A stretch of DNA of 59,080 nt from positions 1 through 59,080 of IMG/VR virus record IMGVR_UViG_3300031965_000032, one strand, 5' to 3'. The translations under genes were made by a program, and so were the position numbers. The notes beneath the pieces were generated by a model, which was not told the DNA's origin, did no database searches, and saw only the letters and a program-made list of their open reading frames with translations. The DNA is from a virus. Its lineage: Duplodnaviria > Caudoviricetes. This document shows, in pieces, positions 1-59,080 of the stretch. Every line of letters begins with the position of its first letter. The stretch's first letter is position 1.

Positions 1-149
1 CGAGGAACTTCGGGCTTTCGTGCTGCGAACGATGGCCAATGAAAAAATGTGCGATCTCAGACTAGCACTGGAACTCTGTATTGGCTGGGAGCGTGCCTAC
101 GAGGAAGTGGAAAATCTACTCGACGCGCTGCGTGTGGTCTCCGCCAAGG
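1..149. repeat. Terminal direct repeat, left copy (circular assembly overlap)
   Basis: Bases 1-149 match 58932-59080 except G127 vs A59058; an ORF reads through the junction. Confidence 0.97.
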
Positions 150-412
150 CGCCGGACGCGACGATCGATGTGCTGATCGCGGCGAAGCGCCGGCTCGGCT
201 ATGATCCACAATTCGAGGCCCTGCTCGCGCGCCGCTGGCGCTGCCCTCACTGCAAGCAGCTTGCGAGCATCGACAAGATCGAACTACCAATCGGTGATCC
301 TGATCGGTTACCACGTTGTGTGATCTGCGGGGGGGAAGGTATTGCGCCGGTCGAGAGGCAGGCACACCTCGACGTGCGCGACGGCGGCAAATCTGGATTG
401 AGGCCGATATGA
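20..412 (+). CDS. Hypothetical protein with C-terminal CxxC...CxxC zinc ribbon; true start is ATG 58885 across the circular junction
   Basis: CPHC and CVIC motifs; the frame continues from ATG 58885, which overlaps the stop of 58604..58888 (ATGA). Confidence 0.7.
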   Translation: MLRTMANEKMCDLRLALELCIGWERAYEEVENLLDALRVVSAKAPDATIDVLIAAKRRLGYDPQFEALLARRWRCPHCKQLASIDKIELPIGDPDRLPRCVICGGEGIAPVERQAHLDVRDGGKSGLRPI

Positions 413-496
413 CTCTCGGCTCGCGCATCGCGGCGTTGGAAAAGGCAGATCATCGATGATCCGCCTCCGAGAATTCGACAGCGTGAAGGTGTCTGG

Positions 497-739
497 ATGA
501 ATGCGACGATCCACCAATTCCCCGAACGCAAGTCATCCGATGACGATGAGTGGCTATTCGACCTCCGCATCGTGCGGATGCCGAACGGGCGCGCTGTCGC
601 CTACTTGATCGACGTTCGCCCGGCTGAATTCGAGACTGCCGAGAGTGTGTCAGCGCGGCTTCGGCGCATCGGCATCATTGCGCTTGAAGCCTCCGCGAAT
701 CTGCTGGCTGTTGCCGACAATCTCAGCGAGACGCCATGA
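497..739 (+). CDS. Hypothetical protein
   Basis: 80-aa ORF co-oriented in the early operon. Confidence 0.55.
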   Translation: MNATIHQFPERKSSDDDEWLFDLRIVRMPNGRAVAYLIDVRPAEFETAESVSARLRRIGIIALEASANLLAVADNLSETP

Positions 740-779
740 CTACCTCCCCCGACACAGAGCCGGACCGGCGGGAGACGCT

Positions 780-965
780 GTGAGCAACCGCCCCGCGATA
801 GTCTCTCAGGCCGATGTTGCCCGCGTCATTCGGGCATGTCGCAAGGAGGGGCTTGTCGTTGATCGTATTATCGTCAAGGGGGATCGAGTCGAAGTCGAAG
901 CAGTCAAGGATAGCGGGGAAGGTCAGACAATCAGGGTTGAACGCGAGAAGGATATAGTCCTGTGA
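780..965 (+). CDS. Small protein directly upstream of the integrase, possible excisionase/recombination directionality factor
   Basis: GTG start with GGAG SD; RPAIVSQADVARVIRA resembles small integrase-linked proteins of alphaproteobacterial prophages; stop overlaps the integrase ORF. Confidence 0.55.
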   Translation: MSNRPAIVSQADVARVIRACRKEGLVVDRIIVKGDRVEVEAVKDSGEGQTIRVEREKDIVL

Positions 966-2065
966 TCGACGCCATGCCACGCCCCCGTCCACCGCATCTG
1001 CACCGGGAAACTACCCGGCACGGAACGGCTGCCTGGTACGTCCGCAGAGGCAAGGGCGCGCGTATCAGGATAAGGGGCAACTACGGCACCTCGGAATTTG
1101 AGGCCGCCTATCAGGCCGCGCTGCGGGGTGAAGCGGCACCGCAACGTAGCCGGTTCGGAACCGGGACGCTGGGATGGCTGATTACCCGCTACCGGGAGAG
1201 CGCGGCCTGGTGTGCGCTATCCTTGGCGACTCGACGACAACGCGAGAATATCTTTCTGCACGTCATCGCGAGTGCCGGCCAAGACGCTGCCGTGCGGATC
1301 GATCGCAAGGTCATCGTTGCCGGACGAGACCGCCGCCGTGCTACACCGAATGCAGCTCGGCACTTCGTCCAGACGATGCGCGGGCTGTTCCAATGGGCGC
1401 TGGAATCCGATTTGGTGGCCATTGACCCAACGCAGGGGGTGTCGGCGCCACGGCCAAGATCGGATGGTCACCATAGCTGGACGGAAGACGAATGCGAGGC
1501 GTTCGAAGTACGCTGGCCGCTTGGTACACGCGAGCGGGTTGCCTTCGACGTGCTGCTCTATACTGGCCTGCGCCGCGGCGACGCTGTGCGTCTTGGTCGT
1601 CCGCACGTTAAGAATGGTGTTGCCACCATTCGCACCGAAAAAACTGGGGAGGTTGTAGCCATCCCGATACTGCCGCCGTTGCTTGCCTCGATCGCTGCTG
1701 GACCGATCGGCGAGTTGACATTCATCGCAGGCGAGCGTGGCGGTCCCCTAGCAAAGGAATCGTTTGGAACGTGGTTTCGGAAAGCCTGCGATGCGGCTGG
1801 TGTGCCGGGATCGGCACATGGGCTGCGTAAGGCTGGCGCGACACGCGCGGCCGAGAACGGCGCGACGGTCGCGCAGCTAGAAGCGTTGTTCGGCTGGCGC
1901 GGCGGCGGGATGGCGTCGCTCTACACGCGCCGGGCCGACCGGGAACGGTTGTCGCGCGAAGCCGCCGACAAGCTGCTTTCGGGACAGGACCGGAACATCT
2001 ATTCCCGCACCTTGGCAAACGGTGCGGGCGTGGCGCCAATTAACACAACGAAATCAGGTACTTGA
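962..2065 (+). CDS. int: Tyrosine recombinase / phage integrase
   Basis: YTGLRRGD (catalytic R), TEKTG (K), HGLRKAGAT (HxxR), FGW and SLYT (Y) motifs; likely start ATG 974. Confidence 0.95.
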   Translation: MIDAMPRPRPPHLHRETTRHGTAAWYVRRGKGARIRIRGNYGTSEFEAAYQAALRGEAAPQRSRFGTGTLGWLITRYRESAAWCALSLATRRQRENIFLHVIASAGQDAAVRIDRKVIVAGRDRRRATPNAARHFVQTMRGLFQWALESDLVAIDPTQGVSAPRPRSDGHHSWTEDECEAFEVRWPLGTRERVAFDVLLYTGLRRGDAVRLGRPHVKNGVATIRTEKTGEVVAIPILPPLLASIAAGPIGELTFIAGERGGPLAKESFGTWFRKACDAAGVPGSAHGLRKAGATRAAENGATVAQLEALFGWRGGGMASLYTRRADRERLSREAADKLLSGQDRNIYSRTLANGAGVAPINTTKSGT

Positions 2066-2185
2066 AAATGCAGTGGTGGGCGCACAAGATCACGGATATT
2101 CCATTCAGATCAACCTTGATCGGAACAGGTGCGGGAAATTGTGGCTCATTGTTGCGAAAGAATTATTTTAACCTGTTCCCGCACC
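2003..2185. mobile_element. attP: 15-bp core 2074-2088 (minus strand CTTGTGCGCCCACCA, a tRNA 3' end, probably tRNA-Lys) flanked by four CCCGCACC arm-type sites
   Basis: Core ends in CCA like a tRNA acceptor end; arm repeats at 2003-2011, 2021-2028 (inverted), 2128-2136 (inverted) and 2176-2185; directly downstream of int. Confidence 0.8.
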
Positions 2186-2201
2186 AGAACGGAGATCGCC
2201 C

Positions 2202-2414
2202 ATGCCCACCAAGCAACTGACCCCGGAAGCGCAGGCCGCAACCATGATGACTGCTTGGGATAATGTGATAGCTGATCTTGAACGACGCCGCGATGAGTTA
2301 ACCAAAGCCATCGAGGCAGTGAAAAATTGCCGCCAGTTGGCTGAAAGAATCGAACCGCCGGTGTGCGAAATTGATTTCAGTCGAGCGCCGATCCTGCGTC
2401 AGTTATTGAGTTGA
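2202..2414 (+). CDS. Hypothetical coiled-coil protein
   Basis: GGAG SD; 70 aa, helical. Confidence 0.6.
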   Translation: MPTKQLTPEAQAATMMTAWDNVIADLERRRDELTKAIEAVKNCRQLAERIEPPVCEIDFSRAPILRQLLS

Positions 2415-2697
2415 GATTCCGCAGGGCCGTCAGTGGCCCGGGGGGGGGGCGCGCAATACGAATTTCTGGCGCTCAAGAGGACAAGATGTGATGGCAGATG
2501 AGCACATTGAAGAGCGGGAGAACTTTTGCCGCACTTGCGGCGGGCGCCGCTACGCCTCGTTAGATCGCCGAACGGGCCGCGCCATTGTGGCGCTGCCGTC
2601 ATGTTGCCAGACCGAGGATCGATGTGGGCAAGCAATCCTGCCGGGCTTCGCACGGCCCCCCGCCTACCTGCCGCGCTGACAACTTCACCGGAGCAAA

Positions 2698-2892
2698 ATG
2701 ATGTGCGCAATATGCGGCGGGTCAGGATACAGGCCAGCGGTCCGCTACGGGCAAGGGTGGGGGACCGGCGGCGATGCTGTCTTCTGGGCTGACCATGCCG
2801 TGATGGAACCGTGCGAATGCCGGAGATGGGACTGGCCAGATTCACCGCAACCGATCTACATCGCGTTGCCTGACGACCTCACCCCGCCGTGA
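2698..2892 (+). CDS. Small Cys-rich hypothetical protein
   Basis: CAICGGSG...CEC zinc-finger-like motif; GGAG SD. Confidence 0.45.
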   Translation: MMCAICGGSGYRPAVRYGQGWGTGGDAVFWADHAVMEPCECRRWDWPDSPQPIYIALPDDLTPP

Positions 2893-2960
2893 CGGAAAGA
2901 GAGCATTTTAATGACGACACCACAATTGCCAACGCGATCCGTGTACGACGCGGCTACCCC

Positions 2961-3326
2961 CTACGCACAAACATGACACGCTGCTTTCAGTGCGGAAATC
3001 ATGATTTTGCGGGCGAATTCGCGCCGACTTTCGTCAAGATCGGCCCATGCAAGCCCGCGCGCGGGATCAATGCGCGCGGCTTCGTCAGCCGCTGCCGATG
3101 CCATCGCGTCAATCAAACCGCCGGTCGGAACCTGGAGAATCTCGCTAATGCTGGGGTCACAAACGAGCACCTTCACACCATCCGGTATGATGCGATAGGC
3201 GCTTTCGCGGACGCGCATGGCTTGATCGCCAGTCAGAACCTTTTGGCTTTTAACGACCAAGGTATCGGCCGCAGTCAACTTGAGTTTTGCAACTTCCATC
3301 TGGAAAGTGGTCATGACGATAATCAA
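2961..3326 (-). CDS. Hypothetical protein, end of late operon
   Basis: 121-aa ORF co-oriented with the late genes. Confidence 0.55.
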   Translation of the reverse strand: MIIVMTTFQMEVAKLKLTAADTLVVKSQKVLTGDQAMRVRESAYRIIPDGVKVLVCDPSISEILQVPTGGLIDAMASAAADEAARIDPARGLAWADLDESRREFARKIMISALKAACHVCA

Positions 3327-3387
3327 TCCCTAGTGGGTGTGTGTGTTAACGGACGGGACAATCGTGACCCCCCCTGGTGTCAGTCTC

Positions 3388-3903
3388 CTATTTGGTGATG
3401 TATGTCACAATTGCGATGACGACACTCACGACGGCGACGAGCACTGCGCCGATTGTGAGCGTGATCGCATTGGTCGCTTGTGTGCCGATGTTTTGTCCGG
3501 CCTGTGTCGCCAGCCCGAGCTCCACACGCTTGACGCCGCCCGGAAGATTGACGATGCCAAGCTCGACACTCTTCAACCGAGTTTCGAATGCAACCGCCTG
3601 CAGATCGGCTTTGCGCTGCCACTCGTGAGTTTCAGCACGCCCTCTTTCGTACAGTTCGCGGGGAAGGTAGGTGCCCAGAACCTCTCTCGCCTGCTCGTGT
3701 GCGTGATTGAGGATATCCAGCCGGCGCTCATTCTCTTTCGCCTGGAGTGCAAGTGCCTTGGCGAGAGCGTCCAGCTCGCGTTCGAGCCAACGGCGATCCT
3801 CGGCGCGCAGATCGTCACGCCGCTTTTCATGCTCCGCGACGATGCGCTCGATGAAATCGCGCAGAGAGACGTGGTCGTTCATTCGCTTTCTCTCGGCCCT
3901 CAC
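3388..3903 (-). CDS. Coiled-coil protein with C-terminal transmembrane helix (lysis-region membrane protein)
   Basis: Long charged helix followed by ITLTIGAVLVAVVSVVIAIVTYI; overlaps the upstream holin-like gene. Confidence 0.65.
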   Translation of the reverse strand: MRAERKRMNDHVSLRDFIERIVAEHEKRRDDLRAEDRRWLERELDALAKALALQAKENERRLDILNHAHEQAREVLGTYLPRELYERGRAETHEWQRKADLQAVAFETRLKSVELGIVNLPGGVKRVELGLATQAGQNIGTQATNAITLTIGAVLVAVVSVVIAIVTYITK

Positions 3904-4064
3904 GCCGGCTTGTTCGGCACCAGGAACACGAACAGCGTCGCCAGCGCGGTCACCGCCAGCGCCTGGATCTCCGGAGAGACCTGCAAGCCGAACAGATGGT
4001 TGAGCACCGGTACGGCGCCGCTGACCAGCATGGCGGCGAACGCCTTGTCGAATTTGGTAAACAT
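3900..4064 (-). CDS. Putative holin (two hydrophobic segments, 54 aa)
   Basis: MFTKFDKAFAAMLVSGAV...ALAVTALATLFVFLVPNKPA; AGGAG SD; VPNK C-terminus typical of small holins. Confidence 0.6.
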   Translation of the reverse strand: MFTKFDKAFAAMLVSGAVPVLNHLFGLQVSPEIQALAVTALATLFVFLVPNKPA

Positions 4065-4102
4065 TTTTGCTGCTCCTTTGGTTTCGCGTTTTTTCGCAAT
4101 TG

Positions 4103-4420
4103 CTACGATTGCCGCGCCGCGGCGATCGCGGCGAGCGCGCGGGTGATCGCGGTGAGCGCCGATTTCAGATCGCGCGGCAGCGGCCCCTCGCACACCGCCA
4201 CGGCCGAGGCGTAGGCCGTGGCCTCGATCTCGCGCGCCTTCGCATCGACATTGTTGAACGCCGCATAGACCAGGAACGCGGCATGCGCCGGCCCGAGCGT
4301 GCCGCAGGCCGTGGCATAGCCGCGCTCGGCATCGCTTTGCGGCGGCCCGCCGGGAATGCCGGCGCAGCCGGCGAGCGCAATGGCGCAGGCGAGCGCGACC
4401 GCGCGGAACAAGCGTGTCAT
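4103..4420 (-). CDS. Lipoprotein, possible spanin component
   Basis: Lipobox LAGC after a hydrophobic signal peptide; lies in the lysis region. Confidence 0.65.
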   Translation of the reverse strand: MTRLFRAVALACAIALAGCAGIPGGPPQSDAERGYATACGTLGPAHAAFLVYAAFNNVDAKAREIEATAYASAVAVCEGPLPRDLKSALTAITRALAAIAAARQS

Positions 4421-4504
4421 GGTTTCACCTTCGTTGGATTGCCCGGCGGACCCGGCGGGCGCGGGTTTCAGGAGGCGCTACAAACGTGCCGTAAGCGGCG
4501 GCTT

Positions 4505-4900
4505 TTAAGCACCATCCCCTTTCGGCTCGGCGAGCGTGAACCAAACCGTACCGTCCGCCGCCGACACCATGCCGAACGGCAGCAACACGACTCTCCAAAC
4601 CAGGAACGGAACAACGCCGAGTTGGCCGGTCGGCGAGTCGATGACCTTCACTTGCTTGCCGCGCACGCCGAGAATGTGCGTGTAGATGCAGGCGGCCGGG
4701 GCGCTCGGCTTCGCCTCCTTTGCTTTGACGTTTACGGCGTCGATACCAGCTCGGGCATCGCCTAGTTCCGCCCCGAGCTTAACGACCTGCTCGATCTGTT
4801 CCGGCGTGTCACAGAAGATGCCTTGAAAAAACTCAGGTTCCTGCGCCTGCACAGGAACGATGACCGCCAGCACCAGCGCGGCGAGAAGAGCACGTTTCAT
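4505..4900 (-). CDS. Secreted/periplasmic hypothetical protein
   Basis: Sec signal peptide MKRALLAALVLAVIVPVQA; two Cys; GAGG SD. Confidence 0.7.
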   Translation of the reverse strand: MKRALLAALVLAVIVPVQAQEPEFFQGIFCDTPEQIEQVVKLGAELGDARAGIDAVNVKAKEAKPSAPAACIYTHILGVRGKQVKVIDSPTGQLGVVPFLVWRVVLLPFGMVSAADGTVWFTLAEPKGDGA

Positions 4901-4943
4901 TTTGTTGCCGTCCTCTCGTTCAGTAGAACATCCGCCTTGGCCA

Positions 4944-5036
4944 TCAGTCGGCCTGAAACGGCGGGTTGACTCCGAACAACAACCGCCATTCCCATGACAA
5001 CAGCGTGCAGCCGTCGGATTTGAACGGTCTGGTCAT
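4944..5036 (-). pseudogene. Remnant of a prokaryotic phospholipase A2-like (FxxDGC) gene
   Basis: MTRPFKSDGCTLLSWEWRLLFGVNPPFQAD then stop, just before the expected CCxxHD motif; family recalled from memory. Confidence 0.4.
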
Positions 5037-5167
5037 GATCAGAGAAGCGCCGGATAGATCAGGATCAGCGCGGCGATGGCCGCGACCGTCAGCAGGTATT
5101 GCGGAATTCCGAATAGGCTGGGAACCTGGCTTGCGCCGCAGTCGGTTTGCTATAGGGTGGTGTGATT

Positions 5168-5257
5168 ATGGCGTTGGGACGCGTACTGCTCTACTTCGCT
5201 TTCGGCGCATATTTTGCGCTGATGTACTGGTTCATGATCGGGGCGCCGACGCCTTAG
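5168..5257 (+). CDS. 29-aa single-transmembrane peptide (not in the ORF track)
   Basis: MALGRVLLYFAFGAYFALMYWFMIGAPTP; GGTG SD-like sequence and TGCTATAG -10-like element upstream; convergent with the tail gene stop. Confidence 0.45.
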   Translation: MALGRVLLYFAFGAYFALMYWFMIGAPTP

Positions 5258-6570
5258 CTCAGCGTCACTTTCGGATCGACATAGAACGTGGTGGATGGCA
5301 GCGCCGCGTGCACCGTGACGTATATCCAGCCCTTCTCCTGCGGCGTGAACGTCACCGACATACTGAAGTCGGTCGTACCGCCGCCCCAGGTCTCGCCCGC
5401 CTCTGCACCCTGAGCGGCTGGCGCGTGCAGTGGCGTAGCAACACCGTTGTTCACTCTCGACGAGATCGGAAAACCTGACGTTCCGAGATACTGTGCCTCG
5501 ATCCAGATTTCGTCGTTGTTCGGCACCGCGCCGCCGCCCCAGGTGCCGTGCACCTTGGCCGTAACAGCCGACCCGACAGTCTCATTCCAGATCGCAATCG
5601 GCATCGAGACGAACGGCCGCGGGATTTCCGAGTTGGCCGTGGTGACGATCTTCCAGGCAACAGGAGTGGTGCCGTCCGAAGCGCCGCCAGTGCGGACAAT
5701 CGTCGTCTCGGTGGTGAAAGTTCCTTCGTAGCGATAGCTCTCGTTGCGGTAATTGGTGTCACCGGAATCGCAGTTGATCAGATCCACCTCGCAGTCACCT
5801 GGAACGGCCGGAGTTCCCGCCACAGTCACCGACGCGCCGAGCTTACAATCCCTCATTTGAATGACAACAGGAACATTTCCTGTCGGGGCAAACAGCGTCT
5901 TGCCGACCCCGAACGCACTAAGATCACAACCGACCAATTTTATATAGTGGCCATGTTGCGTATTTGTGCTGAAGAACAACACGTTCGGCACAGCCGCGCC
6001 AGCGAACGTACAATTATAGTATTCAACAGGGCGCCATGTCGCCATCGAATTGGCGGTCGACGGAAAGGTGAACGTGCAGTTCTTCCAATGTGTCACGCCG
6101 ACCGAACTCGTAGTTCCTGATTGTAGAATGAAGCCGCCCGTACCGTCCGCTTGCCACGTACAATTATCGAACACTGGGGATGCGCTAGCAGATGCCGAAC
6201 AGTTAAATACTGCCTGCGAAGCACCGCCGCCGACGTGCCAGTTGATCCCGTACATGTAGAACGTGCCGTTGCACGTAATACCTGCGGCGTTGTTGGTCGT
6301 GGTCACCGTGGCCGTCGTGGCCAGATCGGCAGCGACAGGCGGGACCGAGCCGGCTTTGTTGACGCAATAGATCAGGTTCGGGGCGGCGACCGTGCCTGGG
6401 AATGTGATCGTGATCGCCGTCGCCTGCGTCTCGGCGTGATTGTGCGCAACGAAGAAGCTGTCACCCGCTGCCTTGCCTGAAGCCGCTGCCGCAAGCGTCG
6501 TATAGGCGTCGGCCCAGCTTGTGCCGTCCGCAGCGCCAGCGGCATTTGAATCGACGTAATAGGATGCCAT
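5254..6570 (-). CDS. Virion fibre/tailspike-like parallel beta-helix protein
   Basis: YYVDSNAAGAADGTSWADAYTTL N-terminus and repeated xxNCTF rungs; Thr/Gly/Ala rich; tail-tip region. Confidence 0.7.
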   Translation of the reverse strand: MASYYVDSNAAGAADGTSWADAYTTLAAAASGKAAGDSFFVAHNHAETQATAITITFPGTVAAPNLIYCVNKAGSVPPVAADLATTATVTTTNNAAGITCNGTFYMYGINWHVGGGASQAVFNCSASASASPVFDNCTWQADGTGGFILQSGTTSSVGVTHWKNCTFTFPSTANSMATWRPVEYYNCTFAGAAVPNVLFFSTNTQHGHYIKLVGCDLSAFGVGKTLFAPTGNVPVVIQMRDCKLGASVTVAGTPAVPGDCEVDLINCDSGDTNYRNESYRYEGTFTTETTIVRTGGASDGTTPVAWKIVTTANSEIPRPFVSMPIAIWNETVGSAVTAKVHGTWGGGAVPNNDEIWIEAQYLGTSGFPISSRVNNGVATPLHAPAAQGAEAGETWGGGTTDFSMSVTFTPQEKGWIYVTVHAALPSTTFYVDPKVTLS

Positions 6571-6574
6571 TGGT

Positions 6575-7678
6575 TTATCCGTCCATCATCGTGCCGGGCA
6601 GCATCGCCTGGCGGGAGCTCGTGTTGACGAAAGTCGGAAACGGGAAACCGCCGAGCATCGCTTGCCTGTCAGCGGATTCCGTCGCGAAACTCGCCGAGGT
6701 CGCCACGGTTGACTGATTGCCGATCGCATCCTCGTGCATGTAATGCACATAGTAGGTCGTACCCGCAGATAACCCGGTCGCACCGCCGCTGATGTTCTGC
6801 GTACCGGTCCCGCTCACCGCCTGGCTGCCGGAGTCGTCCGCCGCCGCGCCGGTGTGATCCTTCCCGGCCTTGACCTGCGCTTTTGTTGGTCCGGTCGCGC
6901 TCTGCGTCACAACCTCATACAGTGTGCCATTGCCTTCATCGCTATCCACCGAAAGGTCCGCGGTGGTCTGGCCAGTCGCCGTTCCAATGGCGGCTGATAG
7001 CGTCGGCGCAACCGCATCCGCCGCCTCGCTCACCCACGTCAGCGTGACCGTGAATTCTCCGGTATCGGACGAGTGGAAATATCCGGCGACGCCGGCCTGC
7101 GCCGCTTCCGCAACGTCGGCGAACGGCGTGAACGCTTGTGCAGTTGCTTCGTTGTCCCAGTTGGCCTGCGCGTCGGCCGACGTGTCGAATTCGTAGCTCG
7201 CACCGTCTACGCTGGTGACGAGACGCACGTCGGCGCCGTGCTGGTTGCCTGTGGTCGGCGCGCCGTGGTCAATCTCCGTATGTCCAGTCGGCTTGTTCCA
7301 GCCGTGCGGCGGCGCGCCACGAATCGAAACGGCGCGCGTGCTGCTGCTGCCTTGCCCTTGCAACAGCACCAACCTGAACTTGTTCCCCTGCTTGAAGCCG
7401 AATCCCAATGCCGCGAGGTTGCCGCCAAGCGTCAGTTTGGACAGGTCGGCGACAAAGTTCACCTTGTAGGCAAAATTGGATTGCAGCGCCTCGACGGGAT
7501 AGACGAACTTGCCGTAGAATCCCGCCTTGATCTTGCCTCGGATGACGATCTCGTCGCTGATCACTTCGACGGTCGGCGGTTCCTCGAAACCCTCAAAGAT
7601 CACGCCGTCGTCGGTGACGCCGGACAGCGCTGGCTTGTTGTGCCGGGGCGAGAGACCGAGTCGTAGTCCTGTTCGCAT
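6575..7678 (-). CDS. Virion fibre protein with beta-sandwich domain and C-terminal fibronectin type III-like domain
   Basis: APTLS...GLSAGTTYYVHY...GNQSTV FN3-like pattern. Confidence 0.65.
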   Translation of the reverse strand: MRTGLRLGLSPRHNKPALSGVTDDGVIFEGFEEPPTVEVISDEIVIRGKIKAGFYGKFVYPVEALQSNFAYKVNFVADLSKLTLGGNLAALGFGFKQGNKFRLVLLQGQGSSSTRAVSIRGAPPHGWNKPTGHTEIDHGAPTTGNQHGADVRLVTSVDGASYEFDTSADAQANWDNEATAQAFTPFADVAEAAQAGVAGYFHSSDTGEFTVTLTWVSEAADAVAPTLSAAIGTATGQTTADLSVDSDEGNGTLYEVVTQSATGPTKAQVKAGKDHTGAAADDSGSQAVSGTGTQNISGGATGLSAGTTYYVHYMHEDAIGNQSTVATSASFATESADRQAMLGGFPFPTFVNTSSRQAMLPGTMMDG

Positions 7679-7691
7679 GAGAAACCCGATA

Positions 7692-8381
7692 TTAGCTGAG
7701 ACTTGTCAGCGCTGGCAGTGCGCTAGCGGCGAGCAACGGATACACTGTGATTGACAGAATTCGCCCTCGCACTCCGGTTGCCTGATTATGTTCGCCAGCA
7801 AGTACGTAGTCGAGCAGGACGCCAGCAAGTGCTGAAGTGTCAGACGACGCCGCGGAGCCGTTCATCGAAACATGAATTGAGCCGGGAGAGCGGGACAGCG
7901 CAATGCGGTTTTCGGTTTCGGGTGTCCCCGGCGTGGCCTCGCCGCCGACAAAGCGATCGCCGGATGGGTTGCCATCCACGATGAAGTGCGCGTCATAGCC
8001 AACTTCGGTCACTGTGCCGCCGCTCATAACCGCATACATTGTGACCTGGTCGTCACCGCTGTTGTCCAAAGCAAGAACCAGGAAGGCTTGATGCGACGAG
8101 TTTTCGGGAACGAAACGCACCAGCGCGGTAAACGAGCCCAGCAGGATTTTGTCACGCAGCCCGCCGAGCAACTGCACGCCGTCCGGCTCGATTGTAAGTC
8201 CGCTGCCATCCGAAACCGTGACCACGCGGGCCGGATCACTGATGGCATCCGCCACATTAAGTTCAGCCGCCCCGTCCCAATACAATCCCTGCTCGAAATC
8301 GTAATGCGCTAAAGCATTGGCTGGCACCCATCCTGGTGCGACACGGCGGGCGCGACGATTGCTGAGGACACAGATCAACAT
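7692..8381 (-). CDS. Concanavalin A/LamG-like virion protein
   Basis: GSFTALVRF, RIALS...VSMNG and G-x-I-x-SITVYP patterns of ConA-like head/tail fibre domains. Confidence 0.6.
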   Translation of the reverse strand: MLICVLSNRRARRVAPGWVPANALAHYDFEQGLYWDGAAELNVADAISDPARVVTVSDGSGLTIEPDGVQLLGGLRDKILLGSFTALVRFVPENSSHQAFLVLALDNSGDDQVTMYAVMSGGTVTEVGYDAHFIVDGNPSGDRFVGGEATPGTPETENRIALSRSPGSIHVSMNGSAASSDTSALAGVLLDYVLAGEHNQATGVRGRILSITVYPLLAASALPALTSLS

Positions 8382-8382
8382 T

Positions 8383-8892
8383 TTAAGGAATCGCCCTCAA
8401 AAGCACGCGATAATAGGCGCGGTGACTATTCACACCCTCTAGCTCAAATGCATATCGCAGCGAATCAAGCTGTATCGGCACCCAAGCAGTCCCCCCTGAT
8501 ATGAATGTAAGGCCACTCCAATCAATAGAGGCAGGCCCGTCCATCAGCTGACCGAAGACATTAAACGCGCGGATATTTGTGAGACTCAAGTTGTTGATTG
8601 TCACATCGATCGTGTATGGCCGTTCATCGGAGATAACATTCCAAACGTCTGAAAAATACGAATCGCCAATCCCATGCCATGTTCCGACAGTGGCGCCGCC
8701 GGCGCCGACGCGACTAAGCGCCTGTTCGTGTCCAGGAGTCGGCGTTATAGCCGACATGGTCCCGCCTAAGAACCATTCGACCTTAGCAAAGGTTTCGAGA
8801 AATAGGTCGCTAGGCCCTGGGGGAGGTTCAGGCTGGTCATCCTCGTCCGGCCAATGCACATTGACAATGCGATAGAACTTCGTTCCGTCCAT
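8383..8892 (-). CDS. Tail-tip region hypothetical protein (lower GC)
   Basis: Coupled to both neighbours; Pro-rich linker then beta-rich domain. Confidence 0.65.
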   Translation of the reverse strand: MDGTKFYRIVNVHWPDEDDQPEPPPGPSDLFLETFAKVEWFLGGTMSAITPTPGHEQALSRVGAGGATVGTWHGIGDSYFSDVWNVISDERPYTIDVTINNLSLTNIRAFNVFGQLMDGPASIDWSGLTFISGGTAWVPIQLDSLRYAFELEGVNSHRAYYRVLLRAIP

Positions 8893-9728
8893 CAGATATC
8901 CGCTCGCACCGTCGGAATTGTCACGGACAAATCGGCGGCGATCACCCCGTCGGATGGAGTATCGCTGTCATCTGGTGGACCAAACAACTTGATCCGATCT
9001 CCGGACTCGAATGAAACATCTTCGGTGATTTCGATTGTGCCAGACTGGCCGCCAAAGCCGTCAACGCCTTCGCCAAACGTGAATGTGATCGTGCCGATTA
9101 CCGCATCGTTCTTGTAGAGCGGAAACACCGCGATTGCCACGCCGATAGCAGTCTCAAGATGCGCCGTTGCCGCAGCGGAGTCTTCCGCACGCAAGACGAC
9201 AGAACGCGCAAACGAGAGCTTCGCAAGCAATGCTGCATCGGCAACAATGTCGCCGATCACGCTGAATGCGATATCATAGTCTACATCGCGCAGGAAACCG
9301 ATCTGCTGCCAGAACGGGCCGTCGCTATCCCCTTCTTCCGGATCGAACGCCGTGGGGGAGGCCGGAGAACTATGATCCTGCAATGCCAGGAAGATGCCGA
9401 CCGTGCGGACCGAAACGATATCGAGACGCTTGTAGCTGGTGCTGTTCTGCCATTCGCCGCGCGATTGGAACGCCGCAATCGGCAACGGAATGATCACATC
9501 CCTGGTGTCGCTGCTGCCATCGGTGAAATGGAAAGTGATACTGCCGCCTGTCGTGGTGACAGGCGGATCGGCAAAGGTCAAACCGGCGCCGAGCAGCGCC
9601 TCTACCTCGGCCATTCGCTGATCGAGCGTGAAGAAATTGTTGTCACCTTGCAGCGATGTCAACTTCCCTTCAACGCCAGCGCCGCTTCCGGCGCCCCACG
9701 GGCCTGAGTTCTTGTAGTTCAAAGCCAT
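8892..9728 (-). CDS. Tail protein with carbohydrate-binding-module-like repeat
   Basis: LTSLQGDNNF N-terminus; RGEWQNSTSYKRLDIV...PFWQ CBM5/12-like motif. Confidence 0.65.
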   Translation of the reverse strand: MALNYKNSGPWGAGSGAGVEGKLTSLQGDNNFFTLDQRMAEVEALLGAGLTFADPPVTTTGGSITFHFTDGSSDTRDVIIPLPIAAFQSRGEWQNSTSYKRLDIVSVRTVGIFLALQDHSSPASPTAFDPEEGDSDGPFWQQIGFLRDVDYDIAFSVIGDIVADAALLAKLSFARSVVLRAEDSAAATAHLETAIGVAIAVFPLYKNDAVIGTITFTFGEGVDGFGGQSGTIEITEDVSFESGDRIKLFGPPDDSDTPSDGVIAADLSVTIPTVRADI

Positions 9729-9731
9729 AGT

Positions 9732-10199
9732 CTATTTCCTCGGAGGCAAACGTGAGGTCGCTATTGGTTCCTTGACGTAGGCTCTCGTAATTTCCCACGT
9801 CAGCGGATCGCCATCCTTGTCGACAAAATCGGAATTCTGCGGTTCGAAGTAGCGTTCCTCGACGATCACGCCGATCTCATTGCGCAGCCGCACCACGAGA
9901 TTCCATTGAATGTCGATGTGCTTATCGGGGTCCGGCGTCACCGGCTGCACTTTGACGCCGCCGCTTGTCCTGTTTTGATAGACGCGGATGCGATGATAGA
10001 TGCGGAACTCCACATCCTGCATGCTGCGCGAAAATCGCTCATTGTAGACGTGATTGAGATTGATCAGCGATCCGCTGGCGCCGCCGATACGGGCAACACC
10101 ACGATCTTCCTCATCCGCCGGCAGCGCCAGAGCGACGGCGGCCGGGCGAACGTTCAACGGAATCAGCGGACGAACGATGCGCTCAAGTGCTGCCGTCAT
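9732..10199 (-). CDS. Tail-tip hypothetical protein
   Basis: LERIVRP N-terminus; ATGA-coupled to the upstream tail gene. Confidence 0.65.
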   Translation of the reverse strand: MTAALERIVRPLIPLNVRPAAVALALPADEEDRGVARIGGASGSLINLNHVYNERFSRSMQDVEFRIYHRIRVYQNRTSGGVKVQPVTPDPDKHIDIQWNLVVRLRNEIGVIVEERYFEPQNSDFVDKDGDPLTWEITRAYVKEPIATSRLPPRK

Positions 10200-12190
10200 G
10201 CGCTGACACCACCGGAGAGATTGATCATGTTGGGAATCTTCAACTCCGACGTGGTGATCGGGTATGGCGACGAGAACGCATTGCGCATCGACTTGAGTTT
10301 GAAGGTTGCAACCGTCTCAATCTCCGCCAGTACCGCATTCATGGCATCGGCGCGCGCCTGCACCAGTTCCTGACGCTGCTCCTTGGTGAGTCCGATGATG
10401 CCGCCGTTCGTCCTATTCCACTCTTCGATCGCGGCCTGCAAGATGGGGCGCTGCGTCGCCTCGGGATTGACCACGTCGAGCGCCTGTTCGACCGCGCTAT
10501 CGACCGTCACTCCACCGATGAAGTCGATCCCGTCGTCCTGCGGATTGAACAGCGGTTGTTCATAACCGATGTCTGAATTGAACGACACGACGCGCCCGGT
10601 GCGTTCCTGATAATCATCCTCGATATAGTCGTCTTCGATCCAGGTCGGTTCTCCGGCACTGATTTCGATATCGCCACCATTGCCGACGGCACACGCCATG
10701 GTCACCGTTAACTCGACGGCGCCGCTGTCACCATTTACGCCGAAGTCCCATTCGACGATCTTTCCATCGGCCTGCCCGCCGGGAATGCGGGGATCGTAAA
10801 CGCGCGCGTTTTTCTTCAGGCCGATATCGAACAGACGATCGAGCGTCGGCGCGAATGTGACCTCGACTGCCCTGGCCCGGCGTAGCAAGTGATTGCGCGC
10901 CAGCAACAATAGATGCACGAGGCTCAATTGTCCGCGCTCAGTCAAGAGATAGCTGCGGCGGCGCGGGTCGCCGATCGGAACCACAGCGTCGGATGACTCG
11001 TCGATCGGATCGGAGAGGTTGACGGAACGGATATTGTCGAGCCGTAGCGCCTCGTCCTCGCCCGGCATAGTCACCAGCGGTTGCACGTCGGCCTTGAGCG
11101 TAAATGTGACCCGCTCCTCGCACGGGCGCGCCGCGTCGTATGCGGCACGAAGTGTTGGCACCATGTAGGCTACTGGGATAATGCCGTCGGTGTGATTCAG
11201 CGAATAGCTCCAGGTTGCCAAATCCTTGCCGCCGGCACCGTCATCCTTGTAGGTGACCCGCAATGTCTCATCTGTCATAAATGACGGAACTGCAATTGAT
11301 CCAGGCGGGATTTTTGCGAGATAGTCGTCCGATGTCGATATATCAATGTTCGTCGTGACGCCGTCCCACCATTTTATGATCTTGCTGTCGTCCCCAGCGA
11401 CGTGCAGCACATCGAGGCCGTAAAGCAGTACGCAACTCGATGCCTCGACACGCCAATTGTCGCCGATAGCGCCCCCCGGTTGCGGCCAGTTGGTCTCGCG
11501 CAGCGTAAACGAGGTAATGTAGTTTCCCGCGACGGACTTCGGCCAGTTGGCGATCAGGTAACTGGAAAGATCGACCGAACCTTGCGCCAACTGTGTCCAT
11601 GACAGTAGCGCATCGACCGCGACCGAACGCAGCGGGATGTCGCTCGCAAGCGCCAAGTCGAAGCCGTCATAGAGCATTTCATGCGCGGAAAACTCCGCAA
11701 GCGCATCCTCGCCGATCAAGATGTCCGAGACGCCGACGACATGCGTCACCGGATCGATGTGGATGCGCTTAGAGTACGCCTCTAAAACTATGTCAGGATC
11801 GTCACGCCGAAGCGGATCGATAAAGACCTCGTCAAACCATGGCAGCACCCGCAAGGCGTCAGTGACCGCCTGCTTTTGCGCGACAAAATCGGCAGGCCGA
11901 GCTATCAACTCGACCGTCACCGCTTCCTGTAGAATGCTCGACGGCACGCCGACAATGCGACCGAAAAACAAAGGTATGGCAACAGGCGATCCGACCGGCC
12001 GCACGGAGAACCACAGCCATGTCGGACCTGCGAGCAATCCAACACCTGGATTCTTGATCTCCAACTGAAGCGCGGCGAACTCCTGTTCCTGATGCCGCCT
12101 GCTGAACGACATCACGGTCCAATCGGTGCGGGCGTAGTCCTGGGAAAACACGGTCTCTCCAGACTCGACCAAGGCGAAGTAAAATTGCAT
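10196..12190 (-). CDS. Central tail/baseplate hub-like protein
   Basis: 664 aa, second gene after the tape measure; PLFFGRIVGVP motif. Confidence 0.7.
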   Translation of the reverse strand: MQFYFALVESGETVFSQDYARTDWTVMSFSRRHQEQEFAALQLEIKNPGVGLLAGPTWLWFSVRPVGSPVAIPLFFGRIVGVPSSILQEAVTVELIARPADFVAQKQAVTDALRVLPWFDEVFIDPLRRDDPDIVLEAYSKRIHIDPVTHVVGVSDILIGEDALAEFSAHEMLYDGFDLALASDIPLRSVAVDALLSWTQLAQGSVDLSSYLIANWPKSVAGNYITSFTLRETNWPQPGGAIGDNWRVEASSCVLLYGLDVLHVAGDDSKIIKWWDGVTTNIDISTSDDYLAKIPPGSIAVPSFMTDETLRVTYKDDGAGGKDLATWSYSLNHTDGIIPVAYMVPTLRAAYDAARPCEERVTFTLKADVQPLVTMPGEDEALRLDNIRSVNLSDPIDESSDAVVPIGDPRRRSYLLTERGQLSLVHLLLLARNHLLRRARAVEVTFAPTLDRLFDIGLKKNARVYDPRIPGGQADGKIVEWDFGVNGDSGAVELTVTMACAVGNGGDIEISAGEPTWIEDDYIEDDYQERTGRVVSFNSDIGYEQPLFNPQDDGIDFIGGVTVDSAVEQALDVVNPEATQRPILQAAIEEWNRTNGGIIGLTKEQRQELVQARADAMNAVLAEIETVATFKLKSMRNAFSSPYPITTSELKIPNMINLSGGVSA

Positions 12191-12191
12191 C

Positions 12192-12572
12192 CTATTTTTC
12201 CAGCAGCACGAGGTGCCAACTGCCCTGCGCTTCCCATTCCTTCCGATCCGTCGTCCACTCGACGACCATCATGGTCAACGTCATGACGCCACTGCTGTCT
12301 TCCACACCTAGCCCTGGTATCAGCGTCACCTCGACTTCCTTGCCGCGCCAGATATCGTTGAGATTAGGCACCTCATGATCGCTGCACAACACTTCCACAC
12401 GATATTTCCGGAACTGCGGAAGCGTCATATCGACGAGGTTGCCGTTCACGTCACGACGCAGCGATCCGGTCGCGATGGGCTGCAACACCACACTGATATT
12501 GCGTGTCGCGTAATCGGAGAAGTCGATGCCGTCGATAGACAGCAGCGTCGTCGGCGATTTTGGGAATGCCAT
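12192..12572 (-). CDS. Distal tail protein-like
   Basis: Directly after the tape measure; LRRDVNGNLVD motif. Confidence 0.65.
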   Translation of the reverse strand: MAFPKSPTTLLSIDGIDFSDYATRNISVVLQPIATGSLRRDVNGNLVDMTLPQFRKYRVEVLCSDHEVPNLNDIWRGKEVEVTLIPGLGVEDSSGVMTLTMMVVEWTTDRKEWEAQGSWHLVLLEK

Positions 12573-12574
12573 CG

Positions 12575-15500
12575 CTAACTGTCCGCGCTTGGCCGGCGCC
12601 CGGCGCTGCGCAGGCGCGACCGCGTGGCATAACGAGTTAGGCTCTGCGCCGTTTGTTCGTCCGTGAAGACGCGCCCGATCGTCTCCCCGACATCGGACTT
12701 CAGCACCAGTTCGCCGAGATTGCGAGTTCGCCCAGCAGCGACTCCGATCGGTTCAGCGACCGCGCCGCCAGCTGCATATCCAGGCACCATCAACGCGCCC
12801 ATCGACCGATTGAGGCCGTCGACAAACCCGCCCATGCTGAAACCATCCGCGTCGTGCAAAAACATGGCGATGGCACGGCGCAGGTCGCCGACGCGGCGCA
12901 GCGTCTCCAGGAACGCCAGCACGCCGGGCCGGCTCACCACGCGCGCCGGCTCGACATATTCGCCACCGTGAACGACACCGGCGACGCGGCTGCTCCCTAT
13001 ATTGCCGGTATAGCCGCCGCCGGCAAACCCGCCGCCGCCGCCGCCTCCGGCAGAGGCCGCCGCGGCCGCGGCTTCCCGCGCCAAAGCGATAACCTGCTGC
13101 AGGGCCGCAATGGCACGCGCCGCCGCCGCCTCGATCGCCGCCAGCATGCTCGATACAGCCGAGGTCACTTCCGCAGCGATCGTCGAGACGAAGATCGGGA
13201 TATGGCCGAGAGCTTGTGTGATCGCCGATGCGACGCCCGAAAACGCTTGCGCGATGGCCGCGCTGGCCGCTTGTGACGCGGCGACCATTTCCCGCAGCAG
13301 CGCGTTGAACACCGCGCCGGCATTCGCCGTGCCCGATTGGAACGATCCCGCGATGACAGTCCACATGCCAGTCGCGCCTTGCGCGATGGCGTCGAATGCG
13401 GCTTGAGCGGCGCTGCGCATCTGCTCCAGCGCCGCCGTGATTGCCGCTGGGTCGAGCCCGAGCAGATTGGTTCCGCCGATTCCCTCACCTACCCCACCAA
13501 TACCCTGAGCCTGCGCACCGCGGATACCAAATAACTCTTGACCGATCTGCTTGATGATATCTAGCAACCCCTGGAACTTTGACGGTTCCGCGATTTTGTC
13601 AAATTCCTGCCGTGCGCTTTCCGCCTGGCGCTGAAGCGCTCCCAGCAATTCCGGAGATTTGAACTGTTCCAGGGATTTAATGGCCCCATCGATGCCAACT
13701 TTGAGCCCACCGATGTCGAGTTTTTGGGTTAATTCATTGATGTCGATATTATCGACTGCCTGATCGATATCGTCAAACGAGCGAGCAATATGATCGAGTT
13801 CATCATCGATCTGTGCATTCTTCAGTGCGCCGAATTGTTTCTCAAGATTGCGTACCGCAGCTCCGACATCGATTATTCCCCTGCCTTGCGATCGCTCTTG
13901 CTCCAGCGTGATATCGCGCGTTGCCTTGCCGGCCTCACCGGCGCCTTTTGTGAGTTCTCGCAACTGATCGAGCAGGCTTTTTGCCCCGCCTTCGGCGGCC
14001 TTCAACGCGCCTGTCGCTTCGTCTCCCGTCTTCTCCATCTCTCCACTAAGACGCGCCCAGGCTTCGGTAAGTCCTGCCGCTGCGACGGCAGCGAGGATGA
14101 GAGCAACGGCAATCGGATTGCGCACAATCAAAGCGACGAACAGGCGCCCGAGATTGATGAGCGCAGGAATCAGCGCGGCAGTAAGCGCGATGGCAAGGCC
14201 GTAGGTGGCGGCGGTCATCAGCGTCATACCGGAGACTAAAGACGTGATCCTTACTCCGAACGGCTCCAGCGCAACGTTCACAAGGCCAGTGATGGCCGCA
14301 GCAAGAGCGTCGAAAACGACACGCATCTGATCAGGGAACAGCAGGATCAGTGCCAACGCGGCGCCGAGACCTCCGATCACGCCGGTCAACCGAGTGATGA
14401 TGGTGAACAGCCTTTCGACGATCGCCAGTGAAGCGGCTACGCTGACCAGGATGCCACCCAGTGCGCTGAAAGCCCTGGTAATGCTTCCGACAACTGCGAT
14501 TACGATCAGGGCATCACCGGTGAAAGCCGTCCCGAAAAGTCGATTGATGTGCGGTGCGATTGCGATCACAGCGCGGCGGAACAGAACGAATGCAAGAACG
14601 ACCTGCAGAATGATCCCAGGCATTGATTTGAGAAATGCAACGACATCCCTTACCCAATCAAACTGAATATCCTGATCGCGACCCGATAACGCCGCTAGGA
14701 AATCACTCCAAACGCCGCTCAAAAAGTCACCAACAGTCGTCGTCAACTCTCCGATCGTGATCTCGACTCCGGCGATGCTCTCACGGAAGGCGGCGATATC
14801 AGGCACCGACGATGTGAACACGCCAGCGAGCAGGATGGCCAGCGTATTGAAGCCGCCGATCAGCGTCGAAAGCACGGCGACGATGCCGAGATCTGCCGCC
14901 GTCAGCTTGGTGCCGAACGCCTCGTTGATGAACGTGGCTACCGCCTCGGCACCCTTGCTCAGTGCCGCAAACGCCGGCAGGATGATGCCGTTGATGACCT
15001 TGTCGACTGAGGTGCCGAGTTTGACGACATTGTCGCGGAAAGCGATCAGGCTCTTAGTCTCGACCTTGTCATCCTCGCCACGCAACAGGCGGAAGAAATC
15101 GGCGAGAACGGAGGTCGCCTTATCGCCAATGAAGGCTACCCATTCGCGGATCACGTCACGATTGGCGCGGATCAAACTGGTGAGCGCGCGGATTGCCGGC
15201 GTCAACGGTCCGAGGAACAGTGATCCGAGCGCGGTTCGTCCCTGCGCCGATGCGGCGGAGAATTCCCGCAGCGCAGAGGCGAATTCCTTGGCCTCCTTGA
15301 TATCCTCTTCCGAGAAGCCGAGCCCGAGCGACTTGAACCGTTCGCGTATGGCATCGATGCTGGTGACACCTTTTCGCAAGTCCTCAACAAGCAACTTGCC
15401 GACCGTATCGCCGAATGCCTTGGTGGCGAGTTCGGTTTGCTTTTCCTCGCTGCGCAGATTAACCAGGGCGGTGACGAATGCCTTCAGCCCGTCGGCAGAC

Positions 15501-16321
15501 TTGTCCGCCTTGAAGCCGGCCAGCGCGGCGTCCAACTCGTCGAAACGCCGCTTGCCGCCGGCGAAGGATTGAGCCAGCCCATCGATAGCGCGGGCCGCAC
15601 CCTTGGCGCCTTCCTCAGTATCGGGGAAGCGCTGGCCGAGCTTTTCCAGCGCGGCCTTGCCCTTTTTGAACGCTTCATCCGCCGCATCGCCGAAATGCGT
15701 GATGGCCTGGCGCGCCTCGCTTTCCTTGGCGCCCATCTGCCCAAGGATGAACACGAGCTCCTGATAGTCGTCGGTGTCGAAATCTCCTGCGGCGCGGCGC
15801 AAATCCTCCAACGACGATGCGGCATTCTTTGCGGCGGTGACGATGCCGGCAATGAGGCCGACCACACCGCCGACAGTGAGGCCGACAGCGATGAATTTGC
15901 GAATACCGGATGCGGCCTCGTTGATCGGCCCCGGCAGCTTGGCGACTTCGTTCGCGACACCCTTGACCCCATCGCGCACCCGATCGAACGAACTACCGAG
16001 CCGTTCGACTTGACTGTCGCGCCCGATCTCGGCGGCGGTTGTCGCCAGACCCGCAACCTCGCCCTTGGCCTCGGCGGACGCCGTGCCGGCACGCACGATC
16101 GATTTGGTGAAGCTGTCAACATTGGCAGCGGCCGGTGCAAACTCACGACCGGCACGTTGCGCCGCCGTGCCGATATCGCGGATCGGACCGCCCAGCGCCT
16201 GTGCAGCGCGCGCGATCTCATGGAACGCCTGCGCGCCGGCCTGCGCCAGCTGCGTCAATTGCGCCCGTATCTGCTGGTCGCCGTCGAACGCGATGCGTTG
16301 CGTGATGGTCTTGGTGGCCAT
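12575..16321 (-). CDS. Tape measure protein
   Basis: 1248 aa, Ala-rich and helical, central hydrophobic segments, GFAGGGYTG...GVVHGGEYV motif. Confidence 0.92.
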   Translation of the reverse strand: MATKTITQRIAFDGDQQIRAQLTQLAQAGAQAFHEIARAAQALGGPIRDIGTAAQRAGREFAPAAANVDSFTKSIVRAGTASAEAKGEVAGLATTAAEIGRDSQVERLGSSFDRVRDGVKGVANEVAKLPGPINEAASGIRKFIAVGLTVGGVVGLIAGIVTAAKNAASSLEDLRRAAGDFDTDDYQELVFILGQMGAKESEARQAITHFGDAADEAFKKGKAALEKLGQRFPDTEEGAKGAARAIDGLAQSFAGGKRRFDELDAALAGFKADKSADGLKAFVTALVNLRSEEKQTELATKAFGDTVGKLLVEDLRKGVTSIDAIRERFKSLGLGFSEEDIKEAKEFASALREFSAASAQGRTALGSLFLGPLTPAIRALTSLIRANRDVIREWVAFIGDKATSVLADFFRLLRGEDDKVETKSLIAFRDNVVKLGTSVDKVINGIILPAFAALSKGAEAVATFINEAFGTKLTAADLGIVAVLSTLIGGFNTLAILLAGVFTSSVPDIAAFRESIAGVEITIGELTTTVGDFLSGVWSDFLAALSGRDQDIQFDWVRDVVAFLKSMPGIILQVVLAFVLFRRAVIAIAPHINRLFGTAFTGDALIVIAVVGSITRAFSALGGILVSVAASLAIVERLFTIITRLTGVIGGLGAALALILLFPDQMRVVFDALAAAITGLVNVALEPFGVRITSLVSGMTLMTAATYGLAIALTAALIPALINLGRLFVALIVRNPIAVALILAAVAAAGLTEAWARLSGEMEKTGDEATGALKAAEGGAKSLLDQLRELTKGAGEAGKATRDITLEQERSQGRGIIDVGAAVRNLEKQFGALKNAQIDDELDHIARSFDDIDQAVDNIDINELTQKLDIGGLKVGIDGAIKSLEQFKSPELLGALQRQAESARQEFDKIAEPSKFQGLLDIIKQIGQELFGIRGAQAQGIGGVGEGIGGTNLLGLDPAAITAALEQMRSAAQAAFDAIAQGATGMWTVIAGSFQSGTANAGAVFNALLREMVAASQAASAAIAQAFSGVASAITQALGHIPIFVSTIAAEVTSAVSSMLAAIEAAAARAIAALQQVIALAREAAAAAASAGGGGGGGFAGGGYTGNIGSSRVAGVVHGGEYVEPARVVSRPGVLAFLETLRRVGDLRRAIAMFLHDADGFSMGGFVDGLNRSMGALMVPGYAAGGAVAEPIGVAAGRTRNLGELVLKSDVGETIGRVFTDEQTAQSLTRYATRSRLRSAGRRPSADS

Positions 16322-16322
16322 G

Positions 16323-16904
16323 TCAATCCGTGCGCAGATGCTTGCTGAAGAGTTCGGGCAGCCGATCCGCCCATTTGCGGACGATGGCGATAATGTCGAA
16401 CCGTTTGCGGATGGTCACCGACTCGACGCCGACGAACAGCGGGCGCCGGTTTTGGCGAAACTGGCTTCGTCTCTTAGCCACGAGCAGCGGGCGTCGGCCG
16501 GGACGGTTGATGGAGGCAAGCCCGCCGACGAGGCGGGCCACATCGCGCGGGCGGCGGGCACCGGCCGGCAGCGGAGCGCCGGTCAGCGGAATCCACAACA
16601 GTCCGCCGGCCTCGGGGAAGATCGTGCCACCTTCCTCGAAAATGCCGGCGTAGGGGATGGCGTGGAACAATGTCCCGGATGCGTCGATCGATGCGCCGCT
16701 CTCTGGGAAAATTCGCGCCCGCAATCCTGACTGCCAACGTTCGGAGAAACCGGCGCCGGCGATATTGGCGCGGCCTTCCGCCAGCGCGCCGGCCATCGCC
16801 TCGCGTACCGCCCCGGTCGCCGCCCGCGCCATGCGCTGCTCGATCTCTCGCATTGCCTGCACAAACAACGCGTCGGTGTCGTTGCTGCGAAACGTCGCGG
16901 TCAT
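16323..16904 (-). CDS. Neck/tail-completion-like protein (DUF6441-like)
   Basis: YAGIFEEGGTI...LWIPL...PLFVGVESVTIRKRF pattern; upstream of the tape measure. Confidence 0.6.
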   Translation of the reverse strand: MTATFRSNDTDALFVQAMREIEQRMARAATGAVREAMAGALAEGRANIAGAGFSERWQSGLRARIFPESGASIDASGTLFHAIPYAGIFEEGGTIFPEAGGLLWIPLTGAPLPAGARRPRDVARLVGGLASINRPGRRPLLVAKRRSQFRQNRRPLFVGVESVTIRKRFDIIAIVRKWADRLPELFSKHLRTD

Positions 16905-17233
16905 GGCTTGCCCGCCGGTTCAACCGTCACATGCTCGCCGCGGCGGCGCATCGTTTCAGGGGTGATATCGTCGCCTTCGACAGTGGCCGCACCGCTGGGA
17001 CCGCTGTCCATTTTCCGCAGCACCTCGTTGATGCGCTTTTCATCGCCCTGGGCCGCGATCACCGCGAGATAGAAATCGCCACGCTGGCGCGCGCGAGCGA
17101 ACCGCAGGCAGGCGAACAATTCCCTCGGCGTCATGGCGAGCACATCGGCTCGCGCATAGCCGGCGCCGATCAGGGCGTCGCAGGCGCTTCCGATGTGATC
17201 GACGGCTCGTCGCCAGCCGTCTCCATTTTTTTT
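16901..17233 (-). CDS. Tail assembly chaperone -1 frameshift extension (gpT-like)
   Basis: Open -1 frame KKNGDGWRR...VLAMTPRELF entered at A AAA AAA; its stop overlaps the next gene start. Confidence 0.75.
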   Translation of the reverse strand, partial: KKNGDGWRRAVDHIGSACDALIGAGYARADVLAMTPRELFACLRFARARQRGDFYLAVIAAQGDEKRINEVLRKMDSGPSGAATVEGDDITPETMRRRGEHVTVEPAGKP

Positions 17234-17652
17234 AGCGCGGCGCGCACTGCTGCGATGGCTTTTTCGAGCCCCTTTGGCATCAGGCCGGCGGCTCGCAGCA
17301 GTTGGACGAAAGGGTCGAAGCCGTCCGGGGCCGTCAACCTCCACACGCTCGCCAACATCGTCGCCTTCTCGCCAACAGACAGGTTTGCGAATGCGGCCTC
17401 GGTCCCGGCGTCGCCGAGTTTGCCGACCGACGACGCGCAGATCGCGCCCAACGCGGCCGTCGGCAGACGCGCCAAATCCACTACGGTTTCAACTTGTTCG
17501 CCGTCCTCCGACGATTGACCGACCATGGCCCTCATGGCTCCGCCGAAGCGGCCGATCAGTTTCGCGATGTCTGGCAAATCGATGCCGCGCACATCGAAGG
17601 TCTTACCGCGGATCGTCACGCTCTCGCTCAGCGGCACAAAATCGAAATCCAT
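17170..17652 (-). CDS. Tail assembly chaperone (gpG-like)
   Basis: Follows the major tail protein; slippery A8 run near the 3' end. Confidence 0.8.
   Translation of the reverse strand: MDFDFVPLSESVTIRGKTFDVRGIDLPDIAKLIGRFGGAMRAMVGQSSEDGEQVETVVDLARLPTAALGAICASSVGKLGDAGTEAAFANLSVGEKATMLASVWRLTAPDGFDPFVQLLRAAGLMPKGLEKAIAAVRAALKKMETAGDEPSITSEAPATP
17226..17233 (-). other. Programmed -1 ribosomal frameshift slippery site (A AAA AAA)
   Basis: CTA AAA AAA ATG in frame 0; a -1 slip gives AAA AAA AAT GGA. Confidence 0.8.
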
Positions 17653-17714
17653 AAACGGCTCCCATGCAGTGAATTGAAGGGGCGCCGGACCAGGCGCCCC
17701 GCAGTGAACAGAGA

Positions 17715-18230
17715 CTACGCGCTGGCCTCGGCCTTCATGATCCAGCGGCCGAACTTGCCGTCCTGCTTCAGCACCGTCAGCAGCAGCGGAATTGAGTTGA
17801 TGCCATCGGTGATGAAGTTGAAATCGCCGTTCGGACGGATCGAGACGCGCGCCCAGAATTCCATCTCGCGACCGCGGGCATTGTCGCTGATGTACTTCAT
17901 GTCGGCCTCGATCGAGGTGAGCGTGAGGCCGCCGGCCTCCTCGTCGCCGTCGCTGTTGGTCGCGAATTCGCCCATGACGAACATCGCCATGTTTTCCGGC
18001 GTGACTTCCTCCAGCACGGCGGTGAGGCGCTTGGCGATCTCGGTGATGACGGTGAAGTCTGTCGACTTCAACCCTGACATCGATTGCTTGTGTTCGTCTT
18101 CGGTTATGTCGACCGCAACCGACAGCGTCGGCACGTTGCCGACATGGCGATAATCGATATCGACCGATCGCTTGATGTAGAGCGCACCGGCACCGTACTG
18201 ATAGTTCTGCGTCGAGGGAGAAGTGGGCAT
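17715..18230 (-). CDS. Major tail tube protein
   Basis: NYQYGAGALY...YRHVGNVP...EH pattern; GGAGG SD; between terminator and chaperone genes. Confidence 0.85.
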   Translation of the reverse strand: MPTSPSTQNYQYGAGALYIKRSVDIDYRHVGNVPTLSVAVDITEDEHKQSMSGLKSTDFTVITEIAKRLTAVLEEVTPENMAMFVMGEFATNSDGDEEAGGLTLTSIEADMKYISDNARGREMEFWARVSIRPNGDFNFITDGINSIPLLLTVLKQDGKFGRWIMKAEASA

Positions 18231-18340
18231 GGCTGTTTGCCTCCGTTAAGGCCAGAGATGCGCGTTGCCCAGGCGCGCGGTTAGGGCGGCAGGCGACCCG
18301 ATGGGCCGCCCGAGCAAGGTCTTTCGACTGAGGGGGGGGA

Positions 18341-18787
18341 TTACAGTTCGTTTGGGTCGAGGATGTAGGTGAACGCGAATTTCAGCGCCACGCGTCCGAT
18401 CATGTCCCGGCCGTAGGCAAGATCGCTCACCAAGCCGAGATAGAAGATCGAACGCCGGTTGAACGTATAGCCGGCGAGCGTCGCATCCGAGAGCACCGCC
18501 TTAATGATTCGCGCGCGCAGCGTGTTGAGATCGGTCCCGACCGACTCCGGCTTGGCCGCCGTGTGGACGATCACCTGCGGCGTCATGACGATGCGGCGAT
18601 GCGTCGTGGTCGGTTTGCCATGCTGATCCTCGATCGGCGGTTCCGGTTCGTCGCCCTCGCGCACCGATACCGCCGGGAATGAAACCTCGTTCTGCGTCTC
18701 GACGTTGCGCTTGGCCGTCACGATGCCTTCGACCGATGCAACGACGACGAGCAGCCTCACCATGATCTGTTCGCGCACGTCGGTCAT
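18341..18787 (-). CDS. Tail terminator-like protein
   Basis: DVREQIMVRL...FPAVSVREGDE; directly upstream of the major tail gene. Confidence 0.7.
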   Translation of the reverse strand: MTDVREQIMVRLLVVVASVEGIVTAKRNVETQNEVSFPAVSVREGDEPEPPIEDQHGKPTTTHRRIVMTPQVIVHTAAKPESVGTDLNTLRARIIKAVLSDATLAGYTFNRRSIFYLGLVSDLAYGRDMIGRVALKFAFTYILDPNEL

Positions 18788-19140
18788 AGCTCGACCACCA
18801 CGAGATAGACTTCGCCCTTGCCGTTGGGCGGGCGGCCCGGCTCGCTATAGAACTCGACGCGGTAGTTTTTGCCGTCGCAGGCAAGTTCGCTGCCGGCGAG
18901 ATCGGCGCGGTTCAGGCCGAGCGTATCAAGTTCGCTTTCGCGCACCGCAAACGCCTGTTGCGACGACAGCACGGTCATCTGCCGCGATACCTCGCCAAGC
19001 CGGTCGCCGATTTCCACCGGCAACTGCTTCGGAATCACCGTCAACGGGTAATCGGCGCCATCCGACCCTGAGACGGTCAGCACAGCCGCCATGCCATAAA
19101 TCTCATAGAGGGTGTCGTAATGCAGTTCCCAGTCCGTCAT
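18784..19140 (-). CDS. Head-tail joining (gpFII-like) protein
   Basis: Start MTDWELHY; DGKNYRV beta-barrel pattern; gene position. Confidence 0.7.
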   Translation of the reverse strand: MTDWELHYDTLYEIYGMAAVLTVSGSDGADYPLTVIPKQLPVEIGDRLGEVSRQMTVLSSQQAFAVRESELDTLGLNRADLAGSELACDGKNYRVEFYSEPGRPPNGKGEVYLVVVEL

Positions 19141-19145
19141 TGCTA

Positions 19146-19796
19146 TCACGCCGCCAGCGGCGGCACCTCCCACAGGCGCGGCTTGCCGTGAAAACAGACG
19201 ACCGCGGCATCGGCCGGCACGCTGCCATCGCCTCGCTCGCGCGGATGCGCTTTGCGGCGCACGTGCACCTTGTACGAGACGACCTTGCCAGGAAAGCGGT
19301 CCTGCCAAAATACCGGCTGTATTGGCGTATGCGCGGCGATGAATCCTTGGTCGCCCCACGAGCCTTTGGTTTGCGGGCGTGGCATCCACTCCCGACTCTT
19401 GGCGACGAAGGCGCGATAGATCGGCGTCAGGTCGTGCCGCTCGACGTTCCAGGCCATCACGCCGGAGGCCGGCGGGTCGTGCCAGTAGAAGTCGCGCAGC
19501 ATGGTGAAGCGATCGGCGGCCGAAGCGGTGAAGTCCATCGACCGCAGGATTGACGTATCGAGATCGACATAGACCACCGGCCCATCGAACAATTCCGCCC
19601 TAAACAATTCCAGCTTTGCCCAATAGCTGGGCCAGCCATGGATCAGCGCAATCCGCTCGCACGGCACCTCGCAATCCGAGAGACAGACGAAGCGATGCGG
19701 CAGAGAGAGTTGTTTGGCAACATTGTCGCGCAGCGCGGCAACGTGCTCTGGACGGTATTCGCGGCCGGAGCGAAGGACACAGGCGACGGTCAGCAT
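19146..19796 (-). CDS. GT-A fold glycosyltransferase (GT8-like)
   Basis: VACVLRSG, FVCLSD, WAKLELF, YVDLD (DxD), GDQGFI and FHGKPRLW motifs. Confidence 0.8.
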   Translation of the reverse strand: MLTVACVLRSGREYRPEHVAALRDNVAKQLSLPHRFVCLSDCEVPCERIALIHGWPSYWAKLELFRAELFDGPVVYVDLDTSILRSMDFTASAADRFTMLRDFYWHDPPASGVMAWNVERHDLTPIYRAFVAKSREWMPRPQTKGSWGDQGFIAAHTPIQPVFWQDRFPGKVVSYKVHVRRKAHPRERGDGSVPADAAVVCFHGKPRLWEVPPLAA

Positions 19797-20269
19797 CCGA
19801 GATATTTCCGCGCTATCGCGATTCGCTCGGGATCGACATCGATGCCGACGTAATTCATGTTGAGCATCTTGCAGGCTTTGCCGATCGTGCCGCGCCCGCA
19901 GAAGCCGTCCCATACCGTGATGCCGGAACAGGCATAGGCCCGCAACAACCGCAGCGGCAGGTCGAGCGGCATCCAGCCGCGGCCTGGTGCGAACTCTTCC
20001 TCCACCAGATCACCGATATCGACATCCTTGATCGGCAATCCGGCAAGGTAAACCGTATTGTGCAAGCCTCGCCCCCAGCTGCCGAACCGCACAAGCGGAG
20101 CGCTGACCCACCGTTCGGCGTCCGCCTGCCGCCGCACCCGGCCTTCATACAGATTGACGATCGCAGGCACGCCGCGCACCGCCTCCGGCAACGGGGCATA
20201 GGGATGCGTGAACACCAGATCGGGACGCGGGCCGTTCCATGCGGTTGCATCGCCGCAGATCAGCGTCAC
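19790..20269 (-). CDS. Minimal N4/N6 DNA-methyltransferase-fold protein with altered catalytic motif
   Basis: LICGDA, DLVFTHPYA (in place of DPPY), VWDGFCGRGT SAM motif, YVGIDVDP; only 159 aa. Confidence 0.65.
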   Translation of the reverse strand: MTLICGDATAWNGPRPDLVFTHPYAPLPEAVRGVPAIVNLYEGRVRRQADAERWVSAPLVRFGSWGRGLHNTVYLAGLPIKDVDIGDLVEEEFAPGRGWMPLDLPLRLLRAYACSGITVWDGFCGRGTIGKACKMLNMNYVGIDVDPERIAIARKYLGC

Positions 20270-20508
20270 CGCACACGATCCCTGAGTTCATAAAAATTCG
20301 CATCAACAGAGTCTTGGCTTTGAAGCCGCGCTTTCTCCATCGCGATATAAACCGCCGAAATACACTCGTCGCGGACGTAATCGTCTATGTCCCAAGCGTA
20401 AAGCACGTCCAACCCTGCGGCAATCATCTCGGGCGTGACCTGAACCTTAGAAACATCGATTGATGCCACCGGTACACCTCTCGTGGAATAACAAAGCGTC
20501 ACCGCCAC
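20266..20508 (-). CDS. Small hypothetical protein
   Basis: VTPEMIAAG motif; overlaps both neighbours. Confidence 0.55.
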   Translation of the reverse strand: MAVTLCYSTRGVPVASIDVSKVQVTPEMIAAGLDVLYAWDIDDYVRDECISAVYIAMEKARLQSQDSVDANFYELRDRVR

Positions 20509-21497
20509 AGCGACGCCACTCCGCCGACGTGATCGCGCAACCGTTCCGCAGCGATCAGTTCGACAAAATTCGCCGGATATTTCTCGCCCTCAAAGCGGAA
20601 GGCGAAAGCATCGCGCGAGGCGATCCTGACCGGATAGAACCGCGCCCAGCGCGGCGCCCATTCGGTATCCAGCCCGCGACCGCGCTGCGTCACGTCCAGC
20701 ACCTCGGCCCGGTAATAGCCACGATCCCAATCGAACGCTGGCTGCACGATCAGATTGAGCGATCCGGGAAACGGCATGACGCCGATCGCATGCTCGATCT
20801 CAGCAATGCGGCGGCCTTCGGCGTATTCGAAGGCGGCCGTGGCCCCGTCGGCGCCGGCCTGAGATCTCGTCAGATACGCCTTCGGCGCGATCTCGCGGCG
20901 GCGGAAGCACCAGACCTCGCGCGTCGGCACATGCAGCGCCGGCCCGATATATTCTGCCTCGAAATAGCGATCGGCGGCGTTGAGGATATTGGCCTTGTTG
21001 TAGCGTGCATGATGCACCGCCGAGACATTGCGCTGCACGACACTGTCGGAAGTATCGACCGGGTTTTCCCAGAAAACCACGCCGCCCGGCGCGCATTGCC
21101 TCCATAGCCAAAACCAGATCGGCAGATGATCGCCGCCGGCGCATTCGAAAACGTGGTGGTAGACCGAAAACATCAGCACGATATCGAATGCGCCGAGCGC
21201 TGGCCATTGCCGGCCCAACTCGACCTGCCGGAACGTGCAGACGGACCCTTGCGGATGCTGCGCCGCATGAGCCCGATTCTCTGCAATCAGGTCAACGAAG
21301 CCGCGCCCCTTGACCAGCCGGTTGCGATCGATGCCGACAACCTCGCCGGCCCCCTGCCCGGCCGCGAGAAACGACCAATAACCGTGATCGCAGCCGATAT
21401 CGAGCACGCGCGTGCCGGAACACTCCGGTAACGGAATCGCCTCGCGCTTGATCGCCATGCGCTCAGGCGTCTGGTAATCAGGCAACGGCACGGTCAT
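20499..21497 (-). CDS. Class I SAM methyltransferase fused to a CTP-dependent riboflavin-kinase-like (DUF120) domain
   Basis: VLDIGCDHG...GIDR and FDIVLMFSVYHH; C-terminal GVMPFPGSLNL and FVELIAAERLRD match the archaeal RFK motifs PxPGTLN and ExIA...LR. Confidence 0.75.
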   Translation of the reverse strand: MTVPLPDYQTPERMAIKREAIPLPECSGTRVLDIGCDHGYWSFLAAGQGAGEVVGIDRNRLVKGRGFVDLIAENRAHAAQHPQGSVCTFRQVELGRQWPALGAFDIVLMFSVYHHVFECAGGDHLPIWFWLWRQCAPGGVVFWENPVDTSDSVVQRNVSAVHHARYNKANILNAADRYFEAEYIGPALHVPTREVWCFRRREIAPKAYLTRSQAGADGATAAFEYAEGRRIAEIEHAIGVMPFPGSLNLIVQPAFDWDRGYYRAEVLDVTQRGRGLDTEWAPRWARFYPVRIASRDAFAFRFEGEKYPANFVELIAAERLRDHVGGVASLWR

Positions 21498-22026
21498 AGG
21501 TCTCTATTCCAAGATCGAATTGCGGACCGTAGCGGTCGAGCAACGCCTGCCACTTGGGCTTGCCGTTGTCCTTCGTAGACACATGGTCATAACAGTGCAG
21601 GGCGCCGTGCTTCCTGGCGAGCTGCCCGGCATCGAGGACGATGCGATGCGGTGCCTCCGCCTTGCCGTAGCCGCCGGTGATCATGTGATCGTGCCAGTGA
21701 TGCACGATATGGCGGTTGACGGCCACATGATGCGGATGGCCGTATTCGCCGCAGGCATTGTGCGTCACGATCATGTCGTAGGCCGAAAGATCGAGCCAAG
21801 CGAGGTTGCCGGCGAAGGACTGGTCTTTCTCCGGCTCCGGCATCGGTATCAGTCGCCCCTGCGCGCCGAGCACGGCGCATGCATCGAAGAATTTCCATGC
21901 CCGCACCGGGTCGGCGCGCGGGATCGAACAGCAGATCACGGTCCAGTCGCCCGGATGCGCGATCAGCAGCCCGCCGAAAAACAGCGACTCGTCGTCGGGA
22001 TGGGCAACGACTAGCGCGCGTTTCAT
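21478..22026 (-). CDS. PIG-L/LmbE family N-deacetylase
   Basis: VAHPDDESLFFGG and THNACGEYGHPHH metal-binding motifs. Confidence 0.9.
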   Translation of the reverse strand: MKRALVVAHPDDESLFFGGLLIAHPGDWTVICCSIPRADPVRAWKFFDACAVLGAQGRLIPMPEPEKDQSFAGNLAWLDLSAYDMIVTHNACGEYGHPHHVAVNRHIVHHWHDHMITGGYGKAEAPHRIVLDAGQLARKHGALHCYDHVSTKDNGKPKWQALLDRYGPQFDLGIETYDRAVA

Positions 22027-22325
22027 CCGTTCACAGCATTCTTGCCAGTTCCAATGTTTTTCCATGATCCCACAATGAGCCGACACCACATTTCGGGATC
22101 ATCCCCATTTCGCTTTTCTACGATATATGTTGCCGCCGCATTTCTGTGCGTCACTTGAAATTTTTCCCCGACTTTGTGATCACCAAAATCATAAGTCCAA
22201 AAACCAGCGCGCCACGGCCACGGTCTCATTAAGACAGAGTCCTGATAGCTACCATCGACAATTGGATAATCAACATCAGGCCACACGTAATCCATTTTTA
22301 GATCAATGGCTGGCATGTCGAGCAT
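22023..22325 (-). CDS. Hypothetical protein (lower GC)
   Basis: GAGG SD before MLDMPAID; stop overlaps the PIG-L start. Confidence 0.5.
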   Translation of the reverse strand: MLDMPAIDLKMDYVWPDVDYPIVDGSYQDSVLMRPWPWRAGFWTYDFGDHKVGEKFQVTHRNAAATYIVEKRNGDDPEMWCRLIVGSWKNIGTGKNAVNG

Positions 22326-22359
22326 ACGATTATCCTCATGATCGGACAGACGTTCCTGC

Positions 22360-24249
22360 TCACCCCGGCACCATGATATGGTCATCCACCATAACGTCGG
22401 TAACGCGGTAGCCCAGCGAGGCGAGCAAGCCGACCGTCGCCTTCGGCGCCAGCCCATGCCGGCGCATGTGCGGTGCATGCTGTTCTACCACAATAACCGG
22501 ACGGCATCTACGGATCGTCTCAAGCGCGCCCTCGACCGCGAAATGCTCATAGCCTTCGCAGTCTAGCTTGATCAGGTCGACATCGTCGAGGGCAAAATCG
22601 TCGAGGCGGCGGACCGCGATATCGCCCGGCGTGCCCGCCAGCAGCGTCTCGCCAGTATTTCCCGGCGTCGACGCGCCTATTGTCAGACTTGCCGAATCCC
22701 GGCCGAGCGCACAGGGATGCAGCACCACATTTCCCGTGCCGTTGATATTACGGGAGAAACAATCCCGATGCAGCGCGACCGGCTCGAATGCCGTGACCTG
22801 GGCAAACCGGCGGGCAAAGTGCAGCGTCCACAGTCCGACATGCGCGCCGACATCGACGGCGTGGCGGAACATCTTGATCTTGCTTAGCGCCCGTTCGATC
22901 TTGGTGGCCTGATACGATGGCCGCAGCGACGTGCGTCTGTCGCTTTTCGTCATGTACTCGATCAGGTGCATCTCATCGACGGGAAGCCAGATGCCATTCC
23001 AGACCTTGATGCGCGACGGTGCCGCGGCGAGGAATGCGTCCATGGACAAAAACGGGAAGCAGCGGATGGCGGAATCGGGATTGAGATTGACCACGGCGGC
23101 TCCGGGCGGGAGCCGCATACTGGCGAACTCTTCAGCCCATGACTGATAATCTTTTTCACCGAAGCGGCACGTCCAATCGTATCCGGCATGCCAGTGGCCG
23201 GGGCCGTTGAGATCGTAGCCGATCAGAGCGATGTGCATGGCCCCCTGGCAGAGCACGTATTCCAGCGCACCGCGGCCGGAATTATATCCGGTCGTGCGCG
23301 GCACGGTAACCACATCAATCGGAGGTGCGCGGTATCCCGGCGGCATGGCCGCGACCACCGCTCCAGCGAAAGATTGCAACTCGGCGGCCCGGCGCCGCAA
23401 CCAGACGCCGTCGGCGGTGAACGCCACATCGGCCCACGGCATCGCGCGAAAGCTGTCGTTGACCGCGACCACAATACCGCGCCCGCGCAGCGCCGATAGA
23501 TCGACCGCGGCCGCGCTTGGGCCGCCGCCGATCAAAAACACCGGCTGATGCTGCCAGTTGCGAGGATTGCGCCGTGGTGCTGCCCGCTGCGGCAGGTTCT
23601 GGACGCGTCGCTGGCGCGACACTGCCTTTTTCATCGGTTGTTGTTCCTGGGCCAGAAATTCATCGAGCGTGGTCACCGGCCACAGGTCGGCGTAGGCAGT
23701 ACCTGGGCTCGCATTCCAAACAACGACGCCCATGCTCTTGAGCGGCTGCACCAGGCTGGCAAAGTCCTTGCGGTGCTCCGGCCACGAGTCCGCTTTGCGC
23801 GGCCACGGATGCGGCGCATGGTGGTGCGTGCGCCCGTCCGGAGTCGCCTTGCCGTCGCAACCCAGAAACACCAGCGTCCGCGCGCCACGCAACAGTGCCA
23901 CGTTGATCGCCGACGCAAACGAGGTGCGGCGGAACATCGCCTGCGTCGGGTCGGTACTCAGTCCCGATCCCGGCTTCTTGGTGAGCCGCAGCACTTTCGG
24001 CACGTTGAGCGGCGCCACGGTGACGATCTCGCCGGCAAAATCCTTCAGCAAGCCGGCGTGGCGGCCGTACCAGCGCGCATCGCCGAAAATCAGAACCGAC
24101 GCCCATGGCGCGACCTGATAGCTGGAATTGATCGCGATCACGCGCCGCCCGCGCAGGCGTTCCACGTTCTGAGTTGCGAGAGAGGGACCGCCGCCGAGGA
24201 TGAAAACGGTCTCGCCCGGCCAGTCGGCCGGGACACGCCAGAACGGCAT
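22360..24249 (-). CDS. Three-domain protein: two Maf_flag10/MptE-like (DUF115) domains plus FkbM-family methyltransferase
   Basis: VFILGGGPSL..VIAINSS..FLGCDG..HHH and VFLIGGGPSA..VVAVNDS..LIGYDL..HWH; C-terminal AVDVGAHVG, AFEP, LIKLDCEGYE, RCRPVIVVE. Confidence 0.8.
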   Translation of the reverse strand: MPFWRVPADWPGETVFILGGGPSLATQNVERLRGRRVIAINSSYQVAPWASVLIFGDARWYGRHAGLLKDFAGEIVTVAPLNVPKVLRLTKKPGSGLSTDPTQAMFRRTSFASAINVALLRGARTLVFLGCDGKATPDGRTHHHAPHPWPRKADSWPEHRKDFASLVQPLKSMGVVVWNASPGTAYADLWPVTTLDEFLAQEQQPMKKAVSRQRRVQNLPQRAAPRRNPRNWQHQPVFLIGGGPSAAAVDLSALRGRGIVVAVNDSFRAMPWADVAFTADGVWLRRRAAELQSFAGAVVAAMPPGYRAPPIDVVTVPRTTGYNSGRGALEYVLCQGAMHIALIGYDLNGPGHWHAGYDWTCRFGEKDYQSWAEEFASMRLPPGAAVVNLNPDSAIRCFPFLSMDAFLAAAPSRIKVWNGIWLPVDEMHLIEYMTKSDRRTSLRPSYQATKIERALSKIKMFRHAVDVGAHVGLWTLHFARRFAQVTAFEPVALHRDCFSRNINGTGNVVLHPCALGRDSASLTIGASTPGNTGETLLAGTPGDIAVRRLDDFALDDVDLIKLDCEGYEHFAVEGALETIRRCRPVIVVEQHAPHMRRHGLAPKATVGLLASLGYRVTDVMVDDHIMVPG

Positions 24250-24254
24250 GACCG

Positions 24255-24572
24255 CTACGCCGAAGCGGCTACTGCCGCGATCACGGCAACCTTGTCGCCC
24301 GGGTCGGGCTCGAATTCGTCGCTCTCGCCGGCGCCGAGGAACCATGACGCGGATGTTTCCGGATCGGGGTCCGGTCCAACCGCGACAATGCAATCGGCAT
24401 CGGCGCGGAGCTTCAGCACGTTTTCATCGGCCGCCACGATCAACGCGCCGACATTGACGGCCGATCCGTCGATGATGATTTCCTCACGACGCACCACGCC
24501 GGCTATCTTGAGCGGCAGGAACGTCTGCCGCCGCATGTAGGCCCGCCCGAACATGACTTGCAGTGTTGCCAT
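24255..24572 (-). CDS. Small virion-associated hypothetical protein
   Basis: LRADADCIVAVGPDP...LGAGE...PGDKVAVI beta-sandwich pattern; follows the capsid gene. Confidence 0.6.
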   Translation of the reverse strand: MATLQVMFGRAYMRRQTFLPLKIAGVVRREEIIIDGSAVNVGALIVAADENVLKLRADADCIVAVGPDPDPETSASWFLGAGESDEFEPDPGDKVAVIAAVAASA

Positions 24573-24632
24573 CGCGGCGCTCCATTTGGCAAGGAATCCG
24601 CGCAACGTCACAGTGACGATGCGCGGGACAGA

Positions 24633-25655
24633 TCAGGTACGGCGGGCGCGGTAGAGCGCCTGCGGCATGGTGCAGACGGGGAGCGGGTAGGCTTTGAGTT
24701 CCACGTCCGCCCATTCGTCACGCTTATCGTCGACGACGATCTCGGAATAGAACTTCCGCCCCATCTGGCCGAGATGCGAAAACTTTTCGCCCGGCGACAT
24801 GGTCCACTTGAAGATGCCGGCGCCGGCGGGGAAGAACTTCGCCTTGTCGGTGCCGACGGCGACCGTCGTGTTGTCGTCTGTGCCGCGATAGTTGGTCCAT
24901 TGGATGCCGCCGAAGTTGAACGTCTCCCAGGCAACCGGATCGCGCAGAGCAGCCGCCGCTTGGTAATTGAGATAGGTCGCCCGCACTTCGGGATGGGCGC
25001 GCAAATCGTCCCAGAAGTTGTCGCCGCAGAGCGCCATGATGCGCACGCCGCCGCCACCGATACCCTTGAGGTTGCGGATCATTGAACGGACAGCCGTCGT
25101 GCAACGCTTTTGGATTACGCCGGCCACCGGATTCGCAGCGTCGAGATCGAAGTCGACTTCCGCCGGAATCGTCTGGCCGAGCGCATCGGCCCAATCGATC
25201 CAGGTCGAACCGTCGGCGTCGGTGACCACTCCCTGCACCACACCGAGGCGCAGGTTCTCGACCGTGAGGTCCAAGTCGCGCATCAACAGCATCTGCCGCC
25301 GCGAGATTTCCTCGGCCAGAGACTCCAGGTCGATCTCGCTGCCGAACCGGCGAATGAATGCCAGCTCATGCGCCTCGATGCGGCTCTTCTTGGCCAGTCG
25401 GCGTGTGGCGAACGGCCGCGCATCGCGCGGGGTATCCGCCTTTTCCTCCATCGGCTGTCCGCGTTCGCTTGTCTGGATCAACGCGGCTTCGGTGCCGCGC
25501 GACTCGATGTAGACTTCCTTGGTCCGAACGGGCGTCGGTTCGAACAGCCCCGGCACCGAGCCGAGGAATCCCGGCACGAAGCCGAGCTTGTCGACGGCCG
25601 CAGTCAACGACGTGGCGCTGAACGCGTCCTGCTTGAATACGTCCATAACGATCAT
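24633..25655 (-). CDS. Major capsid protein (lambda gpE family)
   Basis: DVFKQDAFSATSLTAAV, FNFGGIQW, YPLPVCTMP; follows the decoration protein gene. Confidence 0.92.
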   Translation of the reverse strand: MIVMDVFKQDAFSATSLTAAVDKLGFVPGFLGSVPGLFEPTPVRTKEVYIESRGTEAALIQTSERGQPMEEKADTPRDARPFATRRLAKKSRIEAHELAFIRRFGSEIDLESLAEEISRRQMLLMRDLDLTVENLRLGVVQGVVTDADGSTWIDWADALGQTIPAEVDFDLDAANPVAGVIQKRCTTAVRSMIRNLKGIGGGGVRIMALCGDNFWDDLRAHPEVRATYLNYQAAAALRDPVAWETFNFGGIQWTNYRGTDDNTTVAVGTDKAKFFPAGAGIFKWTMSPGEKFSHLGQMGRKFYSEIVVDDKRDEWADVELKAYPLPVCTMPQALYRARRT

Positions 25656-25707
25656 TGCAGTTCTCCTTTGCGCGTTCCGCGCTGGAAGTTTAGATGGTGG
25701 GTGCGCG

Positions 25708-26088
25708 TCAGCGCGGAGCGATGAACAGTCGATCCTTCAGATCGGCCACGATCGCGGCCTTCTCGCCGCCGTCCGAACTCTCGGCCGGGTAGGTGATCAA
25801 ATCGTCTTTCACGGTGGCGGGACCCCGTGCCAGATAGACCTGGCCTTCGATATCGCCGGCACTGGCGTCAACAGCCTGATGCAGGATTCCGGCGACGGCA
25901 GCCGACAGGCCTCCATCGGAAACCAGCACGCCGGCATGTGCGACGAGCTTGCCGGTGTCCCACTGCAAGACCTCGCCTGCCTTGAGATTTTGGCCGGACT
26001 TTACCGTCGCTGTCTCGAACGACAGTTGCCGATCAACAACCGAGCCGAGATATGCCCCGGCGTGGGTCTGTTCCGTCAGTGTGGTCAT
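25708..26088 (-). CDS. Head decoration protein (lambda gpD family)
   Basis: TVKSGQNLKAGEVL...AVAGIL...VDASAGD. Confidence 0.85.
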   Translation of the reverse strand: MTTLTEQTHAGAYLGSVVDRQLSFETATVKSGQNLKAGEVLQWDTGKLVAHAGVLVSDGGLSAAVAGILHQAVDASAGDIEGQVYLARGPATVKDDLITYPAESSDGGEKAAIVADLKDRLFIAPR

Positions 26089-26126
26089 GGATTATCTCCT
26101 CAATGTGACCGGGGCTGAATGGAAAG

Positions 26127-26567
26127 TCAGTTGCGCGTAACGCCGAACGCGGCGTTGGTCTTGGCAGCCGCGGCGGCCCACAGATCGTCGATCCCGGCCT
26201 GCGGCGAATTTGTCATCGGCGGCCCCATCGCCAGAGCGCCGCCTTGACCTTGCATGCGTTCCGCGATCGTCGGCGCCGTGGCCGTCGGCGCGGCGATCGG
26301 GAGGCCGGCGACGAAGGCGACAACATCTTCCGCCTTCATGTCCGGCGACTTGAGCGCAAGCGACATGGCGGTGTCGGCCCGGCCCTTGATCTTCTCGTCG
26401 CCGACGATCGCGCTCATGCGATCGTTCGCGGCCTTGGCGCCTTCGGCGAGACCTTCCGCCTTGCCGGCCTCGCGCGCCTTGGCGCAGGCGGCCTTGTGCT
26501 GTTCCAGATCGATGTAGTCACTGCCCGCGGTGTCAGCGGCGGGCGCGCCAGTGGTTTGCTCAGACAT
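26127..26567 (-). CDS. Nested in-frame scaffolding protein (Nu3-like)
   Basis: Internal ATG (MSEQTTG) preceded by GGAG SD, after a Ser/Arg linker. Confidence 0.6.
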   Translation of the reverse strand: MSEQTTGAPAADTAGSDYIDLEQHKAACAKAREAGKAEGLAEGAKAANDRMSAIVGDEKIKGRADTAMSLALKSPDMKAEDVVAFVAGLPIAAPTATAPTIAERMQGQGGALAMGPPMTNSPQAGIDDLWAAAAAKTNAAFGVTRN

Positions 26568-27419
26568 GGATCGACTCCGTTTTGAGCTGGAGCGGCGGCT
26601 GCCGCGGGAGAGATCGGCGATGACCTCCTCGAAACTGCCGAGACGATCAGCCATCCCGGCAGCAACTGCGCGCGAGCCGACCTTTACGTCGCCGGCTCCG
26701 AATTTTTCGATCACGTCGTCGGCCGCGATGCCACGGTAGCGCGCGACGGCCTCGACAAACACCTGCGCCTGCGAATCCACCAGCCTTTGGATACGCGCCC
26801 GGCCGTCCTCGCTGTCGAGATCGGCCATGCGCGACTTGAAGGGGGATTGCGAAGAAATGAACTCGTGTTGCCGGACACCGCGCGACTCTTCGGTCTTGCG
26901 TGTGTCACGGACCGCAGCTTTGACGCCGATACTGCCAAGCACTGCGGTATCGGCGATCACGATCTCGGACGCCGCGGACGCCAGCCAGTAAGCCGCCGAT
27001 GCACCAAAGCCCCCGACATAGGCAACGACCGGCTTGACCTTGCGCGCATCGAATATCGCCTGCGCCAATTCTGAGGCGCCGTTGACCTCGCCACCGGGAC
27101 TGTCGATATTCAACGCGATGCTGCGGATATCCTTGCTGTCGAGTGCGGCCTGTAGATCGGTCCGCAGCGTGTCATACGATGTTGCCCCGGATATTTCGGT
27201 GAAGAGGTTTGCATAGCGGAACATCGGGCCGCGCGCCGTCAGGATGCCGACACCGTTGCGGACGCCGAGACGATCCGCCCCCTTGACAGCCTTGGCGCGG
27301 TATCCCTCAAGCGCATCGACACTCACGTCATGCTCGCGCGCGGCGATCATGAGCACGGTTTCGATCCACTCTTCGGACATCGCCCATGCGGCATTGAGCG
27401 CAGCTTCATAAGCGCGCAT
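26127..27419 (-). CDS. S49 capsid maturation protease with C-terminal scaffold (lambda gpC/Nu3-like)
   Basis: NIDSPGGEV, ASAAYWLAS, GSIGV, GMADRLG motifs. Confidence 0.93.
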   Translation of the reverse strand: MRAYEAALNAAWAMSEEWIETVLMIAAREHDVSVDALEGYRAKAVKGADRLGVRNGVGILTARGPMFRYANLFTEISGATSYDTLRTDLQAALDSKDIRSIALNIDSPGGEVNGASELAQAIFDARKVKPVVAYVGGFGASAAYWLASAASEIVIADTAVLGSIGVKAAVRDTRKTEESRGVRQHEFISSQSPFKSRMADLDSEDGRARIQRLVDSQAQVFVEAVARYRGIAADDVIEKFGAGDVKVGSRAVAAGMADRLGSFEEVIADLSRGSRRSSSKRSRSMSEQTTGAPAADTAGSDYIDLEQHKAACAKAREAGKAEGLAEGAKAANDRMSAIVGDEKIKGRADTAMSLALKSPDMKAEDVVAFVAGLPIAAPTATAPTIAERMQGQGGALAMGPPMTNSPQAGIDDLWAAAAAKTNAAFGVTRN

Positions 27420-27446
27420 GAAACTTCTCCAATGATGAGACGAGAA

Positions 27447-27686
27447 TCAGCCGCCGATGAATGCCCGGCGACGGGTCGTCAACCCCTGTGCCGCAGCGCA
27501 TTCGGACTCAAGCTGGCGCAGCAGTGCGGTGAGGTCGGCCTTGTTGGCCTGCGAGAACGTGGTCGTGGTATCGCCGTGGCGTAACGTCACGACCTGTAGT
27601 CCAACGGCGACCTTGTAGACCTGCGGCCGCAGCCATGCGAGCACCGCGCAGGGATCGGTCCAGTCAGGATCGGCCACGGCCATCAC
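27447..27686 (-). CDS. Head-tail adaptor (gpW-like)
   Basis: TTFSQANKADLTALLRQLESEC...RRRA; adjacent to the portal gene. Confidence 0.7.
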   Translation of the reverse strand: MMAVADPDWTDPCAVLAWLRPQVYKVAVGLQVVTLRHGDTTTTFSQANKADLTALLRQLESECAAAQGLTTRRRAFIGG

Positions 27687-29284
27687 ACATCCCCTTGCGT
27701 CTGCATATCTTCACGATCCTTGCGGTCGGGATCGTCGTCATCGTCCGGTGCCTGCCCGTTCGCCGCTTCGGCGCGGCTCTTCAGCCCGAGCGCTTCGCGG
27801 CGGTCCTGCTCGCGCTTCGCTTCCTCGTAAGCATCGTCAGGATCGATCCCGTATTCCTCAAACACCAGCGAATCCGGCAAGCCGATTCGCTGTTTGATCT
27901 CAGCCGCCTTGGCCAGCTTCTCGTCGTCGGGATGCGGCTTGGTCGGCCCGCGCCAAAATGCCTGCGCTGCCGCCGCGCGATTTTCCAGGAATCCCATCAC
28001 CCCGCCGGGGAACGGCGTGCGGCCGGCCTCGATATCTTCTTCCAGCCAAGCTTCATATACCCGCTGCGCCAGCGGCGCGACGATGTGCCGGCGCCGATAC
28101 AGCACCCGCGGCCACACCACCGTCGTCGCCATCTTGTTCGACGTGAAGGTGGCGCCACGATAATCGCCGGTGAATTCCTCTGCGGTCATCGCTGCGGCGC
28201 GCGAACATTCCCGCAGCAGGAAGCGCGCGAAGCTCTCGTAATTCGCATTGGGATGTTCGGAACGAAAGAACTGCAACTCGTCCCCAGGAAAGCCGTGCAG
28301 CACCTTCCCATGAATGCCGAGATTCATGTCGGTCGCTTTGTACCATTGGGCCTTGTCCGTAAGCAATTGCTGCAAGCTGACCGCATCGGCCTGCTCGGCC
28401 CCGGATTGCATCGCTGCCAATGCTTCCGCTTCCGGCGCCGGGGATTTGAACATCGCCGCGAAAATGGTCTGGATCAGTGCCGTTGTCAGCGTCGCATCTG
28501 CGAGTTGATCGAACTGGCGCATGACCTTCAGGACAGAGGTAAACGGCGAGATGCCGCGCACCTGATCGGGCTCGCCGTCGAATACATGCACCACGATCGG
28601 CCGGCCCAGCGAATCGGTGGCGCGCGTCTCGACTTCCGTCTCACCGCCGAATGCGGTCTTGACCTTGATTAGATAGGCGCGCGGCGCGCCGCCGGCGCCG
28701 AGCCGCACTCCCATGACCAGATCGTTGCCATCGCTCCGCTCCGACAGCCGCCATGCCGGCAGCAGCTTTAGTTTCGTGAAAGACGATGACCCCTCGTGCC
28801 GGAAGAACGGCAGCGTCGCCAGGATTTCTCCCGTCGCCATCCAGTGGCGATAGGCTTGCACCAACTGCTGGCCGAACGCGAAGCGCGCGCCGGCATCGCA
28901 GGAACGCGGGTCTTCGGCCCATATGGAAAACCGCGTCTCGACGCCGCTGGCCCAGATGTTTGCTTCATCCTGCGTCCAGCCGAGCGCAGCCGCATTCGGT
29001 TTGGCGTTAAGGGCCAGACCATTGCCGCAGACCGAAGCGGCTGACTGTTCCACTGCGCCGCTCAGAAACCCGGAATTGTGCATGGAGTCGACGGTGCGCG
29101 CCGCCGACAGCCGCCATGCCGCTTTGACATCGTCGGATGCCTCGCGCAGCGCCGGTTGCCATCGCACGAATAGCGGCATCGCCTCGCCGCGCATGTAGGC
29201 AGCGGACGGCGCCGGACGCGCCGACGGCATCTGCACCGGGGCGGCCGGTGTGTCCGACCAGAAGTCGAGAGCGGCTGCTGTCAT
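27683..29284 (-). CDS. Portal protein (lambda family)
   Basis: QVRGISPF, FTGDYRGATFTS; follows the terminase; probable start MTAAALDF. Confidence 0.92.
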   Translation of the reverse strand: MTAAALDFWSDTPAAPVQMPSARPAPSAAYMRGEAMPLFVRWQPALREASDDVKAAWRLSAARTVDSMHNSGFLSGAVEQSAASVCGNGLALNAKPNAAALGWTQDEANIWASGVETRFSIWAEDPRSCDAGARFAFGQQLVQAYRHWMATGEILATLPFFRHEGSSSFTKLKLLPAWRLSERSDGNDLVMGVRLGAGGAPRAYLIKVKTAFGGETEVETRATDSLGRPIVVHVFDGEPDQVRGISPFTSVLKVMRQFDQLADATLTTALIQTIFAAMFKSPAPEAEALAAMQSGAEQADAVSLQQLLTDKAQWYKATDMNLGIHGKVLHGFPGDELQFFRSEHPNANYESFARFLLRECSRAAAMTAEEFTGDYRGATFTSNKMATTVVWPRVLYRRRHIVAPLAQRVYEAWLEEDIEAGRTPFPGGVMGFLENRAAAAQAFWRGPTKPHPDDEKLAKAAEIKQRIGLPDSLVFEEYGIDPDDAYEEAKREQDRREALGLKSRAEAANGQAPDDDDDPDRKDREDMQTQGDV

Positions 29285-29285
29285 G

Positions 29286-31211
29286 TCATCCGTTGAGCAT
29301 TTTAGCGAAATCGCCGAACGAGGGCCGCGCCGGAGGTGGCATGATCGCACCCGTTCGGGAGCGATGGGGCGCGGCAACCTTCGTTTCCAGTTCCGCGAAA
29401 ACCCGTTCTCTCCAGCGATCCCATCCGCGCATCGCGGCGAGCCCGCGCGCGTAGTTGGCGCAGTCGAGCGCCTCGTTGCGGCGCCCCTCCATGATCCGCC
29501 ATTCGCGCTTGACACGACCTCTGACGGTTCGCGTCACCAGCGACTCGGCGGTCAATTGCTTGACGGTCTCCTGCGACACGTCACCGGGGAGATGCACAAA
29601 GCCGACCGGATATTCGTCATCGGATTTTTCCAGCGCGAGCTGTCCGACGAGCTCCTGCTTGCAATACGAGACGCCGATGCCCAGCGTCTTCAATCCACCC
29701 TTGAGCTTCTTGCCGTTGATGGTCACGTCCATCTTGCCGATGCGGATGAACGCACTGTGATCGCGGTCGAGCCCATCGATGGCGTGCACGTTGCCGCGCC
29801 CACGCTGCGAACGTACAAACGCCGACACTTCGGGGGCGAACGCGCCGGAATCGATGCCCCAGTCCCGCACAGCCAGCTCGGCCCCATCTTCATGTTGCCA
29901 GGTTTCCTCGAACATACCGGCGAGTTCGGACCATACTTCCGGGCGGTTGGTCGCGCCCACCAATACCCGATGATCGATCAGCCAGCGCTCGCGCCGGCGC
30001 CCAAAACCCCAGATTGAGACCTCGATCCGATCCTTCTGCACGTCGCATCCGGCGAACAAGACAAGCACGCCGCGCGGCACCGAGCCGGAACGATAACCAT
30101 CGCGGCGCGCATAGACGGCATCCCAGTCGGGGGCGTCGCCACGCTCCTGCCAGGTTTCGCCGAGTATGGTGTTAACGAACACCTTTAGCAGCGTTGGGTC
30201 GCCCTGCGCCGCCGTCCAGCGCTGCGCGATCTCGACCCAACTCGACCATCCGACCGGCGAGTAAAGAGCCGACAGGTGATAACCGACCGTCTCGCCGTCA
30301 CCGGCGGCCGTCGCGCGCCACTCCCCGCGCCGGAGCATCTCGGTCTTGTGCTGTTCCCCGATCTCGGCGCCGCATTCCTCGCAGAAGTAGGCTGCCTTCC
30401 GCGGCTCGTCCTTCGGCCACTTCAATTGCTTGAATTTCAGCGTCTGCCAACGTTCGCAATGCGGACACGGCAGAAAGAAATACCGCTGATCCGTCTTCTG
30501 GAACTCCCGCTCGATGCGTGAACGGCCCGCGATGGTCGGTGTTGAAACCATGAACACCTTCCGGCGCGGGAAGTTGACGGCCCGAGCCTCCGCAAGCGTG
30601 ATCGGGTCGCCCTCCCCGTCCACGTCCCCTTTGTAGGCGTCGACCTCGTCGAGGAACAGATACCGCGCCGGCATCGAGCGCAAGCCAACCGCACTGTTCG
30701 CCCCGGTCAGAAATAGAATGCCGCCAGGGAACTCCTTGGCCTGAACGGTATTTCCTGAATCCCGCGATCGAACGTCCGCCACCAGTCCCCGCAGCACGGG
30801 ACTTTCAGCGATCATCGGCGCTATTCGCTGCTTTGATGCCTTCTTAGCGGCCTCAACCGTCGGTGCCACCGCCAGCATCGGTCCCGGCGCATGGTGGATC
30901 ACGTAGCCGATCCAGTTATTCCCGCATTCAGTACCGCCGAGCTGCACCCCTTTCATGAAAACGATGCGACGCACCGCCGACGAGGCCGACAGGTCGTCCA
31001 TGATGGCCCGCAGATACGGGGTGCGGCTCGTCCGCCATTTGTCCGGCTCGCTCGCCGCGCGCTGGGACAAGACCCGATGCCGATCGGCCCAGTCGCTCAC
31101 CGTCAGCAGCGGCTCGGGCTCGATCCCCTGACCCCAGGCCCGCGCAACAACGGCCTCAGCCCGCGAGACGTAGGTGTGGCTCGGCTCGCTCGGCGAGATA
31201 TTCTCTGACAT
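29286..31211 (-). CDS. Terminase large subunit (lambda gpA family)
   Basis: RTPYLRAIMD, KGVQLGGTE (Walker A), LFLDEVD (Walker B), STPT, CPHC/CEEC zinc motif, GCDVQ, RNEALDC. Confidence 0.96.
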   Translation of the reverse strand: MSENISPSEPSHTYVSRAEAVVARAWGQGIEPEPLLTVSDWADRHRVLSQRAASEPDKWRTSRTPYLRAIMDDLSASSAVRRIVFMKGVQLGGTECGNNWIGYVIHHAPGPMLAVAPTVEAAKKASKQRIAPMIAESPVLRGLVADVRSRDSGNTVQAKEFPGGILFLTGANSAVGLRSMPARYLFLDEVDAYKGDVDGEGDPITLAEARAVNFPRRKVFMVSTPTIAGRSRIEREFQKTDQRYFFLPCPHCERWQTLKFKQLKWPKDEPRKAAYFCEECGAEIGEQHKTEMLRRGEWRATAAGDGETVGYHLSALYSPVGWSSWVEIAQRWTAAQGDPTLLKVFVNTILGETWQERGDAPDWDAVYARRDGYRSGSVPRGVLVLFAGCDVQKDRIEVSIWGFGRRRERWLIDHRVLVGATNRPEVWSELAGMFEETWQHEDGAELAVRDWGIDSGAFAPEVSAFVRSQRGRGNVHAIDGLDRDHSAFIRIGKMDVTINGKKLKGGLKTLGIGVSYCKQELVGQLALEKSDDEYPVGFVHLPGDVSQETVKQLTAESLVTRTVRGRVKREWRIMEGRRNEALDCANYARGLAAMRGWDRWRERVFAELETKVAAPHRSRTGAIMPPPARPSFGDFAKMLNG

Positions 31212-31638
31212 GTTTTTCCAAGACGACCGCGAGTTTCACCTGGTCCGCCCCGATCTCCGCCGCAATCAGCGCCACCACCCGGCTCGGCCAGTTCAGAAGT
31301 GCGTCCCGCTCGCCCCGGGCCAGTTCGAAAACCTTCCGATGAACCGTCGCCGCGTCGACCAGCCGGCCATCCTTAACCGCGACCTCGATCCGCCTCAATT
31401 GGGCCAGAGAAGCCTCCTTGTCTGCCCGCGCCCGCGCAAACGATGACGATGCACCATCGCTCGCAGGCGGTGTACGGTGCCGCACGTTGCGCGCGCGATC
31501 CTCAACGACCTCCGACAGGCGAACGCGGCCGGCGTGCGAGCGGACCAGACCAGCCTTGATCTGTCGGCTCAGCGTGCTCTTGGCGAGGCCGAGTTGTTCG
31601 GCAGCCTGAGCCGGTGGAATCAAGTCATTTTCTGCCAT
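31156..31638 (-). CDS. Terminase small subunit (Nu1-like)
   Basis: N-terminal HTH; SFARARADKE...GRLVD...RDALLNWPSR; overlaps the terL start. Confidence 0.88.
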   Translation of the reverse strand: MAENDLIPPAQAAEQLGLAKSTLSRQIKAGLVRSHAGRVRLSEVVEDRARNVRHRTPPASDGASSSFARARADKEASLAQLRRIEVAVKDGRLVDAATVHRKVFELARGERDALLNWPSRVVALIAAEIGADQVKLAVVLEKHVREYLAERAEPHLRLAG

Positions 31639-31732
31639 GCGCTACGCCCATGCCTTGCGGCGCTCGACCTTATGAGCTGGTCCGATTGTGCGTTGCACTA
31701 TTTTTTCAGGTCTGTCGCTAGAGCAGCCAAAC

Positions 31733-31774
31733 AACTCTGTGTCTCGTATTCATTTTACACGCCAAGGAGGACCC
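31733..31774 (-). other. Putative cos site (cosQ-like GGGTCCT plus predicted cosN)
   Basis: Minus strand GGGTCCT + 23 nt ending TACG, the same spacing as lambda cosQ to the cosN nick; about 100 bp upstream of terS. Confidence 0.6.
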
Positions 31775-32016
31775 ACGATCCATCGGCAGGATTCTTGGCC
31801 ATCGTGGACAGCATCATTGTCGTTAATTTATTCCTAGAGATTGCCACACGAATCAGCGCGCCGTCTAAGGCGCGCGCTGGCCTCGGCAGTTAGAAAGATT
31901 CTGAGAGATAGGAGAGTCACAGAGAGAGTCTATCAACTTGAGCGCTCGCTTGACGCTCGCTACTGCTGTGGCCGCGACCGAAGTCAGTTGTGGAGGGGGA
32001 AGCGCGCGTAGTAGCG

Positions 32017-32138
32017 GGGACAAAATGTGCTTGTCAAGGTCACAAAATGATGTCCTCATGTCCTATTTTGCGTAAGCCGTTGATGTTGTTTGCAAACAAA
32101 ATTCCGTGCGAGGAGATAGTTACATAAAAAGGGACATG
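32017..32138. repeat. GGACAT-type repeat cluster with IHF-like site
   Basis: GGGACA 32017, ATGTCCT 32050 and 32058, AGGGACAT 32130; TAAGCCGTTGATG 32073-32085 approximates WATCAA-N4-TTR on the minus strand. Confidence 0.55.
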
Positions 32139-32184
32139 TATTATGGAACATTTTCTGGTTAATTCTCGTTCACTCGGGTATTTA

Positions 32185-32201
32185 TTGCACAATTTGTGCA
32201 A
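32185..32201. promoter_or_regulatory. Perfect 17-bp palindrome TTGCACAA-T-TTGTGCAA, probable operator
   Basis: 8+1+8 inverted repeat directly upstream of ORF 32210. Confidence 0.6.
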
Positions 32202-32209
32202 CGCTGATA

Positions 32210-32638
32210 ATGACTGATTCTATGGTCCAGGATGATGCGGCGACCGACGATCGGAGGCGGGCAGCTGTCGCCCTGGTTGGGGCTGGCCTTGTGCCTGTGG
32301 CAGACGCCGCTCGCTGGTGCGGACTGAGCCGGCGCCAGATGTACAACGCCTGCACGCGAGCCGGCATTAACCCTGCGATGGCACATCAGCTGCGGGTCTT
32401 AGCGTTGTTCGAAGAGTGGGAGGCTAGGATGGCAAAGGGCATGAACTGGAGCAAGTTCGGTGATCGTAACCGTATGCGGCTGCGCGGGTCGGAGTCGGCT
32501 GGCGGCATGTCTGAGGCAGAGATTATGCGCTTGGTCGGTGGCAACGGCGGCCAACGATCGCCTCGCCCGCGCGTTTCTAAAGCAGATCTGCGGGCACAGG
32601 CTGAGGCCGCTTTCCGAGAGTTTCAGAACGGGAAATGA
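32210..32638 (+). CDS. HTH-containing hypothetical protein
   Basis: VPVADAARWCGLSRRQMYNAC helix-turn-helix. Confidence 0.6.
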   Translation: MTDSMVQDDAATDDRRRAAVALVGAGLVPVADAARWCGLSRRQMYNACTRAGINPAMAHQLRVLALFEEWEARMAKGMNWSKFGDRNRMRLRGSESAGGMSEAEIMRLVGGNGGQRSPRPRVSKADLRAQAEAAFREFQNGK

Positions 32639-33272
32639 CGGGTAGCGAGCCTCGCGCCACGGCGGCGGCGGCCTCGATCTTTTTTGCCTCGATCCAGCTG
32701 CGGTACGGCATCTTGCTCCCTGACAGGCGGTCGATCCGGTACTCCCGATTGAGACTCCTGTAGCCCCCGCCGGCGAGCTCTCCAAACCTCCGCTCGACAA
32801 GTTCCGCGGCGGCAACTGCTGCGGCCTGCGCCCGGTCGAGTATGTCGTCCGGCTCGCAGCAGTCGCTGGCGACCTGGTTGATCGTCTCGATCGCCCGGGC
32901 GGCCGGGATTGCGTAGCGCCCGGCGCCGAGGGCTTGATCGGCCCATTGCTCGCCAGCCATCGTCAGGACCATCTCGGCGCGGCTGGCGTCACGGCACCAC
33001 CTGGCGCAGGCCAGCCCCATCCTGACCTTGCTCCGTGCGGCCAGGCCGGCGAGCCAATCTGCAGGACGCTGGACAGCTTCGACCACCACGAATTGCCGGA
33101 CCCGGAGCGGCGCCGCGACCGCGATGGCGCAAAGCGGCAGCGCCGCCATATAAGCGGAAATCAGCGCTTCCCGGCCCTTCGGCATTCCGAAACTACCCCA
33201 TACTAGCAGTGCGTCGCGGCTCAAGGCCGACTTTGTGATAGCAAATAGCTGATTTGTCGTCTTTTGATCCAA
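32577..33272 (-). CDS. Hypothetical protein
   Basis: 231-aa ORF, Ala-rich and helical; start uncertain. Confidence 0.55.
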   Translation of the reverse strand: MDQKTTNQLFAITKSALSRDALLVWGSFGMPKGREALISAYMAALPLCAIAVAAPLRVRQFVVVEAVQRPADWLAGLAARSKVRMGLACARWCRDASRAEMVLTMAGEQWADQALGAGRYAIPAARAIETINQVASDCCEPDDILDRAQAAAVAAAELVERRFGELAGGGYRSLNREYRIDRLSGSKMPYRSWIEAKKIEAAAAVARGSLPVISRSETLGKRPQPVPADLL

Positions 33273-33379
33273 GGTCGATCCACAGGGTTATTGGGCCTCC
33301 ATGAAGCCCTGGTAAGGAGGCAATAGAGGGGTTGTAACATTTCGTGATGACGGGCCGGTTTATTCCCGGTCGATTTCCC

Positions 33380-33408
33380 TTGCGCTTCCCGCGAGACTTC
33401 CCTATATT
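33380..33408 (+). promoter_or_regulatory. Sigma70-type promoter TTGCGC-N17-TATATT
   Basis: Canonical spacing; GGGGAG SD and ATG 33433 downstream. Confidence 0.65.
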
Positions 33409-33432
33409 CAAATCATCGAAGGGGAGATCAAA

Positions 33433-33618
33433 ATGTACGCCACCGGAAAACAGATCAACTTCATCAAGTTCCTGGCCACCGACCGCGGCTACGACAACGC
33501 GATCGATGCCCGCCGGCAGTTCGACGGCGTCATCAACTCGATCTCGTCGATGACCGTCCGCGACGCCTCGCTGATGATCGACTGGCTCAAGAGTGAACCC
33601 CGTCGGCAGGCGGCATGA
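33433..33618 (+). CDS. Small hypothetical protein
   Basis: ATGKQINFIKFL...ASLMIDWLK motif common in phage proteins; strong SD. Confidence 0.75.
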   Translation: MYATGKQINFIKFLATDRGYDNAIDARRQFDGVINSISSMTVRDASLMIDWLKSEPRRQAA

Positions 33619-33644
33619 AAAAGTGGGAAGGAAGGAGAGAACTG

Positions 33645-33947
33645 ATGAACGCGAACTCGAACTACACCGTTTATGACCGTGAAGATTCCAGCAGCTACGA
33701 CGACGGTTTGACGCGCGAAGAAGCGATCGCGCTGCGCGCCGAAAAAAATGCCGGATCGCGCTACGGCGACCGTTTCTCCGCGGTTGAGGACGCCGTATTT
33801 GCCCATTTCTTTTTGCTCCCGGCGGCCATCGTCACAAAACTTCGCGCGTTGCAGCCCGGCGTCGATGACGACGACAACGGCGTCGATGAGATTTTGAAGC
33901 TCACCGAAGGCCCCTACGTGCTGCCCGGCGTGTTGCCGCCAGGATGA
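33645..33947 (+). CDS. Acidic hypothetical protein
   Basis: AAGGAG SD before MNANSNY. Confidence 0.65.
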   Translation: MNANSNYTVYDREDSSSYDDGLTREEAIALRAEKNAGSRYGDRFSAVEDAVFAHFFLLPAAIVTKLRALQPGVDDDDNGVDEILKLTEGPYVLPGVLPPG

Positions 33948-34258
33948 CTCGCCGTCACCCCACCGCCGACGAGCGAGACCAGATGCGGGAGCTCAGACAC
34001 AAGGGGCTCTCGATTCCCGTCATCGCCGCGCGGACCAAATTCTCGAAATCCGCCGTGCATCGGGCAGTCCAGGGCATCGGCGTCGACGCCCGGCTCACTG
34101 CCAATCGCGACCGTGCGGCCATCCCGCCGCCTTGGCTCGGCAAGGCTCGGCGGATGCTGGCCGGCGGCATGACCCGGTACGCCGCCGCCGCCGCACTCGA
34201 TATCCCTACTTCGACGCTGTACCGCGCGCTCGCCAAATTCAGCGCGCTGATCAAGTGA
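33944..34258 (+). CDS. Tandem HTH DNA-binding protein
   Basis: GLSIPVIAARTKFSKSAVHR and GMTRYAAAAALDIPTSTLYR resolvase-type HTHs. Confidence 0.75.
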   Translation: MTRRHPTADERDQMRELRHKGLSIPVIAARTKFSKSAVHRAVQGIGVDARLTANRDRAAIPPPWLGKARRMLAGGMTRYAAAAALDIPTSTLYRALAKFSALIK

Positions 34259-34448
34259 GAGGAACTGAAATCATGCCGGATGACAATCAAAGAGCACTGG
34301 ACTTGGCAACCGCACTTGCGGAGTTGCACCGTTGCTTCTGCGCTCCCAGCGGTCCAGCTAGCTGTGAACTTCTGAAATATTGGCCGCTTCTGCCGATCGA
34401 CTGACCCCCGAGGCTGGCGAGCCTCACAACTGCGAGGAGTAGAGAACG

Positions 34449-34718
34449 ATGCGCCTAGAAGCTCGGCTGCTGTCCGCCCGAACTGGACTCCGTGACACTG
34501 CTTGCGAAAAGTGGATGAAGCACGCCGGGATCGACAACATCATGGATTTACGCACTCGCTATCCTGGCAAAGCCCATGCTGAGTGCATGGAATTGGCGAT
34601 AGCCGAAATCGAGAGCTTTATTTGCACAGCTGACAACCCGAAAAGCGGCCCGATCGACGAGGCGCTCGTCAACTCACTGGCACCCGAGCCCTTGCGAGTC
34701 CAATCGCGATCACGTTGA
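34449..34718 (+). CDS. Hypothetical protein
   Basis: GAGGAG SD; 89 aa. Confidence 0.5.
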   Translation: MRLEARLLSARTGLRDTACEKWMKHAGIDNIMDLRTRYPGKAHAECMELAIAEIESFICTADNPKSGPIDEALVNSLAPEPLRVQSRSR

Positions 34719-35313
34719 GGCCGTGCATCTTCCGCTTCAGGAACCACCGGACCCTATGCTCCGGGATACCGATGCCAGCGCATCGCTTGACGATATCGGC
34801 CCTCTGCACCGCCCACAGCGCGTCCATGCACACGGCCCTTGCGACCTCGGGCTTGTCCGAAAGAAACCTGATTGGCCAGTGGATGGCTTCCTGCATGCGG
34901 CCGATCTCTGCCGGCGTCGGCGGGATCACGACGCGGTTGCGCTGTCGCATGCTGCGCTCAAGCTCCCCGCCCTCTTGCTGGGCGTTCAGGTCGAACCGGT
35001 CGTAGACGTATTCCGGGAGAGTGTTCCCGAACGCCTTCGGCCTGGTGCTCATCGGCATCCGAGAAAGGACTTGGAACGCCTCTTCCATGCGATCGAGGAC
35101 GTGGACGGCAGTCCAGACGGTAGGCCGGCTCACCACGCCCGGCGGGCTCGTGCGTGCCCCATCGACCTGGCCGAGAAGCCCCGTGCGAGAGCCGTTAACG
35201 GCTGTCCGCTCGACCTTGACGCTGTGGGCCGCACGGTCGGAAAGGGACATAGGGACATGCTGAAAAGGGACATTAAAATTACGCATGTCACTTTTTCGCA
35301 GTTTTCTTTTCAT
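34669..35313 (-). CDS. DUF6362-like putative late transcription regulator
   Basis: WTAVHVLDRMEEAF...PPTPAEIGRMQEAIHW; last gene of the replication operon; start uncertain. Confidence 0.65.
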   Translation of the reverse strand: MKRKLRKSDMRNFNVPFQHVPMSLSDRAAHSVKVERTAVNGSRTGLLGQVDGARTSPPGVVSRPTVWTAVHVLDRMEEAFQVLSRMPMSTRPKAFGNTLPEYVYDRFDLNAQQEGGELERSMRQRNRVVIPPTPAEIGRMQEAIHWPIRFLSDKPEVARAVCMDALWAVQRADIVKRCAGIGIPEHRVRWFLKRKMHGLNVIAIGLARARVPVS

Positions 35314-35367
35314 TACAGATACTTACTTCCTGTCGTGACGCTTGTCGTATTTTGCGAATAGGACATG
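35243..35367. repeat. Iteron-like AGGGACAT repeats (candidate replication origin)
   Basis: AGGGACAT at 35243, 35251 and 35266; ATGTCAC 35285; TAGGACAT 35359; AT-rich spacer; directly downstream of the primase-helicase. Confidence 0.6.
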
Positions 35368-35380
35368 GTTTGGCGCGGGT

Positions 35381-37552
35381 CTAGAAAACGAGGTCATCGC
35401 CACCAAGCAACTCTTGGTTCGGCGCCTCAGCTGCCGGCTCGCCTCTGGTTTCCCCATCCCCAAACTGAACCCCGGCAATCGAGCGGCCCGGAACCAGCCA
35501 AACATAGGGGTTGATCCTGCCGATGATGCGAAGCCGGAGGAATTGGTCACTGGCGTCGCGCAGCCGCTTGTTGATGGTGTTGTCCGCGGCATCGTCGCCG
35601 CTCCGGCCCAGATAGACCTCCTTCCATTTTTTCGCATTAACGACCGTCACGATCGACCGCGGGAGTCTCAGGTGATCCGGCGTAGGCTCGCCATGATCGG
35701 CCATCGCATCCTTCAGTGATTGCAGAATCACCGTGCGCTGATCCGACAGCCTGATGGTTTGGACGCCCCGGCCGCTCGACCTTGCCAGATGGCGATCACC
35801 GGCCGGAATCGTAACGCACGACGTGATCGGCTTATCGTCAAAGGCGCGGCGTCCTACCTCGACCACAAACAATTCGAACCTGATCTCCTTGCCGTCCTCC
35901 CCATCCTTCTGCTTGTCGAGCATTGCGGTACAAATTTTCGTTCGTTCGTCTTTGGTGACAAGAATGGCCTGATCGAGATTGGCATAGACCGACGAGTGGC
36001 CGCGGAGCCTCGTACCGGCTGCGTTGAAATGGTGAACAAGGCAGACATGGCAGCGCGGGAATGCCTCCGAAATCCGATCGATGTTGCCCATCACAATCGA
36101 CATATCCTTGCCGGAGTTTTCGTCCGCAGCCCCTTGGGCCTTCGCCAATGTGTCGATGAACAGCGCCCGCAGCGGCACGTCGTAGTGCCGCGCAATGCCC
36201 TCGATCTCCCCGATGAGGGCCGGCGTATCGCCGTCTGGACGGTAAATATCGATCTTCGATTGAAGAATGAATATCGGAATCCTGGTCCCAGGTGTGATCC
36301 GGTTGTACTGCCGCCATGCACGGAATCGCTTCTTGATTCCATTCGCGCCCTCGCCTGCCTGATAGATAACAAGACCAGGCGTCAATACCTTGCTGCCAAA
36401 AAACGGTGTTGCTGTTGCGATGCAGCCAGTCGCCTCGACTGCTAAGAACGACTTGCCAGACCTCGACGCACCGCCGATCACAGACTTGTCGCCAACAGTC
36501 ATCCAATCGTCGATCAGGTATTCGTGCTCCGGCCCCGGCTCATCCAGCCGCTCGAACGGGATGCCGCGGAAGCGCGAGACGAACGGTGGTTCCCGCCACT
36601 CCGGCAACTTGTCGGCGATCTCGCGGAGCTCTTCGGCAGAACCTTCGCGGTCTCGCTTCCAGTCCGTCACGTCGGCGCCCTTCGGGGCGCTGGGCCATAC
36701 CGCAGCGAAGTCTAGGATACGGGTTCGGCGGGCAATGCCGCGCAAGCTCGCAGCTATTGTTTCACCGCGCTGCCGGCCAGGATCGTCGTTGTCGATCGGG
36801 ATAACTACGTCGAGGCCACGGAACAACTCGGCAAAACTGGCGGACCAGTTCTTCGCCCCGCCCGAATTTGTGACCGCGACAAACCCCATGCCGCGTAGGG
36901 TGTCGACCTTGCCTTCGCCTTCCGGGATAAAGGTCAGGTCGTCGGCAGATTTCAACTCCCTGAATTCGACGAGCGGATAGAGACCGTGATCGACTCCTTC
37001 AAGGTTCCAGACAAAGCCGTCCCGATCTATCTTTGTCTTGTCGTCATCGCCGCGTGCAGGCCGGCGTTGGCGAAACGTCTTCTTCGGCTTACCGTTATCG
37101 CCGATCTCCCACGATCCATCTGGCAGGCGGAACTGCATCCGTAGGACCTGATAGAGAAGCGTCCCGTCAGGCGCGGTGTAGTCCCAGGTCGCTACGACCT
37201 CGCGTTTGGCCTGCACGTCATTGTCGACGGTGCTTGCTTTGCGAGGCTCCTGGCGTGCCGGTTTGCTGGCGCCGTTCGTCTGCGGCATCGCGACGCCGGC
37301 GATGCTAGCGCACCGCTCCACCGCCTCGGGGAACGACAGGCCTTCCCTCTCCTGGAACCAGTCGAAGATGTCGCCACCCTTGCCTACACTATGGTCCCAC
37401 CAGAGCGATTTTGCTGGGGAAATGGTCAAAGAGTGATCGTCGATGGCGCGAAATTCGGCACCTTCCTTGCGCAACTTGTGTCGCTGACCGACGACCGTAG
37501 ACACCGGCACGCGGTCGCGCAATTCGGCGAGGAAGGATTCCGAGAACGCCAC
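35381..37552 (-). CDS. Primase-helicase (DnaG-type N-terminal domain, TOPRIM, RepA/AAA_25 helicase)
   Basis: FSESFLAELRDRV, PEGEGKVD, DNDDPG, GASRSGKS (Walker A), FIDTL, VHH...LRGHSS. Confidence 0.92.
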   Translation of the reverse strand: MAFSESFLAELRDRVPVSTVVGQRHKLRKEGAEFRAIDDHSLTISPAKSLWWDHSVGKGGDIFDWFQEREGLSFPEAVERCASIAGVAMPQTNGASKPARQEPRKASTVDNDVQAKREVVATWDYTAPDGTLLYQVLRMQFRLPDGSWEIGDNGKPKKTFRQRRPARGDDDKTKIDRDGFVWNLEGVDHGLYPLVEFRELKSADDLTFIPEGEGKVDTLRGMGFVAVTNSGGAKNWSASFAELFRGLDVVIPIDNDDPGRQRGETIAASLRGIARRTRILDFAAVWPSAPKGADVTDWKRDREGSAEELREIADKLPEWREPPFVSRFRGIPFERLDEPGPEHEYLIDDWMTVGDKSVIGGASRSGKSFLAVEATGCIATATPFFGSKVLTPGLVIYQAGEGANGIKKRFRAWRQYNRITPGTRIPIFILQSKIDIYRPDGDTPALIGEIEGIARHYDVPLRALFIDTLAKAQGAADENSGKDMSIVMGNIDRISEAFPRCHVCLVHHFNAAGTRLRGHSSVYANLDQAILVTKDERTKICTAMLDKQKDGEDGKEIRFELFVVEVGRRAFDDKPITSCVTIPAGDRHLARSSGRGVQTIRLSDQRTVILQSLKDAMADHGEPTPDHLRLPRSIVTVVNAKKWKEVYLGRSGDDAADNTINKRLRDASDQFLRLRIIGRINPYVWLVPGRSIAGVQFGDGETRGEPAAEAPNQELLGGDDLVF

Positions 37553-37561
37553 GATCTCACC

Positions 37562-37768
37562 TCACCGTTCCTGTAGCGCAGCAACGAGATAATCCGCCGC
37601 GACAACCGCAGGCTCGCGCACCAGCTCATACCCGTGGCGATCACAAACGGACTCGACGGTGCCCCTGGTGCAGCCGAGCAGGTCCGCAATCTGCGTCGCC
37701 GTCTTGCCACCTCGCGCGAGCAAGCGAATTTGGCGGAGAGACTCAGGCGTGAGGCGGAAGGAGGTCAT
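37562..37768 (-). CDS. Small HTH protein
   Basis: GKTATQIADLLGCTRGTV. Confidence 0.65.
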   Translation of the reverse strand: MTSFRLTPESLRQIRLLARGGKTATQIADLLGCTRGTVESVCDRHGYELVREPAVVAADYLVAALQER

Positions 37769-38151
37769 GCGGCACCATCCCGCCCGGCGATCGGCGCGGC
37801 CACAAGCCTGTAGCCGTAGTCGTGCCCGCTGATCGAATCGATCCTCAGCCCAACGGCGCGCAACTTCTTGCGCAGCCACCACATCTGCGTGCGGACATGG
37901 TTCCAATTCCCCGGCCCCCCGGTCGGATCGCCGGAAAAGATGCGCGCATACAACGCTTCCGGCGTCAGCCTCCGCCCGGACTGGCGCGCCTTCCACAGTT
38001 CGTCGAAGATTTGCGCTTCGCCCTGCGTCAGCTCGACCACATGGCCGCAGCCGACCAGCAGCCGCGCATCGAGTATCCATGCGTGCGCCAAGCCGGCGAT
38101 CGGCCCGCCACAGCACGGGCAGTGGTCGCTGATCAACAGACGGCGCGTCAT
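37765..38151 (-). CDS. OmpR/PhoB-type winged-helix DNA-binding protein
   Basis: VELTQGEAQIF...VRTQMWWLRKKL...GYRL; N-terminal CPCCG. Confidence 0.8.
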   Translation of the reverse strand: MTRRLLISDHCPCCGGPIAGLAHAWILDARLLVGCGHVVELTQGEAQIFDELWKARQSGRRLTPEALYARIFSGDPTGGPGNWNHVRTQMWWLRKKLRAVGLRIDSISGHDYGYRLVAAPIAGRDGAA

Positions 38152-39650
38152 GACGCCGGCTCCGCCGCGTTATCTTCCTCCGGCCATCCCGGCCCACCGG
38201 CAGCGACGCGCGCCTTGACCGCGCCGTAGCAGTCGTTGAGGCTGCCAGCGAGATCGGCGGCGGGGTCGTATTCGAACTGAAACAGAGGACCACTATCGAC
38301 CGGCTTGTCGCGATTGCGCGCCTTTATGCTTTCGCGCGCCCGCTCGTCAGGCCCGGCGAGCAGCAGGCGCATGCGCCTGCGTATGTCACCAATATACTCT
38401 TCCTCCCGCTCGATCAGCACCGCGCGCATGCCCTCGCGGAATGCGGCTTCGCCCGCCGTGCCGGAACCGGCAAAGCAGTCCAACACGGTCCCGCCCGGCG
38501 GGGTCACCAGGCGAATGAGGTACTGGATCAGGTCGAGCGGTTTGATACAGGGATGCTTGGAACCGATGCGGTCGTGCGCGTCGGCCTTGGCCTGATAGAA
38601 AAAGCGGGCGGCTGATCCGGAGTCGCCTTCACGATTACACGGCGTTTGCGGTTCAAAAGTATTGCCACGCAGCCCCGCCTTCGTGACACCCCCGCCGCCC
38701 GATCCGCTTTGCGTCTCCGGAAACAGCCCCACCACCTCTTCGCTGCCATCCAAAATTACGTTGGCAGGCCAGCGCGACGATGCGCTGGGAAATTCTGCGG
38801 CCGGGAGACCCTTGCCATTCCCGTAAATCTGCCCTGGCTCGCCCCTTACGTTTCCTCGCGCGTGCGTTGATCTCGGCTCGGTTGGAACTCTGCACCCATC
38901 CACATTCAGCGCGCCGGTTCCCCACTTGAGAATATTTTGCGTTCCGTTGAGTCCTTTTTCGAACGGCTTCTGGCCGACATAGATTGGTTCGATGGCGGGC
39001 TTTAGGGATTGAGTGCCGTAGTACCAGCCATCCCATTGGCGCGCGGCATCGGTTGCGGCTGCATCGTACCGGGTCGCTGCATCATTCTGACGTTCGCCAG
39101 CGCCGTTGGGATTCATCGCCCGTGGATTTGGTCGGCGCGGCTCAATTCCTGTTGCTTCCCGCTCTGCTCCCGCCGCCTTGTCGATAGATTTTGAAACGTT
39201 ACGAGCTTTGGGAAATCCTTGCCCCGTGATCCATGCGACTAACGGATGAGTGATGAAGCCGACATCCTCAATCGCACATGCCATCCGGTGATAAGTGCGC
39301 GAGGAAGAAAACGCGACGATGTAAGCGCCGGGCTTCAAGACGCGATAGACCTCGCGCCATACATCGGGGCGGAAGGCAATGTCGCCGCCATCCCACGCCT
39401 TGCCCATGAAGCCGGCAGACGCGCGAGCATAGGCGCCGGTTGCGCCGTTCGATTTTGCCGGCGCCGCATTTTCCGCGCCGAACCGTTTTACTATGCTCGT
39501 CAGGTGATACGGTGCGTCAGTCACGCACGAGTCGAGACTGTTTTCCGCCAGTGCGGGGAGCACAGCGAGACAATCGCCAGGGTACAGCGTAATGCCGCCG
39601 ACAAAATCGTCGCGTTCCATCGGCGGCACTGTACCGCTGGCGTCCATCAT
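38148..39650 (-). CDS. DNA methyltransferase (N4/N6, beta class)
   Basis: GDCLAVL, VTDAPYHL (motif IV variant), GQGFPK, HPCIKP, VLDCFAGSGT. Confidence 0.9.
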   Translation of the reverse strand: MMDASGTVPPMERDDFVGGITLYPGDCLAVLPALAENSLDSCVTDAPYHLTSIVKRFGAENAAPAKSNGATGAYARASAGFMGKAWDGGDIAFRPDVWREVYRVLKPGAYIVAFSSSRTYHRMACAIEDVGFITHPLVAWITGQGFPKARNVSKSIDKAAGAEREATGIEPRRPNPRAMNPNGAGERQNDAATRYDAAATDAARQWDGWYYGTQSLKPAIEPIYVGQKPFEKGLNGTQNILKWGTGALNVDGCRVPTEPRSTHARGNVRGEPGQIYGNGKGLPAAEFPSASSRWPANVILDGSEEVVGLFPETQSGSGGGGVTKAGLRGNTFEPQTPCNREGDSGSAARFFYQAKADAHDRIGSKHPCIKPLDLIQYLIRLVTPPGGTVLDCFAGSGTAGEAAFREGMRAVLIEREEEYIGDIRRRMRLLLAGPDERARESIKARNRDKPVDSGPLFQFEYDPAADLAGSLNDCYGAVKARVAAGGPGWPEEDNAAEPAS

Positions 39651-40210
39651 TCTTGCACCGCAGGCTTGGGGCGCTCGATGAACAGGTCGATTTGAGGGCG
39701 CCAACTTTCCCAAGCGCGCCCAACGGCTCCGCTACCGGGAAAGAGATCATGAAATTCATCGCCAGGATTTGCCCCAACGACCTCAAAGGCCCAATGACAT
39801 ACGTCTTCCGGCTTCGCCCCGGTGAAACCGCGCCGCATCGTCATCGGCGCTTCGATCCAATCCCGCTGTACGAACGCGCCGGAATAATTCTCAGCCATGC
39901 GGCGCATCGGCTTGAAGATGATCGGCTCCCACGCATAGGCGGGGCGCACGCCCTTTTTGAATGCTGCAAAAGATTTCACCCACGCACCCCAACGCGCGCC
40001 AGCCGGCACCAATGGGGCAATGATGGGTATTGCAACGGAACTGGTGTGAAGCACCCACCCATCAAAATCGCGCTCAAGTCTTGCAATCAGCTCGGCGTGG
40101 TCAACCTCCCCGGCATAGTCCGGGTGATCTTTGTACAGGTGCGCGTTGCCCGGATAGGGCGGGTCCGCATAACCGAGGCGCAGCGCAAGCTGTTCGGTGT
40201 GGATGGTCAT
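39647..40210 (-). CDS. Small DNA methyltransferase
   Basis: YADPPYPG and DLFPGSG motifs. Confidence 0.8.
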   Translation of the reverse strand: MTIHTEQLALRLGYADPPYPGNAHLYKDHPDYAGEVDHAELIARLERDFDGWVLHTSSVAIPIIAPLVPAGARWGAWVKSFAAFKKGVRPAYAWEPIIFKPMRRMAENYSGAFVQRDWIEAPMTMRRGFTGAKPEDVCHWAFEVVGANPGDEFHDLFPGSGAVGRAWESWRPQIDLFIERPKPAVQE

Positions 40211-40851
40211 TCCCGCTGCTCCAGCATGTCGAGCAACTTCCCGATCGGCGATGACGGGCTGCCGTCTCCGTTCCTGGTCACGGCCCCGCGCAACGTCTCG
40301 ATCGGGACACCGTGTTGCAGGCCGATGCTCACCGCGATCGCGGCGTCGCGCGCATTGGCGTCGGCCCCGCTGCCGATCTTCGAGCAATTCAAAAAGACCT
40401 CGCAGACCTCACCCTTGCTGCCGCGACCGACTGTTGCCGTGTAACGCATCGGTTTCACGCTGGCGTCGATAGCGTGCTGGAAATCGAACGTCTCGGCTGG
40501 GCGGCGGTTGGGGAGAACGGCGCGTACGGTCAATGCGATCCCAAGCCCGGCCGGCGTCTCGGGTGCGGTGAAGCGGCGCCGGATGTCTTGCCAGATCGCT
40601 TCCCCGCGCTTCCGCATGCTGTCGTGAATTCGATCGACGACATGCGCCGCGATCGACTGGCGAGCAACGCGCTTCGACACGAGCCGTAACATCCGCCGCT
40701 CGCCGCGGTGGAACTTGCGATATCGCTCGCGCAACGCATCCGGCAGCGCTCGAAAGCACTTGCCGCAGATGATCTCCGCGCCAGGCCCATACTTTGCGCC
40801 CCCGGTGCGGCGGCAGCGCGGATTGATGCACGGGATGCGGTCGCCGCTCAT
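40207..40851 (-). CDS. Fusion of a Cys-rich hypothetical domain and a TSCPD/NrdJ C-terminal-like domain
   Basis: N-terminal IPCINPRCRRT...ICGKC; C-terminal LPNRRPAETF...EVFL...SIGLQHGVP. Confidence 0.65.
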   Translation of the reverse strand: MSGDRIPCINPRCRRTGGAKYGPGAEIICGKCFRALPDALRERYRKFHRGERRMLRLVSKRVARQSIAAHVVDRIHDSMRKRGEAIWQDIRRRFTAPETPAGLGIALTVRAVLPNRRPAETFDFQHAIDASVKPMRYTATVGRGSKGEVCEVFLNCSKIGSGADANARDAAIAVSIGLQHGVPIETLRGAVTRNGDGSPSSPIGKLLDMLEQRE

Positions 40852-41030
40852 ACCCGCCTCCCGATCACTGATCTGATCTTCCCAGGCCGCGCCACGACAT
40901 CCTCGATCAGCTTCTTGCTCAGCGCAGCTTTCGATAGGCCGTGACGGTGCGCGATGCGAGACACGCCGCGTTTATCGCCGCAATTCCAGGCGACCTTCGA
41001 TGGAATGTGAGTGCCGTTGCGGTGCGTCAC
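40848..41030 (-). CDS. Small hypothetical protein
   Basis: Coupled by overlapping stop/start codons on both sides. Confidence 0.45.
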   Translation of the reverse strand: MTHRNGTHIPSKVAWNCGDKRGVSRIAHRHGLSKAALSKKLIEDVVARPGKIRSVIGRRV

Positions 41031-41329
41031 GCCGCGCTCCGCTCTCGTTGCCGTGCCCGTTCCCGTGGGCTCACGTAGTTCCGTGCGATCAGCAGGCGGA
41101 TGACTTCCTCGTGCTCGACCATCGCGCGGAAGACGGCGTTCGCTTCCGCCAACAGCATCGCGCGGCGCCGATGCGCGGCAACGATCCGCCGCCCAACCTC
41201 GCGCAGGTTCAGCTGAGCCTCTAGGACTTCCAGCCCTTCGTTGTCGTATGCTTTCTCGCGCGCATGCTCGAACAGCGCCACGGCGATCTCGGCGAAGTTG
41301 AAAGCGGGCTCATCGCGATTGATCTTCAT
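41027..41329 (-). CDS. Hypothetical protein
   Basis: 100 aa, coupled in the operon. Confidence 0.6.
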   Translation of the reverse strand: MKINRDEPAFNFAEIAVALFEHAREKAYDNEGLEVLEAQLNLREVGRRIVAAHRRRAMLLAEANAVFRAMVEHEEVIRLLIARNYVSPRERARQRERSAA

Positions 41330-41846
41330 CCCGCAGCCCTTCCCTGTTCAATTCCCGACGAAGGCCATCCAATTCTTCACCGAAATTCTCTTGCGTCTCG
41401 ATCCATCCGGTTACGCGCCGTATCGAATTAAGGACGGTGGTGTGGTCGCGCCCGCCAAACCGGCGGCCGATTTCAGGCAAGGATCGGCGAGTGAGTTCCC
41501 TGCACAAAAACATTGCGATGTGACGCGCTCTCACCACGTCCAGAGTCCGGCGATGAGACAAAAGATCGGCGCGGCTGAAATTGTACTTACGCGCCACCAC
41601 GCACTGAATGTCTTCAACCGTTGTCCGGATCGTCAATGGTCGACGCTTTACGGGGGCGTCATCGGGGATGCTATCTGGCGAAACGGTTACCAATAGCGGC
41701 ACCGCATCGACCGTTGGCTCCGTCTCCGGCTTCAGCTCCCGCTTCGGCCTCCGGCGAAGATCAATCCCATCATCCGGAACAGCCATGGCATCCCATTTGG
41801 CGCGGACGGCAACATGCCTTTGATGCAGTTCGTCGATCAGCGCCAT
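41310..41846 (-). CDS. DnaA C-terminal (domain IV) HTH protein
   Basis: VVRARHIAMFLCRELTRRSLPEIGRRFGGRDHTTVL signature. Confidence 0.9.
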   Translation of the reverse strand: MALIDELHQRHVAVRAKWDAMAVPDDGIDLRRRPKRELKPETEPTVDAVPLLVTVSPDSIPDDAPVKRRPLTIRTTVEDIQCVVARKYNFSRADLLSHRRTLDVVRARHIAMFLCRELTRRSLPEIGRRFGGRDHTTVLNSIRRVTGWIETQENFGEELDGLRRELNREGLRDEDQSR

Positions 41847-42421
41847 CAGGCCCGCCCCTCTTGGCCGAAAAACGCGAACGCTGTTGCGTGTTTTCTGGCA
41901 AGATGCGCGCTCGCCCAATCGTGAGTCGCCAAGGCATCGGCCCTGTTGTCATCGTTGGTGTCGCGCGACATCAATCCGAGCAGATGGCAGCGGTTGACCA
42001 CCGCAGCTTTCGTTTCCTCGCGCGTCCCTAAACGACCGATTCCCAGGAAATGCTTTCGGATCACGGAGTCGGTCGGGTCGCGGCCCGTCTCGGGGTTCAG
42101 GCCGATCGTCACGCCGAAACGAACCGCCAGCCCCTCGACGACGGCGTGCAGCCCGAATTGCAGGCGCACTTGCGCTTCCGACATGCCGAGTGTCTTGAAG
42201 GCTTCAAGCGTGAGGCTGGACTCCTTCACGACCAATGCGGGGCGCACGATCGCCCACTCGCGTGCCAGGAACGCGATCAGGTTTGCGAACGCGACGGCGC
42301 GGCCCTCATTAGGTTTCTTCAGGATCACAGAGCCGGACGACGGAACCTCACCAGGCGGGCCGTAGGCCCATCCCGATCTGGTTGCGAGGTCCAAGCCCCA
42401 TATGATCCCGAAGCCGGACAT
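41846..42421 (-). CDS. RuvC-like Holliday junction resolvase
   Basis: IWGLDLATRSGW, LVVKE, DDNRADALA. Confidence 0.8.
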   Translation of the reverse strand: MSGFGIIWGLDLATRSGWAYGPPGEVPSSGSVILKKPNEGRAVAFANLIAFLAREWAIVRPALVVKESSLTLEAFKTLGMSEAQVRLQFGLHAVVEGLAVRFGVTIGLNPETGRDPTDSVIRKHFLGIGRLGTREETKAAVVNRCHLLGLMSRDTNDDNRADALATHDWASAHLARKHATAFAFFGQEGRA

Positions 42422-42427
42422 CGCGCC

Positions 42428-43024
42428 TCACGCGACTACTGTGTGCGTCGGCGCCGCATCGCCAAGGTTCAGCCCGCGCTCGGGCATCCCGATCGGCTCG
42501 GCCTCCGTCGTCTTGATGCCCTTCGCGAGTACCGCCTGCCCTTCATGGAATCCGGTCATGTAGGACTTGTACTGCGGCACCGATGCATCGCATTCCGGCC
42601 GACACGGGTTTCCGGCAAGTCCGTCCCGCTTGCCGTCCGCGTATTTCTTGTCGACGGCCGGCATGAGGTCGGCATCGCCGAACAGTTCGGTCTGCACGCC
42701 AACGCCATTCCAGGCGGCGACTTCCATTTCTTCCTGGATGCGCGCCTTGAACGCGGCTTCGCCTTCCGGTGTTCGCAACGCGATGGTGATCTGAACTTTG
42801 GCGACTGAATCGCCCTCGGCTTTGATCCTCTTGCCGACGTTCTTGATATCGGCATCGGCCTTCTTCTTCGCCGCCAAGACTACCTCGTAGTCGCGCACAT
42901 GCTCCCAGTGCAGCGCTTGGCGTTCATCGTCGCTCAGGGCGCTGTTGTGGCCGGGTGTGGCGCCGGATGGCGCGCTACCACTCTCCGCCTTTGCCGTCTT
43001 GGACGGCCTTCCTCGCTTCGCCAT
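42428..43024 (-). CDS. Hypothetical protein with GapR-like nucleoid-binding segment
   Basis: GHNS...KKKADADIKNVGKRIKAEG...IALR resembles the GapR/DUF2312 core; GGAGG SD before MAKRGRP. Confidence 0.5.
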   Translation of the reverse strand: MAKRGRPSKTAKAESGSAPSGATPGHNSALSDDERQALHWEHVRDYEVVLAAKKKADADIKNVGKRIKAEGDSVAKVQITIALRTPEGEAAFKARIQEEMEVAAWNGVGVQTELFGDADLMPAVDKKYADGKRDGLAGNPCRPECDASVPQYKSYMTGFHEGQAVLAKGIKTTEAEPIGMPERGLNLGDAAPTHTVVA

Positions 43025-43037
43025 TGTATCCTCCAGG

Positions 43038-43703
43038 TCAGAAGTTGCTTCCGTAGTCGACGCCTTGCACACCGCGCGCCATGTCCGCGTGTTCGTCGCA
43101 ATACGGTCGCCCTGCCGCATTGTTTGCGCCCGCACAGCCGCAGTATCGAAACGACGGCTCCCGTGGGTCGCCGAACGGCCAGCGGCAGGTTTCATTTTGC
43201 AGCTGCATCAGCGTGAGGCCGCCTTCGGGCGGTGCCTCGGCCGGCAGGTCGGTGATACCGTCACACGCGATGCCGGTATCTTCTTCCCGCGCCAGCCTGT
43301 TGACCCCGTTGTTCCGCTGCGGCTTGTCGCTGATCGGCGCTAGGCCCGGCAATGTGACGGTGGCAAGCTTCCGCTCGTTGCCCCCTGCCGTGAACCGCGC
43401 GTTATGTCGCGTCGTCATCCCGCGAAGCATCGAGCGGACCGGATCGGGTTTTGAAGGAACACCGCGCGGCACCTTCTGTCGCGCTGGCCGATCCCGTCGC
43501 GGGCTAGCTACCGATACCGACGGGCTCTTCACGCGGCCAACTAACTTCATGCGATGCAACTTGCCAATAACGGCGTTGCTGCTGAGACCGCAGCCCAACT
43601 CCTTCGCGATCTGCGAAAAACTGAGGCCGTCGGCGTATAGCCTCTTGAGTTCGGCAACGCGGTCTTTCGTCCATGGACTGTCAGCCGCTTTGCAATTTGG
43701 CAT
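43038..43703 (-). CDS. gcrA: GcrA-family cell cycle regulator homolog
   Basis: WTKDRVAELKRLYADGLSFSQIA...NAVIGKLHR and CRWPFGDP...FRYCG...PYCDEH. Confidence 0.92.
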   Translation of the reverse strand: MPNCKAADSPWTKDRVAELKRLYADGLSFSQIAKELGCGLSSNAVIGKLHRMKLVGRVKSPSVSVASPRRDRPARQKVPRGVPSKPDPVRSMLRGMTTRHNARFTAGGNERKLATVTLPGLAPISDKPQRNNGVNRLAREEDTGIACDGITDLPAEAPPEGGLTLMQLQNETCRWPFGDPREPSFRYCGCAGANNAAGRPYCDEHADMARGVQGVDYGSNF

Positions 43704-43732
43704 AGCAATTCTCTCCGTCGCGGCCGACTGAT

Positions 43733-44344
43733 TTACGCGCCAGCTCCGACTAACGATTTGTGGTTTCCATTGACGCGCACGTTGTTTCCTAACGGCTGTG
43801 CATTAAGCACAGCATCGACCGTCGCCATCGGGCGCAACTTGTCGTGCGCCCAGTAGACCATTCCTGAGCGTCCCCAATTGTCATGGCGATGGTTTTCATT
43901 GCCGATCAGATCGGCAAGCTTCCTCCCGAATAGCCCGGTCGGACATTTCGCCGGACACCCCAGCGCCACATCACGCGGGTCAGGTTGATCGCTCACATGA
44001 AGAAATAGGAGCCAAACATCGAGCCCAGTCTCGTCCTGGATTTTTTGGTAGTGTTCGTAGTGGCGAATGTCGATCCCAGTGCACCAGCGTTTTGTTTTCC
44101 GATGCCAAGAAAACACTGTCTTGTGTTTTGCTTCGCACCACATCGTCTCTCCGTTGCCAGCGAAGCAAAGAAGATCAGGAGAAACGTAGCTGCCCTTGCT
44201 GAAATAGCGCGGCCCGATGCCGTCCTTGTTCTCGATATCGTAGATCGTCAGCACACCATGCTCTCGCGACCTGAGCCAACGCGTAATCGCGCCTTCCGTC
44301 TTTCGACCGATGTCTAGTTGACGCTTGAACTCCAGTGAACTCAT
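43733..44344 (-). CDS. PD-(D/E)xK family nuclease
   Basis: GRKTE (motif I), SPDLL (motif II), WCEAKHK (motif III). Confidence 0.75.
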   Translation of the reverse strand: MSSLEFKRQLDIGRKTEGAITRWLRSREHGVLTIYDIENKDGIGPRYFSKGSYVSPDLLCFAGNGETMWCEAKHKTVFSWHRKTKRWCTGIDIRHYEHYQKIQDETGLDVWLLFLHVSDQPDPRDVALGCPAKCPTGLFGRKLADLIGNENHRHDNWGRSGMVYWAHDKLRPMATVDAVLNAQPLGNNVRVNGNHKSLVGAGA

Positions 44345-44351
44345 CTCAGCC

Positions 44352-45335
44352 CTACCTGATCGGCCTCACGACGAAACCAACATCGGCGAAGACCGCCGCG
44401 AAGCGATCGCTTTCCTCGCCGAAATAGAAGAACGCTTGGCCTTGCGTGGGCGCGGCAATGGTTCCCTCGGCGTCGTAAAATCTGATCCGGCCGCGTGTGA
44501 AGCAGATTGCATCGGCAACCGCAGCCGCCTCCTGAAACCAAGCGGTGTCGGTGTAGTTGTGAGTCAGCATGATTGCCGCAACGACGCGGCCGGCGTTACG
44601 CTCCTGCACCATCTTGGAAACGAAGTCGGCGATGTGCGGCTGCGCATACGGCGGATTAAGCCAAACACGCCCATGCCACTGCCGCTTCAAGCCATCGTCT
44701 TCAATCGAGAAGTATTCGATTGCCGAAACCTTCTCTTGAGCGGCATCGCTGCTGGCCGGATCAAGGTCGATCCCACCGAGGACCTGTCGTGCCAAAGAAA
44801 GATATTCGTCCGGCGTGTACCACTCGTTTTCGCCAGTGCCGAACGTGCCGCGGACATGCTTGCTGGCGGCGAGAAGATCGACGCTGACGCGATCGTTGTC
44901 GGCCTCGATACGCTCGCGTCGCTCGCTCAGAATCGTCTCGAATTTCTGTTCCGGAATCGCAGCGTACTTGCGCGCCCGATCGGCCAAGTGCTTGTCGATG
45001 CCGGCGGACAAGAGAGTGGGGGTATCGTCTTTAGGTGGGTCCGATTTCGACCCGCCTAAACTTGGGCGGCCCTTTCCGGCAGTGCCCTTCGCCAACCCCA
45101 CCGTCTCGCGCTGCGCCTCCATCATCTCGCCGAGCCGCCGTTCCGCACGGAAGCGGATTTCGGAGGCGTCTATTTCCAATTGCTTGTTCTTCGCCTGCCG
45201 CGCGTAAGCGCGCATCGCATCGGCTTTGTCGCGAATGTCTTTCACTTCATCGATGGACTTCGCCTCTGACAATGCGCGGCAGGCGGCGTCGTATCGCGTG
45301 AGCACACTATTGGCGACGCGGGCTAGTCCTGTCAT
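44352..45335 (-). CDS. Phage Dam-family N6-adenine DNA methyltransferase with helical N-terminal domain
   Basis: EWYTP, IDLDPAS, DGLKRQWHGRVWLNPPY, TDTAWF, GRIRF. Confidence 0.9.
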   Translation of the reverse strand: MTGLARVANSVLTRYDAACRALSEAKSIDEVKDIRDKADAMRAYARQAKNKQLEIDASEIRFRAERRLGEMMEAQRETVGLAKGTAGKGRPSLGGSKSDPPKDDTPTLLSAGIDKHLADRARKYAAIPEQKFETILSERRERIEADNDRVSVDLLAASKHVRGTFGTGENEWYTPDEYLSLARQVLGGIDLDPASSDAAQEKVSAIEYFSIEDDGLKRQWHGRVWLNPPYAQPHIADFVSKMVQERNAGRVVAAIMLTHNYTDTAWFQEAAAVADAICFTRGRIRFYDAEGTIAAPTQGQAFFYFGEESDRFAAVFADVGFVVRPIR

Positions 45336-45685
45336 TTGCTAACCTTCGACGACGTGCCGTTACCCTTGCCAACAGCAGCCTCAGCCGCAGCCACAGCACG
45401 GTGAGAAGCGCCGGCTTTCGCTTTCGTGATTTTGATTTCATGCTGAAGTCGCCGAATCTGTCGTTCGCGTTCCGCCTCGTAGGCGGCGTGAATCTGAAAA
45501 TAGATCGAAGCCGTGATCTCTCTCGGCCTGCGATAACGCAAACTCCAGAACACTCGCCAAGGAACGCCGTAGCGCGCCTCAAGCCGGCGCCACGCATTCA
45601 CCATGTCGCCCGGGCCGCGCGCTTCGGAGCGCGTCAACCCCTTCGCCCACTCGGCCGCTTCGTCGACGTAGGCGGTGTCAGACAT
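45332..45685 (-). CDS. Putative CII-like DNA-binding protein
   Basis: EARGPGDMVNAWRRLEARYGV...LRYR pattern; downstream of cro. Confidence 0.55.
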   Translation of the reverse strand: MSDTAYVDEAAEWAKGLTRSEARGPGDMVNAWRRLEARYGVPWRVFWSLRYRRPREITASIYFQIHAAYEAERERQIRRLQHEIKITKAKAGASHRAVAAAEAAVGKGNGTSSKVSK

Positions 45686-46198
45686 CGGGCGACCGCCATG
45701 AAAAGGAATTTTCCACACGCGCAAAACCCTCCATGCCACTATGACCGTGTTCGACACGGTTCACGGCGGAGCACGCGGCGCGCCAACGCCGTCGGCTCCG
45801 GGGCATGGAAGGATCGTCTGTCATGGTGCCGCGGCCCTCTCGGCAGAGCCGTTCGGCTGCCAGCCTGCGCGCGGTGCGGTCATGACGCGTCGCAGAGGGC
45901 AAGAGCGGCGGAGCGAGTCATGCAAATAGGTGCCGGGGTTTTCCCGTCCCGGCCCGGGGTCACCGTCCGCCCGGTGACGAGCCTACTAGCGCACTCCACT
46001 TTGCCCTGCCCTTGCGGGCCTCCATTGGGCATCGCTTCATCGTGCGCGTTCGCGTGGGATGTCATGACCATCGCCCCGCGGTGCGACAACTATTCACGGT
46101 TTTATGGTTTACACGCCGCAATTTGTGGCAGTAGCATCCCCCTGGGGCGTACAGGGGGAGGAAACCATGCTGGTGCAGTTGTTTCCGAAGGGGGGGCG

Positions 46199-46435
46199 TC
46201 ATACAGCCTCCAAGGTGGAGGCGGGCTCGGGCGGGTACAGGTCCGGCCTCAATTCGGATCGGGGGATACCGGTGGCGCGCTCGATCTCGACCACGCGCTC
46301 TGCCGGAATCGATCCCTCTTCCCAGCGCAATACTGTGGTCTTGTTCACATCAAAGAATTCCGCCAGACGCTCAAGCGTCAACGGCGGATTGCTCGCCAAT
46401 CGGAATTTGCGGATGGGGCTTAGCTTGCTCATCAC
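46199..46435 (-). CDS. Cro/YdaS-like HTH regulator
   Basis: LTLERLAEFFDVNKTTVLRWE...IPAERV...ELRPDLY. Confidence 0.88.
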   Translation of the reverse strand: MMSKLSPIRKFRLASNPPLTLERLAEFFDVNKTTVLRWEEGSIPAERVVEIERATGIPRSELRPDLYPPEPASTLEAV

Positions 46436-46439
46436 GCAA

Positions 46440-46470
46440 CACGTTGCGCGAAACGCAACCCTTTGTCAAG
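46440..46470 (-). promoter_or_regulatory. Leftward early promoter (TTGACA) with operator GTTGCG-N5-CGCAAC at 46443-46459
   Basis: Minus strand CTTGACAAAGGGTTGCGTTTCGCGCAACGTG directly before cro. Confidence 0.8.
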
Positions 46471-46526
46471 ACCGAGTTGCCTTTGGCGCTAACGACCTGC
46501 CGGGCAGCCCGTGGCAAGTGTTGGGT

Positions 46527-46784
46527 ATGGGCAAGTTCCACTACATCCCGGAATGGGCACACCAGGCCGACAAAATACAGGCCGACATTGTGGAGGCAAC
46601 GGGTGCCGATAAGGCGAACGTCTCCCGCTGGTGGGATGGTGTCATTCCCACAAACAAATATTTGGAACTCCTTGCTCCCGTCCTAGGGGCTCCGGAGCCG
46701 GCCGCCCTATTCGTTCACCCCGCAGAATACAAAATACTTGTGGAAATTAGGGCACTTACGGTTAGGTCAGACACCGCCGCCTAG
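46527..46784 (+). CDS. Short XRE-family repressor (CI-like, no S24 domain)
   Basis: YIPEW...QADIVEATGADKANVSRWWDG HTH; divergent from cro; 85 aa. Confidence 0.8.
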   Translation: MGKFHYIPEWAHQADKIQADIVEATGADKANVSRWWDGVIPTNKYLELLAPVLGAPEPAALFVHPAEYKILVEIRALTVRSDTAA

Positions 46785-46787
46785 TCT

Positions 46788-46841
46788 GTTGCGCCCTTCG
46801 CAACAATTTGCTTGACTTACGGTTGCGTTTCGCGCAACGTG
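46788..46841 (+). promoter_or_regulatory. Rightward early promoter (TTGACT) with two operators at 46788-46804 and 46822-46838
   Basis: GTTGCGCCCTTCGCAAC and GTTGCGTTTCGCGCAAC flank CTTGAC. Confidence 0.8.
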
Positions 46842-46937
46842 GTCTCTGTTCAACAGGGACCGCCTGCCCATGCGCGCCTTTCACCCTTTGGTCGATCTTT
46901 TCCCGCTGCACGGCCTGCGGCGCTGCGGGGAGGTCAG

Positions 46938-47198
46938 ATGATGGCCGCCGAGCGCCCTATCGTCGGTTACTTCAACTGGCGAACTGACATGCGAGGCCGC
47001 CTCGTTCCAGAAAAGATTCTGAAGGAACACAGAGACGCGGCGGTGAGTTCGGCGAACCATCAACAGGTCGAGCACTACCAGTATAATTTGGTGACGGAGA
47101 TTCCGCTCGACGAAGCTCATTGGGCCATGACGCTCGATGAACTGCTGGAACGGTATCCAGCACCGGGCCACGCGCTTCGGGGCGCCGCCGATGTCTGA
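46938..47198 (+). CDS. Hypothetical protein, first gene of the rightward early operon
   Basis: GGAGG SD before MMAAERP. Confidence 0.65.
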   Translation: MMAAERPIVGYFNWRTDMRGRLVPEKILKEHRDAAVSSANHQQVEHYQYNLVTEIPLDEAHWAMTLDELLERYPAPGHALRGAADV

Positions 47199-47343
47199 GC
47201 CTATCACAATCCTGCTGGACCGCATTCAGTCGCTCGCCGCGCAGGTCGAGCGGCAGAGCATTGCGTGGTCCTACGGACATTCCGGCGGTTACCAAGAGGT
47301 TGCAAACCGCTACGCCAAACTTGTGGAGTTGATCGCACCATGA
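47191..47343 (+). CDS. Small hypothetical protein
   Basis: Overlaps both neighbours; MSEPITILL. Confidence 0.5.
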   Translation: MSEPITILLDRIQSLAAQVERQSIAWSYGHSGGYQEVANRYAKLVELIAP

Positions 47344-47525
47344 CCATGCCTGACACCGACGCCCTCACCCGCTGGGCATCCTATCCAGCCCCCCATGCGA
47401 AACGGACGCTATGCCCGTACTGCGGGCGCACGTTCACGGCGGTCTGCGGTGAGGACAATCACCTGGGATGCGGACGGTATCTGGCCGCGATGCTCACGCC
47501 GGCGCGGGAGAAGACCGATGCCTAA
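47340..47525 (+). CDS. Small zinc-finger-like protein
   Basis: CPYCG...C...H..C; ATGA coupling. Confidence 0.5.
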   Translation: MTMPDTDALTRWASYPAPHAKRTLCPYCGRTFTAVCGEDNHLGCGRYLAAMLTPAREKTDA

Positions 47526-47889
47526 CACCAAAGCAACGCCGGGACCGTGGATCGCAGACGTGACAATTATTAGTCACGGTGGTTTGAAGGCAGCCGAGCA
47601 AAACATCAGAATCCACGCTGGCGAAACGATCATCGCAGACTATCGTATAGAGATATTCACAATCGGACGTATCGAAGAGAATGCTGCCAACGCCTACACG
47701 ATGGCCGCAGCATGGGACCTACTTGAAGCCGCGCGTTTGCTTGAAACCGCAGAGCACAATCGTCAGTTCTGCGACGAGTGCGAAGATGAGGGCGAGCCAG
47801 AGGCGTGCAGCAAATGCTTTCCAGCCTTCGATGACGCGAGGGTGATGCGCAGGCTCGCCATCGCCAAAGCGGAGAACCGCGATGGTTGA
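47518..47889 (+). CDS. Hypothetical phage protein (TPGPW family)
   Basis: TPGPW...ANA..MAAA.DLLEA motif plus CxxC pairs. Confidence 0.7.
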   Translation: MPNTKATPGPWIADVTIISHGGLKAAEQNIRIHAGETIIADYRIEIFTIGRIEENAANAYTMAAAWDLLEAARLLETAEHNRQFCDECEDEGEPEACSKCFPAFDDARVMRRLAIAKAENRDG

Positions 47890-48139
47890 CACCGATCGCA
47901 AGTGGGCCGGCGACCTCGATCGTCAACAGCAGATAGTCCAGTGGTTTATCGCCAACACGGCGGGGGACGAGCCGGTCGATATCGTCGGCGCCTGCGAGAC
48001 GATCCTGTCCAACCTCGTGAAGGTGAACGCGCCTGACTGCGCCGCAGCGGAGCGCCAGATCGACAGTATCGCCCAGGACATGAAGCAGACGGTCCGCGAA
48101 TGCTTTGCGCCGGCTGATGCGGAGGAGATGCGGCAATGA
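47882..48139 (+). CDS. Hypothetical protein
   Basis: Coupled ORF with GGAG SD. Confidence 0.6.
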   Translation: MVDTDRKWAGDLDRQQQIVQWFIANTAGDEPVDIVGACETILSNLVKVNAPDCAAAERQIDSIAQDMKQTVRECFAPADAEEMRQ

Positions 48140-48447
48140 TCAATTGGGAACGTTCAGGCCGCATAATTAGCGGATCGAAGCGCGGACCAAAAGGGCATGT
48201 GTGCGTCTTCAATGCGAATGTCTGCACCAAGTCGCAGGGAAAGATTTGGTTTGGCGACATCGACTTGACAGACGATGCGGCGGACCTAGCGCGGCTTGCT
48301 GCCGAGAAGCGAGAGGACGTTTACGTGCTCCGCGAAAAGGATGCGCGGTTCATGAACGAGGCCGCCCCAAAGTTTGAGAACGCCGTCGCTGTTATGAGCC
48401 CGGCAGGCGACATGACCATCGATCCAAAGGCACGACCAGAAGGGTGA
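48136..48447 (+). CDS. Hypothetical phage protein
   Basis: GRIISGSK...FNAN...KIWFGDIDLT...YVLREKD.RF pattern. Confidence 0.7.
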   Translation: MINWERSGRIISGSKRGPKGHVCVFNANVCTKSQGKIWFGDIDLTDDAADLARLAAEKREDVYVLREKDARFMNEAAPKFENAVAVMSPAGDMTIDPKARPEG

Positions 48448-48453
48448 CGAAAC

Positions 48454-48768
48454 ATGACTACACTCACCCGCATTGTTTTCAGTTACATCGATGCTCTGCG
48501 CCAGCCCGACGTATTCGAGCGGTCTGTCTACCTTACCTGCGAGATCGAAGCGGCATGCCAGAAGGCAAAGCAGGCCGCGATGGCGATGAAGGTCGGCAGA
48601 ATCACGCGCTCGCACGCCGGGATGAAGGCTGCGGCCGAGGAACTTGAGCGGCATCTGCGCCAGGCGCGATCGATGAACGATGCCCTGCAGATCGTTCTCG
48701 CTCAGGACCGCACGGCGGCGGTGATTAACACCGTGCTCGCAGAGTGTGCAGGGGAGGGGGAAATCTAG
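48454..48768 (+). CDS. Hypothetical helical protein
   Basis: 104-aa ORF in the operon. Confidence 0.6.
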   Translation: MTTLTRIVFSYIDALRQPDVFERSVYLTCEIEAACQKAKQAAMAMKVGRITRSHAGMKAAAEELERHLRQARSMNDALQIVLAQDRTAAVINTVLAECAGEGEI

Positions 48769-49293
48769 ATGCCGAGGCGGATGACGCAAATTGAAGGGTT
48801 GGTGAGAATCGGCCCGGCGAGGGTCATTCTGGAAAGTCCATACGCTGGGAAGTCAGAATGGCGAATGGTCGCATTCTTTCAGCGTTGGCTTAATCGTCGA
48901 TACGCGCGCCGCTGTGTGCACGATTCTCTTTCGCGCGGGGAAGCCCCGATAGCCTCACATCTGCTCTACACACAGCCTGGAATTTTGCTCGATGACGTTC
49001 CGCAAAAGGGTGGCCTTTGGTTGAGCGGCTTGCCGGGCATAGACGCCGGACTGGCGTGGCGGGACGTTGCGGAGGCCTGCGTCGTCTACACCGATCGCGG
49101 CACCAGCAAGGGCATGGAATACGGGATCGCCGCCGCGCGCGCTGCTGGGATTCCGGTCGAGATGCGGTCGATTGAAACGTGCCACGCGCGGCGGCAGTTC
49201 GGCGACACGATGGTCTGCGACCCATGCAACCTCCGTTGGGACATGAACGATCTGGCGCCGCCGCGATGCCGGAGGGTAGGCAATGCCGGTTGA
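48769..49293 (+). CDS. Nucleoside 2-deoxyribosyltransferase-like (DUF7768/DUF4406-like) protein
   Basis: VILESPYAG...GEAPIASHLLY...VYTDRGTSKGMEYGI. Confidence 0.7.
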   Translation: MPRRMTQIEGLVRIGPARVILESPYAGKSEWRMVAFFQRWLNRRYARRCVHDSLSRGEAPIASHLLYTQPGILLDDVPQKGGLWLSGLPGIDAGLAWRDVAEACVVYTDRGTSKGMEYGIAAARAAGIPVEMRSIETCHARRQFGDTMVCDPCNLRWDMNDLAPPRCRRVGNAG

Positions 49294-49549
49294 TCACGCC
49301 GACACTAACGACATCCTGAATCGCTTGTGGGACGAGATCGCTGGCTGGCCGAAGATTGAGCTGCCAAGCGCCGTCGTTCAGGTCCGGGCTGACTTGGTTA
49401 CGCAAGCCTACTCTGAGATCGATGAGCTTCGGTCCATGCTTGAGCGCGGCTTAGCAGCAACAAGGTCTTCTGCCGGGTCGTACGAGAAAATGAACTTTCA
49501 GCGTGACGCGACGATCGCAATCTCTTCTTGGTCTAAGGGGCGCGGCTGA
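49283..49549 (+). CDS. Hypothetical protein
   Basis: Coupled ORF. Confidence 0.55.
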   Translation: MPVDHADTNDILNRLWDEIAGWPKIELPSAVVQVRADLVTQAYSEIDELRSMLERGLAATRSSAGSYEKMNFQRDATIAISSWSKGRG

Positions 49550-50463
49550 TGGCTATTGAGAAAATCCAGATCACCGATCGAGAGTCGTGGCTAAAGCTGC
49601 GCCAGCAAGACATAACCGCTTCCGTCGCCGGCGCGTTGCTGTCTGACCATTCCGGTGGCGCTGGTCGCCGAGTTCACCCATACGCCACGGCATACGCTTT
49701 GTGGATGCTCAAGAGCGGCCGGATCACAGACGACGCCGAGGAAACTCCGCCAATGAGACGCGGGCGACTCCTAGAAAGTGTCGCCGTACAGATGCTGCGA
49801 GAAGACCGGCCAGAGTGGAAGATAGAACCTTACCCGGTCGGTTTCTACTTCCGAGATCCCGCAGCGCGCGTCGGCAAGCCGCTGGTGGTTCAGATCAAGT
49901 CCGTCGAGGCCAGCGTGTTCCGCCAGGAGTGGCACGACGAGCAAGGCGACGTGACGCCGCCGCTCTGGATCGTGGTCCAAGCAATTCTTGAGGCCAAGCT
50001 GACCGGCGCCGAGCGCGCGTTCGTGGCTCCGCTCGTTGTCAGCTACGGCCTCGACATGCCGATCATCGAGGTTCCGATCCACTCCGGCGTCTACGATCGC
50101 GTGAAGGCGGAGGTTGCGGCCTTTTGGGCGCTTGTCGAATCCGGCACCGCCCCCGATCCAGACCTCGCGCGAGACGGCGAGATCATCGCTCGCATTTTTC
50201 CTCGCGACGACGGCAGCGTAATTGATTTGTCAGGCGACAACCAGATGCCGGAGCTGGTCGACCAGCTAGTGACGGCGCGGGCCGACATAAAATCAGCCGT
50301 CGCGCGCGAGAAGGAAGCCAAAGGCGGAATCTTGGCGAAGATGGGCGCGGCCTCGTTCGCCAGAATCGCGGATGGCAGAAGGGTGAGTTGCAAGTTGATA
50401 CAGCGGTCCGGGTATTCGGTCGGGCCGACTGCGTTCCGGGCAACGAAGATAATCAGCAGGTAG
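49549..50463 (+). CDS. YqaJ/lambda-exonuclease family protein, apparently lacking the PD catalytic segment
   Basis: RESWLKLRQQDITAS, MRRGRLLE, QIKS and PP...Q motifs present; no (S/T)PD before QIK. Confidence 0.75.
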   Translation: MAIEKIQITDRESWLKLRQQDITASVAGALLSDHSGGAGRRVHPYATAYALWMLKSGRITDDAEETPPMRRGRLLESVAVQMLREDRPEWKIEPYPVGFYFRDPAARVGKPLVVQIKSVEASVFRQEWHDEQGDVTPPLWIVVQAILEAKLTGAERAFVAPLVVSYGLDMPIIEVPIHSGVYDRVKAEVAAFWALVESGTAPDPDLARDGEIIARIFPRDDGSVIDLSGDNQMPELVDQLVTARADIKSAVAREKEAKGGILAKMGAASFARIADGRRVSCKLIQRSGYSVGPTAFRATKIISR

Positions 50464-50472
50464 GTAGGACCG

Positions 50473-50772
50473 ATGACAGAAAAAACCGTTACCACTTACA
50501 ATGGCTTCGACAGCTCGCTCCACACTGCGCAGAGCCGCTATGCCGTGCTCAAGCAGTTGGGCCAACTCAGCACCACTGTAGCAGGTCGCCGATGCAGCGC
50601 TCCGGTCGCCGGTAGAGGCGCGGTCGGCTGCGTTCTATTTCTCGTCTACCGCGATCCTGACACAGACGAAATCCTGCACGCATGGGCTGGCATTGCCGGC
50701 CAGAATGGTATCAAGCCGCAATCTTGGTACATCCTCGGCGCGGATGGCAAGCCGGTTGAGGTTGTGGAATGA
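50473..50772 (+). pseudogene. Internally deleted DUF7666-like phage protein
   Basis: N-terminal YNGFDSSL and C-terminal GIAGQNGIKPQSWYIL match the two ends of the YKGFD...GIKPDTWY family; the middle is missing. Confidence 0.5.
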
Positions 50773-51533
50773 ACGCCCCCGCCAACATCCCCGCATCCGG
50801 CGACAACACCCGCCCGCTGATCACCGCCGACGCGCTGAGGCAGGATTTCGCGCACGTCGAAAAGTTCATTGCCGAGCTTGAGGCTGAGGCCAAGAAGGTT
50901 CCTCCAGTGATCGAAGACGACGACGATCTCGCGCTTGTCAGTGCGGTGGTGCCGAAGCTCTCCGCAGCAGGCCGGCGCGTCGACAAGGTTCGCGATGAAA
51001 CGAAGCGGCCATACCTGGAGTCGGGGCGCGTCATCGATGCCTGGTTCAAGGCGATCGAGAAGCGGGTCACCGATCTGCAAGCCGCACTGGAACGTCGCGG
51101 CAAGGCGTATCTCGACAAGAAGCGCGCCGCCGAGGAAGCGAAGCGCCGGGCCGAAGAGGCAAGGCTTCGCGAGGAGTCGGAACGCAAGGTGCGGGAGGCC
51201 GTCGAGGCCGCGAAGGCCGGAGAGGTAGAGCGGGCTGCTGTTGCCCAGGTCGCATCCGAAGAAGCCGAGAGCCGCGCCGAAGCCGCTGCGGCGCCGGTGA
51301 AGGCCGCCGATCTCGCGCGGACGCATACCGCCGGTGGCACGGCTACGCTTGCCGAGACATGGACGTTTGAGATCGAAGACCTCGGCAAGATCGACCTCAA
51401 TATGCTGCGGCCGTTCTTCACCTACGACCAAATGGAAATGGCCGTGCGAAAGTTCGTCAAGGCGAACCAGGACAAGCGCGCGATCGAGGGTGTGCGAGTC
51501 TACCGAGATACAACGGCGCGATTCCGCGCGTGA
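50769..51533 (+). CDS. Coiled-coil recombination-module protein
   Basis: KRPYLESGRVIDAWF, long EAR-rich coil, IEGVRVY C-terminus. Confidence 0.75.
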   Translation: MNAPANIPASGDNTRPLITADALRQDFAHVEKFIAELEAEAKKVPPVIEDDDDLALVSAVVPKLSAAGRRVDKVRDETKRPYLESGRVIDAWFKAIEKRVTDLQAALERRGKAYLDKKRAAEEAKRRAEEARLREESERKVREAVEAAKAGEVERAAVAQVASEEAESRAEAAAAPVKAADLARTHTAGGTATLAETWTFEIEDLGKIDLNMLRPFFTYDQMEMAVRKFVKANQDKRAIEGVRVYRDTTARFRA

Positions 51534-52789
51534 TGGAGAAGATCAATATGGCACAGAACGACGCGATTGAAAGAGACGACCGGCGCGCTTCGCTTGACGC
51601 ATTCGCAAACACCCGATCCAATCAGCCGGTATCGGCACCGGCAGTCAGACCGCTCGCCGCGCCGGCTGATCGCGTGTTCGGGGCACAGGCCGTGGCGGTC
51701 TACCGCGACGAAGCCCGCATCCTGCAGAAGCTTTCGGCGCTCGGTGCCGCGGCTGGAAGCGATTGGTTCTATCGCTACCCCGTGAAAAACAAGAAGCAAA
51801 ACCGCACCGACTGGATCGAGGGAGCGTCAATCAAGCTCGCGAACGACGTGGCGCGCATCTATGGCAACTGCGACGTGGACGTGAGGGTCATTGATATCGG
51901 CGACTCGTGGCTGTTCTACGCGCGCTTCAACGATTTCGAGAGCGGATACTCTCTGACGCGGCCGTTCCAGCAACAGAAGGGAGCCGGCACGATCGGCGGT
52001 GACGACAACGCCCGCAGGCTCGATATCGCGTTCCAGATCGGCGCGTCGAAGGCTATCCGCAACGTCGTGGTGAACGCACTACAGACGTACTCTGATTATG
52101 CTTTTGATCAAGCGCGCAATTCTCTTGTCGAGCGCATCGGCAAGGAGATCGACCGGTGGCGAGATCGCACGGTCCAAGGGATCGCGAATCTCGGCGTTGA
52201 CTTGGTGCGCGTTGAGACTGTCCTAGGCAGGTCGGCGAAAGACTGGACCGCGCCAGACGTGGCAAAGGTAATCGCGATGATGAAGGCGATCTCGGATGGA
52301 ATGGCGACAGTCGATGACACTTTCCCATCGAAGGACGCCAAGCCCGCGCGCACCCTAAACGAAACCCTTGACGAATTGGCCAGCAAGAAGAACGACGAAC
52401 CATCCGATCCAGAAACCGGCAAGCTCTCCGCCGACACCGCTACGCCGCAGCCGGTCGATCCCTCCCCTGCGGCTGGCCAGCCCGCTCCCGAAACATCCGG
52501 TGGCCCCCTGCCGGACACGACGGGGGCGGGCGAGGCCGGAGGCAACAAGAGCAAAGCGAAGGCGAAGCCTGACGAAGGCAACGCCGGCGACTTGGCGCCG
52601 GAGACCGCCGCGCAGTATCGAAGCTTCGCGACCGCATGGATCGCTGCGGCCGATGACGCCGACGCTGCCGAGGCGCGCTGGAAGCAAGAAAAGAAATACC
52701 GCAACTCGCTCAACGTCGAGCCTGGAGTCCGGGACGAACTCGAAGCGGCGTTGAAGGCGAAGGTTGCGGGACTGCGGAAGGGTGAGTGA
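51530..52789 (+). CDS. Putative single-strand annealing/recombination protein
   Basis: FYRYP...IEGASIKLA...YGN...SKAIRNVV core with long acidic Pro-rich tail; follows the exonuclease. Confidence 0.65.
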   Translation: MMEKINMAQNDAIERDDRRASLDAFANTRSNQPVSAPAVRPLAAPADRVFGAQAVAVYRDEARILQKLSALGAAAGSDWFYRYPVKNKKQNRTDWIEGASIKLANDVARIYGNCDVDVRVIDIGDSWLFYARFNDFESGYSLTRPFQQQKGAGTIGGDDNARRLDIAFQIGASKAIRNVVVNALQTYSDYAFDQARNSLVERIGKEIDRWRDRTVQGIANLGVDLVRVETVLGRSAKDWTAPDVAKVIAMMKAISDGMATVDDTFPSKDAKPARTLNETLDELASKKNDEPSDPETGKLSADTATPQPVDPSPAAGQPAPETSGGPLPDTTGAGEAGGNKSKAKAKPDEGNAGDLAPETAAQYRSFATAWIAAADDADAAEARWKQEKKYRNSLNVEPGVRDELEAALKAKVAGLRKGE

Positions 52790-52793
52790 TCCG

Positions 52794-53234
52794 ATGAGTG
52801 TGATGCTGTCCGAAGAATTTTGCTCGAATGCTGAACAGCCGCAGACCGGCAACCGTGTCTACCGAGACATTGAGTTGCGCGGTCTCGGGTTCCGCGTTAC
52901 GGCGCAAAATTTTAGGTCATTTGTTCTTCGATATCGCACAGCGTCCGGGCAAGAACGCCTGCACACAATCGGTCACTACCCCGAGATCAATTTAGCTAAA
53001 GCCAGGGCCATTGCCTCTGATCTAAAAATGCAGATTAGAAACTACGAGGCTGATCCCGTTGGCGACAGGAAGGCCCAACGGATTCGGAGATACAGGGCTG
53101 GCGCTCAGCCATACAAACGGAGGCAGCAGCGGAGGGTGGCTGCGGCGAAGCACGACGCGAAAGTGCGGCAGGACCGAGCAATCGCCGATGCGGTCCGCGC
53201 ACTCGGCCTGATTCAATCAGGAGACATTCAATGA
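52794..53234 (+). CDS. Stand-alone integrase arm-DNA-binding domain (DUF4102-like)
   Basis: RDIELRGLGFRVT...SFVLRYR...RLHTIGHYPEINLAKAR...DP. Confidence 0.8.
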   Translation: MSVMLSEEFCSNAEQPQTGNRVYRDIELRGLGFRVTAQNFRSFVLRYRTASGQERLHTIGHYPEINLAKARAIASDLKMQIRNYEADPVGDRKAQRIRRYRAGAQPYKRRQQRRVAAAKHDAKVRQDRAIADAVRALGLIQSGDIQ

Positions 53235-53296
53235 CGCTGCGCCGCAATCTCTTCTTTCGTCGGCGGGAAGGCGGCGCTGCTGCCGAAGTGAGTGGC

Positions 53297-54012
53297 ATGA
53301 CCATCATCCGCTGCATCGATCTGGAAAGCACCGGCATTCCGACCGAACAAGATCGGCACGCCGTCTGTGAGGTCGGCTGGTGCGACCTCACGTTGGTCGG
53401 TGGCGGCGACGTGATCATTGGCCCCACCGTCGACATGATCACCGACCCGAGGCGGCCGATACCGCCGGAGGCCCGCGCCGTGCACCACATCAGCGACGCC
53501 GAAGTGGCAGAGATCGGCCATCCGGTCGACGCCGCGTTCCAACTGCTGATGCAAGGTCCGCCAGATCTGTTCTGCGCGCACAACTCCGGATTCGAGCGGG
53601 AGTTTTTCGGTGGCGGCGATGTTCGGTGGCTCTGCAGCTACAAGGTCGCTCTCCGGCTCTGGCCTGACGCGCCGTCGCACTCGCTACAGGTGCTCCGCTA
53701 TCACCTTGAACTCGACGTGAACCACGAGCGAGCCATGCCGCCGCATCGTGCCGGGCCGGACGCCTACCTCTGCGCGGTCATGATGGCATCTATCCTGGAG
53801 GATGGACGCGCGACGATCGACGACATGGTCCGGTGGTCATCCGGTCCTGCGCTACTGCGCGCTGGGAAGACGTGCCGGCCGATTACCTGCAATGGATCGT
53901 CGACAAATCCGACCTCGATCGAGACGTGAAGGCCAACGCCAAGCACCACTTGAAGCAGCGCGATAATGCTTGGTCCAAAGCAACCGAGAACCGGGAGGAA
54001 CCGTACCCATGA
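53297..54012 (+). pseudogene. Exonuclease X-like DEDDh 3'-5' exonuclease with frameshifted C-terminal domain
   Basis: IDLESTG, AHNSGFE, HRAGPDA in frame; RWEDVPADYLQWI...DVK continues in another frame from about 53860 to TGA 54012. Confidence 0.75.
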
Positions 54013-54506
54013 CCGCCCTTGCCTCCCCAGAGCCAACCAAGCGCGCACGCGGTCCCTACGTGACCCCGGCGCCGCCCGCCGCCTATCCAGCGCTCACCAT
54101 GAACGCGCTGCGGCTCTATTTCAGCCTGCGCGCCGCCAACCATCCGGTCGCGGCCGCCAAGATCGCCGTGTCGCGAGCCTTCGGGGTCAGCATTGCAGAC
54201 CTCGACTCGCGGAAGCGTACCCAGCCCATCGCGCGCATCCGCCAGATCGCGATGGCGATCGTGCGCCTCACCACGAAGATCGTCTCAACAGCCGAGATCG
54301 GGCGGCGGTTCCACCGTGATCCCAAAACTGTCACCGCCGCCGTCGCCCGTCAGCAGGCCATGATCGTGCGGCTGATCAACGAGTTCCACAGCGAGCAGGC
54401 AAGGGGCGCGGTTGACTTGCCGACGTGGCCCTGGGGACGCGCGCGGCATCAAGCGAAAATAGACCCCGTCAAACTCTGTCGCGATCTTGTGGGGAGGAAC
54501 ACTTGA
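54009..54506 (+). CDS. Second DnaA domain IV-like HTH protein
   Basis: FGVSIADLDSRKRTQPIARIRQIAM...AEIGRRFHRDPKTV; GGAGG SD. Confidence 0.8.
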   Translation: MTALASPEPTKRARGPYVTPAPPAAYPALTMNALRLYFSLRAANHPVAAAKIAVSRAFGVSIADLDSRKRTQPIARIRQIAMAIVRLTTKIVSTAEIGRRFHRDPKTVTAAVARQQAMIVRLINEFHSEQARGAVDLPTWPWGRARHQAKIDPVKLCRDLVGRNT

Positions 54507-54820
54507 AGGCATCACCTGCACGCAAGCAATCTGCGCAGCGCCGAACGGTTCTTGAGGCCGTTTCAGCCTCTCGCGTCGAGTTCAACGAGGATGCGCCGCT
54601 GTCTCTGCTGCGCGAGGCGATGATCACCTACGATCGCGCCGACGACCACTATCTGGTGGCAAGCGAGTTCCTGTTCTGGCCGTTTACCGGCTTCTGGCGG
54701 CGGGCTGACCGCAGCAGATCGGGCTACACGGTCGGCAAGTTGATCGCGGCGATACGCGACAAGGATGCCGCGGGGCGTGAAAGCGTAGCTGGCGCTGGTA
54801 CGGAATCAGCGCCGAGTTAA
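54503..54820 (+). CDS. Hypothetical protein
   Basis: GGAGG SD before TTG; FLFWPFTGFW. Confidence 0.6.
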   Translation: MKASPARKQSAQRRTVLEAVSASRVEFNEDAPLSLLREAMITYDRADDHYLVASEFLFWPFTGFWRRADRSRSGYTVGKLIAAIRDKDAAGRESVAGAGTESAPS

Positions 54821-54838
54821 TGGAGAAATGGGAACCCG

Positions 54839-55012
54839 ATGCTCACAGAGCCACAATACACGGTGGTTGAGCGCAATGGTTGGTCCTACGTCGTCGGGGC
54901 GCCGGAGTTAAGGGACGCTGGGCCGTGGCGCTATCGTTGGGAGGCTCAGGAGTATGCCGACGAACTGAATGGAGCGGCGCAAGCGAGGCAACAGACTAAG
55001 CGGCACTCATGA
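54839..55012 (+). CDS. Small hypothetical protein (57 aa, not in the ORF track)
   Basis: MLTEPQYTVVERNGWSYVV...AQEYADELN read directly from the sequence. Confidence 0.5.
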   Translation: MLTEPQYTVVERNGWSYVVGAPELRDAGPWRYRWEAQEYADELNGAAQARQQTKRHS

Positions 55013-55052
55013 CAGATAAGTGAGAAACCAACAACAGAAGGAGTATCCTAAA

Positions 55053-55244
55053 ATGAAATTCCCAAAGGTGCTGTATGTCAGAATGGATAAGGACGGTGAT
55101 ACTACATACGCTGTCCCCTCAGAATACCTCATTGACATCGCCGAAATGGGAAAAACGACCCGCATCGGGATCTACGAACTACGCGAAACAGCTTTTGCTG
55201 AATGTGAAGTAAAGACATCCGGCGCGGTTAAGGTCCGGAGATAG
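55053..55244 (+). CDS. Small hypothetical protein
   Basis: AAGGAG SD; MKFPKVLYV. Confidence 0.65.
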   Translation: MKFPKVLYVRMDKDGDTTYAVPSEYLIDIAEMGKTTRIGIYELRETAFAECEVKTSGAVKVRR

Positions 55245-55277
55245 CGTCGCGCTGACAGATAAGGGGACAAGACCAAT

Positions 55278-55553
55278 ATGATGACCGAAGACGAAGCAAA
55301 AACGAAGTGGTGCCCGTTCCAGGGGAGCTATGAGGCTGGTTCACGCTGCAAAGCCTCCGGCTGCACGGTATGGCGCTGGCAAGAACTACAGGCAGATGAC
55401 GACTATCTCGCAGCCGTTGTGAAAGCGGCAGAAGAGATCGGCGATACCACAACGTCAAAGCACAAAGCGGCAAAACACGTCACACAGAACCGCGCTCATT
55501 ACGGGCTGCCGACGAAGCCATACCTTGGCGGCTGTGGGCTGGCGTCGCACTGA
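55278..55553 (+). CDS. Cys-rich hypothetical phage protein
   Basis: TEDEAKTKWCPF...CKASGCTVWRW...GCGLA pattern. Confidence 0.7.
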   Translation: MMTEDEAKTKWCPFQGSYEAGSRCKASGCTVWRWQELQADDDYLAAVVKAAEEIGDTTTSKHKAAKHVTQNRAHYGLPTKPYLGGCGLASH

Positions 55554-55575
55554 TTGTCAACAAGCGAGAGCAACC

Positions 55576-56148
55576 ATGACCGACGATCCGGACTTTGTAG
55601 AATTGCGGAAGCGGCTGCGCGCCCCAGAGGGGGTCTTTGCAACTCGATTGCACGCGACACTGGCTGTAGATGCTGCTCAGGCCGCCTACGCAATCGAGAA
55701 GCTGACCGCCGAACGCGATGAAGCTCGACGACAATGGGGAGAATGTGAAATCCAACGCGACTCCCAGATCAGTGCGGTCAATCAAATGCTAGCTGCGGAA
55801 CTTGCCCTCGTCACCGAGCGCAGCAACCGCGAGTTCACCGAACAATCGCTCGCGGCAATGCAAGCCGACCGCGACCGTTGGCTTGAGCGGGCGTTGGCTG
55901 CGGAAGCCAAGGTGGCCGCGCTGCGGGGGCACATCGAGCGCGCGCTTGGGCAGTTTAGTCGGAACCAGGGTAAATGCTGCTTGGGCGGGTCATGCACAAG
56001 GGACCAAGGGCGAGACGATGAGTGCGCGCTACACAATGTTGTAGCCACTCTGCGCGCCGCCTCCACCGCCCCGGCAGAGCCGCAGCCCGAAGCCCAGCCA
56101 CCGTGGAACTACATCAAAGTCCCCGCGCCGCCAAAGGATCAGCCATGA
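55576..56148 (+). CDS. Coiled-coil hypothetical protein
   Basis: AAYAIEKLTAERDEAR coil typical of Ead/Ea22-like early proteins. Confidence 0.65.
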   Translation: MTDDPDFVELRKRLRAPEGVFATRLHATLAVDAAQAAYAIEKLTAERDEARRQWGECEIQRDSQISAVNQMLAAELALVTERSNREFTEQSLAAMQADRDRWLERALAAEAKVAALRGHIERALGQFSRNQGKCCLGGSCTRDQGRDDECALHNVVATLRAASTAPAEPQPEAQPPWNYIKVPAPPKDQP

Positions 56149-56438
56149 CCACCGAAGACGAAATACGCGAAGCCGAGGCGGTTCGCAGCATGGCCGCGAA
56201 CAAACTGATAGAGGCTGAGCGACTTTTGACGGCTCTCTACATCCGTCAAGCCACAGAGACATACGGCATCAAAGTCGGGATGCGCGTCCGCAGCCAACGC
56301 GGCGAATTCATCGTTGATGAAATAGACCCATCATCATGGGCTGACAAGCCGTGGCTGCGTGGCCGAAAGATCAAGAATGACGGGACACTAGGGGCGATGC
56401 GGCGACGCATCTACAGCGATTGGGAAATCGTCACATGA
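56145..56438 (+). CDS. Hypothetical protein
   Basis: KPWLRGRKIKNDGT; ATGA-coupled. Confidence 0.65.
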   Translation: MTTEDEIREAEAVRSMAANKLIEAERLLTALYIRQATETYGIKVGMRVRSQRGEFIVDEIDPSSWADKPWLRGRKIKNDGTLGAMRRRIYSDWEIVT

Positions 56439-56650
56439 CAAAAGCATCACTTGCAGGATGGCAGTCGATTGAGACGACGACACCGCCTGATGACGGATCG
56501 AAAATTCTCGTTGGGTTCATGGGACAGTTCAATTGGACATATTATGTTGCCCCCGCACACGGCAAGAGAACTGGACACCATATGCCTTTTGCGTCGCCCA
56601 CACATTGGACGTTAATCACTCCGCCATCGTTGCCAGGAACCGCGTCATGA
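56435..56650 (+). CDS. DUF551-like small protein
   Basis: WQSIET..P.DG..IL and PTHW motifs. Confidence 0.65.
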   Translation: MTKASLAGWQSIETTTPPDDGSKILVGFMGQFNWTYYVAPAHGKRTGHHMPFASPTHWTLITPPSLPGTAS

Positions 56651-57015
56651 CCGACCTCACCGAACTTATAGAGAAAAAGGTGGAGGAGCCGACATATGCG
56701 CTCTTTCGAGAGTGTTACGTGGCCGTTTTCGGTGAGCCCCAGTTCAAGGCACCGTATGAAGGGCATGGCAATTACCGACGATTCCGCACGTTGCTTGATG
56801 CTGGCGCCTGGACCGACGCCGCAATGATGCTGATGCCGGAGGGGTGGTGTTTGCTGCTGGCGTGGAACCAGACGCGATCTATCTGCAATGTACATTCGCG
56901 TCCGGTCGGCGATCCAGCCGGTGTGTGGCCCGCGCACGGGGAAGCACAAACTCCCGCCCTCGCCATCGTCGCCGCCGCCCTCAAGGCGCGGGCCGCGCTT
57001 GCTTCTGCAAAGTGA
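56647..57015 (+). CDS. Hypothetical phage protein
   Basis: DAAMMLMPEGW...TPALAIVAAALKAR pattern. Confidence 0.7.
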   Translation: MTDLTELIEKKVEEPTYALFRECYVAVFGEPQFKAPYEGHGNYRRFRTLLDAGAWTDAAMMLMPEGWCLLLAWNQTRSICNVHSRPVGDPAGVWPAHGEAQTPALAIVAAALKARAALASAK

Positions 57016-57031
57016 GAAACCGGAGACAACA

Positions 57032-57262
57032 ATGAGAATGAAAGCTTACTACTATGACTTCATTAAAACAGGCGTCCCGGAGATTGACCGCATTCTGTCT
57101 GCGGTCGCATGCGCCGGGCAGGCGTACCATCACACAGAGGGCTGGCAAGACGAAGCGCCGCCTTACGATGGGCACCGTGGCGACTGTCCGGTTGACTGGA
57201 TTCAGAACGCAGCAAATGACGCAGCAGCAGCGTGGCCATCCGCACTGAAGACCGCTGAGTGA
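57032..57262 (+). CDS. Hypothetical phage protein
   Basis: AYYYDF..TGVPEIDRILSAVACAG.AYHHTE.W; GGAG SD. Confidence 0.7.
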   Translation: MRMKAYYYDFIKTGVPEIDRILSAVACAGQAYHHTEGWQDEAPPYDGHRGDCPVDWIQNAANDAAAAWPSALKTAE

Positions 57263-57301
57263 GAATGACTGACGGATGGGTGGGACCGCGAGGAGTTGAC
57301 G

Positions 57302-57853
57302 ATGAAGGCAATATCTCTGTGGCAGCCGTGGGCATCCCTGATCGCGTGTGGTGCCAAGGTGTTCGAGACGCGGCATTGGGCGCCGCCGCGCGAGTTAATC
57401 GGGCAGCCTATCGCCATTCACGCCGCCAAGAAGATCGACAAAGGGGCGGCGGCATTCGCCCAAGACTTGATGTACGGGCAGCACGATCCAGGTGGCTTCG
57501 ATCTGGCGGAGGCGCTCGAAACATCGATGAAGGACACGCCTGACGACCTCATGGGCCTTTTTGGGCAGGCAACGATGCCAATCGGGTGTGTCGTCTGTAT
57601 TGTGCGCCTTGACGCGGCATTCCAGCTTGGCGAACGGGCCGAAGGCACCGCGCTCCAGGGCGCAAAAGTTGTGCGGCGCATCACAAGCCGGCAAGTGCCG
57701 GAATGCTTCACCGTCCGATACGACGATTTCGGCGACTACGCGGCCGGCCGATGGGCTTGGCTCCTGCGCGACGTAAAGCCGCTCAACCCACCTATAGCGA
57801 TGAAAGGCCATCAAGGCTTTTTCGATCTGCCGCAAGGCTGGTTGACGCCATGA
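57302..57853 (+). CDS. ASCH/PUA-domain protein
   Basis: MKAISLWQPWASLI..G.K..ETR.W...IAIHAA...GRWAW.L...KGHQGFF. Confidence 0.88.
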   Translation: MKAISLWQPWASLIACGAKVFETRHWAPPRELIGQPIAIHAAKKIDKGAAAFAQDLMYGQHDPGGFDLAEALETSMKDTPDDLMGLFGQATMPIGCVVCIVRLDAAFQLGERAEGTALQGAKVVRRITSRQVPECFTVRYDDFGDYAAGRWAWLLRDVKPLNPPIAMKGHQGFFDLPQGWLTP

Positions 57854-57890
57854 CCGTCGCACTTACCTCAACTAAGCGCGAAGGCTGACG

Positions 57891-58607
57891 ATGACCGATC
57901 ACCCCATCATATTCTCCGCCCCCATGATTCAGGCTCTGCTCGATGGCAGAAAATCTATGACAAGAAGGCTGGCGTGGATGTTTAGTACAAAGGGTGTCGA
58001 TCATTGGCGCCCTTCCCGCTGGCAGAAGGTGAAGCCCGGCGACCGGCTATGGGTTCGGGAGACGTGGGCACATGATGGCCCCGATCTCGCAACAGTGAAA
58101 GAAACATGCTTCGACATCATGCCGGGCTCTGCGATCTACGGCCCTTACTACCGCGCCACTGAGGTTGCACCGGACACTCTCAACTGGCGCTCGCCCATCT
58201 TCCTCCCACGCTGGGCATCCCGTCTCACCCTGATCGTCACCGCGACAAAGATCGAGCGGTTGCATGATATCAGTGAGGAAGATGCGATTTTAGAGGGATG
58301 CGCGGCATCGCCTGAAACCATTTCGTATTGGTGGGATGGCTACGACAACCGCCTTCTGGACCGCGACGGCAATGCTGCGTCCGTATCTGTGATCGCCGGT
58401 GGCAAATACACCGACGTTCCGCCGGAGTGGATGGAGGTGACGCGCAAATCAAAAATGACGAAACGCGCCGTATCCGCAAGAGAACGCTTCTTTGATCTGT
58501 GGCGCATCTTCCGCGGCACAGACTCCATTAACCCAGAAATCGTTGCGCTGTCCGTCATACCCCACACAACCAACATCGATCAGATGCCGCAGGCGGAGGC
58601 CGCATGA
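57891..58607 (+). CDS. ASCH-like phage protein
   Basis: PIIFSAPMIQALLDGRKSMTRR, GDRLWVRETW, WRSPIFLPRWASRLTL, ERLHDISEEDAILEG. Confidence 0.85.
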   Translation: MTDHPIIFSAPMIQALLDGRKSMTRRLAWMFSTKGVDHWRPSRWQKVKPGDRLWVRETWAHDGPDLATVKETCFDIMPGSAIYGPYYRATEVAPDTLNWRSPIFLPRWASRLTLIVTATKIERLHDISEEDAILEGCAASPETISYWWDGYDNRLLDRDGNAASVSVIAGGKYTDVPPEWMEVTRKSKMTKRAVSARERFFDLWRIFRGTDSINPEIVALSVIPHTTNIDQMPQAEAA

Positions 58608-58888
58608 CCGAAGACGATCCCCACACCGTCCGCTATCCGATCGGCGAGCATCCGGCCTGGCAGGTCGTGTACTGGAACGGCAAGTGGGTATCTGGGCGCG
58701 AGGGGGCAACGAGCGCCTCGCTGGAAATATACACGCGGATCGGGCCTTGCCGCGTCCGCGATTTTACCTTGCCTGAAGAGTTAAGCGAGGTCGGTCAATG
58801 GATCAGCGCACTGACCCACGCCCATACCGCCGGCAAGGAAGCCCGCTCGCGTGAATTGCGGGAACTGTTGGGGGTAAAGATCGCATGA
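58604..58888 (+). CDS. Hypothetical protein
   Basis: GGAGG SD; ATGA coupling at both ends. Confidence 0.65.
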   Translation: MTEDDPHTVRYPIGEHPAWQVVYWNGKWVSGREGATSASLEIYTRIGPCRVRDFTLPEELSEVGQWISALTHAHTAGKEARSRELRELLGVKIA

Positions 58889-58931
58889 CCCCATTTGAGA
58901 TTGCTGTCGCCATCCGCAACCGCGGCGAGTC

Positions 58932-59080
58932 CGAGGAACTTCGGGCTTTCGTGCTGCGAACGATGGCCAATGAAAAAATGTGCGATCTCAGACTAGCACT
59001 GGAACTCTGTATTGGCTGGGAGCGTGCCTACGAGGAAGTGGAAAATCTACTCGACGCACTGCGTGTGGTCTCCGCCAAGG
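58932..59080. repeat. Terminal direct repeat, right copy (circular assembly overlap)
   Basis: Identical to 1-149 apart from one substitution. Confidence 0.97.

What the first reader, a model, noticed from the sequence alone, without database searches (positions are those of the whole stretch)
19146..24249. Seven-gene glycan synthesis and decoration cassette inside the virion morphogenesis operon
Seen in sequence: seven co-oriented, mostly overlapping ORFs lie between the capsid/accessory genes and the head-tail joining gene. They encode a double Maf/MptE-like + FkbM fusion, a small ORF, a PIG-L deacetylase, a methyltransferase-kinase-like fusion, a small ORF, a degenerate MTase and a GT8-like glycosyltransferase. 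Established: these families transfer, deacetylate and methylate sugars in cell-surface glycan pathways, and virion glycosylation by phage glycosyltransferases is known in mycobacteriophages. Inference: because the cassette is co-expressed with structural genes rather than in a lysogenic-conversion or replication module, it may build a methylated, deacetylated, capped glycan on the virion of an alphaproteobacterial phage. Single such genes occur in other phage head regions, but I know of no description of this full combination.
Basis: partly seen in the sequence, partly recalled or inferred. Interest (0 to 1): 0.9.

Follow-up and report, generated by a model that had tools for sequence, protein, structure and literature searches.

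The report
Capsid-adjacent glycan-tailoring cassette in a phage
Right after its capsid gene, this temperate phage carries five sugar-adding and sugar-modifying enzymes whose relatives sit beside capsid genes in unrelated phages and beside flagellin genes in two bacteria, so the phage probably coats its particle with a modified glycan, although no experiment shows this yet.

Summary
The observation mostly holds. Between the lambda-E-type major capsid gene and an FII-like head-tail gene, five co-oriented enzyme genes are real and conserved. They encode a 2x Maf/GT42-like + FkbM methyltransferase fusion, a PIG-L deacetylase with intact metal motifs, a methyltransferase fused to a CTP-riboflavin-kinase-like fold, a small non-canonical N6/N4-type methyltransferase, and a GT8-fold glycosyltransferase homologous to phage P1 PmgQ. 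The two small ORFs have no support.

New evidence:
- The enzymes are joined by gene fusions, so they form one pathway.
- 11 of 18 loci with the methyltransferase-kinase-like gene have it within 2.1 kb of a major capsid gene, across five capsid families.
- In two bacterial genomes, a fused GT2-PIG-L-methyltransferase-kinase-like protein lies beside a giant flagellin gene.
- One close relative of this phage has no cassette at this slot. Another has a different sugar cassette there, with a UDP-sulfoquinovose synthase homologue.
- The record shows none of the three gene families sought for known DNA-glycosylation routes.

Best reading (0.55): a flagellin-type protein glycosylation and glycan-tailoring kit turned onto the virion. 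The acceptor, the sugars and the kinase activity are inferred. This is a new variant of a known kind.

The parts
24633..25655 (-). Major capsid protein, lambda gpE type. This is the upstream flank and a candidate acceptor.
   Evidence: Pfam Phage_cap_E 2.1e-67; phrog_29 3.1e-35.
25708..26088 (-). Head decoration protein, gpD-like. Also a candidate acceptor.
   Evidence: phrog_49 5.2e-11.
24255..24611 (-). 118-aa ORF between the capsid gene and the cassette. Function unknown.
   Evidence: No family in Pfam, PHROGs or NCBIfam. Third-position GC 0.77, so probably coding.
22360..24249 (-). g1, 629 aa: two Maf/GT42-like domains (about residues 10-200 and 230-410) followed by an FkbM methyltransferase (about 450-629).
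   Evidence: phrog_4603 in 2 stretches, 8.8e-53; phrog_8156; PF05050 5.3e-16; TIGR01444 76 bits. The AF2 model has pLDDT 68 overall, with the first two domains well predicted. VIA-align gives Maf 5mu5 Z 14.8, rmsd 3.3, 170 aligned; Cst-I 2p56 Z 11.6; MptE HPPK 8sd5 Z 11.4. Foldseek gives 5mu5 at 5.5e-5 and CstII at probability 1.0.
22023..22325 (-). g2, a 100-aa ORF in an AT-rich stretch. Not supported as a gene.
   Evidence: No family hits. Third-position GC 0.44. Local GC is 0.44-0.49 against 0.6-0.7 around it. No tblastn match in L021 or in any other g4-based locus. The Atlas scores are 0.76 or below.
21478..22026 (-). g3, 182 aa: PIG-L/LmbE-type de-N-acetylase. A longer GTG start at 22089 is possible.
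   Evidence: PF02585 at 27.0 bits, cut-off 28.2. H9, D11, D12, E13, H97, H99 and H100 are invariant in 11 of 11 sequences.
20499..21497 (-). g4, 332 aa: class I SAM methyltransferase (residues about 18-146) fused to a CTP-dependent-riboflavin-kinase-like domain (about 205-332).
   Evidence: PF13489 6e-9 and PF01982 30.7 bits. The profile of the family hits riboflavin kinase MJ0056 (2p3m) at 7.2e-4 and WbdD at 9e-5. The Atlas structure search gives TM 0.70-0.73 to RFKase clusters. There are 325 homologues at E <= 1e-3.
20266..20508 (-). g5, an 80-aa ORF. Not supported as a gene.
   Evidence: No family hits. Third-position GC 0.56. No tblastn match in L021 or in any other g4-based locus.
19790..20269 (-). 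g6, 159 aa: a small N6/N4-methyltransferase-like protein, conserved but with a non-canonical catalytic motif.
   Evidence: Only the C-terminal part of PF01555 matches, 9.2e-11. In 6 homologues, 30 columns are invariant. The D-G-F-x-G-R motif I is kept. The site of the usual (D/N/S)-P-P-(Y/F) motif reads T/S-H/N-P/L-Y.
19146..19796 (-). g7, 216 aa: GT-A glycosyltransferase with a GT8 fold, homologous to P1 PmgQ and P7 HdmD.
   Evidence: phrog_1962 4.9e-54. It is 36% identical to P1 pmgQ. The AF2 model has pLDDT 94.9. Foldseek gives glycogenin at 4.6e-8, LgtC, and the Skp1 alpha-GalT 6mw5 at TMq 0.65. D78-L79-D80 is invariant in 28 sequences.
18784..19140 (-). FII-like head-tail attachment gene, the downstream flank. 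Its ATG lies 5 nt after the g7 stop.
   Evidence: Phage_attach, weak, 0.0088. Junction sequence. It is followed by the major tail protein, phrog_807.

Best explanation
The cassette is a late-expressed protein-glycosylation and glycan-tailoring module that acts on a virion surface protein. The likely acceptor is the capsid or its decoration protein, with a tail protein less likely.

Proposed course, all inferred. During late infection, in the cytoplasm, the GT8-fold enzyme (g7) transfers a hexose or N-acetylhexosamine from a host UDP-sugar. The PIG-L enzyme (g3) removes an N-acetyl group. The methyltransferases (g4, g6 and the FkbM domain of g1) methylate the freed amine or hydroxyls. The two Maf/GT42-like domains of g1 add one or two sugars from a host CMP-activated donor, either a nonulosonic acid or Kdo, and the fused FkbM domain methylates them. 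The riboflavin-kinase-like domain of g4 either phosphorylates the glycan with CTP or binds a cytidine nucleotide.

Shown by computation: the folds and motifs, the linkage of the enzymes into one pathway, the position in the operon, and the recurrent association with capsid genes.

Inferred: the acceptor, the donors, the order of steps, and any kinase activity.
For: 1. One pathway.
- g3 lies next to g4 in 10 of 16 viral loci and 4 of 5 genome loci.
- Fusions join g4+g7 (L007:9944-11557; P0309, P0314), g4+FkbM (P0310, P0316, P0349) and g3+g4 (P0317), and add an extra N-terminal part to g3+g4 (P0328, P0333).
- Further fusions join g7+FkbM (L013), Maf+FkbM (g1; P0242) and GT8-like+MptE-like (BFVD, 700 and 685 aa).

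2. Capsid association.
- 18 places hold a two-domain g4 homologue: the window, L006-L016, L021 and L022-L026.
- In 11 of them the module lies within 2.1 kb of a major capsid gene. The capsid genes belong to five PHROG families: 29, 10, 1328, 9953 and 4523.
- One of these is a Mesorhizobium prophage.
- A rough binomial takes 5 of 9 lineages adjacent, with a chance of 0.084 each. It gives 4e-4, or 0.02 if the chance is 0.2. Both the lineage count and the chance are my own estimates.

3. Protein glycosylation in cells.
- In L025 and L026 a single 775-792 aa protein carries GT2, PIG-L, methyltransferase and RFK-like parts. It lies divergently next to an 865-867 aa flagellin gene, beside TPR proteins and, in L026, FliF.
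- Its GT2 part is 45% identical (3e-56) to the phage GT that precedes g3 and g4 beside the capsid gene in L012.
- Domain 2 of g1 is closest to the flagellin glycosyltransferase Maf (Z 14.8).

4. A sugar slot.
- The close relative L033 (capsid 71% identical) carries a different cassette at the same slot. It has a Maf-like gene, two g7-like genes, a radical-SAM enzyme (AprD4, 8.8e-18) and a UDP-sulfoquinovose synthase homologue (SQD1, 7.7e-101).
- L034 (capsid 71%, portal 73% identical) has no cassette there.

5. Late, in-line expression.
- Junctions are tight and promoter-like or terminator-like sites are not in excess.
- In P1 the homologues pmgO and pmgQ lie in an operon annotated with a late promoter and C1 operators.

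6. Precedent.
- Mycobacteriophages glycosylate capsid and tail tube with their own glycosyltransferases (passages in PMC11600133 and PMC12363180).
- The PBCV-1 protein A064R (638 aa) combines two GT domains and a methyltransferase and acts on the capsid glycan (passages in PMC7826918).
Against: - There is no direct evidence of any glycan on any virion of this group. No cultured phage in the 50,697-record collection carries g4, and only 5 jumbo phages carry a distant g3.
- The capsid proteins of cassette-bearing W and L033 and of cassette-free L034 are collinear. No Ser/Thr-rich insertion or tail marks an acceptor.
- 7 of the 18 places are not capsid-adjacent. In L007 the module follows a primosomal protein and a DNA methyltransferase and precedes a neck/minor tail gene. 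In L010 it follows a replication initiator. In L009 it precedes terL, and in L015 it precedes tail genes. L024 holds only the module. L025 and L026 are flagellin loci.
- The flagellin context means the family's cellular target is probably flagellin, so host flagellin is a live alternative. That context rests on only two genomes of one family.
- The slot varies among relatives, which a generic cargo site would also show.
- P1 pmgO and pmgQ are non-essential (table in PMC10695390). I found no report of a glycan on P1 particles.
- No donor-synthesis genes (CTP_transf_3, NeuB) lie in the record, so the donors are guesses.
Confidence: 0.55

Rival explanations
1. The cassette remodels a host surface glycoconjugate rather than the virion. 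Candidates are the flagellin glycan, LPS or capsule. The effect could be to block superinfection by flagellum- or glycan-binding phages, or to change host behaviour.
For: - The bacterial fused homologue sits beside flagellin, TPR proteins and FliF.
- g1 resembles the flagellin glycosyltransferase Maf.
- The phage is temperate: an integrase lies at 962-2065.
- PHROGs files the g7 family under 'moron, auxiliary metabolic gene and host takeover'.
Against: - The cassette lies in line inside the late head-tail operon, with overlapping or near-abutting genes and no excess of promoter-like sites. It would therefore be silent in a lysogen unless an unseen promoter exists.
- It recurs next to capsid genes in five capsid families, which a conversion gene has no reason to do.
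- The P1 homologues are annotated as under late-promoter and C1-repressor control.
Confidence: 0.15
2. The cassette glycosylates and tailors the phage DNA, a base hypermodification made just before packaging, to escape restriction.
For: - Phage glycosyltransferases with GT-A folds related to LPS enzymes hypermodify 5hmC. An expanded search found such clusters in neighbourhoods with phage structural genes (abstract and passages of bioRxiv 10.1101/2023.12.21.572611).
- g6 belongs to a DNA-methyltransferase superfamily.
- In L007 and L010 the module lies next to replication or DNA-methyltransferase genes.
Against: - The record shows no Tet_JBP dioxygenase, no thymidylate-synthase homologue and no C5 DNA methyltransferase. 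These make the known reactive bases.
- The phage's two full-length DNA methyltransferases lie in the replication arm, 14-20 kb away.
- g6 lacks the canonical catalytic motif.
- The cellular homologue is flagellin-linked.
- Caveat: the record is estimated at only about 75% complete.
Confidence: 0.08
3. The cassette is cargo at a permissive insertion slot and acts on some other substrate, such as a small molecule, a cell-wall precursor or a host protein. Its nearness to capsid genes would then reflect where insertions are tolerated.
For: - The slot is empty in L034 and holds a different cassette in L033.
- The P1 homologues are dispensable.
- The g4 methyltransferase domain is generic: its PDB hits include CmoB, WbdD and PRMTs.
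Against: - The same enzymes sit at capsid-adjacent slots in head modules of five different capsid families. They also sit beside flagellin in cells. Both neighbours are polymeric surface proteins.
- Every component with an assignable fold is a glycan enzyme or a methyltransferase.
Confidence: 0.12

Closest known systems
Mycobacteriophage virion glycosylation (Che8, Corndog, Myrna; Freeman et al. 2023, Cell Host Microbe). I did not read the paper itself, which is not held. I know it through passages in PMC11600133 and PMC12363180.
   Same: Phage-encoded glycosyltransferases together with an O-methyltransferase modify capsid and tail tube proteins. The genes are accessory.
   Different: Here the enzyme set is different: Maf/GT42-like domains, a GT8-fold PmgQ family member, PIG-L, and a methyltransferase-RFK-like fusion. 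The likely hosts are Proteobacteria. No glycan has been shown. Homology to Che8 gp110 or Corndog gp38 was not tested.
Chlorovirus PBCV-1 A064R (passages in PMC7826918).
   Same: A single protein of about 630 aa with two glycosyltransferase domains followed by a methyltransferase that methylates the terminal sugar of the capsid glycan. g1 has the same layout in 629 aa.
   Different: In A064R the two glycosyltransferase domains are rhamnosyltransferases. In g1 they are Maf/GT42-like. The resemblance is in architecture, not shown homology.
Maf flagellin glycosyltransferases and flagellin glycosylation islands. Structure 5mu5. That they use CMP-nonulosonic-acid donors is recalled, not from a call.
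   Same: Domain 2 of g1 matches the Maf central domain best (Z 14.8). The PIG-L/methyltransferase/RFK-like unit is flagellin-adjacent in two bacterial genomes.
   Different: g1 lacks the rest of the 632-aa Maf protein, has the domain twice, and carries an FkbM domain. Pfam MptE-like scores 16.9 bits, below the 34.6 cut-off. The genomic neighbour here is a capsid gene.
Phage P1 PmgO and PmgQ ('putative morphogenetic function'); P7 HdmD.
   Same: g7 is 36% identical to PmgQ over 97% of its length. PmgO matches both Maf-like domains of g1. The two genes share one operon annotated as late and C1-controlled. A similar pairing occurs in Citrobacter phage phiNP and in Xanthomonas jumbo phage Xoo-sp13.
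   Different: P1 has no PIG-L gene and no methyltransferase-RFK-like gene, and the pair is not next to its capsid gene. Their function is unknown and they are non-essential.
E. coli O9a WbdD, a kinase plus methyltransferase that caps the O-antigen chain. Its function is recalled, not from a call.
   Same: The g4 methyltransferase domain hits WbdD structures weakly (E 0.007-0.01 with the single sequence, 9e-5 with the profile). Both pair a methyltransferase with a putative phosphotransfer domain.
   Different: The second domain of g4 is a CTP-riboflavin-kinase-like barrel, not a protein-kinase-like fold. Capping is only a hypothesis.
Phage DNA sugar-hypermodification clusters (bioRxiv 10.1101/2023.12.21.572611, abstract and passages; NAR 2026, PMC13326640, abstract).
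   Same: Phage glycosyltransferases related to LPS enzymes, sometimes found near structural genes.
   Different: Those clusters depend on a C5 methyltransferase plus a TET-like dioxygenase, or on a thymidylate-synthase homologue. None was found in this record.

Membership tests
GT8 glycosyltransferases (g7) | GT-A fold most similar to glycogenin, LgtC and other GT8 members | tested here: met
   The AF2 model has pLDDT 94.9. Foldseek against the PDB puts glycogenin (4.6e-8), LgtC and the Skp1 alpha-GalT on top.
GT8 glycosyltransferases (g7) | DxD metal and nucleotide-sugar motif | tested here: met
   D78-L79-D80 is invariant in 28 aligned homologues. That this triplet is the functional DxD motif is inferred from its position.
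GT8 glycosyltransferases (g7) | Sequence membership (Pfam Glyco_transf_8) | tested here: not met
   No Pfam family at E <= 0.1. The best PDB sequence hit has E 0.052. g7 is therefore GT8-like by fold, not a recognised member by sequence.
Maf / GT42 / MptE-like superfamily (g1, domains 1 and 2) | Shared Rossmann-like fold of Maf, Cst-I/II and MptE | tested here: met
   VIA-align gives 5mu5 Z 14.8, 2p56 Z 11.6 and 8sd5 Z 11.4 for residues about 222-411. Domain 1 scores more weakly, Z 8.2-8.6. Foldseek gives 5mu5 at 5.5e-5.
Maf / GT42 / MptE-like superfamily (g1) | Pfam PF01973 above its gathering score | tested here: not met
   16.9 bits against a cut-off of 34.6; 9.2 bits in the six-frame search.
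Maf / GT42 / MptE-like superfamily (g1) | Transfer from a CMP-activated nonulosonic acid to Ser/Thr or to a glycan | not testable with these tools
   This needs an enzyme assay. The record shows no CMP-sugar synthetase and no NeuB.
FkbM methyltransferases (g1 C-terminus) | PF05050 and TIGR01444 above their cut-offs | tested here: met
   59.7 bits against 22.7; 76 bits against 37.7.
PIG-L / LmbE deacetylases (g3) | Metal-binding and catalytic motifs: A-H-P-D-D-E near the N-terminus and H-x-x-H later. The family motif is recalled, not from a call. | tested here: met
   H9, D11, D12, E13, H97, H99 and H100 are invariant in 11 of 11 sequences.
PIG-L / LmbE deacetylases (g3) | Pfam PF02585 above its gathering score | tested here: inconclusive
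   27.0 bits against 28.2, E 6.9e-6.
CTP-dependent riboflavin kinase fold (g4 C-terminus) | PF01982 above its cut-off, and the same fold | tested here: met
   30.7 bits against 25. The family profile hits 2p3m at 7.2e-4. The Atlas structure search gives TM 0.70-0.73.
CTP-dependent riboflavin kinase fold (g4 C-terminus) | Riboflavin kinase activity | not testable with these tools
   It falls far below NCBIfam's equivalog cut-off, 16 against 279 bits. The context argues against a role in flavin synthesis.
N6/N4 DNA methyltransferases (g6) | Catalytic motif IV, (D/N/S)-P-P-(Y/F). The motif is recalled, not from a call. | tested here: not met
   The site reads T/S-H/N-P/L-Y in 6 of 6 homologues. 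Motif I is kept. Only positions 166-220 of the 221-position Pfam profile match.
Phage virion glycosylation systems (mycobacteriophage type) | A glycan on capsid or tail proteins that depends on phage glycosyltransferases | not testable with these tools
   No cultured carrier was found.
Phage DNA sugar-hypermodification clusters | A co-encoded C5 methyltransferase plus 5mYOX/TET, or a thymidylate-synthase homologue | tested here: not met
   0 matches for PF00145, PF12851 and PF00303 in the record. The record is estimated at about 75% complete.

The most novel reading that the evidence does not exclude
Tailed phages of Proteobacteria have repeatedly captured the bacterial flagellin-glycosylation toolkit and placed it beside their capsid genes. 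The toolkit comprises Maf-type transferases and a GT/PIG-L/methyltransferase/RFK-like tailoring unit.

In this reading the particle wears a methylated, de-N-acetylated glycan that may carry Kdo or a nonulosonic acid, or sulfoquinovose in the sister lineage L033. This would be a swappable 'glyco-serotype' of the capsid.

The reading would also give P1 PmgO and PmgQ their first function. It would make the methyltransferase-RFK-like fusion a new CTP-using sugar kinase or cytidine-nucleotide-binding tailoring enzyme.
Probability: 0.25. Interest if true: 0.85.

Novelty: new variant of a known kind. Interest (0 to 1): 0.66.

Why it matters
As far as I could find, virion glycosylation by phage enzymes is established only for mycobacteriophages (the key paper is not held). 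If the reading holds, three things follow.
- It extends the phenomenon to phages of Gram-negative bacteria with a different enzyme set, and shows that the set is widespread. The g4 family alone has 325 homologues at E <= 1e-3 in the 90% clusters and 72 clusters at E <= 1e-30 in the 50% library.
- It links capsid and flagellin glycosylation in evolution.
- It offers an easy entry point in a laboratory phage, since P1 pmgO and pmgQ are homologues of unknown function.

Glycan coats could affect particle stability, adhesion, recognition by hosts and immune systems, and the design of therapeutic phages.

Tried and rejected
Steps that led nowhere:
- blastn (distant mode) of the whole cassette against the phage collection found no match.
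- The search for related loci with g1 alone found none.
- tblastn of g4 against the phage collection found none.
- g3 found only 5 jumbo phages at about 30% identity. g6 found only weak DNA-methylase hits.
- Rfam on 18500-25000 gave one chance-level hit below its threshold. There are no tRNAs.
- The promoter and terminator scan was not above shuffled sequence.
- The Atlas gave nothing above chance for g2.
- Taxon scans with the g4 profile found only the starting genomes: 1 of 350 scored (351 searched) in the class of G001, 1 of 401 in the order of G003, and 2 of 151 in the family of G001. The flagellin context could therefore not be widened.
- The capsid alignment showed no acceptor signature.
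- L014:4943-5686 is not related to the GT2 part of the bacterial fusion.
- NCBIfam named only the FkbM domain.

Literature:
- Searches for pmgQ/pmgO, virion or capsid glycosylation in phages, motility accessory factor with phage capsid, and DUF115 with phage found no description of this cassette.
- The library lacks most subscription journals. Freeman et al. 2023 is not held.
The supplementary tables of the Pyle et al. preprint might list related contigs.

Considered and rejected:
- Riboflavin metabolism for g4, because of its context and the low equivalog score.
- g6 as a decayed pseudogene, because it has 30 invariant columns across 6 homologues.

Not run:
- Complex prediction. An enzyme-substrate pair is a poor case for it.
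- The look-up of sequencing runs and read laying.

My gene calls in the loci are crude. They rank ORFs by third-position GC or by length. Some ORF boundaries, and the minus-strand calls inside the modules, are unreliable.

Full report
WHAT IS THERE

The window is a complete IMG/VR virus record of 59,080 b, linear, with completeness estimated at about 75%. It is a temperate tailed phage. It has an integrase (962-2065), a primase/helicase, two full-length DNA methyltransferases and a RecE-like exonuclease.

Its long late operon runs on the minus strand in this order:
- small and large terminase subunits
- portal
- ClpP-like protease
- gpD-like decoration protein
- gpE-type major capsid protein (24633-25655; Phage_cap_E, 2.1e-67)
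- a 118-aa ORF
- the cassette
- an FII-like gene
- tail genes, including a 1248-aa ORF (12575-16321) that I take to be the tape measure from its size and position

The cassette is packed in line. Junctions are overlaps of 4-20 nt or gaps of 5-34 nt. Promoter-like and terminator-like sites are no more frequent than in shuffled sequence: 5 against 3.4 and 19 against 13.5.

THE GENES

Five genes are solid.
- **g1** (629 aa) has two Maf/GT42-like domains and an FkbM methyltransferase. In the AF2 model the two N-terminal domains are well predicted and the FkbM part is not; overall pLDDT is 68. An all-against-all structural search ranks the Magnetospirillum flagellin glycosyltransferase Maf first (Z 14.8, rmsd 3.3, 170 residues). 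Campylobacter sialyltransferase Cst-I (Z 11.6) and the archaeal MptE kinase (Z 11.4) follow. Foldseek agrees.
- **g3** is a PIG-L-type deacetylase. It scores just under Pfam's threshold (27.0 against 28.2 bits), but its histidine and aspartate motifs are invariant in 11 of 11 homologues.
- **g4** joins a class I methyltransferase to a domain with the fold of CTP-dependent riboflavin kinase. The evidence is Pfam at 30.7 against 25 bits, a profile hit to MJ0056 at 7.2e-4, and Atlas structure TM of 0.70-0.73.
- **g6** is a 159-aa relative of N6/N4 DNA methyltransferases. It keeps the SAM motif but has T/S-H/N-P/L-Y where the catalytic motif should be. It is conserved, with 30 invariant columns in 6 sequences, so it is non-canonical rather than decayed.
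- **g7** has no Pfam family. It folds with pLDDT 94.9 into a GT-A domain closest to the GT8 enzymes glycogenin, LgtC and the Skp1 galactosyltransferase, with an invariant D-L-D.

The two small ORFs, g2 and g5, have no family. Their third-position GC is odd: 0.44 and 0.56, against 0.75-0.77 for the five enzyme genes with g7 taken from its shorter start. tblastn finds neither in any of the 21 g4-based loci, and in the syntenic relative L021 only 78 and 33 nt lie at their places. I treat them as unsupported.

ONE PATHWAY

The parts travel together and are often fused.
- g3 lies next to g4 in 10 of 16 viral loci and 4 of 5 genome loci found with a g4 profile.
- Natural fusions join g4+g7, g4+FkbM and g3+g4, and add an extra N-terminal part to g3+g4 (L007).
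- Further fusions join g7+FkbM (L013), Maf-like+FkbM (g1 and P0242) and GT8-like+MptE-like (BFVD).
- The exact three-domain g1 has no full-length match. The best hit covers 63% of it.
- Most or all of the enzyme set recurs in L021, in a Mesorhizobium prophage (L022), in a Pseudolabrys MAG (L023) and in L024.
- Named homologues point to Hyphomicrobiales hosts: Mesorhizobium, Bradyrhizobium, Alsobacter, Pseudolabrys and Aurantimonas.

WHERE THE MODULE SITS ELSEWHERE

Eighteen places hold a two-domain g4 homologue: the window, L006-L016, L021 and L022-L026.

In 11 of them the module lies within 2.1 kb of a major capsid gene.
- The window and L021 have a gpE-type capsid gene.
- L006, L022 and L023 have an HK97-like capsid gene (phrog_10).
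- L012 has phrog_1328, and L008 and L016 join it by clustering.
- L013 and L014 have phrog_9953.
- L011 has a capsid-protease fusion (phrog_4523).

The other seven places are these.
- L009: beside terL, with a capsid gene 4.2 kb away.
- L015: before tail genes, with the upstream side cut off.
- L007: after a primosomal protein and a DNA methyltransferase, and before a neck/minor tail gene.
- L010: after a replication initiator, at a contig end.
- L024: a 3.6-kb contig holding only the module.
- L025 and L026: bacterial flagellar loci.

A rough binomial takes 5 of 9 independent lineages as adjacent. It gives 4e-4 at a chance of 0.084 per lineage and 0.02 at 0.2. The lineage count and the chance are my estimates, not measured values.

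Four further loci (L017-L020) carry only the methyltransferase half, or the two halves in swapped order. In L020 this lies between terL and portal with a g7-like gene and a radical-SAM gene. In L017 a sugar-type aminotransferase lies beside it.

THE BACTERIAL COUNTERPART

In L025 and L026 a single protein of 775-792 aa carries GT2, PIG-L, methyltransferase and riboflavin-kinase-like parts.
- It lies divergently beside an 865-867-aa flagellin gene.
- TPR-repeat proteins follow it, and FliF is nearby in L026.
- Its GT2 part is 45% identical (3e-56) to the stand-alone phage glycosyltransferase that precedes the methyltransferase, g3 and g4 next to the capsid gene in L012.

The phage unit is therefore the split form of a flagellin-locus enzyme. 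This context rests on two genomes of one family, and wider scans found no more.

A VARIABLE SUGAR SLOT

Among relatives found with the window's capsid protein, two stand out.
- L034 (capsid 71%, portal 73% identical) goes from the capsid gene straight into small head-tail ORFs and has no cassette gene.
- L033 (capsid 71% identical) has a different 6.6-kb cassette at the same place. It holds a Maf-like gene, two g7-like genes, three unassigned ORFs, a radical-SAM enzyme like AprD4 (8.8e-18) and a close homologue of UDP-sulfoquinovose synthase SQD1 (7.7e-101).

The capsid proteins of the three phages are collinear, with no extra Ser/Thr-rich segment.

LINK TO KNOWN PHAGES

- g7 is 36% identical to P1 PmgQ (P7 HdmD).
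- P1 PmgO matches both Maf-like domains of g1.
- Both genes lie in one operon annotated with a late promoter and C1 operators.
- Both are non-essential in a CRISPRi screen (table passage of PMC10695390).
- Citrobacter phage phiNP and Xanthomonas jumbo phage Xoo-sp13 have similar pairings.
- No cultured phage in the collection has g4.

WEIGHING THE READINGS

Three observations fit a module that glycosylates a polymeric surface protein and tailors the glycan, here turned onto the virion.
- Every assignable part is a glycan enzyme or a methyltransferase.
- The parts form one pathway.
- The pathway sits beside capsid genes in phages and beside flagellin in cells.

Precedents exist in mycobacteriophages and in chlorovirus A064R, which has the same two-transferase-plus-methyltransferase layout as g1.

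The DNA-modification rival is real in principle. However, the record shows no match to the three gene families I sought for the known routes, and two ordinary DNA methyltransferases sit elsewhere.

The host-flagellin or surface rival gains but fits poorly with late, in-line placement next to capsid genes.

The record shows no matches to the two donor-synthesis families I searched, CTP_transf_3 and NeuB, so donors would be host nucleotide sugars. A Maf-like homologue also occurs in P1. From recall, laboratory E. coli K-12 has CMP-Kdo as its only CMP-sugar. This makes CMP-Kdo a candidate donor, and it is inference only.

VERDICT

- My confidence that this is a glycan-building and glycan-tailoring pathway is about 0.85.
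- My confidence that its target is a virion protein is about 0.55.
- It is a new variant of a known kind.

Noticed in passing
window 22023-22360: A stretch of about 300 nt with GC 0.44-0.49 lies inside a 0.6-0.7 GC operon. It holds the unsupported ORF g2 and a weak minus-strand promoter-like site at 22321-22294 (9 of 12 matches). It could be a recent insertion or a regulatory spacer.
   Followed up: partly
L033:10066-16669: A sister phage (capsid 71% identical) carries at the same slot a cassette with a close homologue of UDP-sulfoquinovose synthase SQD1 (7.7e-101) and an AprD4-like radical-SAM enzyme. This suggests a sulfosugar in a phage context.
   Followed up: partly
L025:987-10233 and L026:1-9986: Giant flagellins (865-867 aa) lie next to a four-domain GT2-PIG-L-methyltransferase-RFK-like protein and TPR-repeat proteins. 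This looks like an undescribed flagellin glycosylation locus. The C-terminal halves of the TPR proteins are unassigned.
   Followed up: partly
L017-L020 (e.g. L020:3411-12924): A large accessory block lies between terL and portal in L020. It holds a g7-like glycosyltransferase, a radical-SAM gene and a 506-aa protein that contains the g4 methyltransferase half. L017 also has a sugar-type aminotransferase next to a g4 split into swapped halves.
   Followed up: partly
L003:6900-7382 (Citrobacter phage phiNP): A tblastn match to the Maf-like domain of g1 (31% identity, 1e-11) falls in a stretch with no annotated gene, just upstream of the annotated 'alpha-2,3-sialyltransferase'. It may be a second, unannotated or broken copy.
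   Followed up: no
L025 and L024 (record titles): The contig titled as a Streptomyces MAG carries flagellar genes, and its genome falls in the same family as the Betaproteobacteria MAG. The contig titled Saccharibacteria has 63.5% GC and holds only the phage-type module. Both labels look like binning errors.
   Followed up: no
window 38148-39713 and 44352-45335: Two full-length DNA methyltransferases (phrog_67 and phrog_111) lie in the replication arm, apart from the small non-canonical g6 in the cassette.
   Followed up: no
L022:6647-7144, L023:5850-6350, L006:8417-9112: A small protein with weak matches to phrog_28483 follows the HK97-type capsid gene and precedes the module in three loci. 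It could be a decoration protein or the acceptor.
   Followed up: no
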